Origin: an archaeon | GTDB lineage: Archaea > Nanobdellota > Nanobdellia > Woesearchaeales > GW2011-AR9 | Direction of reading: 5' to 3' | Assembly: GCA_023265925.1 (NCBI GenBank) | Contig: JAHFSD010000002.1 | Span: 2,569 to 66,568 of the forward strand | Length of the DNA: 64,000 bases | Shown: in pieces, positions 1 to 64,000 of the stretch | Layout of the letters: the number at the start of each line of letters is the position of its first letter | How positions within the stretch are numbered: the stretch's first letter is position 1 | Position numbers and translations under genes: made by a program | Notes under the pieces: generated by a model | Told to the model about the DNA's origin: nothing | The model's input: only the letters and a program-made list of their open reading frames with translations | The model's database searches: none

Positions 1-22
1 TGAACAGGTTATTCATCAGATC

Positions 23-700
23 GTGCTGCAGAACCAGGAACTACCCATGTTTATTTTAAGGCAAATTGAAATCGCCAGGATGTCTTTTATTGTTATCGGC
101 GCTATACTGCTGTTATTTAACAAAAAAATAAATTTTTATAGGGAAAAAATAAAGGGATTAATCCAGGATCGTCCTGAACGTCTGTCATTGATATTACAAA
201 AGGCAGATTTGAACGGCACTAAATACCTTGTAGTTACCAGCGCTATTTTATTGTTATTAACGGTGCACTATCCCTTTGGAATCGCCCAGCAATTTCAGTC
301 AGTGTTCCAAGGAAAGGCATTTTTGTCCGGGCTGGAACCGGTAAGTCTCGCTGATGCGTATCCAGAACTACAAAAGCATTTAAATGCCAACACTGCGGTT
401 CTGACCAGAGAGTACACTTGGGTTATGGCTTTTACCGAGGTTAAGCTTGATAATGTCTATCAGATCTGGAGTTTGCCCCCGTTCCCTGATCTTTCCGGAG
501 AAACTGAAAAAAAGCTGCGTGGTTTGGATGCCATTTTCGTAAGCTTCTGGCTGGAGAGCGCTCGGCCCAACCCCGGAACACAAACGTATCCCCGTTACAT
601 CTTCCATCTAAAACCATTCTTGGAAAAAGCACGTCGGGAAGGCTGGAAGGAAGAAAAAATCAGGGGTTATGGAACTATTTACCTTAAGGAAGAAACATGA
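23..700 (+). CDS. hypothetical protein with predicted TM helices; no recognisable family
   Basis: 225-aa ORF with hydrophobic stretches (MSFIVIGAILLLF, LVVTSAILLLLTV). It sits directly upstream of the radical SAM gene on the same strand. Confidence 0.3.
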   Translation: MLQNQELPMFILRQIEIARMSFIVIGAILLLFNKKINFYREKIKGLIQDRPERLSLILQKADLNGTKYLVVTSAILLLLTVHYPFGIAQQFQSVFQGKAFLSGLEPVSLADAYPELQKHLNANTAVLTREYTWVMAFTEVKLDNVYQIWSLPPFPDLSGETEKKLRGLDAIFVSFWLESARPNPGTQTYPRYIFHLKPFLEKARREGWKEEKIRGYGTIYLKEET

Positions 701-767
701 TTTTGAGAAGAAACATTTAAATATAATTCACCATTTTAATGGAAATAATGAGGAGGATATCGTGTTT

Positions 768-2846
768 ATGAACAAGAAAATTTTCCTGGCTGATCTGACT
801 CATACTGGTAGGGGGATACATGCCTCAACGTTCCCTTTAGGGTTGTCCTATGTGGCCAGTTATGCTAAGAAAGAACTGGGAGATCAGTACGATATTAAAG
901 TTTTCAAATTTCCAGATCATTTGGTTAAAGCAATCATTGATGAATCTCCTGATTTTCTCTGTTTTACTAATTATTGCTGGAATTTGGAATTGAGTTATAA
1001 AATGAGTTCACTGGCCAAGCAGAGAAACCCCAACTTGATTGTCGTTTCCGGGGGACCTAATTTTCCAGTGTTACCTTTAGAAAGACTCCAATTCATGAAA
1101 CAGCGGTCGGGAATCGATTTCTATATCCAGAATGAAGGCGAAATTGGCTTTGTGGAGCTGGTCAGAAAGCTGGGGGAATATAATTTTGATATAGTTGCTT
1201 TAAAACGCAAACGGGAACCAATCATTAATAGCATCTATTTATGTGGTGAAGAACTGGTGGAGGGGCCATTTCAAAGAATCCTTGATCTGAACCTTATCCC
1301 TTCTCCGTATTTAAGCGGAATCATGGACCCTTTTTTTGATATGCCTTTGACACCAATGATTGAAACGACCAGGGGATGCCCATTTACCTGTGCTTTTTGC
1401 GCTGATGGAATAATCTTTAAAAGCAGAGTGATCAGATTTAATCGTGAACGAGCGCTGGACGAGTTGAACTATATTGTAGCGAGAGTGAGAAATATGGATG
1501 AATTGATTATCACTGACCTTAATTTTGGCATGTACAAGGAGGATGTACCCATTGCAGAATATATTGCTGAGATTAAAAGAACGCATAACTGGCCGATTGT
1601 CATCGGTGCATCAACCGGTAAAAATAATAAAGAGCAGGTACTCAAAGTGATCACTATTTTAGGTGGTTCATTAGTGACCGGAGCAGCTATCCAGTCCGCT
1701 GATCCGGAAGTGCTGAAAAACATCAAACGGAACAATATTTCACTCGAAGTTTACCGTGGATTCCTCGAGTTCAGTAACTCTTTCACTAAAGATGCGGTGG
1801 CTTTCACGGAAATTATTCTGGCCTTGCCCGGGGATACCAAAGAGAAACATTTTTATTCCCTGCGCTACGGTATCGACAATGGGGCAAAAATAGTGCGGAT
1901 GTATCAGGCAATGTTATTGTCGGGAACGGAGATGGCTTCCGAGGGCATGCGCCGTGAATTCCAGTACCTGACTAAATTCCGGGTCATTCCTGGGGGAGTG
2001 GGGATTTACCAGTTTGGAGACCAGTGGTACCCCATCGCGGAAGTCGAAGAGATTATTGTCGGCAGCAAAGACCTGCCTTTTGAGGATTATGTATCCTGCC
2101 GGGTGATGAATCTCATTATTGAAACTTATTTCAACAATGCTTTGTTCAGTGAAGTTTTCTCGGCACTTAAAACTCTCCAGGTTTCTGCGTTTGATTGTTT
2201 ACTGTATATCTTTGAGCACCCCGAGTTGTACACACCAACGATGAAGAAAATCTTTAATCGCTTTATCGATGCTACCAGCAAAGACTTGTATAATTCGTAC
2301 GAGGAGGCGATGGCGCATCTCTCCCGGCCGGAAGTGATTGAAAAATATGTCTCGGGAGAACTGGGAATTAATGAATTGCTGGTTCACCGGGCGGAACTGT
2401 ATCAGGAACTGGAAGAAATCTCCACGGTACTGCTGCAGGCGGTGACTGGGTTATTGCAACAACGGGGCTTCTGGAATGACCGAGCTCAATCTTATTTTGA
2501 TCAACTGATTCAATTCATCCTCTGCCGAAAAAAGGCAATTTATCAATACGAGCAGGTCAGCGAGCAGAAATTTAATTATGACTTTAAAGCTCTCGAAGAA
2601 CTGAACTTTGAAATTGATCCCCGCCATCAGGAACTAAGCCCCTGGCCGTTTCGCTTTAAATTTTTCCATGATGAGGGCCAAAAAAGCCATATTCAAAATG
2701 CTCTTCGCCTTTACATTAACACTCCCAGTGGCATTGGGCGATTGCTGCAACGGAGTAACCTTAAAAAGATGTACCGTAATTTTGACTATTGTGCCATAAT
2801 TCAGGAAGCGCCTAAAATGTTACAATCATTAGCTCTGGAAATATAG
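768..2846 (+). CDS. B12-binding (class B) radical SAM enzyme, probable methyltransferase, with a long C-terminal extension
   Basis: N-terminal cobalamin-binding-like region (KKIFLADLTHTG...) followed by a CxxxCxxC radical SAM motif (TTRGCPFTCAFCADG). Start moved to ATG 768, which has GGAGG 11 nt upstream; the track start 669 would overlap the upstream ORF. Confidence 0.8.
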   Translation: MNKKIFLADLTHTGRGIHASTFPLGLSYVASYAKKELGDQYDIKVFKFPDHLVKAIIDESPDFLCFTNYCWNLELSYKMSSLAKQRNPNLIVVSGGPNFPVLPLERLQFMKQRSGIDFYIQNEGEIGFVELVRKLGEYNFDIVALKRKREPIINSIYLCGEELVEGPFQRILDLNLIPSPYLSGIMDPFFDMPLTPMIETTRGCPFTCAFCADGIIFKSRVIRFNRERALDELNYIVARVRNMDELIITDLNFGMYKEDVPIAEYIAEIKRTHNWPIVIGASTGKNNKEQVLKVITILGGSLVTGAAIQSADPEVLKNIKRNNISLEVYRGFLEFSNSFTKDAVAFTEIILALPGDTKEKHFYSLRYGIDNGAKIVRMYQAMLLSGTEMASEGMRREFQYLTKFRVIPGGVGIYQFGDQWYPIAEVEEIIVGSKDLPFEDYVSCRVMNLIIETYFNNALFSEVFSALKTLQVSAFDCLLYIFEHPELYTPTMKKIFNRFIDATSKDLYNSYEEAMAHLSRPEVIEKYVSGELGINELLVHRAELYQELEEISTVLLQAVTGLLQQRGFWNDRAQSYFDQLIQFILCRKKAIYQYEQVSEQKFNYDFKALEELNFEIDPRHQELSPWPFRFKFFHDEGQKSHIQNALRLYINTPSGIGRLLQRSNLKKMYRNFDYCAIIQEAPKMLQSLALEI

Positions 2847-2940
2847 AGAACTGTGCAACTTTGATTACATTTGTGCGCAGTTTTAATCTGGTAAACAGCG
2901 TGTCGAAGTGTGCTATAAGCTACGTAGTTTACCATAACGT
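2847..2940 (+). repeat. structured repeat element, copy 1 (two imperfect hairpins); candidate small RNA or MITE-like repeat
   Basis: Stem 2847-2856/2875-2884 (agaactgtgc / gcgcagtttt; two G-U wobbles) and stem 2890-2901/2922-2933. The element reappears at 45332-45520. Confidence 0.5.
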
Positions 2941-2961
2941 AAACTTGTCAGGAGAAATCTG

Positions 2962-3213
2962 ATGGTCAGGAAAGCATTTGTTGATAAAGATATCTGTATT
3001 GGCTGTACTGTCTGTAGTTCTCTCTGCCCGGATGTTTTTACCGTGAAGGAGGATCCCCATTACCAGTATGGGTTTAAGAGCTTCACCAACGATTCTGTCG
3101 ACCAACAGCCCATCGAGAAGCAGGTTCAGGAGGCTATCGACACCTGTCCGGTGCAGTGTATCAGTTGGCGGGAAAAGAAAGAGGTTCAAGAGTCTGCCCT
3201 GGTCGAGCCTTAG
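2962..3213 (+). CDS. 4Fe-4S ferredoxin (single-cluster type)
   Basis: CIGCTVCSSLCP ... CPVQC cysteine pattern in an 83-aa ORF immediately downstream of the radical SAM gene. Confidence 0.75.
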   Translation: MVRKAFVDKDICIGCTVCSSLCPDVFTVKEDPHYQYGFKSFTNDSVDQQPIEKQVQEAIDTCPVQCISWREKKEVQESALVEP

Positions 3214-4163
3214 CTGGTAGAACTGCTTCGTGGAGAGGTGGCATCCAACCCTTCTTTCACGACCTGAATAATCTTTGCGGTGGTTATTCCATATCGTTCC
3301 ATCATGCTAGCCTGGCTTCCATACCCTTCCATAAACTGGTTGGGCAAGCCGATACGCTGGAACCATTTCGGCCGTTGGTAGTGCTGCTCGGCTAAAAACT
3401 CGGCGATGGCACTCCCTAATCCGCCGATGATTGAATGTTCTTCAATGGTTACGATTACCGGAATGCGGGAAAGATGCTGCTGCAATGCTGGTATGTCTAA
3501 CGGCTTGATCGTGTGCAGATGCAGCACCGTTGCCCGAATCCCCTCCCGCTCCAGCTCAACCGCTGCCTCCAGCGCATTTTTGAGGGTGATTCCCGTGGTG
3601 ACGATCAGCGCATCCTTTCCCTCGCGCAGGCAAATTGCTTTCCCGATCGCAAATGGAAGGTCTGGACGGGAGACGATGGGATCCCCCCCCTTGGCTACCC
3701 GGATATAAATTGGTCCGGGATGATCCACAGTCAAGGGCATAAACCTTCTCATTTCTTCCGCATCGGCTGGACAAACAATAGTCAGATTAGGTATCACTCG
3801 CAAAATAGCGATATCATCGATAGCTTGGTGGGTTGGCCCTAAATTGGCATAGACGACCCCGCCGCCATTGGCAATCAGCCTGACCTTGGCTTTATGCAAA
3901 CCCAAATCGATCACGATCTGCTCAAAACAGCGCCGGGTTAGAAACGTGGCAATGGTATTAACGTAAGGAATTTTTCCCTCTAATGCTAACCCTGCTGCCA
4001 TCCCAATAATATTTGCCTCGTAAATTCCTTCCATAAAAAAGCGTTCGGGCATCTCCTCTTTAAACTGCTTTAGAACACCAAATCCTAAATCCGAGCCAAT
4101 GAAAAAAACTTTATCATTCTTCTTCGCCAGTTCATACACCATATCTAACACTACTTTTCTCAT
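3210..4163 (-). CDS. transketolase, C-terminal (pyrimidine-binding) subunit
   Basis: MRKVVLDMVYELAKKNDKVFFIGSDLG...FFMEGIYEANIIGMAAGLALEGKIPYV is typical of split transketolase TktB. Overlaps the upstream gene by 4 bp. Confidence 0.8.
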   Translation of the reverse strand: MRKVVLDMVYELAKKNDKVFFIGSDLGFGVLKQFKEEMPERFFMEGIYEANIIGMAAGLALEGKIPYVNTIATFLTRRCFEQIVIDLGLHKAKVRLIANGGGVVYANLGPTHQAIDDIAILRVIPNLTIVCPADAEEMRRFMPLTVDHPGPIYIRVAKGGDPIVSRPDLPFAIGKAICLREGKDALIVTTGITLKNALEAAVELEREGIRATVLHLHTIKPLDIPALQQHLSRIPVIVTIEEHSIIGGLGSAIAEFLAEQHYQRPKWFQRIGLPNQFMEGYGSQASMMERYGITTAKIIQVVKEGLDATSPRSSSTS

Positions 4164-6061
4164 GCTGACCTCAATCCGGCATATAATGCTTTAAATTCAT
4201 CAGCGGTAATGGCGCTCTTATGATGCCAGGCAAAATTTCTCTCGAGGAAAGGAAGACCCTTGCCCTTAACAGTATGACAAATGATTGCGCTCGGTTTGGC
4301 TTGTTCGACTGGCAAGTGGGAGAAGACATCGTCAAGCTGATCAATATCATGCCCATCAACTTCCCGAACACCAAACCCAAAACTTCTCCATTTATCAGCC
4401 AATGGTTCTAAATCCTGTACTTCAAACGTGGAATTACAGGACTGCTGTTTGTTATAATCAATGATGACGGTGAGATTGCTGAGTTTATGCTTCCCGGCAC
4501 ATAAAGCTGCTTCCCAGATAGAACCCTCATTAGACTCTCCATCACCGATCACCACAAACGTACGAGAACTGGTTTTCTCATATTTGGCATTAATGGCAAA
4601 GCCCACTCCTATCGGCAGACCATGACCCAAACTTCCCGTTGATACCTCCACGCCAGGAATAAGGTGTTCGGGATGTCCTCCGAGGATGCCATCACTCTTA
4701 CAAAACTTCCACAATTCAGCTTCAGGGAAGAAACCTTTCTCAGCGAGGATAACATACAAAGCGAGACAGCCATGTCCTTTACTCAGAATAAACCGATCCC
4801 GATAAGGCCAGCGGTGATTTTGATGATCATAGTGTAGAATCTTGTCGTATAGTACTCTCAACACTTCCATGATCGAGAAGGCTGAAGGGAGGTGCCCACG
4901 CTGGGTCGATTTTTGTACCATTTCCACCACTTTCTCTCGTAGTTGTATTGATCGCTCATCCAATTTCACTCTACTCACGGGCGTGGTATAGAAATAAGGA
5001 AAACTCTCATATTCCCGCAAAATTTTAGCCAGCAGGGCTTCGGCTTTAATTAACTGTTGCTGCTGGCGCTGTTCTCTTTCTATTCTTTCCTGATCGGCAA
5101 ACTCCCTTCGCTGCAAATATTCCGGCACAAACTCATTGAGTAAGATCGTGCACCACTTTAACCCAAACAAAGGATAGACCAATTCTACTCGTCCCAGCAA
5201 ATTCGGATGCCCGGTAAACACTTCCGGCATAGTGAGCACAAATTCCCGTTGTAAATCATGAGATAACGACATTCCTGGATGCAACAGGAAGTCAGCGACA
5301 GTCTTCGCTGGATCATCCCAGCCAAAATATTCAAAATCTATAAATACTATCTGGCCGTCATCTAAGCGCAGGGCATTATGAAAGCCAAAATCAGAAGGAC
5401 TTAGTATTCGTTCTTCCGGGCTAAGGTCGGCATAAAAAGAAAAACCGTGCCGGTTTAAAGTATACTTACACCACTTGACAATTTTTTCAAAGGCCGGCCT
5501 GAACTGCTGCTGTAAGAAATCATGCAGTTTATGTTCTATCACTGTTTGTTGCGGAACGGCCTTAAGGCGCTGTAACCGCTGTTCTATTGAGGCCACCATG
5601 GCCTGCAGCGAAAAACAGGCTTCCGATGCCGGAGAGAAAAGAGTGCTTCCTGGTCGTGCTTTAAGTTGATTTATGTTCGCCAGAAACTGACCAGCCACCG
5701 TAATATCATCACTGGTAACTTCTTCGGAAGAAATTTTTTTTCCGGGTATAAACTCATAAATTCCCCAGCCTTGCTCCAGGTTCATGGCGATGGGCTTAGG
5801 GACGCAGGTCAGGTTATGCTGCCAGAGAAATTGCAGAGTGTTAAACTCGACTCCGAGCCGGTTTCGGTGATCAAAATTATCACGAAAATAGTGCTTGGCG
5901 ACATAATTCGTTCCATCGGCACACGGAACTTTATACACCCGACTATTCCTTCCCCCCCCTATTTTGTGGAGAGAGAGAGCATTTTTTCCTACTAAGTCTG
6001 AGATGATCGGGAGAAGTATGTCGCCGGTTTTTTCACTATTAGTGGGGGAAGAAGTCGTCAT
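4160..6061 (-). CDS. fusion protein: APH/choline-kinase-like phosphotransferase domain + transketolase N-terminal (ThDP-binding) subunit
   Basis: N-terminal half has kinase motifs (DFGFHNALRLDDGQIVFIDFEYFGWDD). C-terminal half has SKGHGCLALY...GSLGHGLPIGVGFAINAKY...VVIGDGESNEGSIWEAA (transketolase N). Start set to MTTSSPTNSEK (ATG at 6059-6061) rather than 6163. Confidence 0.7.
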   Translation of the reverse strand: MTTSSPTNSEKTGDILLPIISDLVGKNALSLHKIGGGRNSRVYKVPCADGTNYVAKHYFRDNFDHRNRLGVEFNTLQFLWQHNLTCVPKPIAMNLEQGWGIYEFIPGKKISSEEVTSDDITVAGQFLANINQLKARPGSTLFSPASEACFSLQAMVASIEQRLQRLKAVPQQTVIEHKLHDFLQQQFRPAFEKIVKWCKYTLNRHGFSFYADLSPEERILSPSDFGFHNALRLDDGQIVFIDFEYFGWDDPAKTVADFLLHPGMSLSHDLQREFVLTMPEVFTGHPNLLGRVELVYPLFGLKWCTILLNEFVPEYLQRREFADQERIEREQRQQQQLIKAEALLAKILREYESFPYFYTTPVSRVKLDERSIQLREKVVEMVQKSTQRGHLPSAFSIMEVLRVLYDKILHYDHQNHRWPYRDRFILSKGHGCLALYVILAEKGFFPEAELWKFCKSDGILGGHPEHLIPGVEVSTGSLGHGLPIGVGFAINAKYEKTSSRTFVVIGDGESNEGSIWEAALCAGKHKLSNLTVIIDYNKQQSCNSTFEVQDLEPLADKWRSFGFGVREVDGHDIDQLDDVFSHLPVEQAKPSAIICHTVKGKGLPFLERNFAWHHKSAITADEFKALYAGLRSA

Positions 6062-6755
6062 GTAAAATCCTCCAATGGTGAAATAAAAAGATCTTCTCAA
6101 TGGATGCTTGCCGGGCCTGAGGATCATATAACCACTTCCGCACGCCTGCGGGAAAATCAGCATTTACAAAGACCTCGATCAAATCATCAATAAAATCAGT
6201 GCAACCTAATTGAATAAGGCGCTTTACTTTTTCCTCTTGCGTCGACTCAAAATAGACCTGCTCGGGAGCCAGGCCTAAAGTAGGGTCATCAAAAAAGTGC
6301 TGCTCCCGCATCCACGACCATGCCGCTTCCCGCAAATTGACTCCTCCTCCGGATAAGTTAGAGTACATCGTCTTGTGGCTGATAATATAGACTGGAACAT
6401 GGTGCTGCTTACAGGCCGTCAAAAAATCCCGCACTCCTTGGTGTAAAGTAGCCCCCGCAATGGCGTTACCATACGCTTCCACCTGGATTTCCTGCCATTG
6501 TAACTCTCCGCCCGGAAGTTTTCGAATCGTATCCCGGACAGTTCGTTTGTTTTTTGGCACTGCCGAAGAGATCAGGCCTTTTTGTAATGCCAGAGAATGT
6601 ATCACGGGTTCATAACTAATAATCGTATTATCAAAATCAATGCCAATGATCAGTGGTCTTACCGGCTGGGGAGCGGGGGATATTAAGGGATCCATCATTG
6701 TAGGAAAATAGATAATATTTATACTTAAAGATGGTCGAGTTTGCTTTATAAACAT
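6039..6755 (-). CDS. HAD-superfamily phosphatase-like protein
   Basis: DxD motif I (IGIDFDNTI) and a C-terminal DD motif (CTDFIDDL). Confidence 0.5.
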   Translation of the reverse strand: MFIKQTRPSLSINIIYFPTMMDPLISPAPQPVRPLIIGIDFDNTIISYEPVIHSLALQKGLISSAVPKNKRTVRDTIRKLPGGELQWQEIQVEAYGNAIAGATLHQGVRDFLTACKQHHVPVYIISHKTMYSNLSGGGVNLREAAWSWMREQHFFDDPTLGLAPEQVYFESTQEEKVKRLIQLGCTDFIDDLIEVFVNADFPAGVRKWLYDPQARQASIEKIFLFHHWRILHDDFFPH

Positions 6756-6793
6756 TATTGAACTCTGGCTCCTCCAACTGTCTCTTAAAATTA

Positions 6794-7909
6794 TTAGGCC
6801 CAGGCCTCAAAGAACTTCTTAACCTGTTTTATAACCAAGTCTACTTCTTCATCAGTCAACTCCGGATAGATCGGAAGACTTAAGATTCTCTTGCCTTGTC
6901 TTTCACATACGGGAAAATCTCCTTCTTTGTATCCCCAGCTTTGAGCAGCTGGTTGCAGGTGTATTGGAATGGGATAATGTATTTTGGTTTCAATACCCTG
7001 CTCGAGGAGGTAGTTCTGTAATTCGTCTCTGGCAGCACACTCGATTATGAACGTATGATATACCGGCAGCTCATACGGTTGATCCCGGGGGACTTTTACT
7101 AGGCCAGCAAGACTTTCCGTATATTTCAAGGCGATGTTTCTTATTCTCTCATTCCACTGGTCTAAATATTTTAGTTTTATGTTCACTACAGCCGCTTGGA
7201 TACAATCTAATCTGGAGTTGTATCCCCACAATTCACTTTCGTTTCGATTTCGTAATCCGTGGTTCCGCAGTTTGATGATTTTTTCGTATACTTCTCTATT
7301 GTTGGTGGTAATCGCCCCCCCATCTCCGGCTGCGTTGAGATTTTTAAGGGGATGAAAGCTGAAGCAACCGGCGATTCCGAAGGACCCCACCATTTTCCCA
7401 TAATATTTTGCTCCCACTGCTTGTGCTACATCTTCTATCACAGGTATTTTATGTTTATCGGCAATCTCTAAAATCCTGTTCATCTCCGCTGGCCTTCCCG
7501 TCAAATGGATTGGAATGATGGCTTTAGTTCTAGATGTAATCGCTGCTTCGATCAGGTCCGGGTCGATATTGAAATCTTCTTTCACATCTATGAATACTGG
7601 AGTGGCCCCCACCGCGACGATGGCTCCGACTGTTGCCAGGAAAGAATTGGGAGCGGTGATCACTTCATCACCGGAGCCGATATTCAGGCTCTTAAGGCAG
7701 AGAATGATGGCATCGGTTCCATTGGCTACACCCAGAGCATAGCCAGTGCCGCAGTACGTCGTGAAGTTTTTTTCAAATTCTTGAAGCGTTTTTCCTAAGA
7801 TGAATTCTCCCGATTCAAAAAGAGGGATAATGCTCTTCAGGATTTTTTCACGAAGCGGTTTGAACTGCCGGTGAAAATTAGTGTATTTAATTGTGTTCAC
7901 GGTTATCAC
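6794..7909 (-). CDS. DegT/DnrJ/EryC1/StrS-family PLP-dependent sugar aminotransferase
   Basis: SFHPLKNL (PLP lysine), DGGAITTN, and family-typical N-terminus. Confidence 0.85.
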   Translation of the reverse strand: MITVNTIKYTNFHRQFKPLREKILKSIIPLFESGEFILGKTLQEFEKNFTTYCGTGYALGVANGTDAIILCLKSLNIGSGDEVITAPNSFLATVGAIVAVGATPVFIDVKEDFNIDPDLIEAAITSRTKAIIPIHLTGRPAEMNRILEIADKHKIPVIEDVAQAVGAKYYGKMVGSFGIAGCFSFHPLKNLNAAGDGGAITTNNREVYEKIIKLRNHGLRNRNESELWGYNSRLDCIQAAVVNIKLKYLDQWNERIRNIALKYTESLAGLVKVPRDQPYELPVYHTFIIECAARDELQNYLLEQGIETKIHYPIPIHLQPAAQSWGYKEGDFPVCERQGKRILSLPIYPELTDEEVDLVIKQVKKFFEAWA

Positions 7910-7933
7910 CGAAGGGTTTTCTGGGAAATCATT

Positions 7934-9043
7934 TCAGGGCAAAATGTAATGGTAAAATGTGGTAATAGTTTCAATAACATATTCTATTTGTTCCGGCGTA
8001 AGGTGCTGGTGCACTGGAAGCGAAATTATTTTTCTGGCTTGCTCTTCGGCAACCATAAAATCACCCGTCTGATAGCCCAAGTACTGGCTGGCCTGTTGAA
8101 GATGTTGTGGTAGGGGGTAATGTATTTTACAGTCAATCTCCCGCTCTCGAAGATAACGGTATAATTCGTCCCGGCGTTCGGCCATAATCACATAATTGTG
8201 ATACACGTGTTTTACGCCTGGCGTTCGTGGAGGGATGGTTATTTCTGATATCTTTGCGAGCGCTTGATCATAGCGGTTGGCGTGGTGGATTTTGCGGTTA
8301 ATAATCCAATCTACCTCTTTCATCAGGTGCAGCCCGACAATCGCCTGGAGGGGATCCAGTCTGCTGTTATAAGCATAAAACAGGCATTCATCCCGATTTT
8401 TCAGCCCGTGATTTCGCAATAGGAGAAGTTTGTCTCGCAGCTGTTCCGAATTGGTTGTAATCACTCCTCCATCCCCCCAGACATTTATTGGTTTTAGAGG
8501 ATGAAGACTGAAACAACCGGCATCGCCGAATGATCCGGTTCTTTTTCCATTGATTTCGGCACCAATCGCCATACAGGCGTCTTCTATTACTGTGAGGTTA
8601 TGTTTTCTCGCCAATTGGCTTATTTTTTCCATCTCTGCGGGACAGCCATGCCAATGCACTGGTAAGATCGCTTTCGTTTTGGGAGTTATGGTTTTCTCTA
8701 TTAAGTCTGGGTCGAGAGTATAATCTTCTTTGACATCGACATACACGGGGCGCGCTCCCACGGTTACAATGGCACCGATCGTAGCAAAGAAAGTGCTGGG
8801 AGTGGTAATCACTTCATCACCAACCCCAATACCAAAAGCGATGAGTGATAATCGTAAGGCATCAGTTCCCGAAGCAACGCCGATAGCAAATTTGGTGTGG
8901 CAGAGTGTGGCAAAGTTCTGTTCAAATTCTTCAAGATGTTTGCCTAAAGTAAATTCTCCGGAACGGATCAGGCTTTTGATATCGTTCAAAATAGGATCAG
9001 GGTCAGTAAATTGTTCTGACAGGTAAGAGTAACTTACTTTCAT
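7934..9043 (-). CDS. DegT/DnrJ/EryC1/StrS-family PLP-dependent sugar aminotransferase (paralog)
   Basis: SLHPLKPINVWGDGGVITTN; overall collinear with 6794-7909. Confidence 0.85.
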   Translation of the reverse strand: MKVSYSYLSEQFTDPDPILNDIKSLIRSGEFTLGKHLEEFEQNFATLCHTKFAIGVASGTDALRLSLIAFGIGVGDEVITTPSTFFATIGAIVTVGARPVYVDVKEDYTLDPDLIEKTITPKTKAILPVHWHGCPAEMEKISQLARKHNLTVIEDACMAIGAEINGKRTGSFGDAGCFSLHPLKPINVWGDGGVITTNSEQLRDKLLLLRNHGLKNRDECLFYAYNSRLDPLQAIVGLHLMKEVDWIINRKIHHANRYDQALAKISEITIPPRTPGVKHVYHNYVIMAERRDELYRYLREREIDCKIHYPLPQHLQQASQYLGYQTGDFMVAEEQARKIISLPVHQHLTPEQIEYVIETITTFYHYILP

Positions 9044-9182
9044 GATGATTTCTCTTGTTGCTTTTTTATTACTCCTGATTATTGCGTTCTATGAAGGAAC
9101 CATATTAAAGAAGCATATTTTCTTACTTTAATAAAGTTTAAATAGGCTGGTGGAACCGAATGGAGCAAGGTTTAAATACTTA

Positions 9183-10226
9183 ATGAAAAAGGCTATCATC
9201 ACCGGCGGAGCAGGATTTATCGGATCGCATTTGGTAGAATTATTGCTCCAGGAAGGCTTTACCGTGATTGTTCTGGATAATATGTCCAACGGGCAGTTAG
9301 ATAATGTAGAGTTGTTTAAAGATAATCCACGATATCACTTCTATCAGGTTAATTTGGCAGAAGAATTCGATGACTCTGTTTTTAAGGATATAGATTATGT
9401 CTTCCACCTCGCTGCTTTAGCCGATATTGTCCCTTCCATTGACGAGCCGTTCAAGTATCATCAAGCCAACGTCACGGCCACGATTCGCGTTCTGGAAGCC
9501 TGCCGGAAATATGGCGTAAAAAAGTTAGTATATAGTGCCTCTAATTCCTGCTACGGAATTCCTGACTCCTATCCCACTCCGGAGACGGCGGAAATCAAGC
9601 CGGAATATCCTTATGCCTTTATGAAAGCCATTGCCGAGCAGTATGTGCTGTTCTGGGGCAAAGTGTACAACATTCCCGTAATCTCCCTGCGCTATTTTAA
9701 TGTCTTTGGAACGAGAGCAAGAACGAATAATACCTATGGAGCCGTGTTTAAAGTCTTCCTGACCCAGAAACTGCATGACCAGCCGTTAACGATTGTCGGT
9801 GATGGCAGGCAAACTCGTGATTTTACGTACGTCACGGATATTGCTCGGGCCAATTTACTGGCGGCCGAATCAGAGATACAGGGAGAAATTATCAACATCG
9901 CGACGGGGAAACCACAGTCAGTTAATTATCTCGCCCAGTTAATTGGCGGTTCCACCGTGAGTATTCCCCGGCGTCCTGGAGAGCCTGATTCGACGCATGC
10001 GGATATTTCCAAAGCCAAAGCGCTTTTAGGATGGGAACCAGAAGTTTCCTTTGAAGAAGGCGTAAAAATCATGCTGGAAAATATTGACTATTGGCGAACG
10101 GCGCCATTATGGAATTCTGAATCTATCGGGAAAGCGACGGAAAACTGGTTTCGATATCTTGCTAAAGAAAATCCTACCAAGGGAAATACTGCCAGAGAAA
10201 ATACTGCCGGAGGAAACGATGAGTAA
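9183..10226 (+). CDS. NAD-dependent nucleotide-sugar epimerase/dehydratase (extended SDR)
   Basis: ITGGAGFIGSHLVELLL Rossmann motif and YxxxK-type SDR. Start set at MKKAIITGG. Confidence 0.8.
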   Translation: MKKAIITGGAGFIGSHLVELLLQEGFTVIVLDNMSNGQLDNVELFKDNPRYHFYQVNLAEEFDDSVFKDIDYVFHLAALADIVPSIDEPFKYHQANVTATIRVLEACRKYGVKKLVYSASNSCYGIPDSYPTPETAEIKPEYPYAFMKAIAEQYVLFWGKVYNIPVISLRYFNVFGTRARTNNTYGAVFKVFLTQKLHDQPLTIVGDGRQTRDFTYVTDIARANLLAAESEIQGEIINIATGKPQSVNYLAQLIGGSTVSIPRRPGEPDSTHADISKAKALLGWEPEVSFEEGVKIMLENIDYWRTAPLWNSESIGKATENWFRYLAKENPTKGNTARENTAGGNDE

Positions 10227-11238
10227 CGCTAAACAGCGAGTTCTCATTACCGGGGGAGCAGGCTATGTTGGTTCAGTGTTAGTCCCTTTACTTGTCAATA
10301 AAGGATATCCCGTCACGGTACTGGACACTTTTTGGTTTTGGGATTCACCGCAGCAGTATCAAGAGACTATTGGGTTAAGCAACGCTGCATTATTACGCCT
10401 TGTCCAGGGAGATCTCCGCAACAAGGAAGATATCCGTCAAGCCCTGACAGAAGTAGAAAGTGTCATTCATCTGGCCTGTATTTCTAATGATCCCAGTTCA
10501 GATTTAGATGCGGGGTTTACGCATGCGGTGAATTATACCGGTTCGCTGAATGTTATTGATCTTGCTAAGGAAAAAGGTGTGAAACGGTTCATCTATGCTT
10601 CATCCAGCAGTGTCTATGGAATTAAAAGTGAACCAAATGTTACGGAGGATCTCCCTTTAGAACCGTTGACGCAGTATTCCAAGTTAAAAGTAGAAGTGGA
10701 ACATTATCTCCTGCATCGGCTGGATGATGATTTTAAAGGGGTCATTATTCGTCCTTCCACGGTCTGCGGCTATTCTCCCCGGCAACGGCTCGATGTGGTG
10801 GTAAATCTTTTGACCAATTTAGCCCTGAACAAAGGAAAAATTAAAGTGATGGGTGGAAACCAATTGCGCCCAAATATTCACATGAAAGATATGGTGCGAT
10901 TGTATGAGCTGTTGCTGGAAGTGCCCATCGATAAAATCAACAAAAAAATTTACAATGCCGGCTACGAGAATCGAACGGTGCTGGAACTTGCCCTGCTGGT
11001 TAAAGAGGTGATGGGCAAGGTCACCATGGAGGTTGAAGAAACTACTGATCTTCGGTCTTATCATGTTTGTTCTGATAAAATCAGGCAGGAAATTGGCTTT
11101 GCGTCAGAGCATACGGTGAAGGGGGCGATTATGGAGCTGAAAGAAGCTTTTGAACAGGGTAAAATTAAAAATAGTGATGATGAGAATAATTTTAACGTGA
11201 AGAGGATGAAAACGTTGTTGGAACGAAGGGAAACATGA
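10219..11238 (+). CDS. NAD-dependent nucleotide-sugar epimerase/dehydratase (extended SDR)
   Basis: VLITGGAGYVGSVL; YASSSSVYG. Start at MSNAKQ with GGAGG 9 nt upstream. Overlaps the previous gene by 8 bp. Confidence 0.8.
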   Translation: MSNAKQRVLITGGAGYVGSVLVPLLVNKGYPVTVLDTFWFWDSPQQYQETIGLSNAALLRLVQGDLRNKEDIRQALTEVESVIHLACISNDPSSDLDAGFTHAVNYTGSLNVIDLAKEKGVKRFIYASSSSVYGIKSEPNVTEDLPLEPLTQYSKLKVEVEHYLLHRLDDDFKGVIIRPSTVCGYSPRQRLDVVVNLLTNLALNKGKIKVMGGNQLRPNIHMKDMVRLYELLLEVPIDKINKKIYNAGYENRTVLELALLVKEVMGKVTMEVEETTDLRSYHVCSDKIRQEIGFASEHTVKGAIMELKEAFEQGKIKNSDDENNFNVKRMKTLLERRET

Positions 11239-11246
11239 TGCAATTA

Positions 11247-12974
11247 CTATTTCTTCACCAGCTCATACGCCCAGTGGGCAACGCGTTCCGACGATTTCCC
11301 ATCGATGATCGTACAGAACTCTTTCACCATCTTCTGCCTTTCTTTACGCAGCAGGGAGGGGTTGCCGAGCAACTTTTTGATAGCAGGCCGGAGTGATTCT
11401 CTCTCCCAGACGTACAGGGAAGGATCAAAGCCGCCATATTTGCCACTCTTCTTTTGATTGTAGGGGAAGGTGATGGAAGGAACGTCTAAAATCGATGCCT
11501 CCAGCACGCCGGCGGTGGCAAAGAAATTTATCACCACCTTTGCCTCTGCAAGCAGGCGGTAAAGAAGGTTCAGTTCTCCTTTCTGCCGGATGGAGATTCT
11601 TCTGCTCTTAATCTTTCCCCCTTCCAGACGCTGAGCGAGCTCTTGATATCTCTTTATGCCTTTCTCTCGGGGATGTAATTTTATGGTAATGCTGGTCCCG
11701 GGAATGGCCAGTATTTCTTTCAGAACCGTTTCAACCATCTTAAAATAGGCCTTCGTGGAGATTAAATTGTCTTCGATCAGCGGCTGAGTGAGCAGAAGAA
11801 GGTTTTGCCCCGGAGCTGTCTTTGTTCGCTGTTTTACCACCTGATATTTTACAATATTATCATACATGGCAGGACCAGTAACACGAAACTGCTTTTCTGA
11901 TAGGCCTGATTTGATGAAAGTATCTGCTGTTTTCTTGTTGAAGATCGGAAGATACATGTTATCAAGCACGTCCTGGGGTGGAAGATTTCCGATAGCATAT
12001 CCATGTGGCACGAGCATACAGGGAATTCCTTGAGTTTTAGAAGCAGCGGCCAGACAGCGCTCTAACAGGCCATTCTGGCCGGAAATGAAAGTAATGGCGA
12101 CATTCTCTTCTTCAATGATTTTTTTACCGGCTTCATAGTACATCAGTGTGATGAAGAGAAACTCCTTCGACATGAACAAAGAAAAAGCCGGAGAGAGATA
12201 AGGCCATAGCTTATGGTTGTTAACTTTCAAACCCCCGGCGATCATGGCGGTATCCAATTGCTTCCACTGCCCCACAATCTGGGCGGCCTGCTGCTCTGCC
12301 TTGAGTTTAATTTCCTCGTCACAATAGTGGTAGATGGTGCAAAAATCAGGATAATTACTAGAAAAATCCTGCAGGCTTTTTTTGTTTAGGGAGGACAGTG
12401 GTGTCACAAAAAGAGGAAATGGTTCCAGCAGGGCGTCCTGGTGCAGCACATCAATGATACTTTGAATACGATAAAGTTGATTCTCCTCACTAAGATGATC
12501 AGGATAGGTTAAGAAAATGGCTTTTGGCGTATCGGTCTGTCCATGGTGGGCGGAGGTATATTTTTTCCCCCTCTTTGTTGATTGCCGGAAGGCTGCGTTC
12601 ACTTTCCTTCGTTCATTAAAGAGAAGGTATTTCTTTATTACTAACGAGGACAGCTGTAACTGGAGCTGTCGGAGAGGAGTTAGTTCCTTGGCTTCGAGCA
12701 GCTCTTCATAGGTGTTCAGCGGCCGGGGCAGGACATGTTTCAGCAGGTAGCGCTTATAAAACCAGAAGAGGGGGATACTATCTACCTGGAACAGCTCATC
12801 GAAGGATTTTCCATTCGATAATTTTCTGCTGCTAAACACCTTCTGCAACCAGCCTTGGATGAAATCTTCCATCTCGTTCAGGGGTGGTTGCCATGCATTA
12901 AATTTATAAACCTTGTCAAACCCTAATCTCACAGAACAGGAGCGCTGCGGGAGTACTGAAATTAAAAATCCCAA
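11247..12974 (-). CDS. GT-B fold glycosyltransferase-like protein, possibly a CMP-nonulosonate-dependent (sialyltransferase-like) transferase or TagF-like
   Basis: 575-aa protein with a C-terminal region containing an HP motif (ITIKLHPREKG), a hallmark of GT-B sialyltransferases. Assignment is by motif only. Confidence 0.35.
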   Translation of the reverse strand: MGFLISVLPQRSCSVRLGFDKVYKFNAWQPPLNEMEDFIQGWLQKVFSSRKLSNGKSFDELFQVDSIPLFWFYKRYLLKHVLPRPLNTYEELLEAKELTPLRQLQLQLSSLVIKKYLLFNERRKVNAAFRQSTKRGKKYTSAHHGQTDTPKAIFLTYPDHLSEENQLYRIQSIIDVLHQDALLEPFPLFVTPLSSLNKKSLQDFSSNYPDFCTIYHYCDEEIKLKAEQQAAQIVGQWKQLDTAMIAGGLKVNNHKLWPYLSPAFSLFMSKEFLFITLMYYEAGKKIIEEENVAITFISGQNGLLERCLAAASKTQGIPCMLVPHGYAIGNLPPQDVLDNMYLPIFNKKTADTFIKSGLSEKQFRVTGPAMYDNIVKYQVVKQRTKTAPGQNLLLLTQPLIEDNLISTKAYFKMVETVLKEILAIPGTSITIKLHPREKGIKRYQELAQRLEGGKIKSRRISIRQKGELNLLYRLLAEAKVVINFFATAGVLEASILDVPSITFPYNQKKSGKYGGFDPSLYVWERESLRPAIKKLLGNPSLLRKERQKMVKEFCTIIDGKSSERVAHWAYELVKK

Positions 12975-13217
12975 TCACAGCACACGAGCAACTGCGGTTG
13001 CTGGGGTTGCTTATCAGCAACAGCTGTGGTGATTTTTAGTGCAAGACGGGATAGTTTTCCCGTCTGCACAGAAAACAAATCGCTGTTTGTTTTCTTGTGT
13101 TTGTTGGGGAATTTATGCTTTTCACTGCAAGCAGTGGGGTTTTAGACCCAACAAACAAATAAAAAACAATGGAAAAGAAAGTCCCGTAATCTAAATTAAT
13201 CAGAATCAAAAATAACC

Positions 13218-13802
13218 ATGACCAAAGATATCATCGTTGAATACCATCAGGGAAGATGCATTGGTGCACAGAAATGTATTGAAGCTGCACCAGCTTACTT
13301 CTCTTTTGATGGGGAAAAAGCCGTCTTGTTGCTTTCTCAGCAGGAAAATGGTAGCAGCGTTCTCCGCCTGCGGATGAATGAAGAACAGCTTTTGCGGATC
13401 AGGAAAGCAGCGGAATTGTGCCCGGTGAATGCCATTAAAGTAGCCGACGCCGAAGGCAACATTCTCGTTTCCGATACGGTCGAAGTTCAGCAGCAGGGAT
13501 TACGGGAAATCACCGCAGAATACGATGACTTGAAAGAATTTGTTATGGATAAAAAAGGATATTTTCTCATCCGCATTGACCAAAGCACCAACAAAATTGA
13601 AGTGGCCTTTTGCCCCGAATTAAACAAAATCGTGGTCAAAGTAACCGGCAGGAAGCCGTTAGAGATTTACCAGACCATTATTAAGCAGGGCCTGATCTCA
13701 AGGTTAGATCATGCTGCCTACCTTGGCCGGGAATTGCAAAAGGCCTACATTGCTTTGCAGAAGAATATCCTTTATGTACAAGATGATGAGCTTGTTCTTT
13801 AA
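13218..13802 (+). CDS. ferredoxin-like domain protein (N-terminal Cx5C...CP mono-cluster ferredoxin domain + uncharacterised C-terminal domain)
   Basis: RCIGAQKCIEAAP...ELCPVNAI. Divergent from the radical SAM gene 13827-15620. Confidence 0.45.
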   Translation: MTKDIIVEYHQGRCIGAQKCIEAAPAYFSFDGEKAVLLLSQQENGSSVLRLRMNEEQLLRIRKAAELCPVNAIKVADAEGNILVSDTVEVQQQGLREITAEYDDLKEFVMDKKGYFLIRIDQSTNKIEVAFCPELNKIVVKVTGRKPLEIYQTIIKQGLISRLDHAAYLGRELQKAYIALQKNILYVQDDELVL

Positions 13803-13826
13803 TATGCCGGATGATGAGCTTAATCT

Positions 13827-15620
13827 TTAGGCCGTGATCATTTGAGCAGTCTGGTCGACGATGGCCTTTTCCACCTGAATAGCCTGGTCCACACTGATCT
13901 TTCCTCCCTGAACTATCACCTGGACAGCTCCATTGTCCTGCCCATTTCCAGAAACCTCTTTCTTTCCACCAAGGTTACTCTTCTGCCGTGATTCTTTATC
14001 ATAGCGGCGCGCTCCCCTAAACTTGTAATCGCCTTCCAGGTACAGCCGACGATACCCTTCAATAATCTGGTTAGCTTCTTCCAAATCACCTCCAGCATTA
14101 CGAAAATGATGAAAGACAAGCTCTTTGTTTGCCTCAAAAAGCATCTCATTACATTCCTGGTCGGAAAAGCGTGTGAAATTAAATGTTATTAGGTCTGAAT
14201 TCCTGAACTTCTTAAAGAAATCATCCGGTCCTGAGATGATACCTTTCTCTATCGCCTGGTAATATAATGGTGATCCCGGATAAGGAGTAGGCGGTCTGAT
14301 GGTGCGCACCTGATCAAAACGGGTATAGGTTTTAATGGCTTTCACATTCTTCCAAAGAGTTTCTTTTGTATCTTTTTCGAAACCCCAGATAAAGTTAAGT
14401 CCCATGCCGATCTCCACTTTATTTGCTACTTGGAGCGCTTTGAGGTTATCCTCCGCCGTCACCCTCTTGTTCATCTCATCGAGAACAGTTTGATCAACAC
14501 TCTCAAAGCCGATATTGACAAACAAGCATCCGGCCTTTTTTAAGGATAAAGCGACCTCTTCATCGAATAGCGGCGCCCGGGAATTACAGCACCACTTAAC
14601 ATTCAAATTATTTTCTTTGAGCAGCCGTTCAAATTCAAAAACTCTGTTCCGGGGAAAGGTTGATAATTCTTCCAGGAAGTGAAAATAAGTTATACCATAT
14701 TTTGCGGTCAGGTATTTCATCTCTTTAATGATCTCATTCAGGTTGCGCAGGCGCAGGCCTTTCTCGATTCGGTAACAGAAACTGCAGGTATCAGTGCACC
14801 CCCGATTAGCGATGATCGCACAGGTTTTTTCATCACTATCCATCCCCGCCATTCGCCAGCTTTGCGTATAGCTTTCCATGGGAAAGAGGTCCCAGGCAGG
14901 CCAGGGCAGCGAGTCTAAATCACGAAAGACTGGGCGGCGGGGATTTACCTTGACCTGATCACTTTCCCAATAAGTAATTCCTTTGATCTCGCTCAAGCGG
15001 CGCTTGCCCAGTTTGGCATCCATAACTTCAACAATACTGTGCTCAGCTTCTCCCATCAACACCAAATCAGCTCTTGTCCGCTGCAGCATATATTCTGGAA
15101 TGGGCGTTGGACCAGGGCCGCCCAGGAAAAACCAGGCATTTTTTTTGTATTTGTTCACGGATTCGCACAAGCCAACAATGGTTTCTTCAAATCGGGCCGG
15201 CATGAATCCTGCCCCGATAAGGTCATATTCGCTGTTCAAAAGCTTCTTCTCCAGTTGGGCATTAGTGTAATGGAAGACGTCCATGCAGTACACTTCAACG
15301 CTATAGCCTGCTGTTTGCAGCATGGCTGCCAGGTAGCCATAAGCCAGAGGAAAGACATTAAAATCCTGATAAACATCATGGATTATGAGGAGGACGTTTT
15401 TCTTCCAGGGATGGTTGATTTCAATACCTGTTGAAATTGAAGGAATAATTCCCGTTGAAGAACTACCGGCTAAAGAATCGCCTCCTAAAGAATTACCAGT
15501 TAAAGAATCACTTTCTAAAGAATTACCAGCTAAAGAAATACGTGCTGAAGATTGAGCTGAATTTCCATTCATTTCACCATTCCCTCCAACTGTAGGTATA
15601 GGTAAACTATCCACCATCAT
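13827..15620 (-). CDS. B12-binding (class B) radical SAM enzyme with an N-terminal pentapeptide-repeat low-complexity region
   Basis: NRGCTDTCSFCYR (CxxxCxxC) and an upstream B12-binding-like region. The N-terminus is encoded by 15-nt tandem repeats (GNSL/GDSL). Confidence 0.8.
   Translation of the reverse strand: MMVDSLPIPTVGGNGEMNGNSAQSSARISLAGNSLESDSLTGNSLGGDSLAGSSSTGIIPSISTGIEINHPWKKNVLLIIHDVYQDFNVFPLAYGYLAAMLQTAGYSVEVYCMDVFHYTNAQLEKKLLNSEYDLIGAGFMPARFEETIVGLCESVNKYKKNAWFFLGGPGPTPIPEYMLQRTRADLVLMGEAEHSIVEVMDAKLGKRRLSEIKGITYWESDQVKVNPRRPVFRDLDSLPWPAWDLFPMESYTQSWRMAGMDSDEKTCAIIANRGCTDTCSFCYRIEKGLRLRNLNEIIKEMKYLTAKYGITYFHFLEELSTFPRNRVFEFERLLKENNLNVKWCCNSRAPLFDEEVALSLKKAGCLFVNIGFESVDQTVLDEMNKRVTAEDNLKALQVANKVEIGMGLNFIWGFEKDTKETLWKNVKAIKTYTRFDQVRTIRPPTPYPGSPLYYQAIEKGIISGPDDFFKKFRNSDLITFNFTRFSDQECNEMLFEANKELVFHHFRNAGGDLEEANQIIEGYRRLYLEGDYKFRGARRYDKESRQKSNLGGKKEVSGNGQDNGAVQVIVQGGKISVDQAIQVEKAIVDQTAQMITA
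15469..15555 (-). repeat. in-frame 15-nt tandem repeat (about 5 units) encoding xxDSL/GNSL pentapeptide repeats at the 5' end of the radical SAM gene
   Basis: taaagaattaccagY / taaagaatcRc units seen directly in the sequence. Confidence 0.6.
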
Positions 15621-15656
15621 TCCACCTCATTGTTCCATCTCAGAGCACCTTTTGCT

Positions 15657-15908
15657 CTAGAGCACCTCTTTATTTGCTTCATCGAATATTTTAATTACCT
15701 TCACCGGGCAGCTCCGTGCTGCTTCCTGATTTTTGGGAAGATCATTCTCATCGATTTCCCTTTCCCAGATATCATTACCTGTCAGCGTGGCACCCACCAG
15801 ATCTGCTTTGTCATCACTATCCATCTGCCAGAATTTTTCGGCAACGATAGTGCAGGCCGCTACCCCGGTACAGTTAGCCCGATCATAGACCACTTTATAT
15901 TTTGTCAT
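15657..15908 (-). CDS. small ferredoxin (Cx5C...CP type), upstream partner of the radical SAM gene
   Basis: NCTGVAACTIVAEKF...SCPVKVI; 83 aa. Confidence 0.6.
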   Translation of the reverse strand: MTKYKVVYDRANCTGVAACTIVAEKFWQMDSDDKADLVGATLTGNDIWEREIDENDLPKNQEAARSCPVKVIKIFDEANKEVL

Positions 15909-16030
15909 ACCTCAAACCATCATCTGAAGCAGTACATAAGCATATCCTTTTAAAAACTTTCCGGACGAAGTAAGGAAAGTCACGAACTCCAGTGAGTATA
16001 CTTTCCAAAAGGAAAACCTTTAATTAACAT

Positions 16031-17107
16031 TTACTGTCCCCCGCTTTGTAATGAATATACTGCAGAATAAATCTTTTCTATTTCCTTTCCTACCTTTGGT
16101 ACGGCGAACCTGGCCGCTTGGCCTAATCCTTTCTTTACTTTAAGAACATCAGGATGCTGTAATCTCTCCACTATTTTCTCCACCAGCTCTTGGGCATCCC
16201 CGGCCTTGACAAAATCAACACCGCCTTCGGCGATCTCACGCAGCTCTGGTAAATCTGCAGTGACGACAGGAGTTCCGCAGGCCATTGCTTCCAGCAGGCA
16301 TGATGGATTCCCATCCGTGCCGCGCAAATTCAGGTAAGGAAGCGCTACTACATCTGCAAGATTAACATAATCTTCAATTGCTACATCCTTGGTGATGAAT
16401 TGTACCTGAGCTTCGATCTGCTGCTCATTCACTAGATCAACCCAAGGCTGGATTCTTCCATGTCGTGGGAGAAAGAGAAATTGTACGTTGGAATAGCGGG
16501 CCACGATTTGCGGAATAACGGAGATTAAGAGAGCTACGCCTTTGTTCTCGGACAGTGCGCCATAATACAGAATAACTTTGCTCTGCCGGTAGCCACGCTT
16601 TTTTTTAAGATCTTCTTTTTTTTTTGGATAGAACTTTCTGGTATCAATCGGAGAATGGACGACGTGTACCTTGTTGTTGAAGGATAGTGTTTGAGCAAAG
16701 GTTGTCGTTGGGACTGTAATAGCATCCGCAAAGCGGAGGAAGTGATAGCCCAGTTGCCTGAACACGTTTTGTCGATGAGACTTGCTTCGTGGGTAAGACT
16801 TCAGGGAATGGACTAATTTTCCCGGTGCCCAAAGATGAGGCAGGATAAATAGAGGTGAGGCACTAAAACTATGTACAATATCAATTTTTTTTTCTCGATG
16901 CAATTGTCGCAGCAATAAAGGTATCCCTAACATAGGACTTCGGTAAACAGAAAAGCCCTGAATTTCCTCCTGACATTTTGGGCCATTCAGAATTATTCTT
17001 AGGTCATGTCCTTGCTCTTTCAATTCTTCCGCCAGCAGAAAGAGAGTAATCCGTGCTGACTCTTTTCTATTTTTCAGGGCACCGCTGGAAGATAAAACGA
17101 GGTTCAT
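16031..17107 (-). CDS. glycosyltransferase family 1 (GT4-like, GT-B)
   Basis: C-terminal EAMACGTPVVTADLPELREIAEGG motif. Contains T8/T10/T9 homopolymer tracts on the plus strand. Confidence 0.8.
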   Translation of the reverse strand: MNLVLSSSGALKNRKESARITLFLLAEELKEQGHDLRIILNGPKCQEEIQGFSVYRSPMLGIPLLLRQLHREKKIDIVHSFSASPLFILPHLWAPGKLVHSLKSYPRSKSHRQNVFRQLGYHFLRFADAITVPTTTFAQTLSFNNKVHVVHSPIDTRKFYPKKKEDLKKKRGYRQSKVILYYGALSENKGVALLISVIPQIVARYSNVQFLFLPRHGRIQPWVDLVNEQQIEAQVQFITKDVAIEDYVNLADVVALPYLNLRGTDGNPSCLLEAMACGTPVVTADLPELREIAEGGVDFVKAGDAQELVEKIVERLQHPDVLKVKKGLGQAARFAVPKVGKEIEKIYSAVYSLQSGGQ

Positions 17108-17195
17108 ACTATTTACCTATTCTTTCACTGAAGATAATTATTTGTCTAGCATCATCAGGCCAAATGAGTCTCTTCTTTCACCAGAGACGACTACT

Positions 17196-18581
17196 TTACC
17201 TCCTGTTCTGATCTCCATACCACCGGTCATTATAATAAACACTGTCGGCGTGATCCTGAAAAAAACCTTGGGAAAAGGCCTGGGCTGTTTCTACGATCCC
17301 CTGCTGGAGAGTCACTTGGGCAGTAAAACCCAGCAAATGCTGAATCTTAATAAAATCAACACGATAATTCCTTAAATCCACTTCTTTATTCTGATACACC
17401 AGTGATGCGGAGGGAACAACTTCTTTCACGAGATTGGCAATTTGATTGATGGTGAAATTATTTTCGTTGGAGCCGACGTTAAATACCTCTCCGCCAACCT
17501 GTGCAAGCGGTGCCTCTAACACCAGGATGACTGCTCTCGCTACATCGGAGACATGAACATTGGGGCGCCATTGTTCCCCGCCAAAGAGAGTGATTTGATG
17601 GTCACGTACTGCTTTCATCGTCAGTGTATTCACCACCAAATCAAAACGCATTCGGGGAGATACCCCGAAAACGGTTGCGAGGCGTAAGATTGTCGGGCTG
17701 AAAAATCCGTCCGCCATATTGAGCAAGGCCCGCTCGGACTCAATTTTCATCCGGGCATACAGGGAAACTGGATTAACTGGTGATTTCTCCGTCAACAGTG
17801 GGAAATCTTCACCAGCGCCATAGACGCTGCAGGAAGAAGCGTAAATGAAGCGGTTAATTTGAAAATGCTTGCAGACGCTGGCGATGAGCGCGGTTGATAA
17901 ATAATTCATCTGCTGGGTTTTTTCCGGATCTAAAGCGCAAGCCGGGTCACCCACAATCTCCGCCAGGTGAACCACGACGTCAACATCTTTGATGGCAGTA
18001 ATGACCGTCCCTAAATGGCCAGTATCCCCTTCCACCAAGATGAAGGAGGGATGCGTTTGGACCGCCTGCAAGGAGGCAGCGCCAAAAATAAGTTTGTCCA
18101 AAACTTTCACGGCATAGCCTTTTTCCAGCAATTGACGCACCAGGACCGAACCGATGTAGCCTGCCCCCCCTACCACCAGAATGCGCTTATGAAAATTTAC
18201 CTTAGGCGTAAAGAGTGAAGACGGACTTTGAAGAAGGCGTTGGATCTCATCCGTTACCAAGAGATCCACGGCCCGACCGGCCGGATCAATTACCGGAATA
18301 TGCCGGTAAGACCGCTTGCTGGTCAAAGCGACAATCTGCTCCGGCTTATACAACTGGGGAACGGCGGTGAACGAAGAGTTCATAATATTCATTATCGGCA
18401 AGTCCAAAGCAACGCCAGCAAGGATAGCCCGGCGGATATCACCATCAGTAACAATACCCTGCAGGATTTGATCATCGCCAGCCACCAAAGCTACTCCCTG
18501 ACCATTCTGGTCAATTTTCTGGATAACCTGCCGTAACGTAAAACCTGGCTCCACCAAGAATTTCCGTAAATCCTTCTTCAT
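17196..18581 (-). CDS. CBS-pair domain fused to NAD-dependent nucleotide-sugar epimerase/dehydratase
   Basis: N-terminal CBS-like (GIVTDGDIRRAILAG, PVIDPAGRAVDLLVTDEI), then ILVVGGAGYIGSVLVRQLLEKGY and YASSCSVYG. Paralogous to 10219-11238. Confidence 0.75.
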   Translation of the reverse strand: MKKDLRKFLVEPGFTLRQVIQKIDQNGQGVALVAGDDQILQGIVTDGDIRRAILAGVALDLPIMNIMNSSFTAVPQLYKPEQIVALTSKRSYRHIPVIDPAGRAVDLLVTDEIQRLLQSPSSLFTPKVNFHKRILVVGGAGYIGSVLVRQLLEKGYAVKVLDKLIFGAASLQAVQTHPSFILVEGDTGHLGTVITAIKDVDVVVHLAEIVGDPACALDPEKTQQMNYLSTALIASVCKHFQINRFIYASSCSVYGAGEDFPLLTEKSPVNPVSLYARMKIESERALLNMADGFFSPTILRLATVFGVSPRMRFDLVVNTLTMKAVRDHQITLFGGEQWRPNVHVSDVARAVILVLEAPLAQVGGEVFNVGSNENNFTINQIANLVKEVVPSASLVYQNKEVDLRNYRVDFIKIQHLLGFTAQVTLQQGIVETAQAFSQGFFQDHADSVYYNDRWYGDQNRR

Positions 18582-18582
18582 T

Positions 18583-19725
18583 CTACAACACCAGTTTATA
18601 TTTTTGTTGCCGGCTTTGAATTACTTTTATCGCTTCCGTAATTTGCTGTACTTCTTCTTTCGTCATGTGGGAATAAAGCGGCAGGCTTAACACTTTTTGA
18701 GCAATCTCTTCCGTTAACTGCAGCTTATCATTATAACCATCTTTATATTTGTGGTAGGTCTTCTGCAGATGTAACGGCGGATTAAAAAATTTCTTGGTCT
18801 GAATACCTTGTTGCTGTAATTCCTCTGCCAGCAGATCCCGGGTCAGGCCAAACTGTTCCGGATCAATGAGCAACGAAAAATCCTTGTAGGTTGTCCTGAG
18901 TAACGGATCAATCTGCTGGAAGCGTATGCCGGGAACACCGACCAGCAGCTCTTTGTACTTTTTTACGGACTCATTCCTCCGAGCGATATTATGTTCCAGC
19001 ATCGCCAGCGATTTCAATCCCAGCAACGCATTGAATTCTCCCATCCGTGCACTCAGGCCGGGAAATTCACAATCATAATTACCCGGATTACCGTAGTTTC
19101 TTCCGATACGTACGCTCCGTGCCAATTCATCGTTGTTCGTGGCAACGATGCCGCCCTCAACTGCTACCAACAACTTAGTGGGCGAGCAACTGAAGATCTC
19201 TGCATCGCCAAACGTGCCAACCATCTGTGAGCCTACTTTGGAGCCCAGAGCATGGGCTGCATCGAAAATGAGTTTGAGCTGGTGCTCCTGAGCAATCTGT
19301 TGCAGTTCTTCTACCGGAGCAGGACAGCCAAAGATATGCACCGCAAGTATGGCTGAGGTGTGGGGTGTAATGGCTTCTCTCACTTTTGTGGGGTCGATGA
19401 TAAAGCTATCTGGGTCTATTTCTACGAAGCGGGGAGTAAGACCGTTCCAGAGCAGGACATGTCCTGTGGCCGAGAACGTAAAGCTGGGAACAATAACCTC
19501 TCCGGTTAACCCGAGGGCTCTCAGGACGAGCATCATCCCGGAAGTGCAGGATGAAACGGCAATAGCATGTTTAACCCCCAAATAATTCTGCAGCTCCCGT
19601 TCCAATTTTTTTACCTGTTCATGGTTCGTGATCATGCCACTAGCAAAAAAAGCTTTAAATTCTTGCTCAAAATCCTCCCATAGTGGTAAAGTTGGTTTGG
19701 TTATAGGAATCATAAATTGAACCAT
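18583..19725 (-). CDS. DegT/DnrJ/EryC1/StrS-family PLP-dependent sugar aminotransferase (third copy)
   Basis: SCSPTKLLVAVEGGIVATNN; family-typical length. Confidence 0.85.
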   Translation of the reverse strand: MVQFMIPITKPTLPLWEDFEQEFKAFFASGMITNHEQVKKLERELQNYLGVKHAIAVSSCTSGMMLVLRALGLTGEVIVPSFTFSATGHVLLWNGLTPRFVEIDPDSFIIDPTKVREAITPHTSAILAVHIFGCPAPVEELQQIAQEHQLKLIFDAAHALGSKVGSQMVGTFGDAEIFSCSPTKLLVAVEGGIVATNNDELARSVRIGRNYGNPGNYDCEFPGLSARMGEFNALLGLKSLAMLEHNIARRNESVKKYKELLVGVPGIRFQQIDPLLRTTYKDFSLLIDPEQFGLTRDLLAEELQQQGIQTKKFFNPPLHLQKTYHKYKDGYNDKLQLTEEIAQKVLSLPLYSHMTKEEVQQITEAIKVIQSRQQKYKLVL

Positions 19726-19842
19726 CTCTTTTCTTGATTATAGGGATAAGCAGGAGTAAGTAAGAGCGAGGGTTTCCGAAACGTTCCCGGGAAAAAGCAC
19801 TTTTTAAATGTTGTTAATTAAAAATCCAGGTTTACCCGACTT

Positions 19843-20964
19843 TTGCGTTTTATACCAACAGACATAAATAACCATGCCGGAATGATTTTTCTCCCGGGAA
19901 CGCAAAAATGTGACAAAAATGTGAGTTTAATAAGACTTATAAAGTCACTATCAAGTTTTAGAAGTATGCCTTTAATACCAGTTGGTAAGGGAGACTTCCG
20001 CCTCCTGCCACAATTTGCTGAGGGAGATTTTCCGGGTTATGAGTTGTATCTTCCTGAATTTGATGATAAGGTGTATAACTGTCTGGAAGCTCTTCCGGGC
20101 CATATTAAGATAATTTCTATCCATCAGCCGCCTAGTGTGCGTGTCGATGGCCAACTCCATAGGTCAAACATGGTGAACTTTGGAAGAATTGGTGAAGCAA
20201 CTGTCTTCTCTATGAAAAAAATAGTAGAATTATGCCATCAGCGGGGTATCCCTCAAGTGGTGGTTCATGGCGCTTTTTATGATTGCCGAGAGAGGGAGCA
20301 GCAGGAAGCTTTTTCATTGTTTACCAGCAGGTTGAAAAGTTTATCCCATCCAGAAGTGGAATTGTTGTGTGAAAATGATGCTTTGTGGGGACCGGATCAT
20401 TATTCAATCCACTCGCTATTATGTACCATGGAAAATTTTTTGTTGCTAAATAAGCTGATGGATGGAAAAATCAAGATAACGCTCGACATTGAACATTTTT
20501 TGATCACGCACTATTTTACTCGCTTTCTTGGTTCCATCACCGCCAGGGACACGGACTTTTATGTAGGATCTGAGGAAAGAGGAGAGCTTTTACAAAAGGA
20601 TTTTCTCTCTTTTCATGCTCCTCAGGAAAATGTGCTAAAGCAAACTTTATACAGTTCTCTTGGCCAATTCATCAGTTTCTTTAATGACCAGATTGAGATG
20701 GTGCACTTAAATGGCTCTGATTTTCATAATTTTATGTTTGATGCAGGGAAAAAGCTTCCGCTGATCGGAGAGCATTTGCCTCTGGGCTTTGACCAGGGGG
20801 GAGTTAAGGACAGGATTGATTATGGTTTATTGGTAGTGGCACTCCAGAAGCTGCCTCATCATAAAAATATCCCTCTGGTGCTGGAAGTGTGGAGAAAAGA
20901 TCCAGGGGAATTCATTGCAGAAATGCGGCGGTCAAAACAATTTTTAACAAACTATTTAAGCTAG
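19843..20964 (+). CDS. hypothetical protein, possibly xylose-isomerase-like TIM-barrel (sugar phosphate isomerase/epimerase) fold
   Basis: Weak pattern only (IISIHQPP, VVVHGAF, LDIEHF, VHLNGS). Real start may be Met at 19966. Confidence 0.3.
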   Translation: MRFIPTDINNHAGMIFLPGTQKCDKNVSLIRLIKSLSSFRSMPLIPVGKGDFRLLPQFAEGDFPGYELYLPEFDDKVYNCLEALPGHIKIISIHQPPSVRVDGQLHRSNMVNFGRIGEATVFSMKKIVELCHQRGIPQVVVHGAFYDCREREQQEAFSLFTSRLKSLSHPEVELLCENDALWGPDHYSIHSLLCTMENFLLLNKLMDGKIKITLDIEHFLITHYFTRFLGSITARDTDFYVGSEERGELLQKDFLSFHAPQENVLKQTLYSSLGQFISFFNDQIEMVHLNGSDFHNFMFDAGKKLPLIGEHLPLGFDQGGVKDRIDYGLLVVALQKLPHHKNIPLVLEVWRKDPGEFIAEMRRSKQFLTNYLS

Positions 20965-21042
20965 TTTTAACAGGCTGTTTAATTAAAAAACTGTTTAAGC
21001 AAGTCAAATGCTAACAACACATGAAAGAGGAGGTTTGAAAAT

Positions 21043-22062
21043 ATGGTCATCATTGCCGGCAGGGAAATTAAGAATTTTAGTGAACCTTTCATTATAGCTG
21101 AAGTCGGCTCTAACCATAAGGGGGATCTCGCATTAGCCAAGCACTTGATCGATAAAGCAGCGCAATGCGGTGCGGACAGCGTTAAATTCCAGGTGTGGTC
21201 TAAAAAAAGCTTATTCAGCAAGGTGGTCTTCGCCAATAGGCCGGAGCTGGAAGAACAGATTGAACGCTACTCTTTGTCTCTGCCTGATTTCAAAGAACTT
21301 AAAGAATATGGTGATGCCCGGGGAATCATGATCTCAGCTTCAGCATTCTGCAAGGAAGAAGTGGATTTTTTGGTTAGGGAGGTCAATGTAGCCTACCTTA
21401 AAGTAGCTTCGATGGATGTTACTCATCTCCCCTTCCTGGAGTATGTAGCCCAGCAGGGCAAGCCGATAGTCATGTCTACGGGGCTAGCCAGCATTGCTGA
21501 AATTGATGAAGCAGTAACTGTCATTCACCGTTATAACCGTAACTTAATACTGCTTCACTGTACCAGCTTGTATCCTCAACAGGATGAACAATCTCATCTC
21601 AATAATCTCCCATTTTTACAGGAAACCTTTAATGTTCCGGTGGGCTATTCTGACCATAGTTTAGGTATAACTATTCCATTAGGTGCTGTCGTAAAAGGAG
21701 CGTGCTTGTTAGAGAAACATTTTGCTTTAAATAATCAAGATGAGAAGATTTGGGACCAAAATTTCTCCGCCAGTCCAGAAGAATTGAAGAATTTAGTTGT
21801 GGAAAGTAAAAGGTTAGTGAGAGCTTTGGGCAACATTCGGATAACGCTGGATGCAGCCAAACTAAAACAGCGGGAAGTCATGAGGAGAAGCATAGTAACA
21901 TCGCGGCATCTGCCACAAGGACATATTTTAACTATAGAAGATCTCCTTTTCAAGCGCCCGGGAACTGGTCTGGAGCCCAAACAGGTGGCGATTGTGATTG
22001 GAAAACAACTTAAGCGTGATCTTGCACCTGATACTTTGTTAACTTGGGCCGATTTGTTGTAA
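21043..22062 (+). CDS. N-acetylneuraminate/legionaminate/pseudaminate synthase family (NeuB/LegI/PseI-like) with C-terminal SAF domain
   Basis: FIIAEVGSNHKGDLALAKHLIDKAAQCGADSVKFQ. GAGGAGG SD upstream. Confidence 0.85.
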   Translation: MVIIAGREIKNFSEPFIIAEVGSNHKGDLALAKHLIDKAAQCGADSVKFQVWSKKSLFSKVVFANRPELEEQIERYSLSLPDFKELKEYGDARGIMISASAFCKEEVDFLVREVNVAYLKVASMDVTHLPFLEYVAQQGKPIVMSTGLASIAEIDEAVTVIHRYNRNLILLHCTSLYPQQDEQSHLNNLPFLQETFNVPVGYSDHSLGITIPLGAVVKGACLLEKHFALNNQDEKIWDQNFSASPEELKNLVVESKRLVRALGNIRITLDAAKLKQREVMRRSIVTSRHLPQGHILTIEDLLFKRPGTGLEPKQVAIVIGKQLKRDLAPDTLLTWADLL

Positions 22063-22111
22063 ATAGAGTGGAGCAGTCAGTCAAATAGACAGTGAAATAG
22101 ACAGAAAGAAC

Positions 22112-22339
22112 ATGACTCCAGAAGCAATCTTATCCGAAGAGCGCGCAGCACAGCTCATTGAAAGGTGCACTGATTATCAGATAGAATCCATCCAGCTCAT
22201 TCCTGAAGGGGGTAGCCATTACAGTTTTAACTTGGTCTGCTCAGGTTACCCCCTTCAGGAACTCGGGATGGACTTCGTGATCTGTGGAGTGAAAAATTCA
22301 AGGAGTTACTCTTTAAAATCATTGTTAGTGGAACCGTAG
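22112..22339 (+). CDS. small hypothetical protein
   Basis: 75-aa ORF between neuB-like and neuA-like genes; no motif. Confidence 0.2.
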   Translation: MTPEAILSEERAAQLIERCTDYQIESIQLIPEGGSHYSFNLVCSGYPLQELGMDFVICGVKNSRSYSLKSLLVEP

Positions 22340-22487
22340 ATTACGTTCGATACGCTGATATTATCAGCGAAAAAACTAAGCAACCCAGGCGGCCATCAAT
22401 ACTTTAATAAAATGTCAATACTTTAATAAACAACGATACTAGAATCTAATCTAATATAATCTAATACAATATAATCTGATTTGAAAT

Positions 22488-23249
22488 ATGATTAACGGAA
22501 AACGAGTTTTGGCGTACATCCCCGCGCGAAGCGGCTCAAAAGGGATTAAAGATAAGAATATCATCGACCTATGCGGCAAACCGCTGATTGCCTATACCAT
22601 TGAGGCAGCAAGGCAGAGTAAATACATCGATCGGCTGATTGTTTCCACTGATTCCGCAGAGTACGCGTCCGTTGCTAGAAAATATGGGGCGGAAGTACCT
22701 TTCCTGCGTCCCGTTGAGTTAGCAACAGACACCTCTCCAGAGATGCATACGACTTTGCATCTTATGGAGTGGTTGGAAAAAGAAGGCTTGGCAGCATTTG
22801 ATATAATTATACGCCTGCAGGGGACGTCTCCCTTGCGCACGGCCAAAGATATTGACGGGGCTTTAACATTGTTTTTCCACAAAAATGCCGATACGATTAT
22901 CGGGGTCTGTGAGGCGAGAACCACCCCACTGGCGATGAATACCCTACCCGCCGATCACTCCATGCATGATTTTATTCCGGAATGGATCAAAAACAAAAAT
23001 AGGCAGGAGTTGCCTACCTATTATCAGCTTAACGGCGCCATTTTTATTGCGAACTGGAAATTTATCAGGGAACAAAAGAGTTGGTTTTCTGGAAAAAGTT
23101 ATGCTTATATCATGCCTCAAGAGCGATCCGTAGATATAGATAATCCGCTAGATTTAGAGTTTGCGAAGTTTTTGCTGGAGAACAAGTTAAAATCCAAAGA
23201 ATTTTCCACCGGTCCACAACAGGTGAGAAAATTGCCTTTGTGCGTCTGA
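22488..23249 (+). CDS. CMP-nonulosonic acid synthetase (acylneuraminate cytidylyltransferase family, NeuA/LegF/PseF-like)
   Basis: N-terminal AYIPARSGSKGIKDKNI is the CTP_transf_3 signature. Confidence 0.85.
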   Translation: MINGKRVLAYIPARSGSKGIKDKNIIDLCGKPLIAYTIEAARQSKYIDRLIVSTDSAEYASVARKYGAEVPFLRPVELATDTSPEMHTTLHLMEWLEKEGLAAFDIIIRLQGTSPLRTAKDIDGALTLFFHKNADTIIGVCEARTTPLAMNTLPADHSMHDFIPEWIKNKNRQELPTYYQLNGAIFIANWKFIREQKSWFSGKSYAYIMPQERSVDIDNPLDLEFAKFLLENKLKSKEFSTGPQQVRKLPLCV

Positions 23250-23292
23250 CCGATAGTGGGCGGTTCCTTTTTGAGGAAAGAATGGGTAAATC

Positions 23293-24303
23293 ATGATTTC
23301 AGAGCAATTGTTGGCACAACTGGAGAAAGAGTACGGATTATTATTGCAAAAAGTAGAGAGTGATATTCCCATCCAATTTCAGGCTAAAAGTTCATTATCT
23401 CTTCTTAAAGATGAGGAAGATTCTTTTTACATTTTGAAAAGAATTCCTCCGGCTTATTTTAAATTGTCTACACCAGGAGATTATTTTCATGGTTTAAGTT
23501 TGTTCATCAGGCAGGTTCATGCTCATGAAATTCCGTTAGTAAATTATCTCTTTACTCAGGAAGGGGCAGTCTCATTGCAGTATCAAGAAGATTATTATGT
23601 TATCTATCCGTACGTTTCGGCAGCAGGCTATAGTGGTGCTTTAGAAGAAGTGAGAAGTACTGCTTCGATCCATGCCCGTATGAATTGTGCTTTGAAAAGT
23701 ATGGATCCTGCTGAGGTGGATTTTATCAGGAGGAAGATTAAGAATAATTTTCTTACTGATGAACCTCTCCCCGTTCTTCTGGAGAGAGTTAAAGAGAAAT
23801 TGTCTTCCAGTCAGAAAAATGAGGTGACAAAAAAGATCAGCGCATTGGTCCCGGTCGTGGAAGAGTGTCTATTCTCATTTGATGAAAAGCTTTATCATTC
23901 TCTCCCGGCGGGAGTAGCGCATAAAGATGTTTGGCCAGCTAATATTCTGTATGACCAGAACGAATTAAAGGTAATTCTCGACCCTGATGAAGCAATGTAT
24001 ATTCCTCGAGTGCGGGATGTGATGTATTCGATATGGTGTTTTTCAACTCTGACGGCAGAGGGAAGAGTAACTTCGCCAGATCTGATTTCAGCAAATGCTT
24101 ATCTAGATGCTTATGTCAGAGCGGGAGAACTTACCACGGCTGAAGTACGATTTCTTCCGGAAGCGGCGATTCGAATTTGGACTGAAGATTTTCTTCATTT
24201 TATGTTGAAGGTTAATCTTTCTCGTAATCATATTCCTGGCTTAGAAGAAAAAATGACCTATCTAACCGATGCTGTTGCTGCCCGTTCTGCCTGGGGGTTT
24301 TGA
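23293..24303 (+). CDS. APH/phosphotransferase-enzyme-family kinase-like protein
   Basis: HKDVWPANILYD (Brenner HxDxxxxN) and downstream D motif. Confidence 0.55.
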   Translation: MISEQLLAQLEKEYGLLLQKVESDIPIQFQAKSSLSLLKDEEDSFYILKRIPPAYFKLSTPGDYFHGLSLFIRQVHAHEIPLVNYLFTQEGAVSLQYQEDYYVIYPYVSAAGYSGALEEVRSTASIHARMNCALKSMDPAEVDFIRRKIKNNFLTDEPLPVLLERVKEKLSSSQKNEVTKKISALVPVVEECLFSFDEKLYHSLPAGVAHKDVWPANILYDQNELKVILDPDEAMYIPRVRDVMYSIWCFSTLTAEGRVTSPDLISANAYLDAYVRAGELTTAEVRFLPEAAIRIWTEDFLHFMLKVNLSRNHIPGLEEKMTYLTDAVAARSAWGF

Positions 24304-24981
24304 CTTAGTGTTAAAGTGGTGGAGATCCTTTTTAGGATGGAGGGGTATTCCTTTAGGCTTTGGAGAAGGAGATGCGGTTGCTCTTGTTGGAGTGTAGTCA
24401 TCGTTGAAAATCCGGTAGCAACTGCAACGGTGAAACAGGAATTAGCTTTGCCAGCCCGAATATCGTGGACAGTGTCACCAATGACAATCTTTTTTTTGAT
24501 CGGTGCAATTTTTTCTGCTTTATTGATAGCACTTTCAACGAGTTTTTCTCTGTTCTCACCCCGATCAAAGCTAAAAAAACTAAAATAGGAGTATAATCCG
24601 GCCTTTCGGATCATTTTCTCCCCAATATTTTCTTTGTTCCCAGTTACTAATCCCAGAAGATTTTTTTTCTCTTTTTTGAGGTAATTGAGAAATTCTATAA
24701 CTCCCGGTAAAGGCTCCAGAGGAATCAACGCCATTTTTTGGTCAAGATGGAGATAAAAAAAATTTAATAAAATTATTAATTTTCTCGTCTGAATGAATTC
24801 CCATCTTTCGAAGGACGATTCGTGGACCGTCTAGTCCGGCCATCCCAGAGGTCGGGATTATAATTTTGGATGGAACGGTAATGCGGAATACTTCTTGATA
24901 TGCCGCTTGGTGTGCTTGAATATGCAAATGGTCAATATTTATGAAGACACCATCCAGGTCAAAGAGCCAGAGCGTAGCCAT
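24258..24981 (-). pseudogene. HAD-superfamily hydrolase (beta-phosphoglucomutase-like) split by a -1/+1 frameshift in an A8/T8 homopolymer
   Basis: Two ORFs, 24742-24981 (motif I LFDLDGV) and 24258-24734 (PLPGV...GDTVHDI). Removing one base of the tract at 24756-24763 restores ...NNFIKFFYLHLDQKMALIPLEPLPGV... Confidence 0.6.
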
Positions 24982-25042
24982 ACCCGCATTTTATAACGTG
25001 GTTATTAAAATCTTTCGGAACTTCAGGATACTAAAGTATTAC

Positions 25043-25135
25043 GGAACTATGTAATTATTCAGCCATCTGAAGCGTGGTGAGCATCATAACCTTAGGACGG
25101 GGGCGCTTCACGTGGCTGAATAATTACGGAACTAT
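25043..25135. mobile_element. MITE-like element: 24-bp near-perfect terminal inverted repeats (22/24) with a 29-bp spacer, flanked by 8-bp direct repeats (ggaactat)
   Basis: Arm1 25051-25074 gtaattattcagccatctgaagcg; arm2 25104-25127 cgcttcacgtggctgaataattac; DRs 25043-25050 and 25128-25135. Confidence 0.4.
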
Positions 25136-25994
25136 TTCTGTTTATCTCCTCATAAATATACCCTTCAATTTGTTGGGAAGAGTTCACTGCCCGGGGATAG
25201 GGCTCATTCAAAAAATAGTTTGGATCTTCTTTCATTTTTTTCCACAACAATTGATGCATATCCTTCTCTTCGATCACCATAACAGTCCCATCCCCCAATG
25301 TAGTCTTTTTAAGCAGGTGCTTATGTTCTTCAAAAAAAGACCTGAATTTCGATTGGTCGATTTGTGGAGTGGGCACAACCTGCCGATTGCGCACATAGAC
25401 ATCGACGGCTGCTGGTTTGCCGTCAACCGTGCCAGTAAAATTCTTGATATGACGATAGGGGACTTTTGCCTGCTCTTCAACATAATGAAATTGGGTAGTA
25501 GCAGGAACTTCTAATCCCAGCAGCATTATCTTTACTGTACTCTTCTGATGAATAAGGTCGAAGAGGCTTCCTACTCCCGAACAGTTCGTCGTGCAGGCTG
25601 ACAAATAGTAATCCTTATCTTTTCCCATCACCGCCACTGAATAAATAGGGTGACTGGACCGGACAATATTATTTCGCTGTCGAAATACTTCAGATAATAA
25701 ACCAACCTCCGATTTACTATGGATTGAATCAAAGAAACCTGTTTTGCAAAAAGACAGGGTGAAAGTGGGAACAATCAATGTTCCTTCCGAACCGATAACT
25801 GATAAGATAGCTTCAATGAAAATATTGGCAAATCCCTCTTTCGTGCATTCCCCCACGGGCCGGCCAAAAGAAAATAGGCAGGAGTGAATGAAAAGAGTAT
25901 CTCCAGAACTGATGCCGATCTCTTTAAAAGAGTTGGTAATATCGGCAAAAGTGATATTTCCATTAGTACTTTGAATAACCGCATTTTCATTCAT
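25092..25994 (-). CDS. aminoglycoside 3-N-acetyltransferase (AAC(3)/Antibiotic_NAT) family acyltransferase
   Basis: SSGDTLFIHSCLFSFGRPVGEC...GTLIVPTF matches the GDxLxxHSSLxxxG...GG core of AAC(3). The C-terminal ~16 codons lie inside the MITE-like element. Confidence 0.55.
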   Translation of the reverse strand: MNENAVIQSTNGNITFADITNSFKEIGISSGDTLFIHSCLFSFGRPVGECTKEGFANIFIEAILSVIGSEGTLIVPTFTLSFCKTGFFDSIHSKSEVGLLSEVFRQRNNIVRSSHPIYSVAVMGKDKDYYLSACTTNCSGVGSLFDLIHQKSTVKIMLLGLEVPATTQFHYVEEQAKVPYRHIKNFTGTVDGKPAAVDVYVRNRQVVPTPQIDQSKFRSFFEEHKHLLKKTTLGDGTVMVIEEKDMHQLLWKKMKEDPNYFLNEPYPRAVNSSQQIEGYIYEEINRNSSVIIQPREAPPS

Positions 25995-26223
25995 GTTTCA
26001 TTTTCATAACGAGCTTTGCTAGGGTCTCAATAGATTTAAAGCTCTCTTCGATGATATCTTCCCCTTTTATCTTCATATTGAATGTTTTTTCCAATTCGTC
26101 AACCAAATTAATGATATCAAAAGAATCTAAAAAACCAGTGGCGAAAAAGTCTTCAGTATCCGATACTTGTTCTACCTGCTTTATTCTTCTGATAATTTCC
26201 CTAATCTGCGCTGCCTCATCCAT
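25987..26223 (-). CDS. acyl/peptidyl carrier protein
   Basis: 78 aa with a GFLDSFDIINLV phosphopantetheine-attachment-like motif. Confidence 0.6.
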   Translation of the reverse strand: MDEAAQIREIIRRIKQVEQVSDTEDFFATGFLDSFDIINLVDELEKTFNMKIKGEDIIEESFKSIETLAKLVMKMKHE

Positions 26224-26731
26224 GGGTCATTCCTCGGTATTCTGATTGCAGGATATCAAAGCACATCCTATTTTGAAATCCCCCCTCTATGAAATGTGAT
26301 TCCCGCTGTATTCCCGAACGCTTAAAATTGTTTTTTTCAAGGACGCGTAACGAGGCGGCATTTTTTTCAGCTACTATCGCCTGTATGGAATGGAGCTTGA
26401 GGTCAGTGAACGCTTTCTCTAGAAGGAGATTTACCGCGATGGTCATTACGCTTTGTCCAGCATAGGACCGTTCGCCTAAAATATACCATATCATGCCGGT
26501 TTTGTCTAAATTATCAATCAAACTCAACCCCACAAATCCAATGGGCTGATCTAGATCATAAACCATACAAAAGAAATTATCACTTTTTTTCAAGATCCTG
26601 GTGTGAATGATTTGATTATATCTCTCCAAATTATACCGGGAAATCAACCACTTATTATTTTCCGGATTGTGGAACCAGCTAGCTAAAAGTTCGAAATCCG
26701 TATCTCTTACCATTTCAAGTCGAATATTCAT
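26216..26731 (-). CDS. GNAT-family N-acetyltransferase (PseH-like candidate)
   Basis: 171-aa RimL/GNAT-like sequence; position in a nonulosonic acid cluster. Confidence 0.6.
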   Translation of the reverse strand: MNIRLEMVRDTDFELLASWFHNPENNKWLISRYNLERYNQIIHTRILKKSDNFFCMVYDLDQPIGFVGLSLIDNLDKTGMIWYILGERSYAGQSVMTIAVNLLLEKAFTDLKLHSIQAIVAEKNAASLRVLEKNNFKRSGIQRESHFIEGGFQNRMCFDILQSEYRGMTHG

Positions 26732-26820
26732 CTTTCAAGGAAATCTTATCTTTTTTTTCTGTATTCGTTCTCACTAAAGCATTTCTCGGCAAGGCATTTT
26801 TAAATATTATGGTTTAGGAA

Positions 26821-27351
26821 TCAAGGAACCACTTGGAAATCGTACGCCACCCCTATTCTCAATGCGGGAGTTTTTTTTAAGAAGCAATCATAATATCCCT
26901 TACCAAAGCCAACCCTATCCCCCAAAAGATCGAATCCAATACCGGGAATCAAAGCGAGGTCTATGATGACCGGTTCAATGAGTGGACAGGTTGAAACTGG
27001 TTCCTTGATTCCATAACTTCCTTTTATTAAATCACTGATTCCATTTGTTACTTGGGTAACAACCATTGCTCCTGTTTCAGGGTTCACTTTTGGGAAAGCG
27101 ACCCGCTTACTTTCATGAAGGGCATTCTGGGCAATGGCATGAAGGTCTACTTCTTTATCAAATGGGGCGTAACAGAGAATGGTTTTTGCACTGGCATATT
27201 CCGGTAGAGCGAGAATGCGCTTAGAGATTAATTTACTTTTATGGAGGACTTCTTCATTGCTAAGATGCTGATGCCAAAATCGAAGTTCCCGCCGAAGCTC
27301 TGCTTTATTGTGCGCGTTCATGTTTTCAAAGCTAATTTTTTCATTCATCAT
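26821..27351 (-). CDS. 5-formyltetrahydrofolate cyclo-ligase (MTHFS) family
   Basis: ILCYAPFDKEVDL ... GFDLLGDRVGFGKGYYD. Confidence 0.7.
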   Translation of the reverse strand: MMNEKISFENMNAHNKAELRRELRFWHQHLSNEEVLHKSKLISKRILALPEYASAKTILCYAPFDKEVDLHAIAQNALHESKRVAFPKVNPETGAMVVTQVTNGISDLIKGSYGIKEPVSTCPLIEPVIIDLALIPGIGFDLLGDRVGFGKGYYDCFLKKTPALRIGVAYDFQVVP

Positions 27352-28277
27352 TCATTCACAATAATTCCTATCTTTATCTTGTATTGTTCAATAAACTGCG
27401 AAAGCGAAATCCATTCTTGTTTTTCATTTCTGAGTTTTTCTAATGAGATTTGAGCATCATTTACCTGAATGATAATCTGTTCTCCATCTGCGTGGATTAC
27501 TTTCCCCCAGTTGTTTTCTGCAGGTATTTTCTCTGCCCTTCTTATCTGATCGATATAGAAATTTCTGTTATTGATGGTTGACGATGGTCGAATGAGCATG
27601 TTTTCCAGAGGATCAAAGTTAAGTCCTCGAATAAAATTATATATCTTCCCGCTCTCCCAGCGGTAAGACACTACTCCGTTATTGGGGGTGTCTTTTTTTT
27701 TATAGATTGTCCGTTCCGCTTTATTTTGCGGTGTGCCGGTTAGGCGCTGGTCTGTCACTATTGGGAGTACTTCCTTAAATGTATCAATACCATACTTGAT
27801 ACATTTCATAATGAGTTGCAGTGCGGTTTCGTGCTCGCCAATGGGAAATCTTCTTTGGGTGATAATATTTCCGCTGTCCACTCCGCAATCTACATAATGC
27901 CAGGTTATCCCATGTTCTGTTTCACCGTTCACAATCGCCCAGCTGCATACGTTTAGCCCGGCGTATTTTGGCAAAGGCCCATTGTGAAAATTGATGACTC
28001 CTAGGGGAGGGATATTTATAATTTCTTCTTTTAGCAACTGAAAGTTGTTTATGCTGAAAATAATGTCTGGTTTCAGTTCTTTTATCTTATTTGCTATTTC
28101 GTTAATGTTCTTCGTTTCTAGGGGGTGCATTGATTCCGGCACTTTGATGAGGGATTTGCCGATTAGGTTGCTTGCCGGTTCAGTTACAAATCCGATAATC
28201 TCCTGGCTGGCCTGGGCAATCTGTGCGCAATCAATGGCTACTTTCCCATTACCTATTATTAAAATTCGTTTTTTCAT
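27348..28277 (-). CDS. formyltransferase (Fmt/ArnA-N-like; probable sugar N-formyltransferase)
   Basis: INFHNGPLPKYAGLNVCSWAIVNGETEHGITWHYVDCGVDSGNII (Formyl_trans_N) plus a C-terminal domain. Confidence 0.8.
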   Translation of the reverse strand: MKKRILIIGNGKVAIDCAQIAQASQEIIGFVTEPASNLIGKSLIKVPESMHPLETKNINEIANKIKELKPDIIFSINNFQLLKEEIINIPPLGVINFHNGPLPKYAGLNVCSWAIVNGETEHGITWHYVDCGVDSGNIITQRRFPIGEHETALQLIMKCIKYGIDTFKEVLPIVTDQRLTGTPQNKAERTIYKKKDTPNNGVVSYRWESGKIYNFIRGLNFDPLENMLIRPSSTINNRNFYIDQIRRAEKIPAENNWGKVIHADGEQIIIQVNDAQISLEKLRNEKQEWISLSQFIEQYKIKIGIIVNE

Positions 28278-29886
28278 AATCTTCGTTTACTTTCATTCGG
28301 TCTATCTTTCCCGTCGTGGTTCGGGGAAGTTTTTCTACGATTTTAATCTCAGGAATCATATATTTTGGGAGCAGTGTGCTGAGCTCTTCCTGTATTTGCG
28401 CATGGTCCATACTCTTGCTCAGGGCAACGTAGGCAACGAGTTTTCCCGCTTCATGGATTTTTGAGAAAATGACGATGGCCTCTCGTACTGTTGGAAGGGA
28501 CTGCAAGGCTGCTTCAATCTCACCAAGTTCGATCCGATGGCCCATATATTTTATCTGATGGTCTTTTCTCCCCTTAAATAAGTAATTTCCATCTTCCTGA
28601 AGCTGCACCAGATCGCCACTCCAATAGACTTTATCATTCAGATTTGAAAACAAAGGATTCTTAACAAAATGCTCTTCCGTTTTTTGTTGATTATTCCAGT
28701 AGCCTGGACTGACACTCAATCCCCTCACATACAGCTCCCCTAGTTCCCCTACCCCGGCGATAGTCCCGTCCTCTTTTAAAGCAAAAACTTCCAGATGATC
28801 ACAAGCTTTTCCAATGGGAATATTCAAACTCAAATCGGTGGGGACTTTATCAATAATATAATAAGTACATTCCACCGTTGTTTCCGTAGGCCCAAACATA
28901 TTCACAAAAGTCTTTTGAGGAAAGAGGTTCATCCATTGCGCTAGAAACGGAGTAGGAAAAACCTCTCCGGTCGGAATAATGAGCCTTAATTGTGGTATCC
29001 TGGTGGGATTCAGGATATCCACTTTGGCGATGTACGTTAGGATACTGGGAACAGACATCCACACAGAAATCTCTTTCTGCTCCATAAATTGAACCAATCT
29101 TTCCGGAAAGGAATTCAATTCTGGCGGCACGAGAACCAATCGGGCCCCAGATTTAAATGTGGAGTACATATCAAAAGTGGAAAGGTCAAAGTGCATGGGG
29201 GCATGATTGGAAAGTATATCCTCCCTGGCGATGTGGAATTTAGGGACCACCCATTCAATAAAACTGATCACATTAGCATGGGTGATCATTACTCCTTTTG
29301 GTTTTCCCGTTGACCCGGAGGTATAGATTATGTATGCGAGATCGGATCCTTTATTTTCAAAGGGACGGGGTGTTTCTGGCTGTTGTAGCACTGCTTCTTC
29401 GGTGTATAGTTCCCCTTGGTGCTCTTTTTGGTATCTTTTCGTGTTAAAGTCCTGGGGCGAAAGAACAATTAGTTTAGGGAGGGGAGAATCGCCGTTTCTT
29501 CTCTGGAGTATGGAAAGAGTATGATCTAGAGTAGCAGTGTCACAGAGTACGACTGCTGGTGAGCAGTCTTCTACTATTTGTTGCAGTCTTTCAGGGGGGG
29601 AATGGGGATCTAGGGGAACGTAGCAACAATCAGCTTTCAATATCCCCAGGACAGATTTTATGGAATGGAGGGATTTATGGAGACAGAAAGCGATTCGACT
29701 GTTTTGCTGTATTCCAATATGAATAAGAAAGTGGGCAAGCTTATTACTGTAAGCATGCAATTCTGTATAGGTAATATTTTCCTCTTTGAAATTGACCGCA
29801 ACCTGGTTAGGGAATAGTTGTGCTGACTTCATAAAATATTCTTGAATTAAACGTACCATCTTACCTACTCCTGAAAGCCAGAGCAA
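28249..29886 (-). CDS. AMP-dependent synthetase/ligase (adenylation enzyme, DltA/acyl-ACP-ligase-like)
   Basis: IIYTSGSTGKPKGVMITHANV (A3 core), YGPTETT, GELGELYVRG. Confidence 0.8.
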   Translation of the reverse strand: MLWLSGVGKMVRLIQEYFMKSAQLFPNQVAVNFKEENITYTELHAYSNKLAHFLIHIGIQQNSRIAFCLHKSLHSIKSVLGILKADCCYVPLDPHSPPERLQQIVEDCSPAVVLCDTATLDHTLSILQRRNGDSPLPKLIVLSPQDFNTKRYQKEHQGELYTEEAVLQQPETPRPFENKGSDLAYIIYTSGSTGKPKGVMITHANVISFIEWVVPKFHIAREDILSNHAPMHFDLSTFDMYSTFKSGARLVLVPPELNSFPERLVQFMEQKEISVWMSVPSILTYIAKVDILNPTRIPQLRLIIPTGEVFPTPFLAQWMNLFPQKTFVNMFGPTETTVECTYYIIDKVPTDLSLNIPIGKACDHLEVFALKEDGTIAGVGELGELYVRGLSVSPGYWNNQQKTEEHFVKNPLFSNLNDKVYWSGDLVQLQEDGNYLFKGRKDHQIKYMGHRIELGEIEAALQSLPTVREAIVIFSKIHEAGKLVAYVALSKSMDHAQIQEELSTLLPKYMIPEIKIVEKLPRTTTGKIDRMKVNEDYEKTNFNNR

Positions 29887-30253
29887 AAGCCAAGGCTTTA
29901 TCTTTATCGTGAGACAAACTTATTTTTAGACAAAATTTCTCACTTTTTGTAGCGATTAGATTTACATAAGGTATTCCTTTTTTATCGTTATATATCTCAA
30001 TAGTATTTAAAGGTAGCTTAGTTGTGCCCAATACACTTAAAGCTTTTAGTACAGCTTCTTTTGCGGTAAATCTGACCGCCAGGTGTTGTGCCGGGTATTT
30101 TTTAGCAAAACAATACGAAAGCTCTTTTGGGGTGTAGATTCTTTGAAGAAAAGTCTTATCATGAGTCAAGTTCAGCTTCTGAAATCGCTGCAGGGATTCA
30201 ATATCAACGCCAACACCAACTTCCGGCATAAAACCAAGATTTTTATTTTTCAT
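29861..30253 (-). CDS. 4'-phosphopantetheinyl transferase (AcpS-type)
   Basis: VGVDIESL and SLSHDKDKALAFALA motifs; 130 aa. Confidence 0.65.
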   Translation of the reverse strand: MKNKNLGFMPEVGVGVDIESLQRFQKLNLTHDKTFLQRIYTPKELSYCFAKKYPAQHLAVRFTAKEAVLKALSVLGTTKLPLNTIEIYNDKKGIPYVNLIATKSEKFCLKISLSHDKDKALAFALAFRSR

Positions 30254-30394
30254 AGGATAAATCTTTATTTTTCCAAAATTATTTTTATATTACTTACTGG
30301 GCTTTTGCAGTTTTTAACATATAAAGAAGGGGGTATTAAAATGTAATGGAACACAGATAAAGTCAACTTATCGTCTGGATACGAAGTTCAAATC

Positions 30395-31819
30395 TCATAG
30401 TAGTTTTCTCCAGCTTTCTAGGATGATTGTTGTGGTACATTGTTGAATGTCCATAGCGGTGTGGAGGTAGCGAGTGGAAAGGTACCGCTGCAAGAACAGG
30501 TAGTTCTCCCGCTGTTGTTGAAGGTAGTCGTAGGGGTAGATTTTTCGTTCTATCGCGGTAATCTCTTTCCCGGCTTCTCGATTGATTTTCCCCCTTTTTC
30601 TTAATTTTTCTACTTCCAAATCAAGGAGATAGGTGAAATCTGGTTTAGGAAAGAGATGGAGGAGCGGCTTGATCAGGAAGCTGTTGCCGGCGTACGGATA
30701 TTGCCCGTACAGGTCATAAAAATAGCGGTCGGTGATGATGAGATTTCCTTGCCGGAGTTGTGGCCGGAGATGGCAAACGTACCGATAGTAAAATTCAAAA
30801 AAGAGATAGATGAAGAGCAGTTCCTGAAAGAGATCAAATTTTTTAGATTTAGTAACAAAGTTTATTTCTTGAAATAATTTTTTATCATTCTTCTGCAAAA
30901 TCCTGGAAAGTAGTTTCGTCAGTGGAAATTCCGGTTGCCAGCCAAAGTAGTACGATTGCTGTTTCTTGCCGAGATGCCGGGTAAGGGGCTGGTACTGTTC
31001 CAGTGTTTTTCGAGCAAGAGTGCTTTTGCCACTGCCATTGACGCCTATGAACGCAATCAGGCAGCCCCGGCGTTTCCACTGTAGAGGGCGGAAGATCTTT
31101 TGGGCGATTTTCATGCCCACATACGCGGCTGTTGCCGGTTCTTGAACTAATTTTTTTATCCAGGTAGCGGTAATGCTGCCAGGAGGAAGAGTCGGAGAAT
31201 CTTTATACTTTAGAACAGATACAAATCCTCCCTTCCATTTATGGTGAGTAAGTTGCTGCTGGAGGTACTTTCGGTCCATAGGCTTAAGATCCTTTTTGTC
31301 TCTTTTTGGATCACCATTTTTGCTCCTATTTTGATCCAAAAACTGATTTAAGAAGGGCCTTTCTTTCTCCGTCACCTTAAAATTCTCAAACAGCACATGG
31401 GCAGCATGAATCAAGATGGAATCTTCCAGGCTGGGCACAACAATCAGCGGGGTAACTATTTTCTTTCGTTCAAACACCCATTTTTTATCCAGTGCTTTTA
31501 TTCCATGCCAGGCAATCTCACGATGAAGATGAATGAAATGGAAAGTTTTTTCTTTGCCAATATCCGCAAATCCACAATACATCAATTTATACTTCTCAAA
31601 TCGTTCGGAAAAGCGGAGCGCCCAGCCTTGTTGTTCCAGCAGCCGCGCTGCCTGCCCGTAATCATCATCGGTTTCAAACAGAATATCGGCATTCTTATTC
31701 TCTCCCGCGAAAATATGCTCGCATTTAAAGAGAATGTAGCTCAATTTAGCCTGATGAAAGAGTTGCAGCACGTTCATAATTCCCGGGATGGTTTGCTGAT
31801 AGGAAGGGGTGGTAGTCAT
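30395..31819 (-). CDS. hypothetical P-loop NTPase/kinase-like protein (possible N-terminal nucleotidyltransferase-like region)
   Basis: Walker A IAFIGVNGSGKSTLARK in the C-terminal half; N-terminal 220 aa unassigned. Confidence 0.4.
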   Translation of the reverse strand: MTTTPSYQQTIPGIMNVLQLFHQAKLSYILFKCEHIFAGENKNADILFETDDDYGQAARLLEQQGWALRFSERFEKYKLMYCGFADIGKEKTFHFIHLHREIAWHGIKALDKKWVFERKKIVTPLIVVPSLEDSILIHAAHVLFENFKVTEKERPFLNQFLDQNRSKNGDPKRDKKDLKPMDRKYLQQQLTHHKWKGGFVSVLKYKDSPTLPPGSITATWIKKLVQEPATAAYVGMKIAQKIFRPLQWKRRGCLIAFIGVNGSGKSTLARKTLEQYQPLTRHLGKKQQSYYFGWQPEFPLTKLLSRILQKNDKKLFQEINFVTKSKKFDLFQELLFIYLFFEFYYRYVCHLRPQLRQGNLIITDRYFYDLYGQYPYAGNSFLIKPLLHLFPKPDFTYLLDLEVEKLRKRGKINREAGKEITAIERKIYPYDYLQQQRENYLFLQRYLSTRYLHTAMDIQQCTTTIILESWRKLL

Positions 31820-31822
31820 GAG

Positions 31823-32866
31823 TTATCGTCTTGCCGTTAGGGATGAATAAACGTGTTCATACTTCTGTAGGAACAGGAGGTGGGAAAAGTATTTCTCCGC
31901 CGTTTTCCGGCAATTTTGCTGATAGGAATGATAATGCTGTTGTAATTCTTTAATAGCTCTGGCCAGATCTTCAGGGGTAGGTTCAAACACCACACCACAT
32001 TTTTCATTTTTCACTATTTCAGCCATTTCAGTCTTGGTGGAAACCAGCAGGGGCTTTCCGGCCGCGAGACTTTCAATCGCCGAATTGGGAATAAGCTTCA
32101 GATAATTATCATATCGGGTATAGGGGATGATGGTGCAGTGGGTCAAGGCATATTGGTCATTCATTGGGGAACGAATACCCTGATGGCACTGGACATTCTC
32201 CAGCGCGTGCTGCTGAATTTCCCGTTGGATCTTGTCGTAGGCTCCTTTCCGCCACAGTAGCAGAAACTGTAGTTGTTTAGCTCCTTCCGCACAGTTCAGC
32301 AGCAGATAAATTCCCCGTTTGGCAAAATCTTCTGCTCTGGTCGGGCAGCTGGCATTGAGGATGGTGAACGGTCCGGTAGCAGATGTGTAGATAAAAGTTG
32401 CCAGATCAACTGGGGGATAAATAATTTCTATTTTCTCCAGGGAAATTCCCAGCGAAACTAACTCCTGCTGCTGTCGTTGTGATTCAACGATAATTTTTCT
32501 CAGCTGGGAAAGATATTTCATTCTTTTTTGTATCTTGGCCAGATGACAAGAAGCAGCAGCCGTCAGGATGGTGCGCCGCAAGTCCAGTACCGGCAGATAG
32601 GGGAAGTCGCCCAGTGAGGTATAAATATGGTTTAGATCACTGTTTCTGCTGAGCAGATAGGTCGAGGGCAGCAGCAGGGGATAATAGGCAAAGTGAAACG
32701 AACGGAGCGCTGAACTGAATTTTGTCGTCAACAGTCCATCGAGGTGAAGGTCATGAACTTTAACGGTATTATTCTGCGAAAAATGGTTTGCTAACAACTG
32801 CACTTCTTTAGAGACAGCTTCATACTCAGGACGATACCGCTGGACATAATAGGTTATTTTTTTCAT
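31823..32866 (-). CDS. GT-B fold glycosyltransferase / PseG-like candidate
   Basis: C-terminal LAAGKPLLVSTKTEMAEIV resembles the GT1 donor-binding region. Start set to MKKITYY to avoid overlap. Confidence 0.45.
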   Translation of the reverse strand: MKKITYYVQRYRPEYEAVSKEVQLLANHFSQNNTVKVHDLHLDGLLTTKFSSALRSFHFAYYPLLLPSTYLLSRNSDLNHIYTSLGDFPYLPVLDLRRTILTAAASCHLAKIQKRMKYLSQLRKIIVESQRQQQELVSLGISLEKIEIIYPPVDLATFIYTSATGPFTILNASCPTRAEDFAKRGIYLLLNCAEGAKQLQFLLLWRKGAYDKIQREIQQHALENVQCHQGIRSPMNDQYALTHCTIIPYTRYDNYLKLIPNSAIESLAAGKPLLVSTKTEMAEIVKNEKCGVVFEPTPEDLARAIKELQQHYHSYQQNCRKTAEKYFSHLLFLQKYEHVYSSLTARR

Positions 32867-32870
32867 AGGG

Positions 32871-33626
32871 TTATTTTTTCTGACAAAGCACCAGCCATTC
32901 ATAAGGGTTCTCAGATGGAAACTGTTCGAGAGAGTGTATCAATCGCTGTGCAGTCTTTTTGAATCCCAATAATTTTAAAGGGCGGGAAAAGAAAGCCTGG
33001 CTCCAGAAATGGTTAAGCAGGGGATATAGTTTCACAACCCGAAAACCATTTTTCTCCAGTTCTTTAATCAATTCTTCTCTTTGATAGAGTTGGTCATAGA
33101 CGATATAACGCTTCCTTCCCAGCACACACCGTAATGGTGAAACTATTTTTTTATTCATGGCTTCAAAAACAAGATATCCCCCGGGGCGTAAAGAACTAGT
33201 CGCTTGTCGATAGATCTTTTCCCGCTCTGGTTCCTGGAAGTGCAGCAGAAAACGAATACAGAACACCAGATCATATTCTGCCTTCAGGTCCAGGTTCTGG
33301 TTTAGGTTCAGGATATCTCCCTGCACAAAATTCCATTTCTTGCCGGCGTGCTGCATTCTCTTTTGCGCAAGGGCTAACATGCTTGCGCTCGAATCAATGC
33401 TGGTTCCTCCTGCTGTGGCTAATTCTGCGGTAACACGAGCGGGACCAGGAGCAAATTCCAGTATTTTCCGGCAGTTTTGTTCCCGAATGATCTGATTGAG
33501 TACCGCCACCTGCCGTTGATGTTCAATGACATTCAAAGGCTCGCTAAAACGTTTTCTGATATATTTCTCAGCGACGTCTTCCTGTTGATAATATCGCCGT
33601 ACTTCAGCGGAAGTCGTGACCTTCAT
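32871..33626 (-). CDS. class I SAM-dependent methyltransferase
   Basis: KILEFAPGPARVTAELA (motif I) and LRPGGYLVF (motif III-like). Confidence 0.7.
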   Translation of the reverse strand: MKVTTSAEVRRYYQQEDVAEKYIRKRFSEPLNVIEHQRQVAVLNQIIREQNCRKILEFAPGPARVTAELATAGGTSIDSSASMLALAQKRMQHAGKKWNFVQGDILNLNQNLDLKAEYDLVFCIRFLLHFQEPEREKIYRQATSSLRPGGYLVFEAMNKKIVSPLRCVLGRKRYIVYDQLYQREELIKELEKNGFRVVKLYPLLNHFWSQAFFSRPLKLLGFKKTAQRLIHSLEQFPSENPYEWLVLCQKK

Positions 33627-34858
33627 CGCGCGGCCTCATAGCGTTTTTGCAGTTGAGAGCTAACAACGGTAGGGGTATATTGATGAAGGGATTCTCGTCT
33701 TAGCCCAAAATAATTCCGACAATTTTTTTGGCAGGTTTGGAGAGCCTGATGCCAAGCTTCTACGTCTCCAGGAGCAACCAGCACACTCCCCAAAGGCATT
33801 ACCTCCGGAATCGCCCCAATCTTCGACGCCATCACCATTTTCCCCGCCGCCATTGCTTCCAGCGGAATCCGGCCAAATGGTTCCGGCCAAAGTGAGGGAT
33901 AGGCAACAATGTCGGCAGCGGCATACAGCTCTGGAACCTGCTCATAGGAAACCAGCGGATGAATTTCCGCATCCAGTCCATTCTGCACGATCATATCCTG
34001 CAGTTGTTCTTTCAGCACCCCGTCGCCATACAAGTCGCAGTGGCAATCCAGTCCTTTCAGCGCCTGCAGGAGAATCTGCGGCCCTTTGGATTCGATCAGG
34101 GCGCCCAGATAGAGTATTTTCAACTTTTGATTTTTCTCTCTTTTTTGATTTTTTTCTTTCCTGACAGAAGAGAATTTATCTGCTTCAATAATATTGGGGA
34201 TAACAGTCTGGCTCTGAAAACGATGCTGTGCTAATAAATTCTGAACATACCTGCTGATGGAAATCAGCTGGCAATGTCCAAGAGCCTTATTCAAGCGCCG
34301 GTAGTACCAATATATATACAGCAATAGTGGCAGGTTATATTTCAGATACCACTTATTTTTCATCTTGCCAATTTCCGGTGAATGTGCCTGACAAGGCAGA
34401 AACTTAGCTACAGAGCAGACTACTTTACATTCTTCCTTCCCGCGATACCAGCGGTCGCCCTTGGGACAGAGCGCCGGATAACTTTCAATCGTGGCAAACA
34501 AAGGCTTGTGGAGATGTTTTAATTTTGGGGCGGCAATCACGCTGGTTCCCTGGAAATGAATCAGGTCAATGGTGGTTTCCTTAGTCAATTTCCACACTTC
34601 CCGCACAATGGAGCTAGGGAAGAGCAGGCGGCGTTGAATGTTGCTGAGAAATCCAGAAGGGGTTACTCCTGTTTTCAGCCGGCGGTAGATCTTCACTCCT
34701 TCTTTTTCTTCATATCGTTCCAGACCGGGGAAGAACGAGGTCAAGACGAGTACTTTTTGGCCCTGTGCTGCCAGTCCTTTGGCTATTGAAGCCAGGTTTA
34801 TTTCCCCTCCGCCCAGGACTTTGGGTGGGTAATATTCGGAGATGAACAGGATGTTCAT
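33623..34858 (-). CDS. glycosyltransferase family 1 (GT4-like) with Cys-rich insertion
   Basis: YPSLWPEPFGRIPLEAMAAGKMVMAS; insert CPKGDRWYRGKEECKVVCSVAKFLPC. Confidence 0.8.
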   Translation of the reverse strand: MNILFISEYYPPKVLGGGEINLASIAKGLAAQGQKVLVLTSFFPGLERYEEKEGVKIYRRLKTGVTPSGFLSNIQRRLLFPSSIVREVWKLTKETTIDLIHFQGTSVIAAPKLKHLHKPLFATIESYPALCPKGDRWYRGKEECKVVCSVAKFLPCQAHSPEIGKMKNKWYLKYNLPLLLYIYWYYRRLNKALGHCQLISISRYVQNLLAQHRFQSQTVIPNIIEADKFSSVRKEKNQKREKNQKLKILYLGALIESKGPQILLQALKGLDCHCDLYGDGVLKEQLQDMIVQNGLDAEIHPLVSYEQVPELYAAADIVAYPSLWPEPFGRIPLEAMAAGKMVMASKIGAIPEVMPLGSVLVAPGDVEAWHQALQTCQKNCRNYFGLRRESLHQYTPTVVSSQLQKRYEAAR

Positions 34859-34891
34859 AGTTTAAATCGCTTAAAAGTAGGTATATAATAG

Positions 34892-36070
34892 TTATGGTCG
34901 AGTATTCTGGTGGTGATTCTTCTGGTCAAGAAGCTTCTGATAGATTCCTAAATACTGCCAAATGCTTTCTTTCCATTCAAACTTTTTTCGCGGCTGGTGA
35001 AGAAATTCCTTCCTAGCTATCTTCACCACCTTCTCTGCCAAATCCCGTACATCTTTACTTCGAAACACCTGATATTTCCCCCCCACAATTTCCGGCAGAG
35101 AACCGGCATCGCTGACCACCAGCGGCTTGTTCATGGCCAGCGCTTCCACGGCAGTATAGCCAAAGCCTTCGGCAAGGGAAGGAACAACGATACAATCTGC
35201 TGCCTGCACGTAATTCCGTAATTCTTCGTACGGTTGGGAATCCAGCAGCTGAATCTGCTCCTGCTTAATTTGATGGGAAAGAGTAAGCTCCTGAATCAAC
35301 CAACGTAATTCCCGATATTTTTGTGGATATTTCTCCCTTGAGCCGAGCATCAGCAGCAGCACGGAATCAGGAATCTGCTGGGCAATCAACGGAACCGCTT
35401 TAATCAGGTATTCAAAGCCCTTGGACGGCCCCGGCCGGCCCCAGGAAAAATAGGCAAATTTATGGTAGAGGTTATGCCGCTTCTTAATATCTTTAACGAC
35501 AGCAGCCTTGACTTTCTTTGGATTCCAGAATTCATAATCCAGCCCATTGTAGATGACCTCTACTTTTTCTGGCGCTATTTCCTGCCGAAGTAAATCGTCT
35601 TTAGTTGCCTGAGATACACAGATATACTGATCAAACGGCAGGCGGTAAATCAACCCTTCGAGAAATTCATGGAGGGCACTTTTCCAGCGAGGAAAGCCAG
35701 TAATTTCCCGCCACTTCCCCTGCCAGGCTTCATGTACCGTCAGGACAACCGGTTTTCCGGCAAGTTTGGCTGCCAGCCAAGCCGGAAAAGCGCCGTTAAA
35801 GGTGGTGGTTTGGATGAGATCATGTTTTCGGGCCAGGCGGATGGCGGCCGGGATAGAAAAAAAAGTGAAGAGGTAGCGGGAACTAAACGAAAGGATTCGT
35901 CGGACGGTAACTCCCCCAATCACGTCACTCCTGGCCGTTCCTTTCAGCCAATGGGTAAGAACGGTAGCAGCATGTCCTTCTTTCACCGATCCCTCGGCCA
36001 GGTTCTTAAACAGCACTTCGGCGCCGCCATAATGGGGGTGATAATTCTCGCAGACAAACAGAATTCTCAT
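34892..36070 (-). CDS. glycosyltransferase family 1 (GT4-like)
   Basis: VVPSLAEGFGYTAVEALAMNKPLVVSDAGSLPEIV. Confidence 0.8.
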   Translation of the reverse strand: MRILFVCENYHPHYGGAEVLFKNLAEGSVKEGHAATVLTHWLKGTARSDVIGGVTVRRILSFSSRYLFTFFSIPAAIRLARKHDLIQTTTFNGAFPAWLAAKLAGKPVVLTVHEAWQGKWREITGFPRWKSALHEFLEGLIYRLPFDQYICVSQATKDDLLRQEIAPEKVEVIYNGLDYEFWNPKKVKAAVVKDIKKRHNLYHKFAYFSWGRPGPSKGFEYLIKAVPLIAQQIPDSVLLLMLGSREKYPQKYRELRWLIQELTLSHQIKQEQIQLLDSQPYEELRNYVQAADCIVVPSLAEGFGYTAVEALAMNKPLVVSDAGSLPEIVGGKYQVFRSKDVRDLAEKVVKIARKEFLHQPRKKFEWKESIWQYLGIYQKLLDQKNHHQNTRP

Positions 36071-36414
36071 TTTTTTTCAACTTTCTGCAACGCGTCCTGC
36101 CGGACAAATTGCTCCAGTTTCCGCTCCATTCTCTTGACGGAACTGTAGTTGAAGAAGCCCAGGCCGAGCAGGACGAAAAATCCTATCACCACAAAAAAAT
36201 CTAGCCGGCGGTAAAAGCGCAGCGGGGCTATGATTGAATCAAGGGCAAAGGGGATGATTGCAATGACCACCAGCAGAATCCAGCCGGTGAACCAGATCAT
36301 TAACTCAGTTTTAGTAATCTCTTTTCGCTTGAATTTCACAAATGTAAAGTACATCATCCCTAAGCCAAAGATAACGCCGAGGAACTGAATCCAAAAAGTT
36401 GTGCTAAGTCCCAT
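36067..36414 (-). CDS. small integral membrane protein (DUF2304-like partner of Dol-P GT2)
   Basis: 115 aa with 3-4 TM helices, translationally coupled to the upstream GT2. Confidence 0.45.
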   Translation of the reverse strand: MGLSTTFWIQFLGVIFGLGMMYFTFVKFKRKEITKTELMIWFTGWILLVVIAIIPFALDSIIAPLRFYRRLDFFVVIGFFVLLGLGFFNYSSVKRMERKLEQFVRQDALQKVEKK

Positions 36415-37097
36415 TATTTAAATAACCTCCAGCCAATCATTTTGGCCACGATCATCAATCCATCCAAAACGGTTGTTCCTTTATATTTATCGCTGTAAAT
36501 TGTTTCAATGGGAATTTGGGTATACTTTAATCTTTTCTTGCCGGCTTTAATGACCATCTCCATCTCCACATAGTAATTCAGCGCCTCCCAGCGGATTTTC
36601 TGATAGGCCGCTGCGGTAAAAGAGCGGTAGCCGCATTGGCTGTCAGTGATGGTAATGTTATAGAGAGTGCTCAGGGTCTGGTTGATAACTTTGTTGCCCA
36701 CCAGCATCACTAACGGCATGGAATCCGGTACCGTTCGTGCGCCTAAAGCAATATCATGCTGCTGCAAGGCTGCCAGGAACTCTGGTATTTTGTTCGGATT
36801 ATGCTGGCCATCAGCATCCATCACCACCAGCCGCTCGGCACCCTGCTGTAAGGCGTACTCGCAGCCAGTTTTCAGTGCTGCTCCTTTGCCTAAATTAACC
36901 CGATGCCGAAGAACAGTTGCTCCGGTCTCTTCGGCCCGGCGAGCGGTGTCATCCTCTGAACCATCGTCCACGACGATGATGTTCTCGACGTGTTTCTGAG
37001 CAGCCCTGATCACCGGGCCAATTCGTTCACCTTCATTATGGGCCGGAATCACGACTGCGGTTGTCATGGAAACAGGATCACCACTACTTTTAGCCAT
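36414..37097 (-). CDS. glycosyltransferase family 2, dolichyl-phosphate hexosyltransferase-like (DPM1/AglD-like)
   Basis: VVIPAHNEGERIG...VVDDGSEDDT. Start set at MAKSSGD. Confidence 0.8.
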   Translation of the reverse strand: MAKSSGDPVSMTTAVVIPAHNEGERIGPVIRAAQKHVENIIVVDDGSEDDTARRAEETGATVLRHRVNLGKGAALKTGCEYALQQGAERLVVMDADGQHNPNKIPEFLAALQQHDIALGARTVPDSMPLVMLVGNKVINQTLSTLYNITITDSQCGYRSFTAAAYQKIRWEALNYYVEMEMVIKAGKKRLKYTQIPIETIYSDKYKGTTVLDGLMIVAKMIGWRLFK

Positions 37098-37159
37098 AGG
37101 AATCACACGGCGGAAAATTGCTTTATAAAAATTGTGGAAGTATTCCTGTTTCCGGCCCC

Positions 37160-40100
37160 TCACCGTTCCCGTTTCTCCCGCACCAGTATCAGATGATACC
37201 CGAATTGCGTCTTCACCGGCTCAGAAATTTCTCCGATATTGAGAGCAAAAGCAGTTTGTTCAAATTCCGGCACCATCGCTCCCTTCCCGAACCAGCCTAA
37301 ATCCCCCCCATTATCTTTCGACCCGGGATCCTGAGAATATTTCTGGGCATACTCGGCAAAATTGGCCGCAGTAACATTTTTTCTGATTTCCTCAATAAGC
37401 GCCAGCGCTTCCTCTTCCGTTTTATTTTCAGTGGAAATCAAAATATGGGCAGCCTGGACTTCCGGCTTGGACTGGAAGAAAACATTGTTCTCCTGCTGGC
37501 AATCGTAATCCACAATCCAGGTAATGATTCGCCCCTGGCCATAACTTTGGGTGTCATAAAACTTCTGGAAACATTTTAATCCGTGTCCCTCAAAGAAAAA
37601 CAGTTTGGTAAACGTGCCAGCCGCCTGCAGCGGATCAGCCAGCAGATAGACGTAGCCTTCTCCCTGAGGGATCAGGACGACGGAAAAGCCCGTTTTCTGC
37701 TGCCCGGCCAATTCTTTTTCGAAAACACTTTCTTTTGTGGCATACACTAGGGAGTTGGGAGTTATCTCTGGATTGCTTTCAAAGCTGGCATTCCAGGTTG
37801 TGGTATCGATGTGCAAGGCAAAATTCTGTCCCTGCACCGAGCCAGGACAGCGCAGTTCCACATCAGAGAGCCTCTCGCAGCTCTGGAAACCGGAAAGGTA
37901 GCCAGGCCAGGGAGCAATCCATCTATCGGCTTCGGTCGACTGCACTTCAGCGTAAATCGTCTCGGCCTCCGGTTCGCTGGTGTTAAACGTTGTTTTCAAA
38001 TAGTTGATGGCATCTGCTCGATTGAGCTTCTTCACTTTTTGATACATGACCGCTTTCCTAAAATCCCAGCTGCCAAAATGGCCCCAGACACCGGCTTTGC
38101 CGACCATGTCTTCCGAAGTGATGAAATAATCCGTGGGCGCAGCGCAATGGGTATAGCGGATAACGGAGGCAATTTGCTCTGAAGTTAATCCCTCTCGGTT
38201 AAGTGTCTTAATCGCGTCGGACTTTTCCTGCACGATAATTTCATTGAGAAGACCGATCTCCCGCAGGGGATCTTTCCCAAACTGGTCCAGTTCTTCAAAG
38301 GCTGAGTTTTGTCCGCAATTCAGCATGCGGATAAGGCCGACGGTCACTTTTTCATCGTCAGTGAGCAGGGACTTGCCTACCCAATGGGCACCATACCCCA
38401 ATTGATTTCCTCCGTCAAACGTTACCGGCCTATCGGCAATAGCCTTGAACCAATGGCCAAAATCCCACCAGGAGGTGATGATGCTATTTTCCGGAGCTTC
38501 CGTTTTGATTTTAATTAAGGTGTTGTACCAGGCATCATTAATGCTGGGAACAGAATTATAAGCCTGGCTGTACCCGGATTTAATCGGGCTAAGGAGGAGG
38601 AAGCCCAATGCTAAAAAAAAGATTGTTTTCATGATAACAGGACTTAATTTTAATTCTTTGGCCGTCCAGCGGGAGGCATAATACCAGCTGATGCCCATAA
38701 ATGCACCAAGGCCCATGGCAAACGCTGGTGTAAGTTGTAAAATGAACCGTATACCTTTGGTGGTGGCAAAGGCCGAGGCGGCAAACCACATCGCCAGGAA
38801 GAAAGCTATTTTAAAGTCCCATTTTCCGTGTTCATCTTTTCTGAACGCCGTCAGCAGGATGCCGGCTATCGCCAGGGCAAAATAGAGCTGGCCGTCAAAT
38901 TGTTCAATGACATTGGAAAATGCGGGGACGTTCAATTCGGCAACCGTGGTGCGGATGTTGGGCCAGTAGGAGCTTACCGCGACAGCTTTCAAACGGAGAA
39001 AACCCAAAGGACCAAACACGACCCGGATAAGTTGGTTAAAAGAGGTAAAGACGCTGACAAATAGGGCCGAGGTAAGAAGATATGTTCCTATAACTGTGAC
39101 GGCATTAGTGAACGGGGATGATTTTATCAGTGCGGGGATCGTTTTTAGGTTTATCAGCAGCAGATAGAGCAGGTACACACCCATTGTTATGAAAATAAAC
39201 GTTGCAATGTACCACCAGCCCGTCCAGGCAAAGGCAAAGACGCCGGTGGCAAAACCGGCGAGACTCATCCAGAAAATTTTCTTTTTCAATGTCCCGGCAT
39301 CCAGTGCTTCCAGAAACAGCCAGGTGATTAACACCGGAAAAAAGACCGCATAGACGTCCGTATCAGAGCTTTCTCCGGTGGTTCGGGCCACAAAAAAGCT
39401 GGAAACGGCGAGGAGCATTGCGGTAAAAAATCCGCCCACATTGTTCTTGGTGATAATCCTTCCAATGAAAAAAGCCGGGATGACCGTCAGGGCCGAGAAG
39501 ACCGTTCCCACCAGAAAAAAGGTGAACATCAGCGGAAATGTGCCAAACAGGTTTAGGAAGCGGTGCCACCAGGCGCCAAACCAATGGTGGAAATTCCATT
39601 CTCCCAAATCTCCTAAAGGAGCCAGGCGATAGCCATCAATGATTTTTCCGTCCCTGATTTCACTGCCCGGATAGCCGTTCTTCAGGACATATTCTGTCTG
39701 CCGGAAATAATAGTAAGGATCAATACCGAGGAGATAGGTCGTCCCCTGATCGTCCCGGAACTGGTTTTTGTACTGCTGGGAAAGTTGTTTAATCTGCGCA
39801 TCGATCTGCTGCTTATTCTGCTGACGGGTCTTTTCCCATTCTGTTGCTGCCAGGACTTGCCGGTTTTGCTCTGGCAGGTTGGGGTATTGCTGGCTGATCT
39901 GCTGCTTAATTTGATCCTGATAAAAATTAAAAACTGCCCGCTCCGCCCAACTATCGGCAATCGGCAGCCGCAGCGGCATCGTGCGGAGGTAGATCGAAAT
40001 AGACATCGCCAGCAGGATGCAGGCCAGCGGGATTATCCAGCGGGAATGGGTATTCCAGAACTGCTTAACCTTGTTCCAGTCCAGGGAAATCTCCTCATCT

Positions 40101-40294
40101 GATTGCTTCGCGTGCTTCTTTTCTTCATGGTGATGATGTATTTCCGGCTGATGCTGGGTATGCTGGGCCTTTGCCGGCTCTCCAGTTGATTCTTTCTTCC
40201 ACCATCCTTTCAGTTTTGCTCCTAGTTTGGAGAAATCAATTACAACGTCATCATCCTTTTTGGGTTCTTTTTTAGTTTCTTCTGTCACCCGCAA
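37160..40294 (-). CDS. aglB: archaeal oligosaccharyltransferase AglB (STT3 family) fused to a C-terminal parvulin (PpiC-type) peptidyl-prolyl isomerase domain
   Basis: Multi-TM N-terminal domain, WWDFG (WWDYG-type) motif. C-terminus YSQDPGSKDNGGDLGWFGKGAMVPEFEQTAFAL...TQFGYHLILV is a classic parvulin signature. His-rich cytoplasmic N-terminus. Confidence 0.8.
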   Translation of the reverse strand: MRVTEETKKEPKKDDDVVIDFSKLGAKLKGWWKKESTGEPAKAQHTQHQPEIHHHHEEKKHAKQSDEEISLDWNKVKQFWNTHSRWIIPLACILLAMSISIYLRTMPLRLPIADSWAERAVFNFYQDQIKQQISQQYPNLPEQNRQVLAATEWEKTRQQNKQQIDAQIKQLSQQYKNQFRDDQGTTYLLGIDPYYYFRQTEYVLKNGYPGSEIRDGKIIDGYRLAPLGDLGEWNFHHWFGAWWHRFLNLFGTFPLMFTFFLVGTVFSALTVIPAFFIGRIITKNNVGGFFTAMLLAVSSFFVARTTGESSDTDVYAVFFPVLITWLFLEALDAGTLKKKIFWMSLAGFATGVFAFAWTGWWYIATFIFITMGVYLLYLLLINLKTIPALIKSSPFTNAVTVIGTYLLTSALFVSVFTSFNQLIRVVFGPLGFLRLKAVAVSSYWPNIRTTVAELNVPAFSNVIEQFDGQLYFALAIAGILLTAFRKDEHGKWDFKIAFFLAMWFAASAFATTKGIRFILQLTPAFAMGLGAFMGISWYYASRWTAKELKLSPVIMKTIFFLALGFLLLSPIKSGYSQAYNSVPSINDAWYNTLIKIKTEAPENSIITSWWDFGHWFKAIADRPVTFDGGNQLGYGAHWVGKSLLTDDEKVTVGLIRMLNCGQNSAFEELDQFGKDPLREIGLLNEIIVQEKSDAIKTLNREGLTSEQIASVIRYTHCAAPTDYFITSEDMVGKAGVWGHFGSWDFRKAVMYQKVKKLNRADAINYLKTTFNTSEPEAETIYAEVQSTEADRWIAPWPGYLSGFQSCERLSDVELRCPGSVQGQNFALHIDTTTWNASFESNPEITPNSLVYATKESVFEKELAGQQKTGFSVVLIPQGEGYVYLLADPLQAAGTFTKLFFFEGHGLKCFQKFYDTQSYGQGRIITWIVDYDCQQENNVFFQSKPEVQAAHILISTENKTEEEALALIEEIRKNVTAANFAEYAQKYSQDPGSKDNGGDLGWFGKGAMVPEFEQTAFALNIGEISEPVKTQFGYHLILVREKRER

Positions 40295-40365
40295 ACACCC
40301 TGCCGCTGCGGGGGTGAGGTTGGTTTATAAGGTTTATTGTCTTCCATTGTGGTGATAGGAAAAGA

Positions 40366-42183
40366 TTAAAGCTGATAGAGAATATCTTCCATCGGCTGCC
40401 GGTACAATGGCTCATTCAGCCGTTTCTGGTCTAAGATATGCCCAATCAGGCCAATGCTTCTGGCCAGGGCAAAGAGGCCGTTCATGTATCCTATTTCCAG
40501 AATCTCCTTGATTTCTTCGTTGGCGAATTTTCCAGAACTGACTAAAGCGTCCACAAACAACACACCAATACACCCATCCACATTAAGGATTAAGTTTTCT
40601 GCCTTCTGCAGTGTGATTTTTTCCACTTCCAACGCGTAGTTGAGATACGTTGTTTTGGGAAAATTCTTTTGGGAAAATTGTTTTAGCAATTCCACCCTCT
40701 TATCCGGATTCCTCTTGGATTTAATCCGATGCCCGATACCAGGGATGAGCAGGCCTTTTTTCTTCATCTCTTCCACAAAATTAGTAGGATCCTGCTTTTT
40801 ATCACCAGCCTCATGGAAGTAACGGGCCGCATCATCAATCGCCCCGCCAAATCGTGGCCCGATCGTCAGCAGGCCGCTGCATAAAGCAGAGATAACATCT
40901 TTTCCTGCTCTCGCGGCAACTATCGCATTATGCGCTCCTGAAACAGCGGGACCATGATCGGCACAGAGGAGAATAGATAGCTCCAGGAATTTGGTGAAGT
41001 AGGTCGGCAGTTTTTTCTTGAACCAGAGCAGGGCAATGACCTCCCCTACCGAATAATTCTGTTCAATGATCTCACTCATCGGAATCGTCCCATACGTGGG
41101 CTCTTCACCAATATCTGAAGAAATGGTAGTGGTAAATTGAGTTTGTTTTCGCACCAGCCCTTGCGCGACCGCCTCGTTATAGTCTAATGGCATTCCCGGA
41201 GGATTGATTTCTTCTTTTGCCGGCAGGTTTAATGATAAAAATGTTTTCTTGATGGTCTTTTCCAACTCTTCAAACGAATCGGGGACAATAATCCCTGCTT
41301 CCCTCAGCGCCTTATTTTTCGCTTCCGCGCTTTCTTCTTCCTTTCCGGCCTTGGCGCCAGCATGGCCAAACTGCACTTCCCAGGGAAAAATCGAGGCAGA
41401 GGTTCCTGAAACCAAGATCACCAACGGCTTGGTTAATTTTCCTTCCCGTTTTGCCTTGATGATCTCATATTCGTCCTTTCCACCCAGTTCGCTCAGGGCA
41501 ACCAGCAGCTTAATATCCGGGTTAGCTTCATAGCGCCGCAGGTGATCTAACAACGTTGAGCCGGGATAGGCATCGCCGCCAATGGCAATTCCTTCATTAA
41601 TGCCATCCGTTGTCCTGGCAATGATATTAAACAGCTCATTCATCATCCCGCCAGACTTGGAGACCAAGCCAACACTGCCCGGGCGGTAGAGTTTTGCCTT
41701 CAGGATATTTTCCATCAAACCGCCGGCATGGCCTATCCGGAATTGGCCGGCGATAATGCCGCCCACGGTAGCGGGGCCAATGATCCATTTATTTTTTTGC
41801 CTGGCGAGGGCAATCAGTTCTTTGGCCTGCCGTTCGGGAAGGCCTTCGGCAACGATGACAACGGTGTTGATAGTTGGCGATTCCAGCGCTTCCTTAGAGG
41901 AAGAATAGGCCGAGCGAAAGGAGGCAAAGTTAATTAACACGTCTGCCACAGGGTGTTTTGTGGTTGCATCCTGTAAAGTTGAGTAAATGGGAAGAATTAT
42001 TTCCTTGCTGCCAAAAAAGGCTTTATGGAATCCTTTCCGTCCGGGATGGATTATTCCGGCCAAGCTGGGCTTTGCCTTCCGGCAGATAAAATCATAATCG
42101 AGCATCTGCTGTAGTGGAAGAGGTTTTAGGTTGTAGAAGAACGCTTCCGTGCTCCGGGTGAAGAGGTGGGGGGGGTTGTTCAT
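40366..42183 (-). CDS. aclA: ATP-citrate lyase large subunit AclA (CoA-binding/SucD-like + citrate-synthase-like domains)
   Basis: SVGLVSKSGGMMNELFNII and C-terminal IPGIGHRIKSKRNPDKRVELL (GHR motif as in ACLY). Confidence 0.75.
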   Translation of the reverse strand: MNNPPHLFTRSTEAFFYNLKPLPLQQMLDYDFICRKAKPSLAGIIHPGRKGFHKAFFGSKEIILPIYSTLQDATTKHPVADVLINFASFRSAYSSSKEALESPTINTVVIVAEGLPERQAKELIALARQKNKWIIGPATVGGIIAGQFRIGHAGGLMENILKAKLYRPGSVGLVSKSGGMMNELFNIIARTTDGINEGIAIGGDAYPGSTLLDHLRRYEANPDIKLLVALSELGGKDEYEIIKAKREGKLTKPLVILVSGTSASIFPWEVQFGHAGAKAGKEEESAEAKNKALREAGIIVPDSFEELEKTIKKTFLSLNLPAKEEINPPGMPLDYNEAVAQGLVRKQTQFTTTISSDIGEEPTYGTIPMSEIIEQNYSVGEVIALLWFKKKLPTYFTKFLELSILLCADHGPAVSGAHNAIVAARAGKDVISALCSGLLTIGPRFGGAIDDAARYFHEAGDKKQDPTNFVEEMKKKGLLIPGIGHRIKSKRNPDKRVELLKQFSQKNFPKTTYLNYALEVEKITLQKAENLILNVDGCIGVLFVDALVSSGKFANEEIKEILEIGYMNGLFALARSIGLIGHILDQKRLNEPLYRQPMEDILYQL

Positions 42184-42190
42184 GGGTTTT

Positions 42191-42901
42191 TTATTTTGGT
42201 CGTCGTAGTGTGATCAGCCACTCTTCTGAATTGGATTCAAGATGTTCTACTATTTTCTGGGCAACAAACTGCGGATCCATAAATTCCTCCATTTTTCGTC
42301 CCGGTTGTCTTCGGAAGAGTTCTGTCTTCATCCCGCCCGGATTGAAGCAGGTAACGTTGATTCCCGTTCCTTGCAGTTCTGTTCTCAACGAGCCGCTAAA
42401 ACCAACTAGCGCTGATTTGGAAGAGCCATAGGCAATATGACTGGTTTTGTAATCCAATGCAGAGGTGGAACCAATGTTGATAATATGGCCAGAGCCTTGC
42501 TTTTTCATAACTGTTACTGCTGCCTGTGCACAGAAAATGGGGCCAAAGACGTTTGTTCTATAGGTATCCAGAAGCTCTTCTTCGGCAATTCCTTCCAGCG
42601 GAGTAAGTTTGTGCAAAACACCAGCGTTGTTAATCAGCAGATCCAGCCGACCAAAGCGTTTTACTCCCTGTTCTATGAGCCGATAGCAATTTTCTTTCTT
42701 CTGTACATCCATTACTACTGCTTCTACCTCCGTGAAGTTTTTCATTTTTTCTGCAAAGGCATTTAATTTTTCTTTATCCCTTCCTCCCAGAACAAGGGCA
42801 TAGCCTTTCTTTGCCAGTAATTCAGATAGCGCTGCACCTAGCCCACTATACACCCCTGTTATAGCCGCAACTTTCTTATCTTTCATCATGGTCATTTCCA
42901 A
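42191..42901 (-). CDS. short-chain dehydrogenase/reductase (classical SDR)
   Basis: AAITGVYSGLGAALSELLAKKG; NNAGV; YGSSK. Confidence 0.75.
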   Translation of the reverse strand: MEMTMMKDKKVAAITGVYSGLGAALSELLAKKGYALVLGGRDKEKLNAFAEKMKNFTEVEAVVMDVQKKENCYRLIEQGVKRFGRLDLLINNAGVLHKLTPLEGIAEEELLDTYRTNVFGPIFCAQAAVTVMKKQGSGHIINIGSTSALDYKTSHIAYGSSKSALVGFSGSLRTELQGTGINVTCFNPGGMKTELFRRQPGRKMEEFMDPQFVAQKIVEHLESNSEEWLITLRRPK

Positions 42902-44143
42902 TCACCTCACTTTCTCCATCGCCTTCGGCACCATCATTGTCATCGGCATTTCCGGCCCAGAGACTTCCATCGGAATCCTGAGTTCTAAGCCCGTTCTTTT
43001 CATCAATTCCAAACCCTTCTCCCAATTCGGCCCGCCTCTCCGTACAAAGATAGACACTTTTCCTGCTCGCAACTTTTCCTGATATTCCCGCAGGGCCCTG
43101 ACGACGCCCGTAAACGTCTTCTCCACATCGGTAAAATTGGCAATCGCTCCTGCTATGAACAATATCTTCCCACCGGGAATGCTGGGGCTCCGCGTCATGG
43201 CGTCCAGCACCGTCTTCGCATACTGATACGATTCCTCCGTTGTCGGATTGCCGCTGTATTCCCCATAGTTAGCGATGCTTCCGGCCTGGCCATGATTGGC
43301 AATGGCATCTAAATATATAATGCTGGCTCCGCCTCCAGAAAGAATGTTCCAGATTCTTCCCTGCGGATTGAGCACCGTTAATTTGAGGGAAGCACCACTC
43401 TCCTCATCGAGTTTAGCAATATAATCTTCTTCCGGAAAAGATTTCCGGCCGAATGGCGGGGGAAAGGGAAGATCACCCCATCGTTTCCCATTCCTGAATT
43501 GGGCACAATCGTCCACTTCCGCGACGGTGTCAAGAAGGATGACCTGGCCCTGCTGATCCAGGGTGAAAGGATTAAATTCCAGATAGGTAAAATCCAAATC
43601 CCGATAGAGCTGAAAAATCGCTTTTACAAAGGGCTGGAGTTGCTCGGGAATTCTATTATCTAAATCTACCTCCTCTTGGAGCGTGGGGACGGCGATCTTC
43701 TGTACCTTATCCCACTGCTCTTCAATGTCCATCCCCCCCTGCAGGGAAAAGTGGATGATGTCGTGGTCTCGCTCGGAAGTTATCGCCAGATAATACTCTT
43801 CCTGATGGGAAATGTATGGCTCAATCAGGAAATGGGTAAGCCTGTCCGTCACCGTACCGATAGTTACTTCCTTATTGTGGTATTCTTTCAGCCACCGTAC
43901 TGCTTCCTCCCATCCTGCCTCCAGCAGCACCAAGCCCAGCTTTTTCCTCTTCCCGAAAAGCTGATCAGGCTTAACCACCAATTTCGTCCTGGAAAGCCAG
44001 GGATAGTGCTGGGGAAGGTTTTCCAAGCTTGTTTCAGGACCGATTAAAACAGCGTTATTGATAAGATTAACCTTTCCATATTGTAGGATATTATCTGCTA
44101 TGATTCGTTTAGCATCAAATTCACGTATCTTACGGCGTCCCAT
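42902..44143 (-). CDS. aclB: ATP-citrate lyase small subunit AclB (ATP-grasp/SucC-like)
   Basis: N-terminal REFDAKRIIADN; 413 aa, matching AclB architecture. Confidence 0.7.
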   Translation of the reverse strand: MGRRKIREFDAKRIIADNILQYGKVNLINNAVLIGPETSLENLPQHYPWLSRTKLVVKPDQLFGKRKKLGLVLLEAGWEEAVRWLKEYHNKEVTIGTVTDRLTHFLIEPYISHQEEYYLAITSERDHDIIHFSLQGGMDIEEQWDKVQKIAVPTLQEEVDLDNRIPEQLQPFVKAIFQLYRDLDFTYLEFNPFTLDQQGQVILLDTVAEVDDCAQFRNGKRWGDLPFPPPFGRKSFPEEDYIAKLDEESGASLKLTVLNPQGRIWNILSGGGASIIYLDAIANHGQAGSIANYGEYSGNPTTEESYQYAKTVLDAMTRSPSIPGGKILFIAGAIANFTDVEKTFTGVVRALREYQEKLRAGKVSIFVRRGGPNWEKGLELMKRTGLELRIPMEVSGPEMPMTMMVPKAMEKVR

Positions 44144-44288
44144 TCAATGCCAATAAGCTCTCCATTTTAAAAAGATTGTGTAATTATACTTGAAAATACA
44201 GTTTATAATATATATTTCCAAGAGGAGTTAGGGGGTGGGAATCTTTAAATAGTAGTACAGTTTACCTTCTGTTATCATCAAAAACGAG

Positions 44289-45227
44289 GTGTTGACCATG
44301 AAAAAAATAGTTCTCTTACCGTTATTGACATTGCTAGCAGTCGCGGTCTTGTTCATTGCGGCCTGTGCGCCGGGGAAGGCAACAGCGGGGCAGGCTACTG
44401 GTGGACGTGGTGGTGGTTCGGATACTGTAGTACTAGCTGATGTAGGAAGTTGTTCCAGCACTATTACCGGAATAGAGGGAGATAAAAAAAATGGGGATAA
44501 GTTCACCTATACTAATGATTGTAAGAGCAATAGTATGGTAAATAAATATTACTGTACCACAGATAAGGCTACCAAAAGAAATGCTGTAAGAAAAAGTACT
44601 TTTTCCTGTACTAATACTCAAGTATGTCAGAATGGAGCTTGTGTGGCAACAGCACCGCCAGCAGCAGTCTGCGGTAACAAGGTCAGAGAAGGCTCCGAAG
44701 TCTGTGATGGTACTGATTTAGGAGGGTTCACTTGTACCGCCGGACTGAAAGATCCCGGAGCAACGGGGACGCTCGGCTGTAAGTCTGACTGTACAGCGTT
44801 TGATACGAGTGGATGTGTGGCATCGGAAACTCCTCTTGAGGTAACGCCGGTTGTTCAGGCTCAGGAATTTTGTGATGGCGTAGATAATAATAATAATGGA
44901 GTAATTGATGACGGTTGTGATGCTGATAATGATGGGTTTTGTAAGGCTGGTTTACTGAAAAAAGACACTTACTACAATTGCGGTGCTTTGGCGAATGATC
45001 CCAGTATGGATTGGAAGAATGACCCCAATAATGAGTGTTGTCCTTGGGGTGAAGGTCCTCAATCACCTCAAACCCCCCCTGATTGTGACGATACAAATGG
45101 AGCGGTAAGACCAAATGCAGGTGAAGTGTGTGCCAATAGTATCGATGACAATTGTAATGGGCAGATCGATGAGGTTGCTTGTCCAGCAATAGTAGATCAA
45201 ACTGGCAATAAAAGCAACACCACTTAA
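44289..45227 (+). CDS. secreted/lipoprotein, Cys-rich with MopE-like putative metal-binding repeats
   Basis: Signal peptide MKKIVLLPLLTLLAVAVLFIAAC. Repeats CDGVDNNNNGVIDDGCDADNDGFC and DDNCNGQIDE (CxDxDNDCDGxIDE pattern). Confidence 0.5.
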   Translation: MLTMKKIVLLPLLTLLAVAVLFIAACAPGKATAGQATGGRGGGSDTVVLADVGSCSSTITGIEGDKKNGDKFTYTNDCKSNSMVNKYYCTTDKATKRNAVRKSTFSCTNTQVCQNGACVATAPPAAVCGNKVREGSEVCDGTDLGGFTCTAGLKDPGATGTLGCKSDCTAFDTSGCVASETPLEVTPVVQAQEFCDGVDNNNNGVIDDGCDADNDGFCKAGLLKKDTYYNCGALANDPSMDWKNDPNNECCPWGEGPQSPQTPPDCDDTNGAVRPNAGEVCANSIDDNCNGQIDEVACPAIVDQTGNKSNTT

Positions 45228-45286
45228 TTTTTCCTTTTTTTTCCTTTCCCTTTTTCATCTTCTTCATTTTCTCTCAGAACAGAATG

Positions 45287-45309
45287 CCCCCTGGCAAACT
45301 CTGTGGAAA
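45287..45309 (+). repeat. 23-bp direct repeat, left copy (ccccctggcaaactctgtggaaa)
   Basis: Identical 23-mer recurs at 45668-45690. Confidence 0.7.
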
Positions 45310-45331
45310 GGAAGCGCTTCTGGTGGTATAG

Positions 45332-45520
45332 AGAACTGCGCAATTTAGATCACATTTGTGCGCAGTTCTAATCTGGTAAACTGCGTGTCGAAGTCTACAC
45401 TTTTGCGTTTCTGAGAGAATCAATCGCCGCAAAAGTGTAGATTACGAGGCTTTTGCCTAATCAGATATAAAACGCAAAAGTCGAGGAAGTGTGACATAAG
45501 CTACGCAGTTTACCATAGCA
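45332..45520 (+). repeat. structured repeat element, copy 2 (same two hairpins as 2847-2940, perfect stems, plus a nested ~100-nt insertion carrying a 13-bp perfect hairpin at 45395-45440)
   Basis: Stems 45332-45341/45360-45369 and 45375-45386/45503-45514. Inserted hairpin ctacacttttgcg/cgcaaaagtgtag. Confidence 0.55.
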
Positions 45521-45667
45521 GAGATTGAAGGGAGTAAGGCTGCCCCCAGGCAGATATTCCTCATTGCTTCCTCTGATCATGTTGTAGTCTAAATGCTTGA
45601 GAATAACGAGAACTTTCTCTTCGACGTGTTCTTCGGTTATGAGGTGTTTCCTGTCCTGATTTTTCCA

Positions 45668-45690
45668 CCCCCTGGCAAACTCTGTGGAAA
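45668..45690 (+). repeat. 23-bp direct repeat, right copy
   Basis: Identical to 45287-45309; 381 bp apart. Confidence 0.7.
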
Positions 45691-45925
45691 AGAGCGTTTT
45701 ACTAACCCAAACAGAAACTATTCCAGTGGTGGAGTGCGCCCCTAAAGGTAGACAAATAGTTAAGATTCAACTTTTGCGGTTTTTAGCATAGCCCACCTGG
45801 TTGGTGCTGGGAAGAACAGATGTGCAGCTGACTTTGAAAAGGCAGTTGGATGGGTTTGTTCGGTAAGCCAAGAAAACGTTTCCTTATTTCCGCCAACAAT
45901 CTTTTTATAGTAACCTCGTTTTAAG

Positions 45926-46783
45926 TTGGTGATGATGAATCCAAAAAATCGCCTTAATGACCTCTCCGCCCAGGACTGGCTGCGCTTTACCAAAACCTGG
46001 TTCATCCATAATCCTCCCCGCCGGAAAAAGAGTGAATTACTGCATCCGGCAAAATATCCGGAAGATCTGATTGCTGAATTCATCCAATTCTTTACCAAGC
46101 CTGGCCAGATTGTGTTTGATCCATTTCTGGGAACGGGAAGTACCCTGGTGGCCTGCCATACGACGGGGAGAAATGGGATTGGCATCGAACTGCAGAAAAA
46201 ATATGCCGACATCGCCCGGCAGCGAATTCAGCAGCTCGAGTCGCAGCAGAAATTGGCACCGGACGGAAGTAAACAAGTATGCCGGCAGTTGGTGCTGCAG
46301 GGAAATAGTGCAGAATTAGAAAAGATGTGGACAAGCCATTCCCTACCGGAAGTGGATTTCGTCATTACCTCTCCTCCCTATGGACCGATGCTGAATAAAA
46401 AAGGATTAGCGACGCAGGAACGGGAGGAAGCAGGTCTCGATGTTAAATACAGTGACGATGCGGAAGATCTCGGGAATGCCGCAAGTTATCAAGAATTTGT
46501 ACAGCGATTGGTTGATATTTTCCGGAAGATCAAGCTGAAATTAAAACCAGAAGGATATCTGGTCGTCATCCTGCAGAATTACATGGATAAAGGAGAATAT
46601 CAGACCTTAGCCTGGGATGTGGGAAAAGAATTGGGAAAACATTTCCAGCTGCGCGGCGAGAGAATCTGGCTACAGGACAATAAGACGCTTTACCCTTACG
46701 GTTATCGCTACAGCTTTGTGCCCAATGTACATCATCATTATTGCTTGATTTTTAAGAAAGTTGGTTTCAAAGAAGTGGATTAA
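45926..46783 (+). CDS. N4-cytosine/N6-adenine DNA methyltransferase (N6_N4_Mtase family) with permuted motif order; orphan
   Basis: HPAKYPEDL...VFDPFLGTGST (motifs X-I) lies N-terminal to VITSPPYG (motif IV). No restriction enzyme adjacent. Confidence 0.6.
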   Translation: MVMMNPKNRLNDLSAQDWLRFTKTWFIHNPPRRKKSELLHPAKYPEDLIAEFIQFFTKPGQIVFDPFLGTGSTLVACHTTGRNGIGIELQKKYADIARQRIQQLESQQKLAPDGSKQVCRQLVLQGNSAELEKMWTSHSLPEVDFVITSPPYGPMLNKKGLATQEREEAGLDVKYSDDAEDLGNAASYQEFVQRLVDIFRKIKLKLKPEGYLVVILQNYMDKGEYQTLAWDVGKELGKHFQLRGERIWLQDNKTLYPYGYRYSFVPNVHHHYCLIFKKVGFKEVD

Positions 46784-46942
46784 GTAATTTTAGGATTTAA
46801 AAGAGGTCTTTCTTTCAGTTTCCGTCCTTTTCCTGCAGTTAGTTCTGGCCGGGATTTTTCTAATCGAAATTTTGATAATCGGGACTGCAGTTCCGTCTCC
46901 AGGATAAAAGAACTTCCAAGAACTTTCTCCCTGAAATAGAAT

Positions 46943-47203
46943 TCACCGAAATGAAATGATCTGTAACCCATACTTTTCCACGTCCTCTTTTGGCCAGAAT
47001 TTCACCTCGCTGGTTTTCAGGACAAAAGTTACTTCCTTTTCCATCATCCTGCCGGTATACTGTTTCATCGTAGGATCCCATTCCTTAAGCACCAGAACGT
47101 CTCCCGATCGGCATTCAAAATCCGCCAGGCGCAGTTCATACTTCTTCTCTCCCCGGAGAATCCGTTCAAAAAATTCCGGCCAGACTTTTTTTTCAATTTT
47201 CAT
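46943..47203 (-). CDS. ASCH-like (DUF3850-type) small protein
   Basis: MKIEKKVWPEFFERILRGEKKYELRLADFECRSGDVLVLKEWD resembles the DUF3850/ASCH N-terminus. Confidence 0.45.
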   Translation of the reverse strand: MKIEKKVWPEFFERILRGEKKYELRLADFECRSGDVLVLKEWDPTMKQYTGRMMEKEVTFVLKTSEVKFWPKEDVEKYGLQIISFR

Positions 47204-47206
47204 TGT

Positions 47207-47926
47207 TTAGTGCTGCCGATAGATCAACTCCTCTTCCTGAAACCCATGCTTGCCTTTCATCGGCACAAATACAAACGGGCCCAGAAATTCCAGTTCCAGA
47301 CGGCCATTGACTTTGCTGCCCCGTACCATCGTCTGGCTTTGTAAATCACCGATAGGTGCGATCACTATACCGCCTTCTTTCAATTGATCGATCAACGGCT
47401 GCGGGACAGTGGGACAGGCAGCTGTGATGATAATCTTGTCGTAGGGCGCCTCTTCCGGATAGCCTTCCCCACCATCACCTTCAATCACCAGGACATTCTT
47501 CAGGCCCAGTTCTTCCGCATTCCCGCGAGTCATCTGCACCAGTTCCGGAATGACGTCAGACGTAACTACTTTTCCCCGCTTCCCTACCAGCTGGGAAATT
47601 AACGCGGCCTGATAGCCCATTCCTGCGCCCAGTTCAAACACCTTATCGCCTTTCTGCAACTCTAACGCCTGCAGCATGATCATGACCGTCGTCGGCTGGG
47701 AGATCGACTGCTTTCTGATCGTGGGCAGGGGCTGGTCTTCGTACGCATACGCCCGCAAGTGCGGCGGGATAAAGTTCTCCCGCGGAATGGCGGCAAAGGC
47801 TTCCAGCAGGCGGGGATCAAGGTTCTGCTGGTGCCAGAAGTGCAGCAACTGCTGCTTGGAGGTAGGCGGCCTTCTCGGCTGCTCGACACCAAAATAGGCC
47901 TGAAAAGTCATTGTTGATACCAGCAT
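47207..47926 (-). CDS. pcm: protein-L-isoaspartate O-methyltransferase (PCMT)
   Basis: VFELGAGMGYQAALISQLVGKRGKVVTSDVIPELV. Start set at MLVSTMTF (47926); the 48052 start is less likely. Confidence 0.75.
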   Translation of the reverse strand: MLVSTMTFQAYFGVEQPRRPPTSKQQLLHFWHQQNLDPRLLEAFAAIPRENFIPPHLRAYAYEDQPLPTIRKQSISQPTTVMIMLQALELQKGDKVFELGAGMGYQAALISQLVGKRGKVVTSDVIPELVQMTRGNAEELGLKNVLVIEGDGGEGYPEEAPYDKIIITAACPTVPQPLIDQLKEGGIVIAPIGDLQSQTMVRGSKVNGRLELEFLGPFVFVPMKGKHGFQEEELIYRQH

Positions 47927-48042
47927 AATTTTGGATTTTAAATAGTTTTCTCTGCCAGTTACACTAGGCGAGTGCTTTAATTGTTTCCTCTTGGTCCATA
48001 CCCTGCAGCTTGCTGCGACTATCGAAGTCAGAGGAAACACCA

Positions 48043-48067
48043 AAAACCCCACTGTAGCGGGGTTTTT
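48043..48067 (+). other. GC hairpin followed by T5 (terminator-like stem-loop) in a divergent intergenic region
   Basis: aaaacccc-actgtagc-ggggttttt. Confidence 0.25.
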
Positions 48068-48108
48068 GATTTGCGTTGATAACCTTTATATAAAACTCCT
48101 GCCAGGAA

Positions 48109-48603
48109 GTGATTGTGAAACTCTTCAGTGGTTTGATGGTACTTCTGCTGCTGCTGGGCTGTTTGCCCTGGCAATCACCAAGTGGAAATTCCGATCCATC
48201 AGCAGCACTACCTCCAGAAGTAAAAGCAAAAGATCATTCTTCTGCTCCTTCCTCCCAAACCAGGCAGCAGCCTTTTCAACCCTCGAGAATTCCTTCTTCC
48301 GGCTCGAGCATCGAAGTAACGGCCACCATTACTCATCCCGCCACCATTCTGGGCAAGCCCGGCTTTTCACCTGCCGAATTGGCCATTGAAGCCGGCGATT
48401 CGGTAACATGGACTAACCACGATCCGCAGAAAAAAGTGTTGGTATTGACGTTTCAGAAAGCCGGCACCCGTGAATTTATCACCAGCCGGGCCATTCGGCC
48501 GGGAAGGGAATGGGATCACGTCTTCACTGAGCCGGGTGAGTATATTTATTGGACGGTGGGGTATGGGGTGAAAGGGAAAGTGATGGTGAGGGAAGAGCAG
48601 TAG
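48109..48603 (+). CDS. secreted cupredoxin-fold-like protein (no obvious Cu ligands)
   Basis: GTG start; signal peptide LMVLLLLLGCLPW; beta-rich C-terminal domain EAGDSVTWTNHD...GEYIYWTVGYGVKGKVMV. Confidence 0.4.
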   Translation: MIVKLFSGLMVLLLLLGCLPWQSPSGNSDPSAALPPEVKAKDHSSAPSSQTRQQPFQPSRIPSSGSSIEVTATITHPATILGKPGFSPAELAIEAGDSVTWTNHDPQKKVLVLTFQKAGTREFITSRAIRPGREWDHVFTEPGEYIYWTVGYGVKGKVMVREEQ

Positions 48604-48606
48604 ATT

Positions 48607-49590
48607 TTATTTCCCATACATCTCCGGATTCACCAAAAAGGGCGGTTTCTTCCCCCGCAGCACCGCCAGAATATTCTCGGCCGCATCCAGCGACATCTCT
48701 GACCGGGCTTCCACCGTGGCAGAAGCAGTATGGGGAGTAAGAACAACATTATCGAGCTTAGTGAGCCCCGCCGCCAGTTTTGGCTCAAATTCATAGACGT
48801 CCAGGCCAGCACCAGCGATTTGCTTTCTCTTGAGGGCCTGTATTAACGCTTTTTCATCCACCACTGGCCCCCGGCTGGTATTAATGAGATAAGCAGTCTT
48901 CTTCATCAACGATAATTCTTTTTTCCCGATTAAATGGTGGGTGGTAGGCAATAAAGGGACGTGCAGCGAAACAAGGTCTGCTGTTTTCAGCAATTCCGAG
49001 AGGGAACAATAACGGGCGGTAAATTCCTTTTCAAACCAGGGATTACGTTTCACGTCATGATACACTACTTTCATGCCCAAGGCTACTGCTCTTCTGGCGA
49101 CGCCAGAACCAATTCTTCCCAAACCGACAATACCGATGGTTTTTCCCACCAATTCCATGCCCATCAACAGCTGCGGTTCCCAGCCGTGATATTTTCCAGC
49201 GCGGATGAAACGGTCAGCTTCGGCGATGCGACGGCAGACGGCTAACATCAGGGCAAAAGTATGCTCGGCCACTGCATCCACAATGGCTCGGCCGGGCGTG
49301 TTGGTGACGGGAATACCTTTCTGAGTAGCATAACGCACATCAATATTGTTGAAGCCGATGGCATAGTTAGAAATGACTTTTAGGTTGGGATTGGCGTCAA
49401 TTACTTCTTGGTCAATCTTATCCGTCAGCAGGCACAGCAGGGCATCTCCCCATTTCACGCCTTTAAGGATTTCTTCCCGGGGAATTATTTGGTCTTTTGG
49501 ATAGACTTTGACCAGACAGGATTTTTGCAGGAGTCTAATTCCAGAATCCATGATCTGGCGGGTGACGAAGACTTTTGGTTTAGTTGGCAT
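48607..49590 (-). CDS. D-isomer-specific 2-hydroxyacid dehydrogenase (glyoxylate/hydroxypyruvate reductase-like)
   Basis: GKTIGIVGLGRIGSGVARRAVALGMKV NAD-binding and catalytic-domain layout. Confidence 0.8.
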   Translation of the reverse strand: MPTKPKVFVTRQIMDSGIRLLQKSCLVKVYPKDQIIPREEILKGVKWGDALLCLLTDKIDQEVIDANPNLKVISNYAIGFNNIDVRYATQKGIPVTNTPGRAIVDAVAEHTFALMLAVCRRIAEADRFIRAGKYHGWEPQLLMGMELVGKTIGIVGLGRIGSGVARRAVALGMKVVYHDVKRNPWFEKEFTARYCSLSELLKTADLVSLHVPLLPTTHHLIGKKELSLMKKTAYLINTSRGPVVDEKALIQALKRKQIAGAGLDVYEFEPKLAAGLTKLDNVVLTPHTASATVEARSEMSLDAAENILAVLRGKKPPFLVNPEMYGK

Positions 49591-49988
49591 GCCTTGAGAA
49601 ATATTCTTTTATATTTAAAGGTTGGTGACGATAGATTCTCCCTAATCATCGGCATAGGCCTGTTTAATCGTTGTAAGTAGTTGAAATTTCTTTCCTAATT
49701 TTAATTTTATCTTTGCCCTTTCAGCTGCTCTTACACTTTCGGCAGATAAAGCGTTGCTTTTTACCACATTGGTTATAGCGGAATCCCGCTCTCACAATAT
49801 TCTCAAACGATTTACAAAAGATACAGGGCGTTTTCATATCCATCACCAGGTTAAAGAAAAGAAGTACTTATATCTAAATATGCTTAAGATTAAACGGTGT
49901 CACTCCGGCGCAATCTTTATAAACCACCCCCTGTCCCTAGCACAAATCCGTTATCACACTGGCCAGCAGGACTGGTTTATTGATATAG

Positions 49989-50076
49989 AGAATTCCGCTA
50001 ATTGAGTGACATATTGGCGGAATTCTTATATAGTCAATTCCGAAAAGGATGTAACCTAATAATCGGAATTGACTAT
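49989..50076 (+). other. two adjacent perfect hairpins (10-bp and 14-bp stems, 18-19-nt loops) sharing a gaattcc core; candidate sRNA/regulatory element about 150 nt upstream of rpl3
   Basis: 49989-49998/50017-50026 and 50030-50043/50063-50076. Confidence 0.4.
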
Positions 50077-50226
50077 ACCGGTGAGCTGCCTGCAAAGGCA
50101 ACCATCCTTGGTGTTCTGGGATGGAAGCCAGATAAAGGCAATTTGTACGAGTACCGTATCAATTGGCTTGGGCAACGAGATAAATATAGATGAGATAATT
50201 ATAGTATAGAATAGAGTATTATACAA

Positions 50227-51186
50227 ATGGGTAATATCCGCCATCCCCGACGGGGGAGTTTGCAGTACTGGCCGCGGAAACGCGCCAAGCATTCGTTAGC
50301 GAGAGTGCGTTCCTGGATTGCCGAAAGCAAGGCTAAACCGCTGGCCTTTATCGGCTATAAAGCCGGCATGACCCACCTGATGCTGACCGACAACCGGCCC
50401 AAGTCGCTGACCAAAGGCGAATCTATCGCCGTTCCTTCCACGATTATTGAATGCCCGCCGCTGAAAGTGGCCGGCCTGGCCTTCTACAAAATGACCATGA
50501 ATGGGCTGCAGAAAGTAACTTCCTTGATTTCTAATCCGGAAAAACATCTCTCCCGGTTAATTCCCCTCGCCAAAAAACAGCCCAAGGAATTTCCTGCCCC
50601 GGAAACCTTTGATGATCTGCGATTGCTGGTTCATACCACGACGGAATCCATTCCCGCCGGCACCAAAAAGCCAAAGTTATTGGAAGTTGCCATCGGCGGG
50701 ACAAAAGACGAGAAAATTAAGTATGCCCAAAGCCTGCTGGGGAAAGAACTGGCCATTACTGACGTGTTTGATCCGGGAAATCAGGTTGATGTTCGCGGCA
50801 TTACCAAAGGCAAGGGCTTTCAGGGAACGGTCAAGCGTTACGGCGTTCCCGTGCGGCAGCACAAGGCAGAAAAAACTAAACGCGGCATTGCCACTCTAGG
50901 ATCATGGACGCCTAAGCGGGTAGAGTTTACGGTTGCCCAGCCCGGACGGATGGGCTACCATCTCCGGACAGAATATAACAAGCAGATCCTGAAGATTGGC
51001 ACAAAAGGGAGTGAGGTGACGCCGGCGGGCGGGATCACCAAATATGGCCTTGTCCGGAATTCCTATCTTCTGCTTAAAGGTTCGGTGATGGGACCACGAA
51101 AACGGGCCGTCGTGATGACTGCTCCCTACCGGCCGAATTATAAAGTGCCTAAGGATGCTCCGGAAATAACCTACATTTCCAAATGA
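50227..51186 (+). CDS. rpl3: 50S ribosomal protein L3 (uL3)
   Basis: Archaeal uL3 N-terminus MGNIRHPRRGSLQYWPRKRA. Confidence 0.9.
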   Translation: MGNIRHPRRGSLQYWPRKRAKHSLARVRSWIAESKAKPLAFIGYKAGMTHLMLTDNRPKSLTKGESIAVPSTIIECPPLKVAGLAFYKMTMNGLQKVTSLISNPEKHLSRLIPLAKKQPKEFPAPETFDDLRLLVHTTTESIPAGTKKPKLLEVAIGGTKDEKIKYAQSLLGKELAITDVFDPGNQVDVRGITKGKGFQGTVKRYGVPVRQHKAEKTKRGIATLGSWTPKRVEFTVAQPGRMGYHLRTEYNKQILKIGTKGSEVTPAGGITKYGLVRNSYLLLKGSVMGPRKRAVVMTAPYRPNYKVPKDAPEITYISK

Positions 51187-51193
51187 AACCAAA

Positions 51194-52000
51194 ATGAAAC
51201 TGCCCATCATTACGCTACAACAAGAACGAAAGGGAGAACGAGCCTTGCCCAGCCAGTTCCAGGAAGCGTATCGCCCGGACTTAATTCGCCGGGCCGTGCA
51301 GGCCCTGCAGAGCCGGCAGCGCCAGCCCTATGGTGCTTCGCCAACAGCAGGATTGCGTCATGCGCATGACGTCAGCAAGCGCCGGCGGGATTATAAGACC
51401 AGCTATGGCAAGGGAATAAGCCGGGTTGCCCGCAAAGTGCATACCAAGCGAGGCATGCAGATGAATTGGGTGGGGACATTTTCCCCGCAGACGGTGGGAG
51501 GAAGGCGGGCGCATCCGCCGAAAGCAATGAAGATCTGGGCGCAGAAAATCAATCAGAAGGAAAACCGCAAGGCAATTCGTTCCGCCATGGCGGCCACGGT
51601 GAGCAGGCAATTGGTCCAGCAGCGCGGGCATAAACTGCCGGAAGGGTATCCGTTTATCATTGATGCTGCCCTGGAAACGATGAATAAGACTGCGGAAGTG
51701 GAAAAAGCCCTCACTGCTTTTGGTTTTGAGCAGGAATTAGCCCGTTCGGGACAGAAAAAAATCCGGGCCGGAAAAGGCAAACGGCGCGGGCGGAAATATA
51801 AACGCAAGAAAGGCATTTTAATTGTGGTGAGTGGCGATTGCCCTTTATTGAAAGCAGGAAAAAACATTCCCGGGACGGAGATCATTCCCGTCCGGGCCCT
51901 GAATGCCGATCTGCTTGCTCCTGGCGGGTTGCCCGGGCGCGTCACGCTTTGGACGAGTACCGCGCTTGATCAGGTCGAGCAGAAGAAATTATTCACTTAA
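51194..52000 (+). CDS. rpl4: 50S ribosomal protein L4 (uL4)
   Basis: Position and sequence match archaeal L4/L1e. Confidence 0.85.
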   Translation: MKLPIITLQQERKGERALPSQFQEAYRPDLIRRAVQALQSRQRQPYGASPTAGLRHAHDVSKRRRDYKTSYGKGISRVARKVHTKRGMQMNWVGTFSPQTVGGRRAHPPKAMKIWAQKINQKENRKAIRSAMAATVSRQLVQQRGHKLPEGYPFIIDAALETMNKTAEVEKALTAFGFEQELARSGQKKIRAGKGKRRGRKYKRKKGILIVVSGDCPLLKAGKNIPGTEIIPVRALNADLLAPGGLPGRVTLWTSTALDQVEQKKLFT

Positions 52001-52003
52001 ACC

Positions 52004-52297
52004 ATGGCAAAAAAAATACAACCGCCAACCGGAACAGTTAATCCCTATACCATCTTAAAGTATCCTCTCTCAACGGAGAAAAGCATCCGGCAGATGGAAT
52101 TTGAGAACAAAATCGTGTTCGTGGTGGATCCCGGCGCCACGAAACCAGATATCAAGCGGGCTCTGGAAGAGCTGTTTAAGGTCAAAGTGCTGAAGGTGAA
52201 CCTGCAGAATGCCTTTACGGGAGAAAAGCGAGCATATATAAAGCTGCGGCCGGAACATCTGGCTTCCGATATCGGGGCAGAACTAGGGTTGATTTAA
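52004..52297 (+). CDS. rpl23: 50S ribosomal protein L23 (uL23)
   Basis: 97 aa; position between L4 and L2. Confidence 0.85.
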   Translation: MAKKIQPPTGTVNPYTILKYPLSTEKSIRQMEFENKIVFVVDPGATKPDIKRALEELFKVKVLKVNLQNAFTGEKRAYIKLRPEHLASDIGAELGLI

Positions 52298-52298
52298 C

Positions 52299-53012
52299 AT
52301 GGGTAAAAATCTCATTCAACAGCGTCGTGGACGAGGCTCGTTACTGTATCGCTCACCTGGCTTTCGCTTTCAGGGAGCGGTCAAGCATAGCGCCGAGACG
52401 GCCACGACGGTCACGGGAAGAGTGGATGACATCATCCATTGTGCTGGCCACTCGGCGCCCTTGCTGCAACTCTCTTTATCGACTGGTACCTCCGCGTTGG
52501 TATTTGCGCCGGAAGGCATCAGTGTCGGTGCTGAGCTTCAGATCAATACCACGGAAGTGAAGGACGGCAATGTCCTGCCCTTATCGGCCATCCCGGAGGG
52601 AACGGCAATTCATAACATTGAGCTTCATCCCGGTGATGGAGGAAAAGTAGTTCGTTCCTCGGGAACGTCGGCTCGCATCGTGGCAAAAACGGAACAGGGC
52701 GTGCTCATAAAATTGCCATCACGAAAAGAGCGGTTATTTCAGCCGGCCTGCCGGGCAGCGATCGGTGTGGTGGCGGGCGCCGGAAGATTAGAGAAGCCCT
52801 TCCTGAAAGCGGGGACGCGCTTCTGGAAGATGAAAGCCAAGAATAAGCTCTATCCGCGGGTCTGCGGCATTTCCATGAACGCGGTCGATCATCCGTTTGG
52901 CGGGAAGGGCTCCCATACCAAAGGGCGGCCGACCCAGTCGCCGAGAAGTGCTCCCCCCGGACGAAAAGTGGGAAAGATTGCACCAAGAAGGACGGGAAGA
53001 AGGAAGATGTAA
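52299..53012 (+). CDS. rpl2: 50S ribosomal protein L2 (uL2)
   Basis: MGKNLIQQRRGRGS...GGKGSHTKGRP. Confidence 0.9.
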   Translation: MGKNLIQQRRGRGSLLYRSPGFRFQGAVKHSAETATTVTGRVDDIIHCAGHSAPLLQLSLSTGTSALVFAPEGISVGAELQINTTEVKDGNVLPLSAIPEGTAIHNIELHPGDGGKVVRSSGTSARIVAKTEQGVLIKLPSRKERLFQPACRAAIGVVAGAGRLEKPFLKAGTRFWKMKAKNKLYPRVCGISMNAVDHPFGGKGSHTKGRPTQSPRSAPPGRKVGKIAPRRTGRRKM

Positions 53013-53067
53013 TAGTAAATCTTATCAATAATAAAAAATAACAAAATAATAATAATATAATCACAAA

Positions 53068-53448
53068 ATGGTCAAAGAATTTCGCTGGCACGGGAAGACG
53101 GAAGAGGAAGTGAAGAAGTTAGACCTTCGTGAATTCCTGCCGCTCGTTCCGGCACGAGCCAGGCGCAGCCTGAAACGCGGCTTTACCGATTTACAGAAAC
53201 GATTGCTGGCCCGGGTGGAAAAAGATGAAAAAAACATCCGCACCCAGTGCCGCGACATGATCATCATCCCCAGCATGATCGGGAAAACTATCAAAGTGCA
53301 TCATGGCCGGGATTATCTGCCGGTCCTGATCACGGTGGAAATGCTTGGCCACACGCTGGGGGAATTTGTCATGACCCGCAAGCCCGTCAGCCACAGTGCT
53401 GCCGGCATCGGTGCCACACGATCAAGCAAAGCCATCTCCGCACGATAA
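53068..53448 (+). CDS. rps19: 30S ribosomal protein S19 (uS19)
   Basis: [28 protein letters not shown]. Confidence 0.9.
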
Positions 53449-53460
53449 CCATAAATCATC

Positions 53461-54033
53461 ATGAAAACCATGGCCACGACCACAACACCATCATCAGCAA
53501 CTCCACTGACTGCCATCGCTACGATGCGGAACGTGCCAATCTCGACTAAGCATGCCGTAATGGTTTGCCGCAGCGTGCGCTATCAGGATACCGCTTCCGC
53601 CAAGAAACTGTTGAATGAGGTCATGGCCCTGAAGACGCCCATAGCCTATCCGCGCTCTAACTTTGACTTGGGCCATCGGCGGGGGATTGGGCCGGGCCGT
53701 TATCCACAGAAAGTGGCCAGGGAAGTATTGCGCCTGATTAAATCGGCAGAAGCGAATGCACAGGTGAAAGGATTAACTACGACCAATTTAAAAATCACTA
53801 AGCTGATGGCACACAAAGCATCTATTCCATTTACGGGAAACCGCTGGTTTCACCGCACCAAGCGGTCGCACCTGGAGATTGAAGTGCAGGAGAGGAAAGT
53901 GAAGGAGAGAAAGGTGAAGGAAACAGCAAAGGAAGGAAAGAAAGAAGAAGGAAAGGCAGGAAAAGCTCGAATGGAAAAGGGGCCAACAGCAGGGACAAAA
54001 CAGCCAGCTCTACAACAGGAGAACCATGATTGA
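53461..54033 (+). CDS. rpl22: 50S ribosomal protein L22 (uL22) with Lys/Glu-rich C-terminal extension
   Basis: Core uL22 followed by EVQERKVKERKVKETAKEGKKEEGK. Confidence 0.85.
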   Translation: MKTMATTTTPSSATPLTAIATMRNVPISTKHAVMVCRSVRYQDTASAKKLLNEVMALKTPIAYPRSNFDLGHRRGIGPGRYPQKVAREVLRLIKSAEANAQVKGLTTTNLKITKLMAHKASIPFTGNRWFHRTKRSHLEIEVQERKVKERKVKETAKEGKKEEGKAGKARMEKGPTAGTKQPALQQENHD

Positions 54034-54907
54034 ACGCAACTTCATTGCTCAGAAGACGAAAGAGTACTACCTTAAGAAATATATTAAGAATATGCTGACC
54101 AATGTCGGTATTTCGCAAATCAAGCTGAAAAAAATCCCTTTAGGTGAGAAAATCATCATTCACACCAGCCGGCCCAGCCTGGTGGTCGGGTCCAAGGGAT
54201 CTAACATCAAGGATTTGACCAGGACGCTGAAGAAAGAGTTTCAGCTGGAGAATCCGCAGGTGGAGATCAATGAAGTCAAAAATATCTTTTTGGATGCCCA
54301 GCTGGTTGCGGAGAAAATCGCTTCCTCGTTAGAGCGCTTTGGCTCAGCGCGTTTCAAAAGTGTCGGGCATAAAATTATGGAGAATGTGATGAATTCCGGT
54401 GCCTTAGGGGTGGAATTAGTGATTTCCGGCAAGATTCCCAGTGCCCGTGCCAAGAGTTGGCGGTTTTATCAGGGCTACCTGAAGAAATGCGGGGACATTG
54501 CCGTGGTCGGCGTGCGGCATGCGCAAGCTGCTGCTTTGCTCAAAAGCGGCATCATTGGCATTAAAGTCTCGATCATGCCGCCGGATTTACAGTTGCCGGA
54601 TCATGTCGAAGTCTTGGACGAGCCGATCAAGGTCGTGGAAGTAATTCCCACTGAACCGGAAAAAGCGGAAAAGAAGCGCAAGAGGGCAGCCAAATCAACG
54701 CCAAAAAAGAAGACGGTCAGGAAAAAAGAAGAACAATCAGGGAAAGCAGCGGCAGATAGCGGCAGCGTCCCAGCAGCAGCACTACTACCATCGGGACCGC
54801 CTGTTGTACAACCTGCTGCACTACCTGTTGTACCGGAAGAGTTGGCGGAAACTGCAACAGAAACAGCAACAACAGCAGCAACAGTAGAGAACGGTGAAGG
54901 GCAATGA
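54026..54907 (+). CDS. rps3: 30S ribosomal protein S3 (uS3) with long Ala/Pro/Thr-rich C-terminal extension
   Basis: KH domain core; ~90-aa low-complexity tail. Confidence 0.9.
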   Translation: MIERNFIAQKTKEYYLKKYIKNMLTNVGISQIKLKKIPLGEKIIIHTSRPSLVVGSKGSNIKDLTRTLKKEFQLENPQVEINEVKNIFLDAQLVAEKIASSLERFGSARFKSVGHKIMENVMNSGALGVELVISGKIPSARAKSWRFYQGYLKKCGDIAVVGVRHAQAAALLKSGIIGIKVSIMPPDLQLPDHVEVLDEPIKVVEVIPTEPEKAEKKRKRAAKSTPKKKTVRKKEEQSGKAAADSGSVPAAALLPSGPPVVQPAALPVVPEELAETATETATTAATVENGEGQ

Positions 54908-55134
54908 AAATCATGAAAGAACTGCGTGATCTCAACCGGGAAGAACTTCATTCCCGGCAGCGGGAGTTGCAGAAGGAGCTGTTAAAGCTGAACGTCTCTG
55001 TTTCCACCGGCGTGAATCCTGCTAATCCGGGAAAACTCCGGCTGGCTAAAAAGAACATTGCCCGCCTCACCATGCTGCTCAGCGAGAAACAAAATATCCA
55101 CGAGAAACAAAATCAGGAGGTCTCCCGGCGATAA
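54904..55134 (+). CDS. rpl29: 50S ribosomal protein L29 (uL29)
   Basis: MKIMKELRDLNREELHSRQRELQKELLKLN. Confidence 0.85.
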   Translation: MKIMKELRDLNREELHSRQRELQKELLKLNVSVSTGVNPANPGKLRLAKKNIARLTMLLSEKQNIHEKQNQEVSRR

Positions 55135-55137
55135 ACC

Positions 55138-55446
55138 ATGGTGGATGTCTGTAACCAGTGTGGACTGCCGCAGGACTTATGCGTCTGTGAGACAATTGCC
55201 CGTGAGCAGCAGAGAATCACCGTGCAGATTGAAAGAAGAAAGTTTGGGAAAAAATATACCATTGTCGGCGGGATGGGCAAGGAAGCTAACATTGAGGAAA
55301 TCCTGCGTAAATTGAAAAACAAGTTTGCCTGTGGCGGCACGGCCAAGACCGGGCAAATCGAGCTGCAGGGTGACCATACTACCAGAATGAAAGCAGCGTT
55401 AGTCGAGCTGGGTTTTCCGGTAGAAACCATTGATGTAAAAGTGTGA
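55138..55446 (+). CDS. translation initiation factor aIF1 (SUI1)
   Basis: SUI1 core QIERRKFGKKYTIVGGMG...FACGGT. Confidence 0.85.
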   Translation: MVDVCNQCGLPQDLCVCETIAREQQRITVQIERRKFGKKYTIVGGMGKEANIEEILRKLKNKFACGGTAKTGQIELQGDHTTRMKAALVELGFPVETIDVKV

Positions 55447-55482
55447 AACTGTCAAACTATAAAATCATAAAACTGTCAAACT

Positions 55483-55728
55483 ATGAAACCATTTGCCGGA
55501 GAGCTGATCGGGAAGACCATTGAGATTGTGGGGGCCACGAATCCAACACTGAACGGAAAGAAAGGAACCATCATCAACGAAACCAAAATGACCATCACTT
55601 TACGCCAGGGAACGCGAATGAAAACAATCCTGAAAAGTGCCATTGTGCGCTTGAAATTGGCCGACCGCCTGTTGGAAGGAAGAAGCCTTCTGGGCCGGAC
55701 GGAGGAACGACTTAAATGGCATCACTAA
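55483..55728 (+). CDS. rnp1: RNase P protein component 1 (Rpp29/Pop4)
   Basis: Conserved position between L29/SUI1 and S17 in archaeal operons; Rpp29-like beta-barrel sequence. Confidence 0.7.
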   Translation: MKPFAGELIGKTIEIVGATNPTLNGKKGTIINETKMTITLRQGTRMKTILKSAIVRLKLADRLLEGRSLLGRTEERLKWHH

Positions 55729-55824
55729 TAGCACCACTAATATATACCACTAATATGATACCACTACTAATGGCATCATTAACATACATCACTAACATGA
55801 CATCAGTAACATGGCACCACTAAC
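55729..55824 (+). repeat. degenerate about 14-bp tandem repeat (~8 units, a[ct]cactaa[ct]at..) running into the rps17 start codon
   Basis: Units atggcatcactaata / atggcatcattaaca / atgacatcagtaaca / atggcaccactaaca. Confidence 0.6.
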
Positions 55825-56134
55825 AGTGCTGGGTGTGGCGTCCCCCGCCAAAAGCTGTACGGACGGGAAATGTCCCTTCCACGGAACGGTTACGGTAAAG
55901 AAAGAACTCTTTACCGGGAAGGTGGTTAAGAAAGACATCAATCGTTCCGCCACCATTGAATGGTTCCACTCACAGTACATTCCCAAGTATGAACGGTTTG
56001 CCTGGCGCCGGTCGCGAATGCGAGTGCATAACCCCTCCTGCCTTGACGCTGCTCCCGGTCAGAACGTGCTGGTGGCTAAAACGCGGCCGTTAAGCAAGAC
56101 AAAACATCACGTCATCCTGAAGGTGATCTCATGA
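55811..56134 (+). CDS. rps17: 30S ribosomal protein S17 (uS17)
   Basis: Sequence and position. Confidence 0.9.
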   Translation: MAPLTVLGVASPAKSCTDGKCPFHGTVTVKKELFTGKVVKKDINRSATIEWFHSQYIPKYERFAWRRSRMRVHNPSCLDAAPGQNVLVAKTRPLSKTKHHVILKVIS

Positions 56135-56532
56135 AAGCGTTACCGAGCAGGATCGGGCGGCCCCTGCCCTTGCAGGCGACGGTAGAAGTCTGTGACAATT
56201 CCGGCGCTAAGCTGTTGAAGATCGTCGCCGTGAAAGGGCATAAAACTGTTCGCGGACGGGTGCCCGCTGCTGGTATCGGTGATTTTGTCCTAGCGTCGGT
56301 GAAGAAGGGGAAGTTAGAGCTGCGTAAAACGGTGGTGCCAGCCATCATTGTGCGGCAGCGCAAAGAATTCCGCCGGGCCGACGGCATGCGCGTTCAATTT
56401 GAGGACAATGCCGCCGTCGTGCTGAAAGACGACAAAGGAAATCCCAAAGGGACATTATTTAAGGGTCCGATCGCCAAAGAAGTTGCCGAGCGCTGGCCGG
56501 CAGTAGCTAAAGTAGCCAGCATGATACTGTAA
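56131..56532 (+). CDS. rpl14: 50S ribosomal protein L14 (uL14)
   Basis: ATVEVCDNSGAKLLKIVAV. Confidence 0.9.
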   Translation: MKALPSRIGRPLPLQATVEVCDNSGAKLLKIVAVKGHKTVRGRVPAAGIGDFVLASVKKGKLELRKTVVPAIIVRQRKEFRRADGMRVQFEDNAAVVLKDDKGNPKGTLFKGPIAKEVAERWPAVAKVASMIL

Positions 56533-56571
56533 TGCATGATACTGAATGATACTGTAATTTAGAAAGCAAAA

Positions 56572-57027
56572 ATGATTGATATGATCAACAGGACTACCAT
56601 GACCAACCGGAAACCATTTTCCACCGCCTGGAACAGCAGCACCCGGCCGGGGAAGCAGCGGAAGTATAGCTATACTGCCCCGCTTCATCGCCGGCAAGCC
56701 CTGATGCACGCTCACTTAGCCAGGGAACTGCGTACGAAGTACGGCTATCGCCACCTGCAGGTGCGCACGGGAGACACGGTCAAAGTAATGCGTGGCCAGT
56801 TTGCCAAAAAGGAAGGGAAAGTTGAACGCGTCCAGCTGCGCTATGGCAAAGTCTATGTGGCGGGCATAGAATTGATCAAGAAAGATGGCACGAAACGGCC
56901 GTATCCCCTTCACCCCTCTAATCTGCTGATCACGGCACTCGAATTAGGCGACCGATACCGTAAAGAAAAGTTAGAATCAAAAATCAGAATCAAAGAAAGA
57001 TCAGAATCAAAGCTCAAGAGCACGTAG
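56572..57027 (+). CDS. rpl24: 50S ribosomal protein L24 (uL24, KOW) with repeat-encoded C-terminal tail
   Basis: GDTVKVMRGQFAKKEGKVERV. True start may be an internal Met. Confidence 0.8.
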   Translation: MIDMINRTTMTNRKPFSTAWNSSTRPGKQRKYSYTAPLHRRQALMHAHLARELRTKYGYRHLQVRTGDTVKVMRGQFAKKEGKVERVQLRYGKVYVAGIELIKKDGTKRPYPLHPSNLLITALELGDRYRKEKLESKIRIKERSESKLKST

Positions 57028-57061
57028 CTAAAGAACAGGTAAATAAAGAACACGGAAACAA

Positions 57062-57757
57062 ATGAAACTGCACCTGAAACAGATTACCGCACCTAAAACG
57101 TGGATAGTTCCCCGCCAACGGCGCCGATTTATCCTTCGCCCCCGGCCGGGCGGGCACCCGGTAGAGTTAGGGCTACCTCTCGGCCTTATCATTCGTGACG
57201 TGCTGCAGTACGTTTCCACGACTGCTGAAGCCGGCAAACTGTTGCAGGCACAGGAAGTCCTGATTGATGGAAGGCGCAGGACCGATCCTCATTTTCATGT
57301 CGGCCTGTTTGATGTCCTTTCTTTCCCCCGGCTGAAGAAAAATTATCGTCTCGTGCTCGATGGCAAGGGCCGGGTGGTCATCCGGGAAATTCCTGCTGCG
57401 GAAAGTTCCCTGAAACCCTGTAAAGTGATTGGGAAAACTGTGCTGAAAAAGGGCCAGATACAGTATAACTTACATGATGGGAAGAATATCATCGTCAAGG
57501 AAAACATTAAGGAAAAAGCAAATGTTGGCGATACGTTTGTTCTGCACCTGCCCCAGCTGAGCGTCCAGTCTATTTTACCTTTACAGCCCGGCATGCTGGT
57601 GTTCCTGACTAAGGGGAAGCATAGCGGCCAGCTGGGCCGGCTGCAGGAGCTGCGGGGGACCGAAGCGCGGTATCTCATTGACCAGACACCGGTAGAGACG
57701 GCGAAAGCGTACCTGTTCGTGGTGGGCGAAAAGACGGCAGTAGCAACGGTAACATAA
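57062..57757 (+). CDS. rps4e: 30S ribosomal protein S4e (eS4)
   Basis: MKLHLKQITAPKTWIVPRQ. Confidence 0.9.
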   Translation: MKLHLKQITAPKTWIVPRQRRRFILRPRPGGHPVELGLPLGLIIRDVLQYVSTTAEAGKLLQAQEVLIDGRRRTDPHFHVGLFDVLSFPRLKKNYRLVLDGKGRVVIREIPAAESSLKPCKVIGKTVLKKGQIQYNLHDGKNIIVKENIKEKANVGDTFVLHLPQLSVQSILPLQPGMLVFLTKGKHSGQLGRLQELRGTEARYLIDQTPVETAKAYLFVVGEKTAVATVT

Positions 57758-57759
57758 AA

Positions 57760-58263
57760 ATGGCAAATTCCATGAAAGAGATCAACGTGGCTAAAGTCAC
57801 GGTAAATATGGGGGCGGGAAAGAACGAAGAACTCCTGCAGCGAGGTTTAAAGCTGTTGCAGAACATGACGCCTCTTCAACCTGTCAAGACCTATACGAAA
57901 AAGCGCATTCCCGGCTGGGGGTTGCGTCCGGGATTGGCCATCGGGGCAAAAGTAACCGTGCGGGATAAGGCCCGGGCCTTTCTGCTCCGCTTGCTGGAGG
58001 CGAAGGGAAAAGTGATTTCACCAGACAACTTTGATGGTCAGGGAAACTTTTCCTTTGGCATTCCGGAATATATTGACATTCCCGGGCTGGAGTACGATCC
58101 GGAACTTAAAATCATGGGGATGGAAGTGGCGGTTACCCTGGAGCGGCCGGGCTACCGCGTCAAGCGGCGCAAGATCCGCCCCGGAAAAATCGGGAAGCAT
58201 CACCAGATCACTAAAGATGAAGCGATCCACTTCGTTCAAGATTTAGGGGTGACGGTCCAATGA
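57760..58263 (+). CDS. rpl5: 50S ribosomal protein L5 (uL5)
   Basis: Sequence and position. Confidence 0.9.
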
Positions 58264-58490
58264 GCTACAGCGATTGGCGCAAGGCCTTTACCCAACTGAA
58301 CGCCAAGCCAGTTAAGAAAGCGAAGTATGTTAAATTTAACTCTCCCAAACCAAGAAGCTGTGGCTTTTCGTTACGAAAATGCCGCAACTGCGGCCGGATC
58401 CGGGGGCATGTCAACAAATACGGGCTGCATCTCTGCCGGCAATGCTTCCGCGAGATGGCCACGGACTTAGGATTTAAACAATACAGCTAA
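58260..58490 (+). CDS. rps14: 30S ribosomal protein S14 (uS14, zinc-binding type)
   Basis: [22 protein letters not shown]. Confidence 0.85.
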
Positions 58491-58549
58491 AAAAGGTACA
58501 CTATGGACAAACCACAGTACAATAAGTACAGTACATTCATAGACACACT

Positions 58550-58939
58550 ATGTTAAACGACCCACTGGCCGCGGCCTTAACCAAGATCATGAACGCCGAG
58601 AAAGTCGGTAAGAAGGAGGTAGAGGTCCGTCCGGCGTCCAAGCTCATTAAGAAAGTGCTGACGATTCTCAACGATCATTCTTATGTGGGGATGTATGAGG
58701 AAGTGCCGGATGGCCGGGCCGGCATATTAAAAGTGCATCTTTTAGGAAATGTCAACTGGTGCGGCGTAATCAAGCCACGGTTCTCGGTCAAATGCACGGC
58801 GTTTGAAAAGTGGGAAAAGCGGTACCTGCCCGCCAAGGATTTCGGCCTGCTGATTGTCTCGACGCCACTGGGCGTGCTGAGCCATTCCCAGGCAAAAGAA
58901 AAGCGGACGGGAGGAAAATTAATCGCCTACTGCTACTAA
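58550..58939 (+). CDS. rps8: 30S ribosomal protein S8 (uS8)
   Basis: Sequence and position. Confidence 0.9.
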   Translation: MLNDPLAAALTKIMNAEKVGKKEVEVRPASKLIKKVLTILNDHSYVGMYEEVPDGRAGILKVHLLGNVNWCGVIKPRFSVKCTAFEKWEKRYLPAKDFGLLIVSTPLGVLSHSQAKEKRTGGKLIAYCY

Positions 58940-58945
58940 CTTAAT

Positions 58946-59512
58946 GTGATGGCCATGATCAAACCAGGATTAACACGGGAAATTGCACTGCCGGCGGGAG
59001 TGAGCGCTTCCCTTCGCCATACTACCGTCATTATCAGAGGTTCAGAGGGTGAAGCGCAGCGGGACATCAACCACCCTCACGTCAAAGTCAGTGTTGAAAA
59101 GGATAATGAAAAGAATAAAATCGTCCTCTCCACCGTCCGGGGAACACGGCGGGAAAAGACCCTTCTTGGCTCTTTGGCCGCGCACCTTAAAAATCTGGTT
59201 AAAGGGGTCCAGGAGCAGCAGGTGTATAAGCTCAAGGTTTGTTCCGGGCATTTTCCCATGACGGTAACAGTAAGTGGCACAGAATTCGTCGTCAAGAATT
59301 TCCTGGGAGAAAGTGTTCCCCGAACTGTGGACGTCGTGCCCGGTGTTACCATCAAGGTCAATGACAAAGAAATCCTGGTGACCAGCCCCGATAAGGAAAA
59401 AGCGGGATTGATGACAGAACGCATTGAACAGCTCTGCCGGATCACTAATCGTGACGTGCGCATCTTCATGGACGGCATTTGGATCACCGAGAAAGCGGGG
59501 AAAGCAGTATGA
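58946..59512 (+). CDS. rpl6: 50S ribosomal protein L6 (uL6)
   Basis: Sequence and position. Confidence 0.9.
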   Translation: MMAMIKPGLTREIALPAGVSASLRHTTVIIRGSEGEAQRDINHPHVKVSVEKDNEKNKIVLSTVRGTRREKTLLGSLAAHLKNLVKGVQEQQVYKLKVCSGHFPMTVTVSGTEFVVKNFLGESVPRTVDVVPGVTIKVNDKEILVTSPDKEKAGLMTERIEQLCRITNRDVRIFMDGIWITEKAGKAV

Positions 59513-59536
59513 GGAAAAAAACATGAGGAAAGAAGT

Positions 59537-60166
59537 ATGAGCCTACTGGCATTGCGTAAGGAACGGAAACGGCATAAGCCAATTTTCGTCGTGAAAGAAG
59601 CACATCATGGCGGCCGGGTCAAGTGGCGCTGGCGCGCTGCCCGTGGTATCCATTCCACCGTGCGGCAGGTGCATCATGGCAAGCCGGCCATGCCTACTCC
59701 CGGCTATGGCTCGCCAAAAGCTGTCTATGGGTTGCATCCTTCGGGAATGGAAAGTGTGCTGGTGCATAATGCTGCGGAATTGCTGCGGCTGGATACGGCT
59801 CGGCAGGGAGTGTTGCTTTCATCTACTTTGGGCCTGAAAAAACGGCTGGAATTGCTGCGCCTGGCAGTGGAGAACAAAGTGCGGCTGCTGAATGGGCGTG
59901 ACCCGCAGCAGGAATTAGATCGGTTAACCGCTTCATTTACAGTGCGGAAGAAAGCGAAGCAGGAGCGCCAGACTGACCAGCAGAAAAAGCAGGCAGAAAA
60001 AGAAAAGAAAGCGCAGGAGAAGAAGAAAAAGGCAGGGGAGAAAAAAGTTAAAGGGCCAGGGCCCGAAGAAAAAATAGAAGAGGTGAACCAGGAAGCCCTT
60101 CAACTGGAAGAAGCACAACGGGAAGAAAAAGAACTGGCAGAGAAAGTACTGATTAAACCGCAATAG
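59537..60166 (+). CDS. rpl32e: 50S ribosomal protein L32e (eL32) with Lys/Glu-rich C-terminal extension
   Basis: HHGGRVKWRWRAARGIHSTVRQ core; ~80-aa KE-rich tail. Confidence 0.85.
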   Translation: MSLLALRKERKRHKPIFVVKEAHHGGRVKWRWRAARGIHSTVRQVHHGKPAMPTPGYGSPKAVYGLHPSGMESVLVHNAAELLRLDTARQGVLLSSTLGLKKRLELLRLAVENKVRLLNGRDPQQELDRLTASFTVRKKAKQERQTDQQKKQAEKEKKAQEKKKKAGEKKVKGPGPEEKIEEVNQEALQLEEAQREEKELAEKVLIKPQ

Positions 60167-60232
60167 ATTAAAATAAGTTAAACTGGAATAGATTAAACCG
60201 CCATAAAAAGCATCAAAAAATAAAAAGATACC

Positions 60233-60691
60233 ATGAGACAAAAACGCCAATTAGCGGCAAAGGTATTGGGAACAGCACTGTCCAAGATACGGTTTGATCC
60301 GGCGGCTTTAGAAGACATTTCCAAAGCCATTACCCGGTCGGACATCCGGGGGCTGGCAGCTGTGGGGAAAATTCAGTATCGCCGGGATAACGAACAGTCG
60401 CGTGCCCGGGCACGGTACCTGTTGTTGCAGAAGCGGAAAGGGCGGCGAAAAGGGCATGGGACCAGCAAAGGAAGCAAGTATGCCACGGTTTCCCGCAAGC
60501 GGCAGTGGATCAACACCGTCCGTGCCCAACGGGCCTTCCTACAAAGTTTGAAAGAGAAAAACCTGCTTTCACCAGTGAATTACCGGCTGTTATACAGCAA
60601 AAGCAAAGGCGGCTCTTTCCGCAGTGTGCGGCATATTAAGCTGTACATCACGGAACATCAGCTGATTCAGAAACCATTTCAAAAACTATGA
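60233..60691 (+). CDS. rpl19e: 50S ribosomal protein L19e (eL19)
   Basis: Sequence and position. Confidence 0.9.
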   Translation: MRQKRQLAAKVLGTALSKIRFDPAALEDISKAITRSDIRGLAAVGKIQYRRDNEQSRARARYLLLQKRKGRRKGHGTSKGSKYATVSRKRQWINTVRAQRAFLQSLKEKNLLSPVNYRLLYSKSKGGSFRSVRHIKLYITEHQLIQKPFQKL

Positions 60692-61197
60692 AACCACAAA
60701 CAGTCCCTTACCGTCGGAAGAGAGAGCAGCGTACCAATTACCGGAAGCGGATCCGTCTGCTGCTCTCGGGGAAGCCGCGGTTAGTAGTCCGGATTACCAA
60801 TCAGAAGATCATCGCCCAGCTGATTGAGTTTGCTCCTCACGGCGATAAGGTGGTGGCGGGATTAGATTCCTTCTGCTTGCGCCAGATGGGCTGGCCCGCA
60901 TCCTCAGCATCCTGTAAGAGCATTCCGGCGGCGTATGCCACGGGCATATTAACAGGAAAAGAAGCAGTCAGGAAAGGCTACCAGGAAGCAATCCTTGATA
61001 CCGGGTTTAAATCAGCAGTGCGCCAGGGCAGAATTGCTGCTTTCCTGAAAGGGGCAGTGGATGCCGGGATGAAGATTCCTGTTACCAGTGATACTGGTGA
61101 GATCTTTCCCTCTCCCGAGCGGCTGAATGGCCAACATTTAAAAAAGGCAGTAAAGCTCAACGAAATGCTCAATGAAATCAGGGCAAAGGCGAAATAA
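60688..61197 (+). CDS. rpl18: 50S ribosomal protein L18 (uL18)
   Basis: MKPQTVPYRRKREQRTNYRKRIRLL. Confidence 0.9.
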   Translation: MKPQTVPYRRKREQRTNYRKRIRLLLSGKPRLVVRITNQKIIAQLIEFAPHGDKVVAGLDSFCLRQMGWPASSASCKSIPAAYATGILTGKEAVRKGYQEAILDTGFKSAVRQGRIAAFLKGAVDAGMKIPVTSDTGEIFPSPERLNGQHLKKAVKLNEMLNEIRAKAK

Positions 61198-61223
61198 CGA
61201 TATGGCAAAGGTGAAATGACAAT

Positions 61224-62042
61224 ATGGTGGATACTACGGTAATGCCGGTGGAAGAAGCCGCGGGCGTGGAAGGAGCAGCAGGAGTTCCCCCGGAAATAGA
61301 AGAAGTGCCGGAACTTCAGCGTTCCTGGAAGCCCGTAACGGCAGTCGGCAAGTTAGTGCAGCAGGGTGTGGTTGCTGATATCGAAGAGCTGTTTGCCAAA
61401 GGTTATCCGATTTTGGAAGCAGAAATTGTCAACTGCCTTCTTCCCACTATCGAAGAAGATTTGCTCTTGATCGGGCAGGCGAAGGGAAAATTTGGCGGTG
61501 GCCAGCGAAGAATCTTTCGCCAGACGCAGAAGAAAACGGCAGAAGGAAACCGGGTCCATTTTACCACCTGTGCCTTGGTGGGCAACCGCGACGGTTACGT
61601 CGGTGTGGGAACGGGGAAGAGCAAAGAGACGGTTCCTTCCCGCGATAAAGCCAAACGACAGGCACGGCTCAATGTAATCCGTGTCCGGCGCGGCTGTGGC
61701 AGCTGGGAATGCAACTGCCGCACAGCGCATTCCATTCCGTTTGCAGTGACGGGGAAATGCGGCTCTTCAGAAATCAGGCTGGTGCCGGCGCCGAAAGGAA
61801 AAGGGCTCTGTGTGGAAAGAGAAGTGGCTAAAATATTGGCAATGGCCGGCATTAAAGATGTCTGGAGCAAGACCTTTGGCCAGACCAAGACAAAATTAAA
61901 CCTGATCGGTGCAACCATTGCTGCCCTGAAGAAGCTATCACAGATAAAAATCCACCCGGAAGATATCGGGCACTTAGGCATCGTGGAGGGAAAAGTAAAA
62001 CCGGGCGCGACAGCTGAGATGACAGCTGAAGTGACATCTTAA
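61224..62042 (+). CDS. rps5: 30S ribosomal protein S5 (uS5)
   Basis: Sequence and position; N-terminal extension. Confidence 0.9.
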   Translation: MVDTTVMPVEEAAGVEGAAGVPPEIEEVPELQRSWKPVTAVGKLVQQGVVADIEELFAKGYPILEAEIVNCLLPTIEEDLLLIGQAKGKFGGGQRRIFRQTQKKTAEGNRVHFTTCALVGNRDGYVGVGTGKSKETVPSRDKAKRQARLNVIRVRRGCGSWECNCRTAHSIPFAVTGKCGSSEIRLVPAPKGKGLCVEREVAKILAMAGIKDVWSKTFGQTKTKLNLIGATIAALKKLSQIKIHPEDIGHLGIVEGKVKPGATAEMTAEVTS

Positions 62043-62043
62043 T

Positions 62044-62469
62044 ATGGCAACAGTAGCAGTCGTGTTGGTGCGTGGACAGGCGCGCGTCAGGAAAGATATA
62101 GTAGATACCATGAAGTTATTACGGCTTCACCGTAAAAATACCTGTGTGCTGTTGGAGGATACTCCTGCTCTGCGGGGGATGATCAATAAGGTGAAAGATT
62201 TTGTTGCCTGGGGAGAAATTTCCGAGGCGACGTTCCAAGAGTTGATTAAGAAACGGGGACAGTTGTATCAGGGCCGGCGTACCGACACCAAAGAAAAATA
62301 TCAATATAAAGCAGCAGCGATCCACGGGCAGAATTATAAGCCGTATTTTACCTTAAATCCGCCCCGGAAAGGCTTTGGCCGGAAAGGCATTAAAGTTGCC
62401 TATGCTGCCGGAGGGGCGCTAGGCTATCGGGGAGACAAAATCAACGATCTCATTCAACGCATGATCTAG
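62044..62469 (+). CDS. rpl30: 50S ribosomal protein L30 (uL30)
   Basis: Sequence and position. Confidence 0.9.
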   Translation: MATVAVVLVRGQARVRKDIVDTMKLLRLHRKNTCVLLEDTPALRGMINKVKDFVAWGEISEATFQELIKKRGQLYQGRRTDTKEKYQYKAAAIHGQNYKPYFTLNPPRKGFGRKGIKVAYAAGGALGYRGDKINDLIQRMI

Positions 62470-62531
62470 GGGATAGGAGATATAACAATACCCTAATATC
62501 CTCATTAACAACAATACAACAACAATAAACC

Positions 62532-62993
62532 ATGGTAATCCATCGGCGCAAGAAAGTGGGAAAGTACCGCGGCCATACTACTCACGGGCATGGCCATCGC
62601 AAGAAACGAAGGGGAGCTGGTTCCCGCGGCGGCCGGGGGAAAGCAGGTTCTGGAAAGAAATCCGGCCATAAAAAGAACCTGTTTGGTCCTCTGGGCCAGA
62701 AGGGCTTCACCAGTATTTGGCGGAAGGAAGATCACGTTGTCAATATCGGGTACTTTACCCCTTCCACTCTACAGAAATTCCTGCAGGAGGGAAAAGCAAC
62801 GAAAGATAAGGATAAAAGTAAAGAGAAAGAAGTGGTGGTGATTGATTTAACCAAGTTAGGGTATGATAAATTGCTCGGTTCCGGTTCTTTGTCAAGTTCC
62901 TTATCAATGAAGGTTAAATTTATCGTTCCGGCCTGGAGTGCCTCGGCCGAGAAGAAAGTAAAAGCTGCCGGGGGGGAGCTGGTGAAAGCCTAA
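62532..62993 (+). CDS. rpl15: 50S ribosomal protein L15 (uL15)
   Basis: HRKKRRGAGSRGGRGKAGSGKK. Confidence 0.9.
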   Translation: MVIHRRKKVGKYRGHTTHGHGHRKKRRGAGSRGGRGKAGSGKKSGHKKNLFGPLGQKGFTSIWRKEDHVVNIGYFTPSTLQKFLQEGKATKDKDKSKEKEVVVIDLTKLGYDKLLGSGSLSSSLSMKVKFIVPAWSASAEKKVKAAGGELVKA

Positions 62994-62994
62994 A

Positions 62995-64000
62995 ATGTCC
63001 TTTCTTGACACGTTAACCGCGCACCTACCGGAAGTGAAAGGGCCGTTACAGAAACGATTGCCGTTCAAGGAAAAGTTAAAGTGGAGCTTAATCATTTTGG
63101 TTTTGTTCTTTGTGATGGGGCTGGTCCCTTTGTTTGGACTGGGAGCAAATGCCCTGCAGCAGTTTGAATTCCTCTCCATAATCCTTGGTGCATCGTTTGG
63201 CAGCATCATCTCTTTAGGCATTGGACCCTTGGTCACTGCCTCGATTGTGCTGCAGCTGTTGGTAGGGACGGGAATCCTGAAATTTGACCTGGCCACGTCC
63301 GAAGGGAAGAAGAAGTTTCAGGGATTGCAGAAAGTGACCTCCATCTTTTTCATCATCTTTGAAGCAGCGATCTACGTGCTGATGGGCGGGCTGGCACCAT
63401 CGCCGGGCCTGGCAGGGACAGCCGCGTATGCCCAGTTGGAAATCGTGTTAATTGTCCAGCTTTTCATCGGTGGCATCATGATCCTGTTCATGGATGAAGT
63501 CATCAGTAAATGGGGCTTTGGCTCGGGCATCAGCCTGTTCATCGCTGCCGGGGTAGCACAGCAGATTTTCATTACTGCGTTTAATTTCCTTCCCTCACCC
63601 ACCAATCCGGAAATAGCGGCTGGGGCAATTCCAGCTTTATTTCAATCGCTGGCAGCAGGAGATGTAACGACTGCAGCCTTAAAATTGGCAGCGGTAATTT
63701 CTACCGTTATCGTCTTTGCAATTTGCGTGTTTGGCCAGGCGATGAAAGTGGAAATTCCCCTCACTTTTGGGCGGGTGCGCGGCTATGGCATCCGCTGGCC
63801 ATTGAATTTCTTTTACACTTCCAACATCCCGGTCATTTTAATTGCCGCCTTGATGGCGAATGTTCAGTTATTTGCCACCTTATTAGAACGCTGGGGCTAT
63901 CCGCTTCTGGGAACCTTTTCCGGCAATACGCCGATTAGCGGCTTAGTCTACTGGATCAACTCTCCGGACCTAGTGCAGAATATGATCCGGGGCAGTTTTA
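62995..64000 (+). CDS. secY: preprotein translocase SecY (partial, runs off the window end)
   Basis: MSFLDTLTAHLPEVKGPLQKRLPFKEKLKWSLIILVLFFVMGLVPLFGLG; multi-TM; canonical position after L15. Confidence 0.85.
   Translation, partial: MSFLDTLTAHLPEVKGPLQKRLPFKEKLKWSLIILVLFFVMGLVPLFGLGANALQQFEFLSIILGASFGSIISLGIGPLVTASIVLQLLVGTGILKFDLATSEGKKKFQGLQKVTSIFFIIFEAAIYVLMGGLAPSPGLAGTAAYAQLEIVLIVQLFIGGIMILFMDEVISKWGFGSGISLFIAAGVAQQIFITAFNFLPSPTNPEIAAGAIPALFQSLAAGDVTTAALKLAAVISTVIVFAICVFGQAMKVEIPLTFGRVRGYGIRWPLNFFYTSNIPVILIAALMANVQLFATLLERWGYPLLGTFSGNTPISGLVYWINSPDLVQNMIRGSF

Follow-up and report, generated by a model that had tools for sequence, protein, structure and literature searches.

A cluster of seven minus-strand genes (25092-30253) in a Woesearchaeota-like DPANN archaeon is best explained as a self-contained, carrier-dependent system that N-(formyl)aminoacylates an amino sugar, the likeliest acceptor being the nonulosonic acid of the neighbouring NeuB and CMP-transferase genes, displayed on an AglB N-glycan; we give this proposal about an even chance of being correct. 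In the proposed pathway an AcpS-type phosphopantetheinyl transferase would prime Ser34 of a 78-aa DltC-like carrier, onto which a DltA-like adenylation enzyme would load, as a thioester, a small Ser- or Ala-sized amino acid with a free α-amine. A formyltransferase, acting as the free-standing counterpart of an NRPS F domain, would then N-formylate the carrier-bound aminoacyl group using N10-formyl-THF, and an AAC(3)-fold enzyme would take the formyl-aminoacyl group off the phosphopantetheine arm and place it on a free amine of a nucleotide-activated sugar. A 5-formyl-THF cyclo-ligase may help to maintain the formyl-folate pool, while a GNAT enzyme would use acetyl-CoA to acetylate another amine. 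The sequences show which genes are present, the families they belong to, that catalytic and attachment residues are intact, that synteny is conserved and that domains are fused; from this we infer each step of the chemistry, whether formylation or transfer comes first, which amino acid is used and which acceptor receives it.

Organization of the operon and its surroundings

Gene calling and a Pfam search identified seven ORFs in the module interval. Pfam families were scored against the gathering score, and NCBIfam (TIGR) models against their own cut-offs.

29861..30253, minus strand: AcpS-type 4'-phosphopantetheinyl transferase (PPTase), 130 aa; PF01648 (ACPS) and TIGR00516
28249..29859, minus strand: DltA-like stand-alone amino-acid adenylation enzyme (A domain), 536 aa from ATG; PF00501, PF13193 and TIGR01733
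27348..28277, minus strand: Fmt/ArnA-type N10-formyl-THF-dependent formyltransferase (FT) with a C-terminal domain, 309 aa; PF00551 and PF02911
26821..27351, minus strand: 5-formyl-THF cyclo-ligase (MTHFS), 176 aa; PF01812 and TIGR02727
26216..26731, minus strand: GNAT (Acetyltransf_3) N-acetyltransferase, 171 aa; PF13302 and PF00583
25987..26223, minus strand: DltC-like peptidyl/acyl carrier protein, 78 aa; PF00550
25092..25994, minus strand: AAC(3)-fold (Antibiotic_NAT) acyltransferase, 300 aa; PF02522

Starting from a TTG codon, the A-domain ORF would reach 29886. Adjacent genes share 4-29 nt or are separated by 1 nt, with a single 89-nt gap as the exception, and so the seven look like one operon; the carrier gene shares 8 nt with the GNAT gene on one side and 8 nt with the AAC(3)-like gene on the other. 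The first-pass annotation had described five consecutive genes. These are on the minus strand at the limits claimed, and each exceeds the gathering score of the Pfam family expected for it, but the count was wrong, as the FT and MTHFS genes, placed between the adenylating-enzyme and GNAT genes, had been missed.

Pfam searches of the window (the whole 64,000-nucleotide stretch of DNA analysed) placed the following genes around the operon.

11247..12974, minus strand: sialyltransferase-like/Epimerase_2-like GT-B protein, 575 aa; PF07388 (1.1e-7) and PF02350 (3.6e-5)
17196..23249, mixed strands: whole block of nonulosonic-acid pathway genes, comprising the next five
17196-18581, minus strand: CBS-dehydratase/epimerase
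18583-19725, minus strand: DegT aminotransferase
19843-20964, plus strand: TIM-barrel protein
21043-22062, plus strand: NeuB
22488-23249, plus strand: CMP-sugar cytidylyltransferase
31823..40294, minus strand: glycosyltransferase run with three GT4-type and one GT2 enzymes, a methyltransferase, a DUF2304 protein and AglB/STT3
37160-40294, minus strand: oligosaccharyltransferase AglB/STT3

The co-directional glycosyltransferase/AglB run puts the module inside a protein N-glycosylation cluster. Three DegT aminotransferases are encoded in the cluster, and no DUF4910 gene was found in the window; the acceptor amine would therefore have to come directly from an aminotransferase step. Orthologues of the GT-B protein directly adjoin related cassettes in loci L001, L007 and L011 (phmmer E 1e-70 to 1e-73), making it a candidate for the enzyme that transfers the modified sugar.

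It seems very improbable that the module instead produces a small formyl-aminoacyl metabolite or has a lipid or protein as its target. One FT relative does occur in a PKS/NRPS cluster, and the sugar acceptor is itself a prediction, but the operon is embedded between nonulosonic-acid genes and glycosyltransferase/AglB genes, most related cassettes are flanked by nonulosonic-acid or sugar genes, and the clade of the AAC(3)-like protein includes fusions to sugar-type C-methyltransferases and DUF4910.

A conserved core recurs in independent loci

Four genes, those for the A domain, FT, carrier and AAC(3)-like protein, form a core that recurs, closely coupled, in at least six further independent loci. 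The same gene order, with overlapping genes, is present in the window and in L001-L006, L007, L008, L011 (partial) and L016, while L015 contains the same core with the carrier and AAC(3)-like protein fused. As this order recurs in independent metagenomic loci whose cassette proteins display only 36-71% identity, the core is not a chance juxtaposition. In six loci the FT gene is flanked by the A-domain and carrier genes and overlaps them. NeuB and/or CTP_transf_3 (CMP-transferase) genes flank the cassette in L007, L008, L015 and L016, and lie a few genes away in the window; NeuB was not found within the stretch of DNA covered in L001 and L011.

Adjacency of the carrier and AAC(3)-like genes is universal among the cassettes, in contrast to the GNAT, which is encoded near the cassette in L007 and L008 and absent from L001, L011 and L016. 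The GNAT is thus an accessory gene outside the conserved core. The MTHFS gene was seen only at the window locus and is absent from the related cassettes; a PPTase orthologue adjoins the cassette in L007.

Predicted carrier priming and amino-acid activation

The PPTase (PF01648, 66.7 bits; TIGR00516 acpS, 70.3 bits against a cut-off of 59.8) is the enzyme expected to turn the apo-carrier into holo-carrier. The carrier (PF00550, 36.5 bits) retains the phosphopantetheine attachment serine, Ser34, in the motif GFLDSFD (codon 26122-26124), and the G-x-x-DS-(F/L) motif is kept across 15 aligned carriers.

The A domain matched PF00501 (267.8 bits), PF13193 (35.1 bits) and the amino-acid adenylation model TIGR01733 (382 bits against a cut-off of 317), and scored 316-336 bits against DltA models, under their cut-offs. 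NRPS A domains and DltA head its list of PDB matches. The equivalents of Asp235 (codon 29185-29187) and Lys517 (codon 28306-28308) are kept which, together with the TIGR01733 score, points to an α-amino acid as the acyl group. Asp235 is also kept in nine of ten FT-linked A domains, the exception being the AMP-binding protein of L013, consistent with an amino acid activated with its amine free. The specificity code, DLFMITMVEK, is identical in L001 and L007 despite protein identities of 60-71%. It matched no verifiable specificity code, agreeing at only three to four positions with that for Ser (DVWHFSLVDK) or that of DltA (DLMTMCTVAK). The pocket is of the amino-acid type, not one that predicts a fatty acid, and the substrate is most likely a small, Ser- or Ala-sized α-amino acid.

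The first-pass annotation had envisaged a non-acetyl acyl group, for example alanyl, hydroxybutyryl or glyceroyl, delivered from the carrier. Alanyl is within the range of our prediction. Activation of a non-amino acyl group such as 3-hydroxybutyryl or glyceroyl by an acyl-AMP ligase has some precedent in related AAC(3)-like loci, which contain FkbH with a methyltransferase (L009) or MaoC fusions, and in a Magnetovibrio Maf island whose AMP-ligases are without Asp235. At the present locus such a group is highly unlikely, as the ligase clears the threshold for amino-acid adenylation, has both Asp235 and Lys517 in place, and comes with an FT, which needs an amine.

The formyltransferase travels with the carrier and its loading enzyme

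The FT (PF00551, 79.9 bits; PF02911, 26.3 bits) retains the Asn96/His98/Asp134 triad, which is kept in 98-100% of 54 family members; no biochemically characterized member of its clade was found in the literature. The closest PDB entries are the ArnA formyltransferase (1.7e-23), followed by perosamine formyltransferase, WlaRD and Fmt, whereas the F domain of LgrA scored only 4e-5. In sequence, therefore, the enzyme is much nearer to sugar N-formyltransferases (ArnA, perosamine FT and WlaRD) than to the LgrA F domain. Direct N-formylation of nonulosonic-acid amines is also known, with PseJ (in the PDB) and the CMP-nonulosonic acids of Kuenenia as examples.

NRPS F domains formylate aminoacyl-S-carrier substrates. 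Among 12 independent FT neighbourhoods, window included, which were chosen for long contigs and are not a random sample, a carrier and an aminoacyl-loading enzyme stand 0-3 genes from the FT (relatives 36-45% identical) in every case. The final transferase, by contrast, varies: it is AAC(3)-like in seven loci, a DltB-like MBOAT in two (L017 and L018) and a hexapeptide transferase in two (L014 and L019), while the last (L013) is a PKS/NRPS context. As the carrier and loader always adjoin the FT while the final transferase varies, we infer that the FT acts on the aminoacyl-S-carrier, in the manner of NRPS F domains. Since the FT belongs to the conserved core, the group transferred is predicted to be formyl-aminoacyl. 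In L019 and L013 the loader beside the FT is not an A domain but an aaRS-like amino-acid:[carrier-protein] ligase (best PDB matches 4H2W/3MEY, 1.4e-21), an enzyme type described previously (PMC5370406).

Two other roles for the FT were considered. The A domain, carrier and AAC(3)-like protein could add an unformylated aminoacyl group, with the FT acting as a PseJ/ArnA-like sugar N-formyltransferase on another amine of the same nucleotide sugar. All of the best PDB matches of the FT are indeed sugar N-formyltransferases, N-formyl nonulosonic acids exist and have been tied to deacetylase and FT gene pairs, and the three DegT aminotransferases would put several amines on offer. We regard this pair of separate decorations as unlikely, however, because it leaves unexplained both the coupling of FT, carrier and loader in dlt-like MBOAT loci, in hexapeptide-transferase loci and in one PKS/NRPS locus free of nonulosonic-acid genes, and the position of the FT gene between, and overlapping, the A-domain and carrier genes in six loci. 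Alternatively, the AAC(3)-like protein could transfer the free aminoacyl group, whose new α-amine the FT would then formylate on the nucleotide sugar, giving the same final product. This order accords with the resemblance of the FT to enzymes working on nucleotide-sugar amines, and modification of CMP-nonulosonic acids at the nucleotide-sugar level is documented. In the dlt-like loci, however, the last transfer should take place outside the cytoplasm, beyond the reach of formyl-THF, and formylation there would thus precede transfer. If all members of the FT clade share one type of substrate, this favours a carrier-bound intermediate, although the argument is one from parsimony only. We consider transfer before formylation to be quite unlikely.

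The MTHFS, which probably supplies or recycles the formyl-folate cofactor, matched TIGR02727 (136 bits against a cut-off of 85) and PF01812 (118 bits, profile positions 1-168 of 186), so that the last ∼18 profile positions are missing from the protein.

A likely transferase with the AAC(3) fold

The AAC(3)-like protein matched PF02522 (109.9 bits), whereas all NCBIfam AAC(3) resistance models scored far under their cut-offs; its best PDB match is AAC(3)-IVa (5.7e-12). The H170/E173 ‘HYVEE' motif does not vary among 15 relatives. The enzyme is predicted to move the carrier-bound (formyl)aminoacyl group onto a sugar amine, although the literature yielded no biochemically characterized member of its clade, which comprises ∼1,700 clusters at 50% identity (E≤1e-30). 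Members occur as fusions with, or next to, DUF4910, carrier, Maf and NeuB genes. Carrier-AAC(3) (PP-binding plus Antibiotic_NAT) fusions occur in L015, P0302, P0214, P0233 and P0278, P0225 is an AAC(3)-DUF4910-ACPS fusion, and other fusions in the clade involve MaoC, DUF4910 or sugar-type C-methyltransferases; in the Magnetovibrio Maf island, too, carrier-AAC(3) gene pairs recur. Fusion of the transferase to carrier, DUF4910 and AcpS domains points to a carrier-tethered acyl donor. The carrier-AAC(3) fusions and conserved overlapping gene pairs identify the AAC(3)-like protein as the likely transferase, and support the original suggestion of carrier-protein-dependent N-acylation in a nonulosonic-acid/N-glycan cluster.

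Of the two N-acyltransferase candidates put forward initially, the GNAT (PF13302, 74.5 bits; PF00583, 43.3 bits) is less persuasive. It scored only 39.9 bits against the PseH model TIGR03585 (cut-off 93), its PDB matches are AAC(6'), SpeG and PseH (5e-5), and it is probably an ordinary acetyl-CoA-dependent N-acetyltransferase acting on a sugar or aminoacyl amine. The roles could in principle be exchanged, with a SbzI-type GNAT using the carrier and the AAC(3)-like protein acting as a plain acetyl-CoA N-acetyltransferase: the GNAT and carrier genes do overlap in the window, and SbzI is reported to be a carrier-dependent GNAT (PMC11685415). Such an exchange is most improbable, given the cassettes of L001, L011 and L016 that lack a GNAT, the universal carrier-AAC(3) adjacency, and the existence of carrier-AAC(3) and AAC(3)-ACPS fusions.

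Comparison with known systems

An AAC(3)-family enzyme in a glycan context had been flagged as unusual, a view that is contradicted by the size of the clade and its links to NeuB, Maf, DUF4910 and carrier genes. The clade also includes Cj1296/7, an annotated aminoglycoside N3'-acetyltransferase of the Campylobacter jejuni flagellin glycosylation locus (PMC3025981), and the Cj1295/Cj1296-7 locus has been linked to non-acetyl N5-acyl pseudaminic acid (PMC3068675, PMC3025981). A group of the type predicted here, N-formyl-L-alanyl, has been reported alongside amino sugars in the O2 O-antigen of V. anguillarum (PMC10059132).

Gene content and surroundings of the operon

ORF reading combined with Pfam and NCBIfam searches placed seven open reading frames on the minus strand between 25092 and 30253. 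In transcription order these are:

29861-30253, minus strand: AcpS-type phosphopantetheinyl transferase (PPTase), first (TIGR00516, 70 bits against a cut-off of 60)
28249-29886, minus strand, likely ATG start at 29859: amino-acid adenylation enzyme (A domain), second (TIGR01733, 382 against 317 bits)
27348-28277, minus strand: Fmt/ArnA-type formyltransferase (FT) with both N- and C-terminal domains, third (Pfam/NCBIfam)
26821-27351, minus strand: 5-formyl-THF cyclo-ligase (MTHFS), fourth (Pfam/NCBIfam)
26216-26731, minus strand: GNAT of the Acetyltransf_3 type, fifth (Pfam/NCBIfam)
25987-26223, minus strand: PP-binding carrier of 78 aa, sixth (Pfam)
25092-25994, minus strand: Antibiotic_NAT/AAC(3)-fold protein, seventh (Pfam)

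The first-pass annotation had described five consecutive genes here as a carrier-dependent module for non-acetyl acylation. The five genes are real and their boundaries correct, but they are not consecutive, the FT and MTHFS genes between them having been overlooked. Neighbouring genes overlap by 4-29 nt or lie 1 nt apart, with the single exception of an 89-nt gap preceding the GNAT gene, and the G+C content of the operon (0.41) is below the window mean (0.46). Counts from a sigma-70 promoter and terminator scan were at the level of shuffled sequence; the model is bacterial and not applicable to an archaeon.

Upstream of the operon are genes for a CBS-dehydratase, a DegT aminotransferase, NeuB and a CMP-sugar cytidylyltransferase, while four glycosyltransferases, a methyltransferase and an STT3/AglB oligosaccharyltransferase of 1,044 aa follow downstream on the same strand. 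The window encodes an archaeal-type ribosomal protein L3, and all named relatives at 60-72% identity derive from Woesearchaeota, Nanoarchaeia or Nanoarchaeota MAGs. Together with the flanking genes, these data show that the module belongs to an N-glycosylation and nonulosonic acid (NulO) cluster of a DPANN archaeon.

Other genes of the region merit description in their own right. Directly upstream of the PPTase gene, 30395-31819 (minus strand) encodes a 474-aa protein with a C-terminal dTMP-kinase-like P-loop domain and an unassigned N-terminal half; a weak homologue lies near the corresponding genes in L011, one of the metagenomic loci carrying relatives of window proteins (L001-L019). A HAD phosphatase at 24258-24981 (minus strand) is divided between two ORFs that do not share a frame, one of 79 aa with DxDG (LFDLDGV) and one of 158 aa that matches the remainder of HAD_2. 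Public gene calls split it likewise, and it represents a frameshift, a pseudogene or an assembly error. The AglB/STT3 protein (37160-40294, minus strand) ends in a PPIase domain of the parvulin type (PF13616/PF00639, residues ~943-1041), an arrangement that would couple N-glycosylation to prolyl isomerization in one chain. Adjoining the glycosylation cluster, 40366-44143 (minus strand) contains ATP-citrate-lyase-type genes (Citrate_bind/ATP-grasp and CoA-ligase/citrate-synthase) and an SDR gene; in L001, from a related Woesearchaeota, genes for fumarase, a fumarate reductase/succinate dehydrogenase flavoprotein and malate dehydrogenase lie beside the relatives of the operon. The glycan cluster also encodes two B12-binding radical-SAM enzymes and a ferredoxin fused to PterinBD-DUF4346 (669-2846, plus strand; 13827-15620, minus strand; 13218-13802, plus strand), which may perform C-methylation or other radical chemistry on sugars. 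Finally, 3210-6163 (minus strand) encodes a 667-aa fusion in which an APH-type kinase domain is joined to the N-terminal (TPP) domain of transketolase; the transketolase Pyr/C-terminal subunit comes next, as a protein of its own. These genes adjoin two more DegT aminotransferases, and the fusion and subunit suggest a pathway to two-carbon branched or extended sugars.

The carrier and its adenylation enzyme

The carrier matches PF00550 at 36.5 bits (gathering threshold 20.8) and is of the phosphopantetheine-binding type, with a predicted attachment site at Ser34. This residue, within GFLDSFD, aligns with the attachment Ser of 14 other carriers from related loci; the conserved Ser on which the first-pass reading of an acyl carrier protein depended is therefore present. 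Scores against the DltC equivalogs remained below the cut-offs (NF003464, 27.8 against 68 bits; TIGR01688, 17.5 against 52.35 bits). The PPTase, at 130 aa within the expected length of ~120-130, exceeded both AcpS-type thresholds (TIGR00516, 70.3 against 59.8 bits; TIGR00556, 86.2 against 45.35 bits).

The second enzyme is a member of the amino-acid adenylation family (TIGR01733, 382.3 bits against a cut-off of 317.4; PF00501, 267.8 bits) and contains the core motifs A3 (YTSGSTGKPKG), A4 (FDLS), A5 (NMFGPTE) and A10 (GKIDR). Alignment to GrsA, using a reference sequence that reproduced the published code DAWTIAAICK as a check, yielded the ten-residue specificity code DLFMITMVEK, in which Asp235 and Lys517 (GrsA numbering) are retained. 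These residues bind the α-amino and carboxylate groups of amino-acid substrates, and their retention points to an α-amino acid with an unblocked amine as substrate, rather than to a fatty or hydroxy acid. The ‘AMP-ligase' of the first-pass annotation is thus an adenylating enzyme, although more exactly one of amino-acid type, and its pocket does not resemble that of a ligase for an unrelated fatty acid.

The DltA equivalog thresholds were not reached (TIGR01734, 315.9 against 559.85 bits; NF003417, 336.5 against 476 bits). The window code shares D235, L236, V330 and K517 with the Bacillus subtilis DltA code, DLMTMCTVAK (DltA sequence confirmed by PDB 3E7W), but has Thr at 301 and Glu at 331, where DltA has Cys and Ala. 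A hydroxyl residue at 301 and an acidic residue at 331 are also found in the Ser code DVWHFSLVDK (PMC3795760), although the His278 of that code is missing in the window. Naming an amino acid from the ten residues gave no convincing match, the Ser code showing three identities and ~5 conservative positions and the DltA code four identities. The code is identical in the window, L001 and L007 despite protein identities of just 60% and 71%. The activated amino acid is predicted to be small, Ser- or Ala-sized.

The formyltransferase, MTHFS and GNAT

FT belongs to the Formyl_trans_N/C (GART/Fmt/ArnA) superfamily (PF00551, 79.9 against 26.1 bits; PF02911, 26.3 against 21.1 bits). Its triad is strongly conserved, N96 and H98 being present in 100%, and D134 in 98%, of 54 homologues. 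The score against the Fmt model was well below the cut-off (TIGR00460, 105.5 against 201.5 bits); archaea are not known to use fMet initiation. Among PDB entries the best matches were ArnA (1.7e-23), a perosamine formyltransferase, WlaRD and Fmt (1.4e-18), while the F domain of LgrA was detected at just 4e-5. Taken alone, the sequence of FT, nearest to sugar N-formyltransferases and Fmt and far from the LgrA F domain, would suggest direct formylation of a sugar amine. Gene neighbourhoods disfavour this view, as a carrier and an aminoacyl loader are always found near FT. This was apparent on the contigs of seven further FT relatives (36-43% identity), a non-random set picked for long surrounding sequence.

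Genomic context of seven further FT relatives
L015, L016: AAC(3) cassette with the FT relative
L017, L018: dlt-like, with MBOAT, a 385-aa protein, an 83-aa PP-binding carrier, a DltA-like A domain, then FT
L014: A domain, carrier, radical-SAM enzyme, hexapeptide transferase, FT
L019: hexapeptide transferase, FT, carrier, aaRS-like protein
L013: PKS/NRPS locus with an aaRS-like ligase as in L019, carriers, an AMP-binding enzyme and the FT relative

Counting the window, this non-random sample comprises 12 independent loci; in each of them no more than a few genes separate FT from a carrier and from an enzyme producing aminoacyl-S-carrier, whereas the exit transferase is not always of one type. 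The aaRS-like protein of L019 has amino-acid:[acyl-carrier-protein] ligases as its best PDB matches (1.4e-21). Asp235, in the FDLS motif, is kept in 9 of 10 FT-linked A domains, the exception being the AMP-binding protein of L013, consistent with activation of an amino acid with a free amine. At the MBOAT loci the final transfer is expected to occur outside the cytoplasm, where formyl-folate is not available. The invariant co-location with carriers and loaders, the variety of exit enzymes and the expected extracytoplasmic transfer by MBOATs make it the most economical reading that the FT clade formylates aminoacyl-S-carrier, as a trans-acting analogue of the F domains of NRPSs.

The dlt-like operons (L017, 2671-7945; L018, 2645-7855), which also contain a small ORF and in which the MBOAT is DltB-like and FT of the same clade, lie inside polysaccharide clusters and imply an N-formyl-aminoacyl ester decoration. 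In L019 (3047-6116) and L013 (5761-8942) the FT clade adjoins SerRS-like amino-acid:[carrier-protein] ligases and small carriers, which could point to one way in which the aminoacyl-carriers made by these ligases are consumed.

The MTHFS matches TIGR02727 at 136.2 bits (cut-off 84.9), with profile coverage extending just over positions 1-168 of 186, ~18 short of the end. Reading the 89-nt spacer in every frame revealed no continuation of the protein, whether in-frame or frameshifted. GNAT falls below the PseH threshold (TIGR03585, 39.9 against 93.1 bits), matches PseH in the PDB at just 5e-5 and is, on its profile matches, of the Acetyltransf_3 type with no closer assignment.

The AAC(3)-like enzyme

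The last protein of the operon has the Antibiotic_NAT fold (PF02522, 109.9 against 25 bits) and aligns over its whole length with AAC(3)-IVa (PDB match, 5.7e-12). Its H170-x-x-E173 aligns with the H..E of the TLHLAE motif in AAC(3)-IVa and is invariant in 15 relatives; both residues have a putative catalytic role. All NCBIfam models of AAC(3) resistance enzymes scored far below their cut-offs, the best being AAC_3_IV (74.5 against 420 bits) and AAC_3 (60.4 against 270 bits). An exhaustive profile search recovered 8,150 representative clusters at E<=1e-3 and 1,709 at E<=1e-30.

Pfam analysis of 20 long proteins from the best 150 representatives revealed fusions of PP-binding and Antibiotic_NAT domains (P0302, P0214, P0233 and P0278), and an 812-aa protein, P0225, that combines Antibiotic_NAT with DUF4910/DUF2172, HTH_47 and ACPS. 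Antibiotic_NAT was also found joined to DUF4910 or to a sugar-type C-methyltransferase, and to a MaoC dehydratase in P0204 and P0236, an arrangement that would fit 3-hydroxyacyl donors. A carrier domain (AAGILDSFD) likewise begins the 341-aa AAC(3)-like protein of L015. A Maf flagellin-glycosylation island in a Magnetovibrio MAG (L012, 150-16771) encodes three AAC(3)-like paralogues, two of which have a carrier gene directly adjacent, together with two AMP-ligases without Asp235, a class-I/II aminotransferase, a PhyH dioxygenase and DUF4910; this island is likely a hotspot of NulO N-acyl diversity. A more distant AAC(3)-like relative, in L009, lies beside FkbH, a methyltransferase and DUF4910. 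The carrier-AAC(3) and ACPS fusions, together with the adjacent carrier genes, argue for acyl-S-carrier, rather than acetyl-CoA, as the predicted donor of the AAC(3)-like enzyme.

Far from being unusual, as had been supposed at first pass, an AAC(3)-family enzyme in a glycan context is recurrent, as seen in the fusions, the Maf island and the gene content of Campylobacter jejuni and Clostridium acetobutylicum. Searches of open-access papers yielded no description of a carrier-dependent Antibiotic_NAT enzyme. Butirosin BtrH was considered as a precedent and set aside, since its fold is papain-like and differs from that of AAC(3).

Recurrence of the cassette

Gene content was read on the contigs that encode the retrieved relatives of the AAC(3)-like protein; a search of GTDB genomes with a 9-sequence AAC(3) profile found two loci. 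The conserved core of A domain, FT, carrier and AAC(3)-like protein, hereafter the cassette, occurs in this order with overlapping genes in the window, L001-L006, L007, L008, L011 and L016. Searches of open-access papers yielded no description of such a cassette.

Loci carrying the cassette
L001-L006: Woesearchaeota contig family, cassette order
L007: cassette with AcpS, GNAT and adjacent NeuB
L008: cassette with CMP-transferase, class-III aminotransferase, DUF4910 and GNAT
L011: Nanoarchaeia MAG, cassette cut by the contig end
L016: cassette with DUF4910 and a CTP_transf_3-aminotransferase fusion
L015: marine contig, in many samples; A / AAC(3) / FT inside a NeuB-DegT-CMP-transferase cluster

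The sialyltransferase-like GT-B protein orthologous to that at 11247-12974 is the immediate neighbour of the cassette in L001, L007 and L011. Genes for NeuB and/or a CMP-transferase flank five of seven cassettes, and the acceptor is therefore most likely NulO or its 4-amino hexose precursor. In L001, L008 and L016 a DUF4910 gene adjoins the cassette. The window contained no homologue of the DUF4910 (tblastn), class-III aminotransferase or carbamoyltransferase proteins of related loci; given the absence of DUF4910, the acceptor amine is probably aminotransferase-made (the future N7) and not a de-acetylated N5.

Proposed pathway

In the pathway that we propose, the PPTase would prime the carrier, onto which the A domain would load a small amino acid. 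FT would then formylate the carrier-bound amino acid, with MTHFS feeding the formyl-folate pool, and the AAC(3)-fold enzyme would pass the formyl-aminoacyl group to the sugar amine; GNAT would carry out ordinary acetylation. Such a product class is chemically plausible, since in the Vibrio anguillarum O2 antigen an N-formyl-L-alanyl group is reported to accompany the amino sugars (PMC10059132).

It is possible, at somewhat less than even chances for the two parts of the proposal taken jointly, that FT is a free-standing, trans-acting formyltransferase for aminoacyl-S-carrier that forms, with a DltA- or aaRS-like loader and a small carrier, a hitherto unrecognized supply unit for formyl-aminoacyl carriers, and that bacteria and archaea plug this same unit into AAC(3)-fold (NulO), DltB-like MBOAT and hexapeptide exit enzymes, whereby cell-surface glycans gain N-formyl amino acids. 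If so, a donor type, acyl-S-carrier, would be assigned to ~1,700 AAC(3)-like clusters, including Cj1296/7 of C. jejuni. The pathway, if correct, would provide a concrete biosynthetic route to N-formyl-aminoacyl groups on surface sugars and would mean that NRPS-style formylation on a carrier works outside peptide synthesis. It would also define a carrier-dependent branch of the AAC(3) fold, bearing on the origin of that fold and on the phase-variable Cj1296/7, and an unusual N-glycan decoration for DPANN archaea, whose cell-surface chemistry is, to our knowledge, little studied. As the proteins of the module are small and soluble, reconstitution in vitro is realistic.

Comparison with known systems

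The module resembles the Dlt system (DltA, DltC and AcpS) in its stand-alone adenylation enzyme with FDLS, its ~78-aa carrier with the LDSF Ser and its AcpS-type PPTase, and DltA models are the second-best NCBIfam matches of the A domain. In contrast to Dlt, the window has neither DltB (MBOAT) nor DltD, and the equivalog cut-offs are not reached (DltA, 316 against 560 bits; DltC, 27.8 against 68 bits). It has instead a cytoplasmic AAC(3)-fold transferase, an added FT and an archaeal host, and its predicted target is a sugar amine, whereas that of Dlt is a teichoic-acid hydroxyl. True dlt-like loci with FT occur elsewhere (L017 and L018).

With the F-A-PCP module of LgrA the window would share the logic of adenylation, loading onto a PCP and N-formylation on the carrier with formyl-THF. 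In the PDB the window A domain matches those of LgrA best, and the LgrA F domain is a detectable homologue of FT. Formylglycyl starters of the oxazolomycin type are a further example of NRPS initiation with formylation. Unlike in LgrA, the window activities reside on three separate proteins, there is no condensation domain, exit to a sugar amine would be through the AAC(3)-fold enzyme, and FT, which has an Fmt-type C-terminal domain, resembles ArnA and Fmt more closely than it does the F domain. Sugar N-formyltransferases (the ArnA N-terminal domain, WbkC-type perosamine formyltransferase, WlaRD and PseJ) are the best structural relatives of FT and share the N/H/D triad and formyl-THF chemistry, but the FT clade is genomically tied to carriers and aminoacyl loaders and not to sugar aminotransferases alone.

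SerRS-like amino-acid:[carrier-protein] ligases such as Bll0957 make Gly- or Ala-S-carrier (PMC5370406, citing Mocibob et al. 2010). They provide aminoacyl-S-carrier outside NRPSs, and their homologues stand in for the A domain beside FT in L019 and L013, although the loader fold differs, the window using an A domain.

In C. jejuni and C. acetobutylicum, too, a NulO glycosylation locus combines an AAC(3)-like gene with genes for acyl carrier proteins. In C. jejuni, Cj1295 (DUF4910) is needed for the di-O-methylglyceroyl group on N5 of pseudaminic acid (PMC3068675), and Cj1296/7, in the flagellin glycosylation locus, is annotated as an aminoglycoside N3'-acetyltransferase (PMC3025981); the CA_C2195-2199 neighbourhood of C. 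acetobutylicum includes acpA and aminosugar N-acetyltransferases (PMC4000134). These loci differ from the window in being bacterial, in serving O-linked flagellin glycosylation, in an acyl group that is di-O-methylglyceroyl and not an amino acid, and in having neither an amino-acid-type A domain nor FT. Conversely, the window has the AAC(3)-like gene, the carrier and the NulO genes of a Cj1295/Cj1296-type locus but is devoid of DUF4910 throughout. AAC(3) acetyltransferases, YokD and FrbF belong to the same Pfam family as the window enzyme (109.9 bits), which aligns whole-length with AAC(3)-IVa, H-x-x-E included. They differ in that the predicted donor in the window is a carrier thioester, not acetyl-CoA, and the context glycan biosynthesis, not resistance.

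The kind of system, carrier-dependent acylation of amino sugars, is already known; of interest here are the conserved FT and the size of the unassigned AAC(3)-like clade. The module is a combination of Dlt-like loading, NRPS-like formylation on separate proteins and an AAC(3)-fold exit in an archaeal N-glycan cluster.

Follow-up and report, generated by a model that had tools for sequence, protein, structure and literature searches.

We found that the window, by which we mean the whole 64,000-nt stretch of DNA that was analysed, contains a palindromic repeat of about 95 nt (the host element), and that one copy of this repeat is interrupted by a 91-nt module of another kind. The two are probably mobile DNA repeats, short, palindromic and non-coding, from families that are not related to each other, and one became nested in the other by non-autonomous transposition. 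The window is archaeal, as it encodes the ribosomal proteins S4e and L32e, and the closest relatives of its L3 and ferredoxin (72-76% identical) are named Woesearchaeota or Nanoarchaeia.

The nested module in copy 2 of the host element

Copy 2 of the host element lies at 45327-45517 (+ strand) and consists of 95 nt plus a 96-nt insertion. A TATAG tag (45327-45331) is followed by hairpin 1 (45332-45342 / 45359-45369), a perfect 11-bp stem (AGAACTGCGCA / TGCGCAGTTCT) with a loop of 16 nt, by the linker CTAATCT, of which AATC is the stretch between the perfect stems, and by hairpin 2 (45374-45386 / 45503-45515), a perfect 13-bp stem (TGGTAAACTGCGT / ACGCAGTTTACCA) that carries the insertion in its loop; the copy ends 3' in ..CCATA at 45517. 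Alignment of 45319-45517 with 2834-2936 gave 88-91% identity outside a block present in copy 2 alone, and copy 2 carries 96 bases more than copy 1 (2842-2936), inside the loop of hairpin 2. The fold of the 207-nt region reached -77.4 kcal/mol vs -49.1 ± 4.3 in shuffles (z -6.6, 0/200). The first-pass annotation, made from the letters of the DNA, had described copy 2 as a structured element with a nested hairpin insertion and had proposed aligning the two copies as a check; alignment and fold both agree with it, and the two stems are perfect as it had stated, but they measure 11 and 13 bp instead of 10 and 12 bp.

The module occupies 45395-45485 and is bounded by 16-nt terminal inverted repeats (TIRs), CTACACTTTTGCGTTT (45395-45410) and AAACGCAAAAGTCGAG (45470-45485); CTACACTTTTGCGTTT and the reverse complement CTCGACTTTTGCGTTT are identical at 14/16 positions and share a perfect core of 12 nt. 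Directly outside the TIRs stands a direct repeat, GAAGT, to the left (45390-45394) and to the right (45486-45490), which we take as a target-site duplication. GAAGT is single at the matching place in copy 1 of the same genome, and in alignment A5, which comprises 30 full-length host copies (copy 2 and 29 others), the other copies show a single AAAGY, or a variant of it, at this site, none has the duplication, and all 29 lack the 91-nt insert. The chance of a 5-bp match at a fixed junction is about 1 in 1000. Because the exact 5-bp repeat is combined with inverted ends, the junction has the appearance of a cut-and-paste insertion footprint. A duplication footprint had already been suspected in the imperfect repeat gtcgaagt / gtcgaggaagt; the duplication is real, but it is the exact GAAGT, and the imperfect repeat blends it with the module's own terminal repeat (..GTCGAG).

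Within the module there are two hairpins, at 45395-45440 and 45448-45482. The first has the perfect 13-bp stem (45395-45407 / 45428-45440) and 20-nt loop that had been seen earlier, and it extends to 14 bp with the pair T45394-A45441. The second has a 9-bp stem (45448-45456 / 45474-45482) and contains the second CGCAAAAG segment, likewise recognised before, at 45473-45480. Folded alone, the insert gave a z of -4.2. Because its left unit resembles the reverse complement of its right unit (29 identical positions), the module is itself an inverted doublet of two hairpins. It has no ORF and its location is intergenic.

Relatives of the module were found in the window. A diverged relative lies in opposite orientation (- strand) at 19835-19914, in the intergenic region between a DegT gene and a sugar gene; its positions 19837-19854 reproduce the reverse complement of 45466-45483 exactly over 18 nt, and the whole of 19835-19914 shares about 62 identical positions with the inverted module, the ends being kept and the interior diverged. 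A half-relic of the module end, TCAACTTTTGCGGTTTTTA, lies at 45767-45785 (+ strand) and is 84% complementary to 45466-45484. The family thus has three instances within 64 kb, of which these two are degenerate, and the 9-mer ACTTTTGCG occurs 5 times in the window vs 0.6 expected. The first-pass annotation had held that an insert unique in the genome would speak against mobility, and the relatives at 19835-19914 and 45767-45785 show that it is not unique. Neither of them is flanked by a target duplication. No copy was found in 38 loci from other genomes (L001-L038), and phage, plasmid and viral collections gave no match to either the host element or the insert; as far as can be seen, the module family is confined to this genome. 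An 11-nt tandem duplication (AAAAATGTGAC / AAAAATGTGAG) was seen at 19904-19925, at the end of the relic at 19835-19914, and a similar 9-nt duplication (GATAGCCAA / GATAGTCGC) is present in loop 2 of the host copy L026:896-998; both may be excision footprints.

Nesting was not confined to copy 2. The 5' arm of hairpin 2 in a host copy in L002 contains a 49-nt double hairpin (L002:2946-2994, - strand) whose inverted ends are 7 nt long (CCCAAAT/ATTTGGG), and a host copy in L031 contains in its linker a module of 129 nt, a string of four hairpins (L031:1732-1860, - strand). Because no target duplication accompanies either of these modules, more than one insertion mechanism may operate. Part of the L031 module recurs at L031:4277-4306. 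Further short hairpin modules were observed in L035 (- strand, 10080-10165), in L003 near 7000, at L010:8838-8950 and at L033:190-420; recurring types include GGTGCGACGCTTTTGC..GCAAAAGCTCCAGAC and CGAAAAT..ATTTTCG, and some break or truncate host copies. Inside the window, three further strong hairpins at 25051-25127, 22200-22261 and 13090-13165 have arms 24, 18 and 19 nt long with 84-94% complementarity, are intergenic or nearly so and are unrelated in sequence to host or module; a 30-nt direct repeat (25021 / 25106) accompanies the first. Small palindromic repeats seem plentiful in these archaeal genomes.

The surroundings of copy 2 contain another repeat, of 26 nt (CCCCCTGGCAAACTCTGTGGAAA(G/A)GA), at 45287-45312 and 45668-45693. 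Its two copies are 381 nt apart and 96% identical (0.02 expected by chance), they enclose copy 2 plus the spacer behind it, and a related sequence lies at 45541-45552. The first copy sits in an ORF of 15 codons, which again uses the TAG of the TATAG tag as its stop, and the second in a 50-codon ORF (45593-45745). The repeat is absent from the other loci examined and may be a segmental duplication or a third repeat. On the 5' side of copy 2, the window encodes a secreted protein rich in cysteine, with a metal-binding motif of the MopE type (44289-45227), and an ATP-citrate lyase-type subunit (42902-44143, within 40366-44143; Citrate_bind and ATP-grasp domains), which is of note as Woesearchaeota are usually described as metabolically reduced. 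The 3' side (45926-47203) holds a solitary N6/N4 DNA methyltransferase, beside which no restriction enzyme was seen, and on the opposite strand a DUF3850/ASCH protein.

Copies, contexts and structure of the host element

The host element was found in about 40 copies in MAGs of Woesearchaeota/Nanoarchaeia and in groundwater metagenomes. A scan of one genome per species located its core at 5 places, which belong to two Woesearchaeota MAGs and to a third archaeal MAG that is labelled Methanosarcinales, and a degenerate pattern search gave 32 metagenome loci, mainly from groundwater. An HMM search added copy 3 in the window, a tandem second copy in L004 and the interrupted copies in L002 and L031. 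Copy 1 (2842-2936, + strand) is uninterrupted and lies between a B12-radical SAM gene and a ferredoxin gene. Copy 3 (49984-50077, + strand; fold z -9.4) belongs to a diverged subfamily with the core AATTCCG, not AACTGCG, in both hairpins and is located 149 nt upstream of the operon for ribosomal protein L3; the final 22 nt of an unannotated 83-codon ORF (49754-50005) overlap with it, and each hairpin core of the copy contains GAATTC.

All host copies whose position relative to ORFs was determined (38/38) are intergenic. With respect to the flanking genes they occupy all orientation classes, namely (+,+) 13, (-,-) 8, divergent 6 and convergent 5, and their neighbours are unrelated housekeeping, toxin-antitoxin and tRNA genes. 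Copies that are 94-100% identical to each other stand in flanks that are just 20-38% identical. In the window, the spacer between the radical-SAM and ferredoxin genes measures 115 nt and is filled by the 95-nt copy 1, whereas the orthologous genes in four contigs overlap by 23 nt, so that the element is absent there, and another contig from the sample that gave the window has the two genes 1 nt apart; with closest relatives 72-76% identical in protein, this is a comparison of presence and absence and not of an exact junction. Because of the mixed orientations, the unrelated flanks and the absence from orthologous loci, we regard the host element as a dispersed insertion and not as a conserved regulatory region. 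The A-type host sequence is 85-95% conserved among MAGs of different names, which is above expectation for decaying selfish DNA and could mean a function, or a partner protein that constrains the sequence strongly.

The B12-radical SAM gene (669-2846) takes its stop codon, TAG, from the TATAG tag of copy 1 (2842-2846). Past ..MYRNFDY, the C-terminus of its product is wholly unlike that of the orthologues (L039:3900-4070), whose genes overlap the ferredoxin gene, and the insertion of copy 1 seems to have remodelled the end of the gene.

The consensus of the host element reads TATAGAG - [AAyTsCGC] - loop of about 18 nt - [GCGsArTT]CT - AAT(C/A)T in its 5' part and xGTAA[AyTGC] - loop of about 21 nt - [GCArTT]TACxATA in its 3' part, with the linker conserved as CTAAT(C/A)T. 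In alignment A5 the single-stranded TATAG and CTAAT segments are invariant and the stems vary. Over the 30 copies, 98.7% of hairpin 1 and 91.5% of hairpin 2 are paired (88.2% of cells), and the covariation score was 0.243 vs 0.109 in shuffles (0/500). Column 51-94 of hairpin 2, for example, is GC in 12 copies, AU in 9 and CG in 8, and thus has undergone compensatory changes. The cores of both hairpins also shift together among subfamilies (AACTGCG, AATTGCG, AATTCCG; TTTGA in family D). The host structure is therefore under selection.

The left half of the host element and the reverse complement of its right half are identical at 35 of 45-49 positions (L023 and copy 3), loops included. Loops 1 and 2 are complementary (75.6% paired), which is explained by this inverted-repeat relation of the halves. 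In L023 the minimum-free-energy fold is a single long hairpin; as the selected fold the long hairpin was rejected, being worse kept than the two hairpins (columns 4-94, 6-92, 15-83). The left tag reads TATAG and the right one xATA; in the B' and D families the reverse complement of the right tag is TATAG. The two hairpins differ systematically (GAGAA.. in one vs GTAAA.. in the other). Family D (L013, L024, L030, L034:5117-5213 on the - strand, L035:6563-6661 on the - strand) has the same layout, with a TATAGAG start, a CTAAGAA linker and a CTCTATA end, around unrelated stems (GGTTTGA / GGACTTTGAAT) built on TTTGA. In L034 and L035, the family D copy directly abuts a B-type copy, with which it shares TA or TATA.

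Mobilisation and alternative explanations

In the reading that we favour, a 91-bp miniature element of the second family would have transposed into the hairpin 2 loop of copy 2 and duplicated GAAGT, and both elements would be mobilised in trans by transposases encoded elsewhere in the genome, with neither having a cellular function of its own. The inverted ends and the 5-bp duplication point to a DDE-type cut-and-paste enzyme for the insert. The host element could be moved by a TA-duplicating enzyme or by a hairpin-recognising single-strand enzyme (HUH/Y1, RAYT- or IS200-like). No variable target duplication was found in the flanks of host copies, and the left TATA is invariant. The conserved TATA..ATA termini could hide a TA duplication; the junction of families D and B in L035, which shares exactly TATA, fits insertion 3' of TATA without duplication better, and an HUH/Y1-type insertion of this kind is judged the likelier option. 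The cognate enzyme of either element is hypothetical. No transposase was among the 25 commonest Pfam families listed for 149 ORFs neighbouring host copies or, by Pfam, among the window ORFs near copies, and a tblastn search for Y1 proteins with approximate query sequences in 0.37 Mb gave chance matches alone; these searches sampled about 0.4 Mb from many genomes. The first-pass annotation's proposal of a nested mobile module is borne out by the TIRs, the 5-bp duplication, the relatives of the module, its absence from 29 copies and the recurrence of nesting.

Of the alternatives, the one that survives best, though we consider it rather unlikely, is that both elements are hairpin-tagged single-stranded DNA repeats moved by an HUH/Y1 enzyme, in the manner of an archaeal REP/RAYT or an IS200/IS605-PATE-like system; GAAGT would then be the target at the left and an identical cleavage sequence at the right end of the module, and not a duplication. 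Both elements are indeed hairpin doublets with related stems, the outward TATAG stands directly 5' of a stem like the GTAG of REPs (PMC3733652), and the two alternative folds, one long hairpin or two hairpins, are as discussed for REPINs (PMC3116915). The missing variable duplications around host copies, the exact sharing of TATA in L035 and the nested modules of 49 and 129 nt without duplication agree with this alternative as well. However, an exact 5-bp repeat with inverted ends matching at 14/16 positions is the classic cut-and-paste signature, the tag is ATAG and neither GTAG nor CGTC, and no Y1 gene was seen with the approximate queries in 0.37 Mb. Moreover, the REP-associated Y1 subclasses have been reported in bacteria only, the IS200-type being the sole subclass reported in archaea (PMC6006769).

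We consider improbable the reading in which the host element is a non-coding structured RNA that contains the insert as an archaeal intron or as an expansion at the RNA level. The strong predicted folds, the covariation of stems and of loop-loop complementarity, and the invariance of TATAG and CTAAT in spite of varying stems would suit an RNA, as would copy 1, whose + strand has two G.U pairs and the better fold. Over the 30 copies, however, stem mismatches are balanced between G.T (7) and A.C (8), so that neither strand is favoured, and the loop-loop covariation is explained by the inverted-repeat halves. Host copies stand in both orientations to flanking genes, in convergent and divergent spacers too, and Rfam gave 0 matches at gathering thresholds for the whole window and chance matches alone at E up to 10 for 45200-45950. 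At six equivalent junction pairs we found no canonical bulge-helix-bulge, defined as two 3-nt bulges at the junctions with a 4-bp helix between them, nor was one present in the minimum-free-energy fold of the copy 2 region; splicing, moreover, does not account for inverted ends together with a direct duplication. The data fit hairpins that matter in DNA, either single-stranded in transposition or as symmetric binding sites, and not in a functional transcript. The first-pass annotation had spoken of a small mobile or expandable RNA module nested in another; mobility and nesting are upheld, whereas expansion is not, and its RNA reading gives way to the two orientations, the balanced mismatches, the lack of an Rfam match and the signatures of DNA transposition.

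Several narrower candidates were also rejected. A strand-specific RNA was suggested by the G.U pairs of copy 1, but not by the mismatch balance in 30 copies, and a cis-regulatory 5' UTR or riboswitch was ruled out because copies occupy all four orientation classes. The window contains no tRNA or tmRNA. A kissing-loop pseudoknot was dropped, as the covariation of the loops follows from the inverted-repeat halves and is not independent RNA evidence. Integron attC sites, replication-origin boxes, template/variable repeats of a DGR and a sigma-54 promoter were unfit in layout, copy distribution or substitutions.

It is very improbable that the ACTTTTGCG / CGCAAAAGT palindromes are operator sites of a regulator which accumulated in three promoter-proximal spacers, and not parts of a mobile element. 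Every occurrence is intergenic, and those at 19839 and 45770 each precede a + strand gene by 130-160 nt, with T-rich, TATA-like sequence following them, as might be seen with operators; but two inverted pairs stand in the loop of another repeat, where a 5-bp duplication bounds them exactly, and are missing from every other copy of that repeat, and 19835-19914 resembles the insert to both ends, over about 80 nt and thus beyond the 9-mer. A local origin of the extra DNA in copy 2 by slippage, hairpin extension or templated duplication, without transposition, is barely credible, since the 91 inserted bases are unlike the host and yet like a second locus 25 kb away, even if the imperfect repeat gtcgaagt / gtcgaggaagt and the small tandem duplications in related places (11 nt at 19904-19925, 9 nt in L026 loop 2) would suit it.

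Significance and comparison with known systems

Returning to nested, transposed DNA repeats as the preferred reading, the insertion of a miniature repeat into another repeat is ordinary for selfish DNA and a known kind of event; because it is such a routine sign, the nesting that had been flagged changes no picture. The useful by-product may be a well-delimited, structurally constrained superfamily of palindromic doublets of about 95 nt in Woesearchaeota/Nanoarchaeia, which are small-genome DPANN archaea with poorly catalogued repeats. The literature searched contained no description of the host family, and the archaeal repeat family is apparently undescribed. Somewhat speculatively, and with a low expectation of being right, we suggest that the TATAG-tagged doublets are the archaeal counterpart of REPIN populations, long-lived, vertically inherited, and maintained and copied by a domesticated single-strand enzyme (HUH/Y1-like or other) of Woesearchaeota. 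The stems would then co-evolve with the enzyme, which would account for families A, B, C and D and for their concerted changes in the two hairpins, and other miniature elements would land in the exposed loops and linkers. Should a cognate enzyme exist, REP/RAYT-like biology would be extended to archaea. Host repeats can, in addition, break assemblies, mislead RNA-motif screens, supply stop codons (as copy 1 does) and act as strain markers in groundwater metagenomes.

ERIC/IRU elements of enterobacteria are intergenic imperfect palindromes of about 100-130 nt, of which longer variants with internal insertions at specific sites exist; these insertions are not known to be independent elements with target duplications. 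Like them, the host element is intergenic and an imperfect palindrome over its whole length, but it has no sequence relation to them and comes from a different domain of life. IS200/IS605-derived PATEs (palindrome-associated transposable elements), described in haloarchaea, provide an archaeal precedent: the host element is likewise non-coding, has a hairpin near each end and an apparently fixed left flank (TATA), and shows no variable duplication. It differs from PATEs in that no TnpA/TnpB relative was found and that its hairpins nearly reach its ends, and from IS608-type ends in the distances from the hairpin foot to the end.

The nested module resembles MITEs in its TIRs, its 5-bp target-site duplication, which is single in empty sites, its lack of an ORF, its intergenic site and its diverged relatives in the same genome; it differs in that no autonomous partner IS is known, and the host element departs from MITEs in having no variable duplication. 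MITEs have been reported at high density in a Woesearchaea genome (PMC11602168).

The host element shares most with the REP doublets, REPINs and BIMEs that are mobilised by RAYT/TnpA-REP. It is likewise about 100 nt long, extragenic, dispersed and multicopy, and consists of two head-head inverted hairpin units with a short conserved spacer and a conserved unpaired outward tag directly 5' of the stem. It can also fold as two hairpins or as one long hairpin, and its pairing is kept by compensatory changes. This layout, with outward tags and two alternative folds, has been described for REP doublets and REPINs (PMC3116915, PMC3733652), and REP dimers have been found inserted within other palindromes (PMC3733652). 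In contrast to REPs, which are bacterial and species-specific, the host element is archaeal, from a domain in which no REP-associated Y1 is reported (PMC6006769), and is conserved across several MAGs, and its two hairpins are systematically unlike (GAGAA.. vs GTAAA..). Because its tag is (T)ATAG and not the GTAG or CGTC of REPs, the host element behaves like a REP doublet without being classifiable as one.

Follow-up and report, generated by a model that had tools for sequence, protein, structure and literature searches.

The spacers of the large ribosomal-protein operon described here carry short tandem repeats whose units are copies of the stop/start junction between neighboring genes, not plain imitations of the downstream start. 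The excess of these repeats over chance is real, is concentrated in non-coding DNA and is greatest in this operon, and the pattern should be described as tandem duplication of stop/start junctions rather than as the mimicry of start codons that had been proposed. Ordinary tandem duplication acting together with a selective filter best explains the operon spacers, a reading to which we give a probability of roughly two in three; we infer both the mechanism and the filter.

Repeat excess in the operon spacers

The operon extends from rpl3 to rpl15 (50227-62993) within the window, by which we mean the whole stretch of 64,000 nucleotides that was analyzed, and lies on the plus strand, as do all of the repeat arrays described below. 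Its genes are ordered rpl3, rpl4, rpl23, rpl2, rps19, rpl22, rps3 and rpl29, then SUI1 (55138-55446), rnp1/Rpp29 (55483-55728), rps17 (55811-56134), rpl14 (56131-56532) and rpl24 (56572-57027), followed by rps4e, rpl5, rps14, rps8, rpl6, rpl32e, rpl19e, rpl18, rps5, rpl30 and rpl15. The identities from rpl23 to rpl6 are backed by the Pfam families of the called genes, with the exception of rps14, where there is no gene call. Six junctions are overlaps, five of them of the ATGA type and one of 8 nt, and the 12 spacers that measure at least 7 nt, which make up the operon set used here, consist of 50% A and 11% G.

Among 185,579 species genomes, the best matches to rps17 are MAGs labeled Woesearchaeota, Nanoarchaeota or simply archaeon, with an identity of at most 72%. 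Scans of genomes and metagenomes for close relatives or strain variants reached a maximal rps17 identity of 72-76%, and exact-protein look-ups for strain variants returned only contigs of the same organism. An independent Logan assembly (L127, from SRR14366766) is 100% identical to the window over 2369 nt, arrays included, with array lengths equal in the two assemblies, and hence the repeats are not an assembly artefact. The gene spacing of a further contig (ENA ERZ27297570) also matches that of the window.

To quantify the repeats, we took every 7-mer found again within 50 nt, counted the bases under such 7-mers and set the totals against dinucleotide-preserving shuffles of each spacer. Far from equaling the compositional expectation, an outcome that the original prediction had itself named as fatal, the 12 operon spacers contain 367 covered bases where 91-93 are expected (4.0x, z=9), and 9-10 of the 12 are individually significant in the shuffle test (p<0.05); the AAT-rich rpl2/rps19 spacer shows no significant excess (p=0.17). 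The other 28 spacers of the window reach 582 covered bases against 259 expected (2.2x) and its coding sequence 1.35-1.45x, with no excess in the window's four convergent spacers (1.06x, a small sample). All ten of the repeats originally listed were recovered by exact search at about the positions given for them, and most are reported independently by TRF (55434-55492, 55715-55825, 56519-56554, 56979-57054, 59499-59541 and 61182-61227).

The TRF periods are hierarchical, rising from 8 to 24 nt and from 14 to 27 nt, and the identity between copies is 69-100% overall and 69-93% in the main arrays. All six tandem repeats located in gene 3' ends have periods that are multiples of 3, compared with periods of 11, 14, 17, 22 and 24 for the junction repeats. 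We found no repeat family common to several spacers, each having its own private unit. An identical 14-mer at the starts of rnp1 and rpl18 was considered as a shared motif and rejected, being a lone pair that is compatible with chance.

Anatomy of the duplicated junctions

At four junctions, the upstream gene uses the stop in the first copy of the unit, and the downstream gene uses the ATG in the last. The rpl3/rpl4 junction (51181-51200) consists of an ATGA overlap duplicated in tandem as an 11-nt unit, AAATGAAAC-CA-AAATGAAAC, which can alternatively be laid out as CCAAATGAAAC-CAAAATGAAACTG. The rpl3 stop (51184-51186) lies in the first ATGA and the rpl4 ATG (51194) in the second, and a mini-ORF (51183-51197, MKPK*) connects the two, its ATG at 51183 overlapping the rpl3 stop and its TGA at 51195-51197 overlapping the rpl4 ATG. 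At rpl6/rpl32e (59499-59542, shuffle p=0.001) a 14-nt unit is present three times with an ATGA in each, at 59509, 59523 and 59537; exact search resolves these as two ATGAGG and one ATGAGC (59509-59542). The rpl6 stop (59510-59512) is followed by the mini-ORFs MRKKT* and MRKEV* and then by the rpl32e ATG at 59537, and the GAGG of every unit sits 8 nt upstream of the next ATG.

The rpl18/rps5 spacer (61182-61225) consists of a 22-nt unit present twice, the copies being 87% identical. The stop of rpl18 (61195-61197) falls in copy 1, along with a vestigial ATG (61202), and copy 2 contains a vestigial TGA stop (61217-61219) and the rps5 ATG (61224-61226) minus its final base, with a mini-ORF (MAKVK*) connecting the copies across 5-nt hops on each side. 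Where copy 1 reads AGGCGA, copy 2 reads AGGTGA. By eye, just GG after the second copy presents itself as a candidate microhomology arm, in copies that have diverged and whose arms may have decayed.

The longest description is required for the rnp1/rps17 array, which comprises eight units of 12-15 nt with the consensus ATGGCAYCACTAAY. The original count of eight units holds, and the boundaries given with it do not: the array occupies 55716-55824 rather than beginning at 55729, and the rps17 ATG opens its last unit instead of closing it. The array starts 10 nt before the rnp1 stop, and unit 1 comprises the last three codons of rnp1 together with the stop (KWHH*, stop 55726-55728), whereas unit 8 begins with the rps17 ATG at 55811 and encodes MAPLT. 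In three of the eight units the ATG has decayed to ATA or AGC. The ATGs at 55716, 55755, 55770 and 55797 share one frame, which stays open up to a TAA at 55821-55823, 10 nt inside rps17, and so forms a 35-codon ORF (55716-55823) that overlaps rnp1 and rps17 by 13 nt each; none of the 10 upstream stop triplets is in this frame. CACTAA recurs every 12-15 nt, and the best-scoring TRF period of the array is 27 nt. The unit has five matches in the window against 0.33 expected, all within its own spacer.

At three further junctions only the stop side is copied, that is, the last codons of the upstream gene and its stop. In the rpl14/rpl24 spacer (56519-56557, p=0.002) there are three copies of (GC)ATGATACTG(T)AA, with ATGATACTG(T)AA found three times at 56521-56557, and the first copy is formed by the last four codons of rpl14 and its stop (56530-56532). 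Within the rpl24 C terminus and the rpl24/rps4e spacer (56979-57054, shuffle p=0.029), a 17-nt unit is repeated two to three times inside the gene tail, and a 15-nt unit present three times (AAAGAACAsGkAAAy) crosses the rpl24 stop (57025-57027). The stop context of rpl32e, GATTAAACCGC..ATAGATTAAA, recurs 25-40 nt downstream in the rpl32e/rpl19e spacer (60151-60201, p=0.001), where exact search places ATAGATTAAA at 60163-60172 and 60188-60197.

The SUI1/rnp1 spacer (55446-55494, shuffle p=0.014) contains two copies, 91% identical, of a 24-nt unit composed of the 8-nt subunits AAACTGTC, AAACTATA and AAATCATA; AAACTGTCAAACTAT is found by exact search at 55446-55460 and 55470-55484. Copy 1 begins on the final base of the SUI1 stop (55444-55446) and has ATA at the ATG position, and copy 2 ends in AT, the first two bases of the rnp1 ATG (55483). 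In the rps14/rps8 spacer (58499-58556, shuffle p=0.014), CACTATG occurs at 58499-58505 and 58546-58552, with period-5 GTACA-rich repeats between the two copies. The first ATG (58503) opens a 17-codon ORF whose TAA (58554-58556) lies 4 nt after the rps8 ATG at 58550. Two copies of ACAACAATA with a period of 11 lie just 5' of the rpl15 ATG (62532) in the rpl30/rpl15 spacer (62508-62527, p=0.022). Outside the operon, similar repeats occupy the spacers (22078-22480, shuffle p=0.013 and p=0.003) on either side of a 75-amino acid ORF (22112-22339), which is flanked by a 339-amino acid gene upstream (21043-22062) and by a gene originally called neuA downstream (22488-23249). These comprise a period-12 duplication at 22078-22104, with AATAGACAG twice at 22084-22104, a 19-nt unit present twice at 22397-22430 and AATCTAAT-type repeats present three to four times at 22443-22480.

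Counted over the operon, four junctions have recurring 7-mers that contain the start (1.8 expected, P=0.013) and five have recurring 7-mers that contain the stop (2.1 expected, P=0.008). The proposal that the repeated unit is often start-proximal therefore captures half of the picture, as copies of the start are present and copies of the stop are just as enriched. Five operon spacers are without any ATG.

The same junctions in related loci

We mapped 24 operon genes in 62 related loci, among which spacer lengths vary freely. At rpl3/rpl4, 12 of these loci have a single ATGAAACTnCC overlap (-4) and 13 have a gap of +1, and at rpl6/rpl32e a single ATGA overlap is found in six loci, in two of them as ATGAGC. 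This comparison with related genomes, which the original prediction had called for, thus reveals single-copy ATGA junctions where the window has two copies (rpl3/rpl4) or three (rpl6/rpl32e), which indicates that the window state is the derived one. We infer that it probably arose by tandem duplication, with a polarity that is undated and read from distant relatives (rps17 identity of at most 72%).

Similar junction duplications are found elsewhere in the relatives, at rps8/rpl6 in locus L038 (TAGCCATGAAACA twice), rpl32e/rpl19e in L043, rps4e/rpl5 in L053 and rpl4/rpl23 in L004. The overall repeat excess in the relatives is about 1.5x, no locus has more than 40% significant spacers, and the 4.0x of the operon tops all 62, which mostly lie at 1-2.4x. 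The window lineage is therefore an extreme case of a clade-wide tendency. By spacer class, the excess in the relatives is 1.75x for convergent, 1.64x for divergent and 1.47x for co-directional spacers, and this similarity shows that it is not specific to starts. Repeats anchored on the stop are enriched in the relatives (z=3.9), and those anchored on the start are not significantly so (z=1.7).

For the rnp1/rps17 array, no copy of the unit is found in the loci of the relatives, the sole other locus being L127, the identical copy of this region, and no motif is common to the relatives' rnp1/rps17 spacers. The rnp1 protein ends in ERLKWHH* here, where the ending is read from the first repeat unit, and in ERLKG* in the relatives. 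An ancestral 13-nt overlap of rnp1 and rps17 was considered and rejected, as rnp1 of the relatives ends in ERLKG* and is followed by short A-rich spacers or by ATGA. A likelier course is that the array expanded out of the start region of rps17 and joined up with the end of rnp1.

Origin and meaning of the junction copies

We propose that the spacers were born from short tandem duplications, arising either by replication slippage or by microhomology-mediated tandem duplication, the latter reported as the main route to tandem duplications in bacteria and archaea (bioRxiv 10.64898/2026.02.28.708716). The duplicated segments would span or abut the stop/start junction of tightly packed genes, where a duplication would be harmless, with the upstream gene ending at the stop of the first copy and the downstream gene starting at the ATG of the last. 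The same duplication inside a gene would produce a frameshift and be purged by selection, so that the duplications left to accumulate would be those at junctions and those that preserve the frame in C-terminal tails the protein can do without. Start codons, and equally stop codons, would be mimicked because the duplicated segment spans the junction, and not through selection for the mimicry itself. The vestigial ATGs would then decay, to ATA or AGC, or would persist where the short ORF they open terminates at the real start, or close to it, and hence does no harm.

The hierarchical periods and the spread of copy identities are typical of repeated slippage over time, and the 3'-end periods, all divisible by 3, are the mark that a general duplication process leaves when its products are screened by reading-frame constraint. 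The local slippage or duplication bias that was one of the two explanations originally offered is supported by units that are head-to-tail, hierarchical and private to each spacer, by the absence of the rps17 unit from the relatives, by enrichment in all non-coding classes and by the in-frame periods at 3' ends. Tandem duplication of the microhomology-mediated type is reported to be universal, archaea included (bioRxiv 10.64898/2026.02.28.708716), and the repeats left by slippage and by this mechanism share several traits with those seen here: copies of 8-30 nt arranged head to tail, hierarchical periods, an identity that varies between copies, a higher frequency in non-coding DNA and periods that keep the frame within genes. 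What sets the present case apart is that the segments copied are consistently the stop/start junctions of one essential operon, whose spacer DNA consists mostly of such copies.

Two observations stand beside this account. The contrast between 4.0x in the operon and 2.2x in the other spacers of the window, and between the operon and all of the relatives, is not predicted by a uniform mutational bias and calls for an additional assumption; candidates are that the spacers are young and descend from ancestral overlaps, that a very highly transcribed region is unstable, or that selection retained the copies. Mini-ORF chains in half of the operon spacers, together with the four ATGs of the rps17 array in one open frame, are hints against pure neutrality.

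These chains bridge 6 of the 12 operon spacers compared with 2.8 expected from shuffles (P=0.005). They run ATGA-MKPK-ATGA at rpl3/rpl4 and ATGA-MRKKT-ATGA-MRKEV-ATGA, through two 5-codon ORFs, at rpl6/rpl32e; they pass through MAKVK with its 5-nt hops on either side at rpl18/rps5, through the 17-codon ORF that ends 4 nt past the rps8 ATG at rps14/rps8, through short ORFs at rpl14/rpl24 and through the 35-codon ORF (55716-55823) at rnp1/rps17. It is conceivable that junction duplications were retained for such chains, the vestigial ATGs and stops handing ribosomes on to the real start. The operon genes preceded by a spacer appear mostly to lack a Shine-Dalgarno sequence and might rely on termination-reinitiation, and each mini-ORF would start at or beside the preceding stop, in a manner akin to the ORFs of mycobacterial MIRUs or to synthetic bicistronic designs. 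Coupling by termination-reinitiation is known at ATGA and TAATG overlaps (Huber et al. 2019, PMC6728339; 2023, PMC10666635), and the duplicated junctions of the operon repeat the ATGA motif, a likeness of sequence geometry alone. In Haloferax and E. coli this coupling is lost at a spacing of about 20 nt (PMC10666635), given which the 24-82-nt spacers would otherwise uncouple their genes. By our own count, a vestigial ATG is in frame with the next vestigial stop in four of the five clear cases, where one-third would be expected, and in the rps17 array a single frame is shared by the four upstream units with an ATG, the three units of the other phase having lost theirs.

We nevertheless consider a selected relay of this kind unlikely. 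Six of the 12 spacers have no chain, five of these being the ones without an ATG, and in 498 spacers of the relatives 73 chains are found where 62.6 are expected, which is not significant (z=1.65). The shuffle null ignores the tandem structure, and a duplicated junction yields a chain with a probability of about one-third unselected; likewise, the frame coherence of the rps17 array could be inherited from a duplicated super-unit of 27 nt (nine codons). All of these tests were moreover picked post hoc on small samples.

The precedent for such a relay lies in the MIRUs, which the account of Supply et al. 1997 given in PMC12548453 describes as tandem units between co-directional genes, with an internal ORF that overlaps the flanking stop and start in ATGA geometry, an arrangement proposed to let translational coupling be maintained. 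Measured against that account, the rpl3/rpl4 and rpl6/rpl32e arrays have exactly the 4-nt ATGA geometry, and an internal ORF with a 4-nt overlap of the flanking stop and start is present strictly at two junctions and loosely at six. In the same account, MIRUs form one dispersed and apparently mobile family of 40-100 bp at many loci, whereas here each spacer has its own unit of 8-24 nt, no unit is shared between spacers and the rps17 unit is absent from the loci of the relatives. In a limited literature search, neither the junction-spanning arrangement nor its MIRU-like mini-ORF geometry turned up as already described for archaea. If the relay were true, coupled pairs of genes would tolerate insertions, and the MIRU principle would extend to archaea, arising de novo from each local junction as a general route by which overlapping genes could separate with their stoichiometric coupling kept.

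The other explanation originally offered, that the start-like repeats were selected as decoy or standby initiation sites that divert ribosomes or hold them ready, fares worse and is in our judgment very unlikely. The enrichment of start-containing repeats in the operon would fit it, as would A-rich, G-poor and unstructured spacers, which favor loading of the small subunit independently of a Shine-Dalgarno sequence; the low structure, however, follows from base composition and does not require the repeats. The stop context is copied equally often, the ATG is mutated in several upstream copies and missing altogether from five spacers, the unit differs from spacer to spacer, and the relatives have no start-specific enrichment. 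A standby site would await a start sequestered in a stable structure, but the eight spacers that we folded have energies like those of their shuffles (z -1.3 to +1.3) and no hairpin over any start.

More doubtful still is the possibility that the rps17 array offers a series of sites to a regulator that binds RNA or DNA, or that it encodes a hydrophobic peptide of 35 amino acids (55716-55823). The regular 12-15-nt spacing of CACTAA would suit the former, and a single open frame over the whole array with four in-frame ATGs the latter. Against both, the unit is confined to its own spacer within the 64-kb window and is missing from the loci of the relatives, whose spacers at this junction share no motif. 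Rfam gave no match in the window at its gathering score, nor any in 55400-55860 when hits of E<=1 were admitted; a tRNA search found nothing. Along the putative peptide, translation would pass through copies of the DNA unit in two different frames, which places the repeat at the level of DNA and not of protein. The weakest reading, that the matches in these low-complexity A-rich spacers are coincidental or were produced by the assembly, can point to the rpl2/rps19 spacer and to two-copy 7-9-mers that are individually unimpressive, but is refuted by the four-fold excess over shuffles (z=9) and by the agreement of independent assemblies in sequence (L127) or gene spacing (ERZ27297570).

Two other known classes of repeat resemble parts of the pattern. 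The TAACTGA heptamers of Beggiatoaceae and cyanobacteria are likewise short tandem direct repeats upstream of genes in transcribed spacers, but they are one motif genome-wide, in 169 sets, which suggests a trans-acting factor (PMC4679880), whereas no motif is shared between spacers here. Phase-variable contingency loci also have tandem repeats at or near start codons; theirs are perfect repeats in dispensable surface or restriction genes, compared with units of 69-93% identity in essential ribosomal-protein genes here, where, in place of near-perfect units and copy-number polymorphism, two assemblies are identical.

Returning to duplication and filtering as the preferred explanation, the operon offers a concrete picture, at the level of sequence, of how a spacer may be born, in which a duplicated ATGA-type overlap parts two genes and damages neither. 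Duplication of junctions would also account for the pseudo-starts and pseudo-stops that litter such spacers. For the annotation of start codons in DPANN MAGs, this means that upstream copies of an ATG can mislead gene callers, and it cautions that start-like repeats 5' of genes are not necessarily regulatory.

Initiation contexts at the operon junctions

At the junctions of the large ribosomal-protein operon, Shine-Dalgarno (SD)-like sequences were judged by eye, and on this reading they include AGGTGATC before rpl14, GGGGTGA before rps14, GGTGA before rpl29 and AGGAG before rps3. Genes joined by an overlap, such as these four, have by this inspection an SD-like sequence that sits within the upstream gene. 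Genes that follow a repeat-built spacer, that is, a gap made largely of tandem duplications of a unit private to it, are mostly without such a sequence by the same inspection, the exceptions being rpl32e, where GAGG comes from the preceding repeat unit, and rps5, where copy 2 of the unit reads AGGTGA versus AGGCGA in copy 1.

An identical 14-mer, AAACTATGAAACCA, is present at the starts of rnp1 (55478-55491) and rpl18 (60683-60696), and rpl4 and rps4e likewise begin with ATGAAAC (Met-Lys); this common start context may reflect either chance or a preferred context for initiation.

Tandem repeats within and between genes

The highest tandem-repeat score in the window belongs to an in-frame repeat at 15458-15541, with a 30-nt unit present in 2.7 copies and a sub-period of 15 nt, which lies close to the 5' end of a minus-strand gene (13827-15620) for a 597-aa protein. 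Within ribosomal protein genes, tandem repeats were located at 53882-53962, 54800-54884, 56979-57012, 59982-60046, 61155-61178 and 62009-62036. In rpl22, rps3, rpl24, rpl18 and rps5 they lie in or close to the 3' end of the gene, and each of the six TRF clusters assigned to the coding 3'-end class has a period that is a multiple of 3; the repeat of rpl32e, of period 23, is placed deeper inside its gene. Several ribosomal proteins were judged unusually long, namely those of rps3 (293 aa), rpl22 (190 aa), rpl24 (151 aa), rpl32e (209 aa) and rps5 (272 aa).

Outside the operon, an ORF of 75 aa (22112-22339) has a 339-aa gene (21043-22062) on one side and, on the other, the gene that the initial note named neuA (22488-23249), and both of its flanking spacers carry tandem duplications (22078-22104, 22397-22430 and 22443-22480).

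The region upstream of rpl3 and insertions in relatives

Upstream of rpl3 is a 636-nt non-coding stretch (49591-50226) that may serve a regulatory role or encode an RNA missing from the annotation. It contains a perfect 15-nt inverted repeat (50029-50043 and 50063-50077, with a 19-nt loop) and several repeats that include GGAATTC; an Rfam search of the stretch at E≤1 gave no match, and no tRNA was found in it.

Among the relatives' loci mapped for the operon genes, insertions of 700-950 nt separate rpl2 from rps19 in L025, L028, L030, L033, L035, L037 and also L004, and insertions of 330-880 nt lie between rps17 and rpl14 in L025, L030, L033, L035 and L037, with 600-1000 nt ahead of rpl15 in several of these relatives. 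The operons that carry such insertions are compact elsewhere, and the insertions may represent inserted genes or mobile elements.
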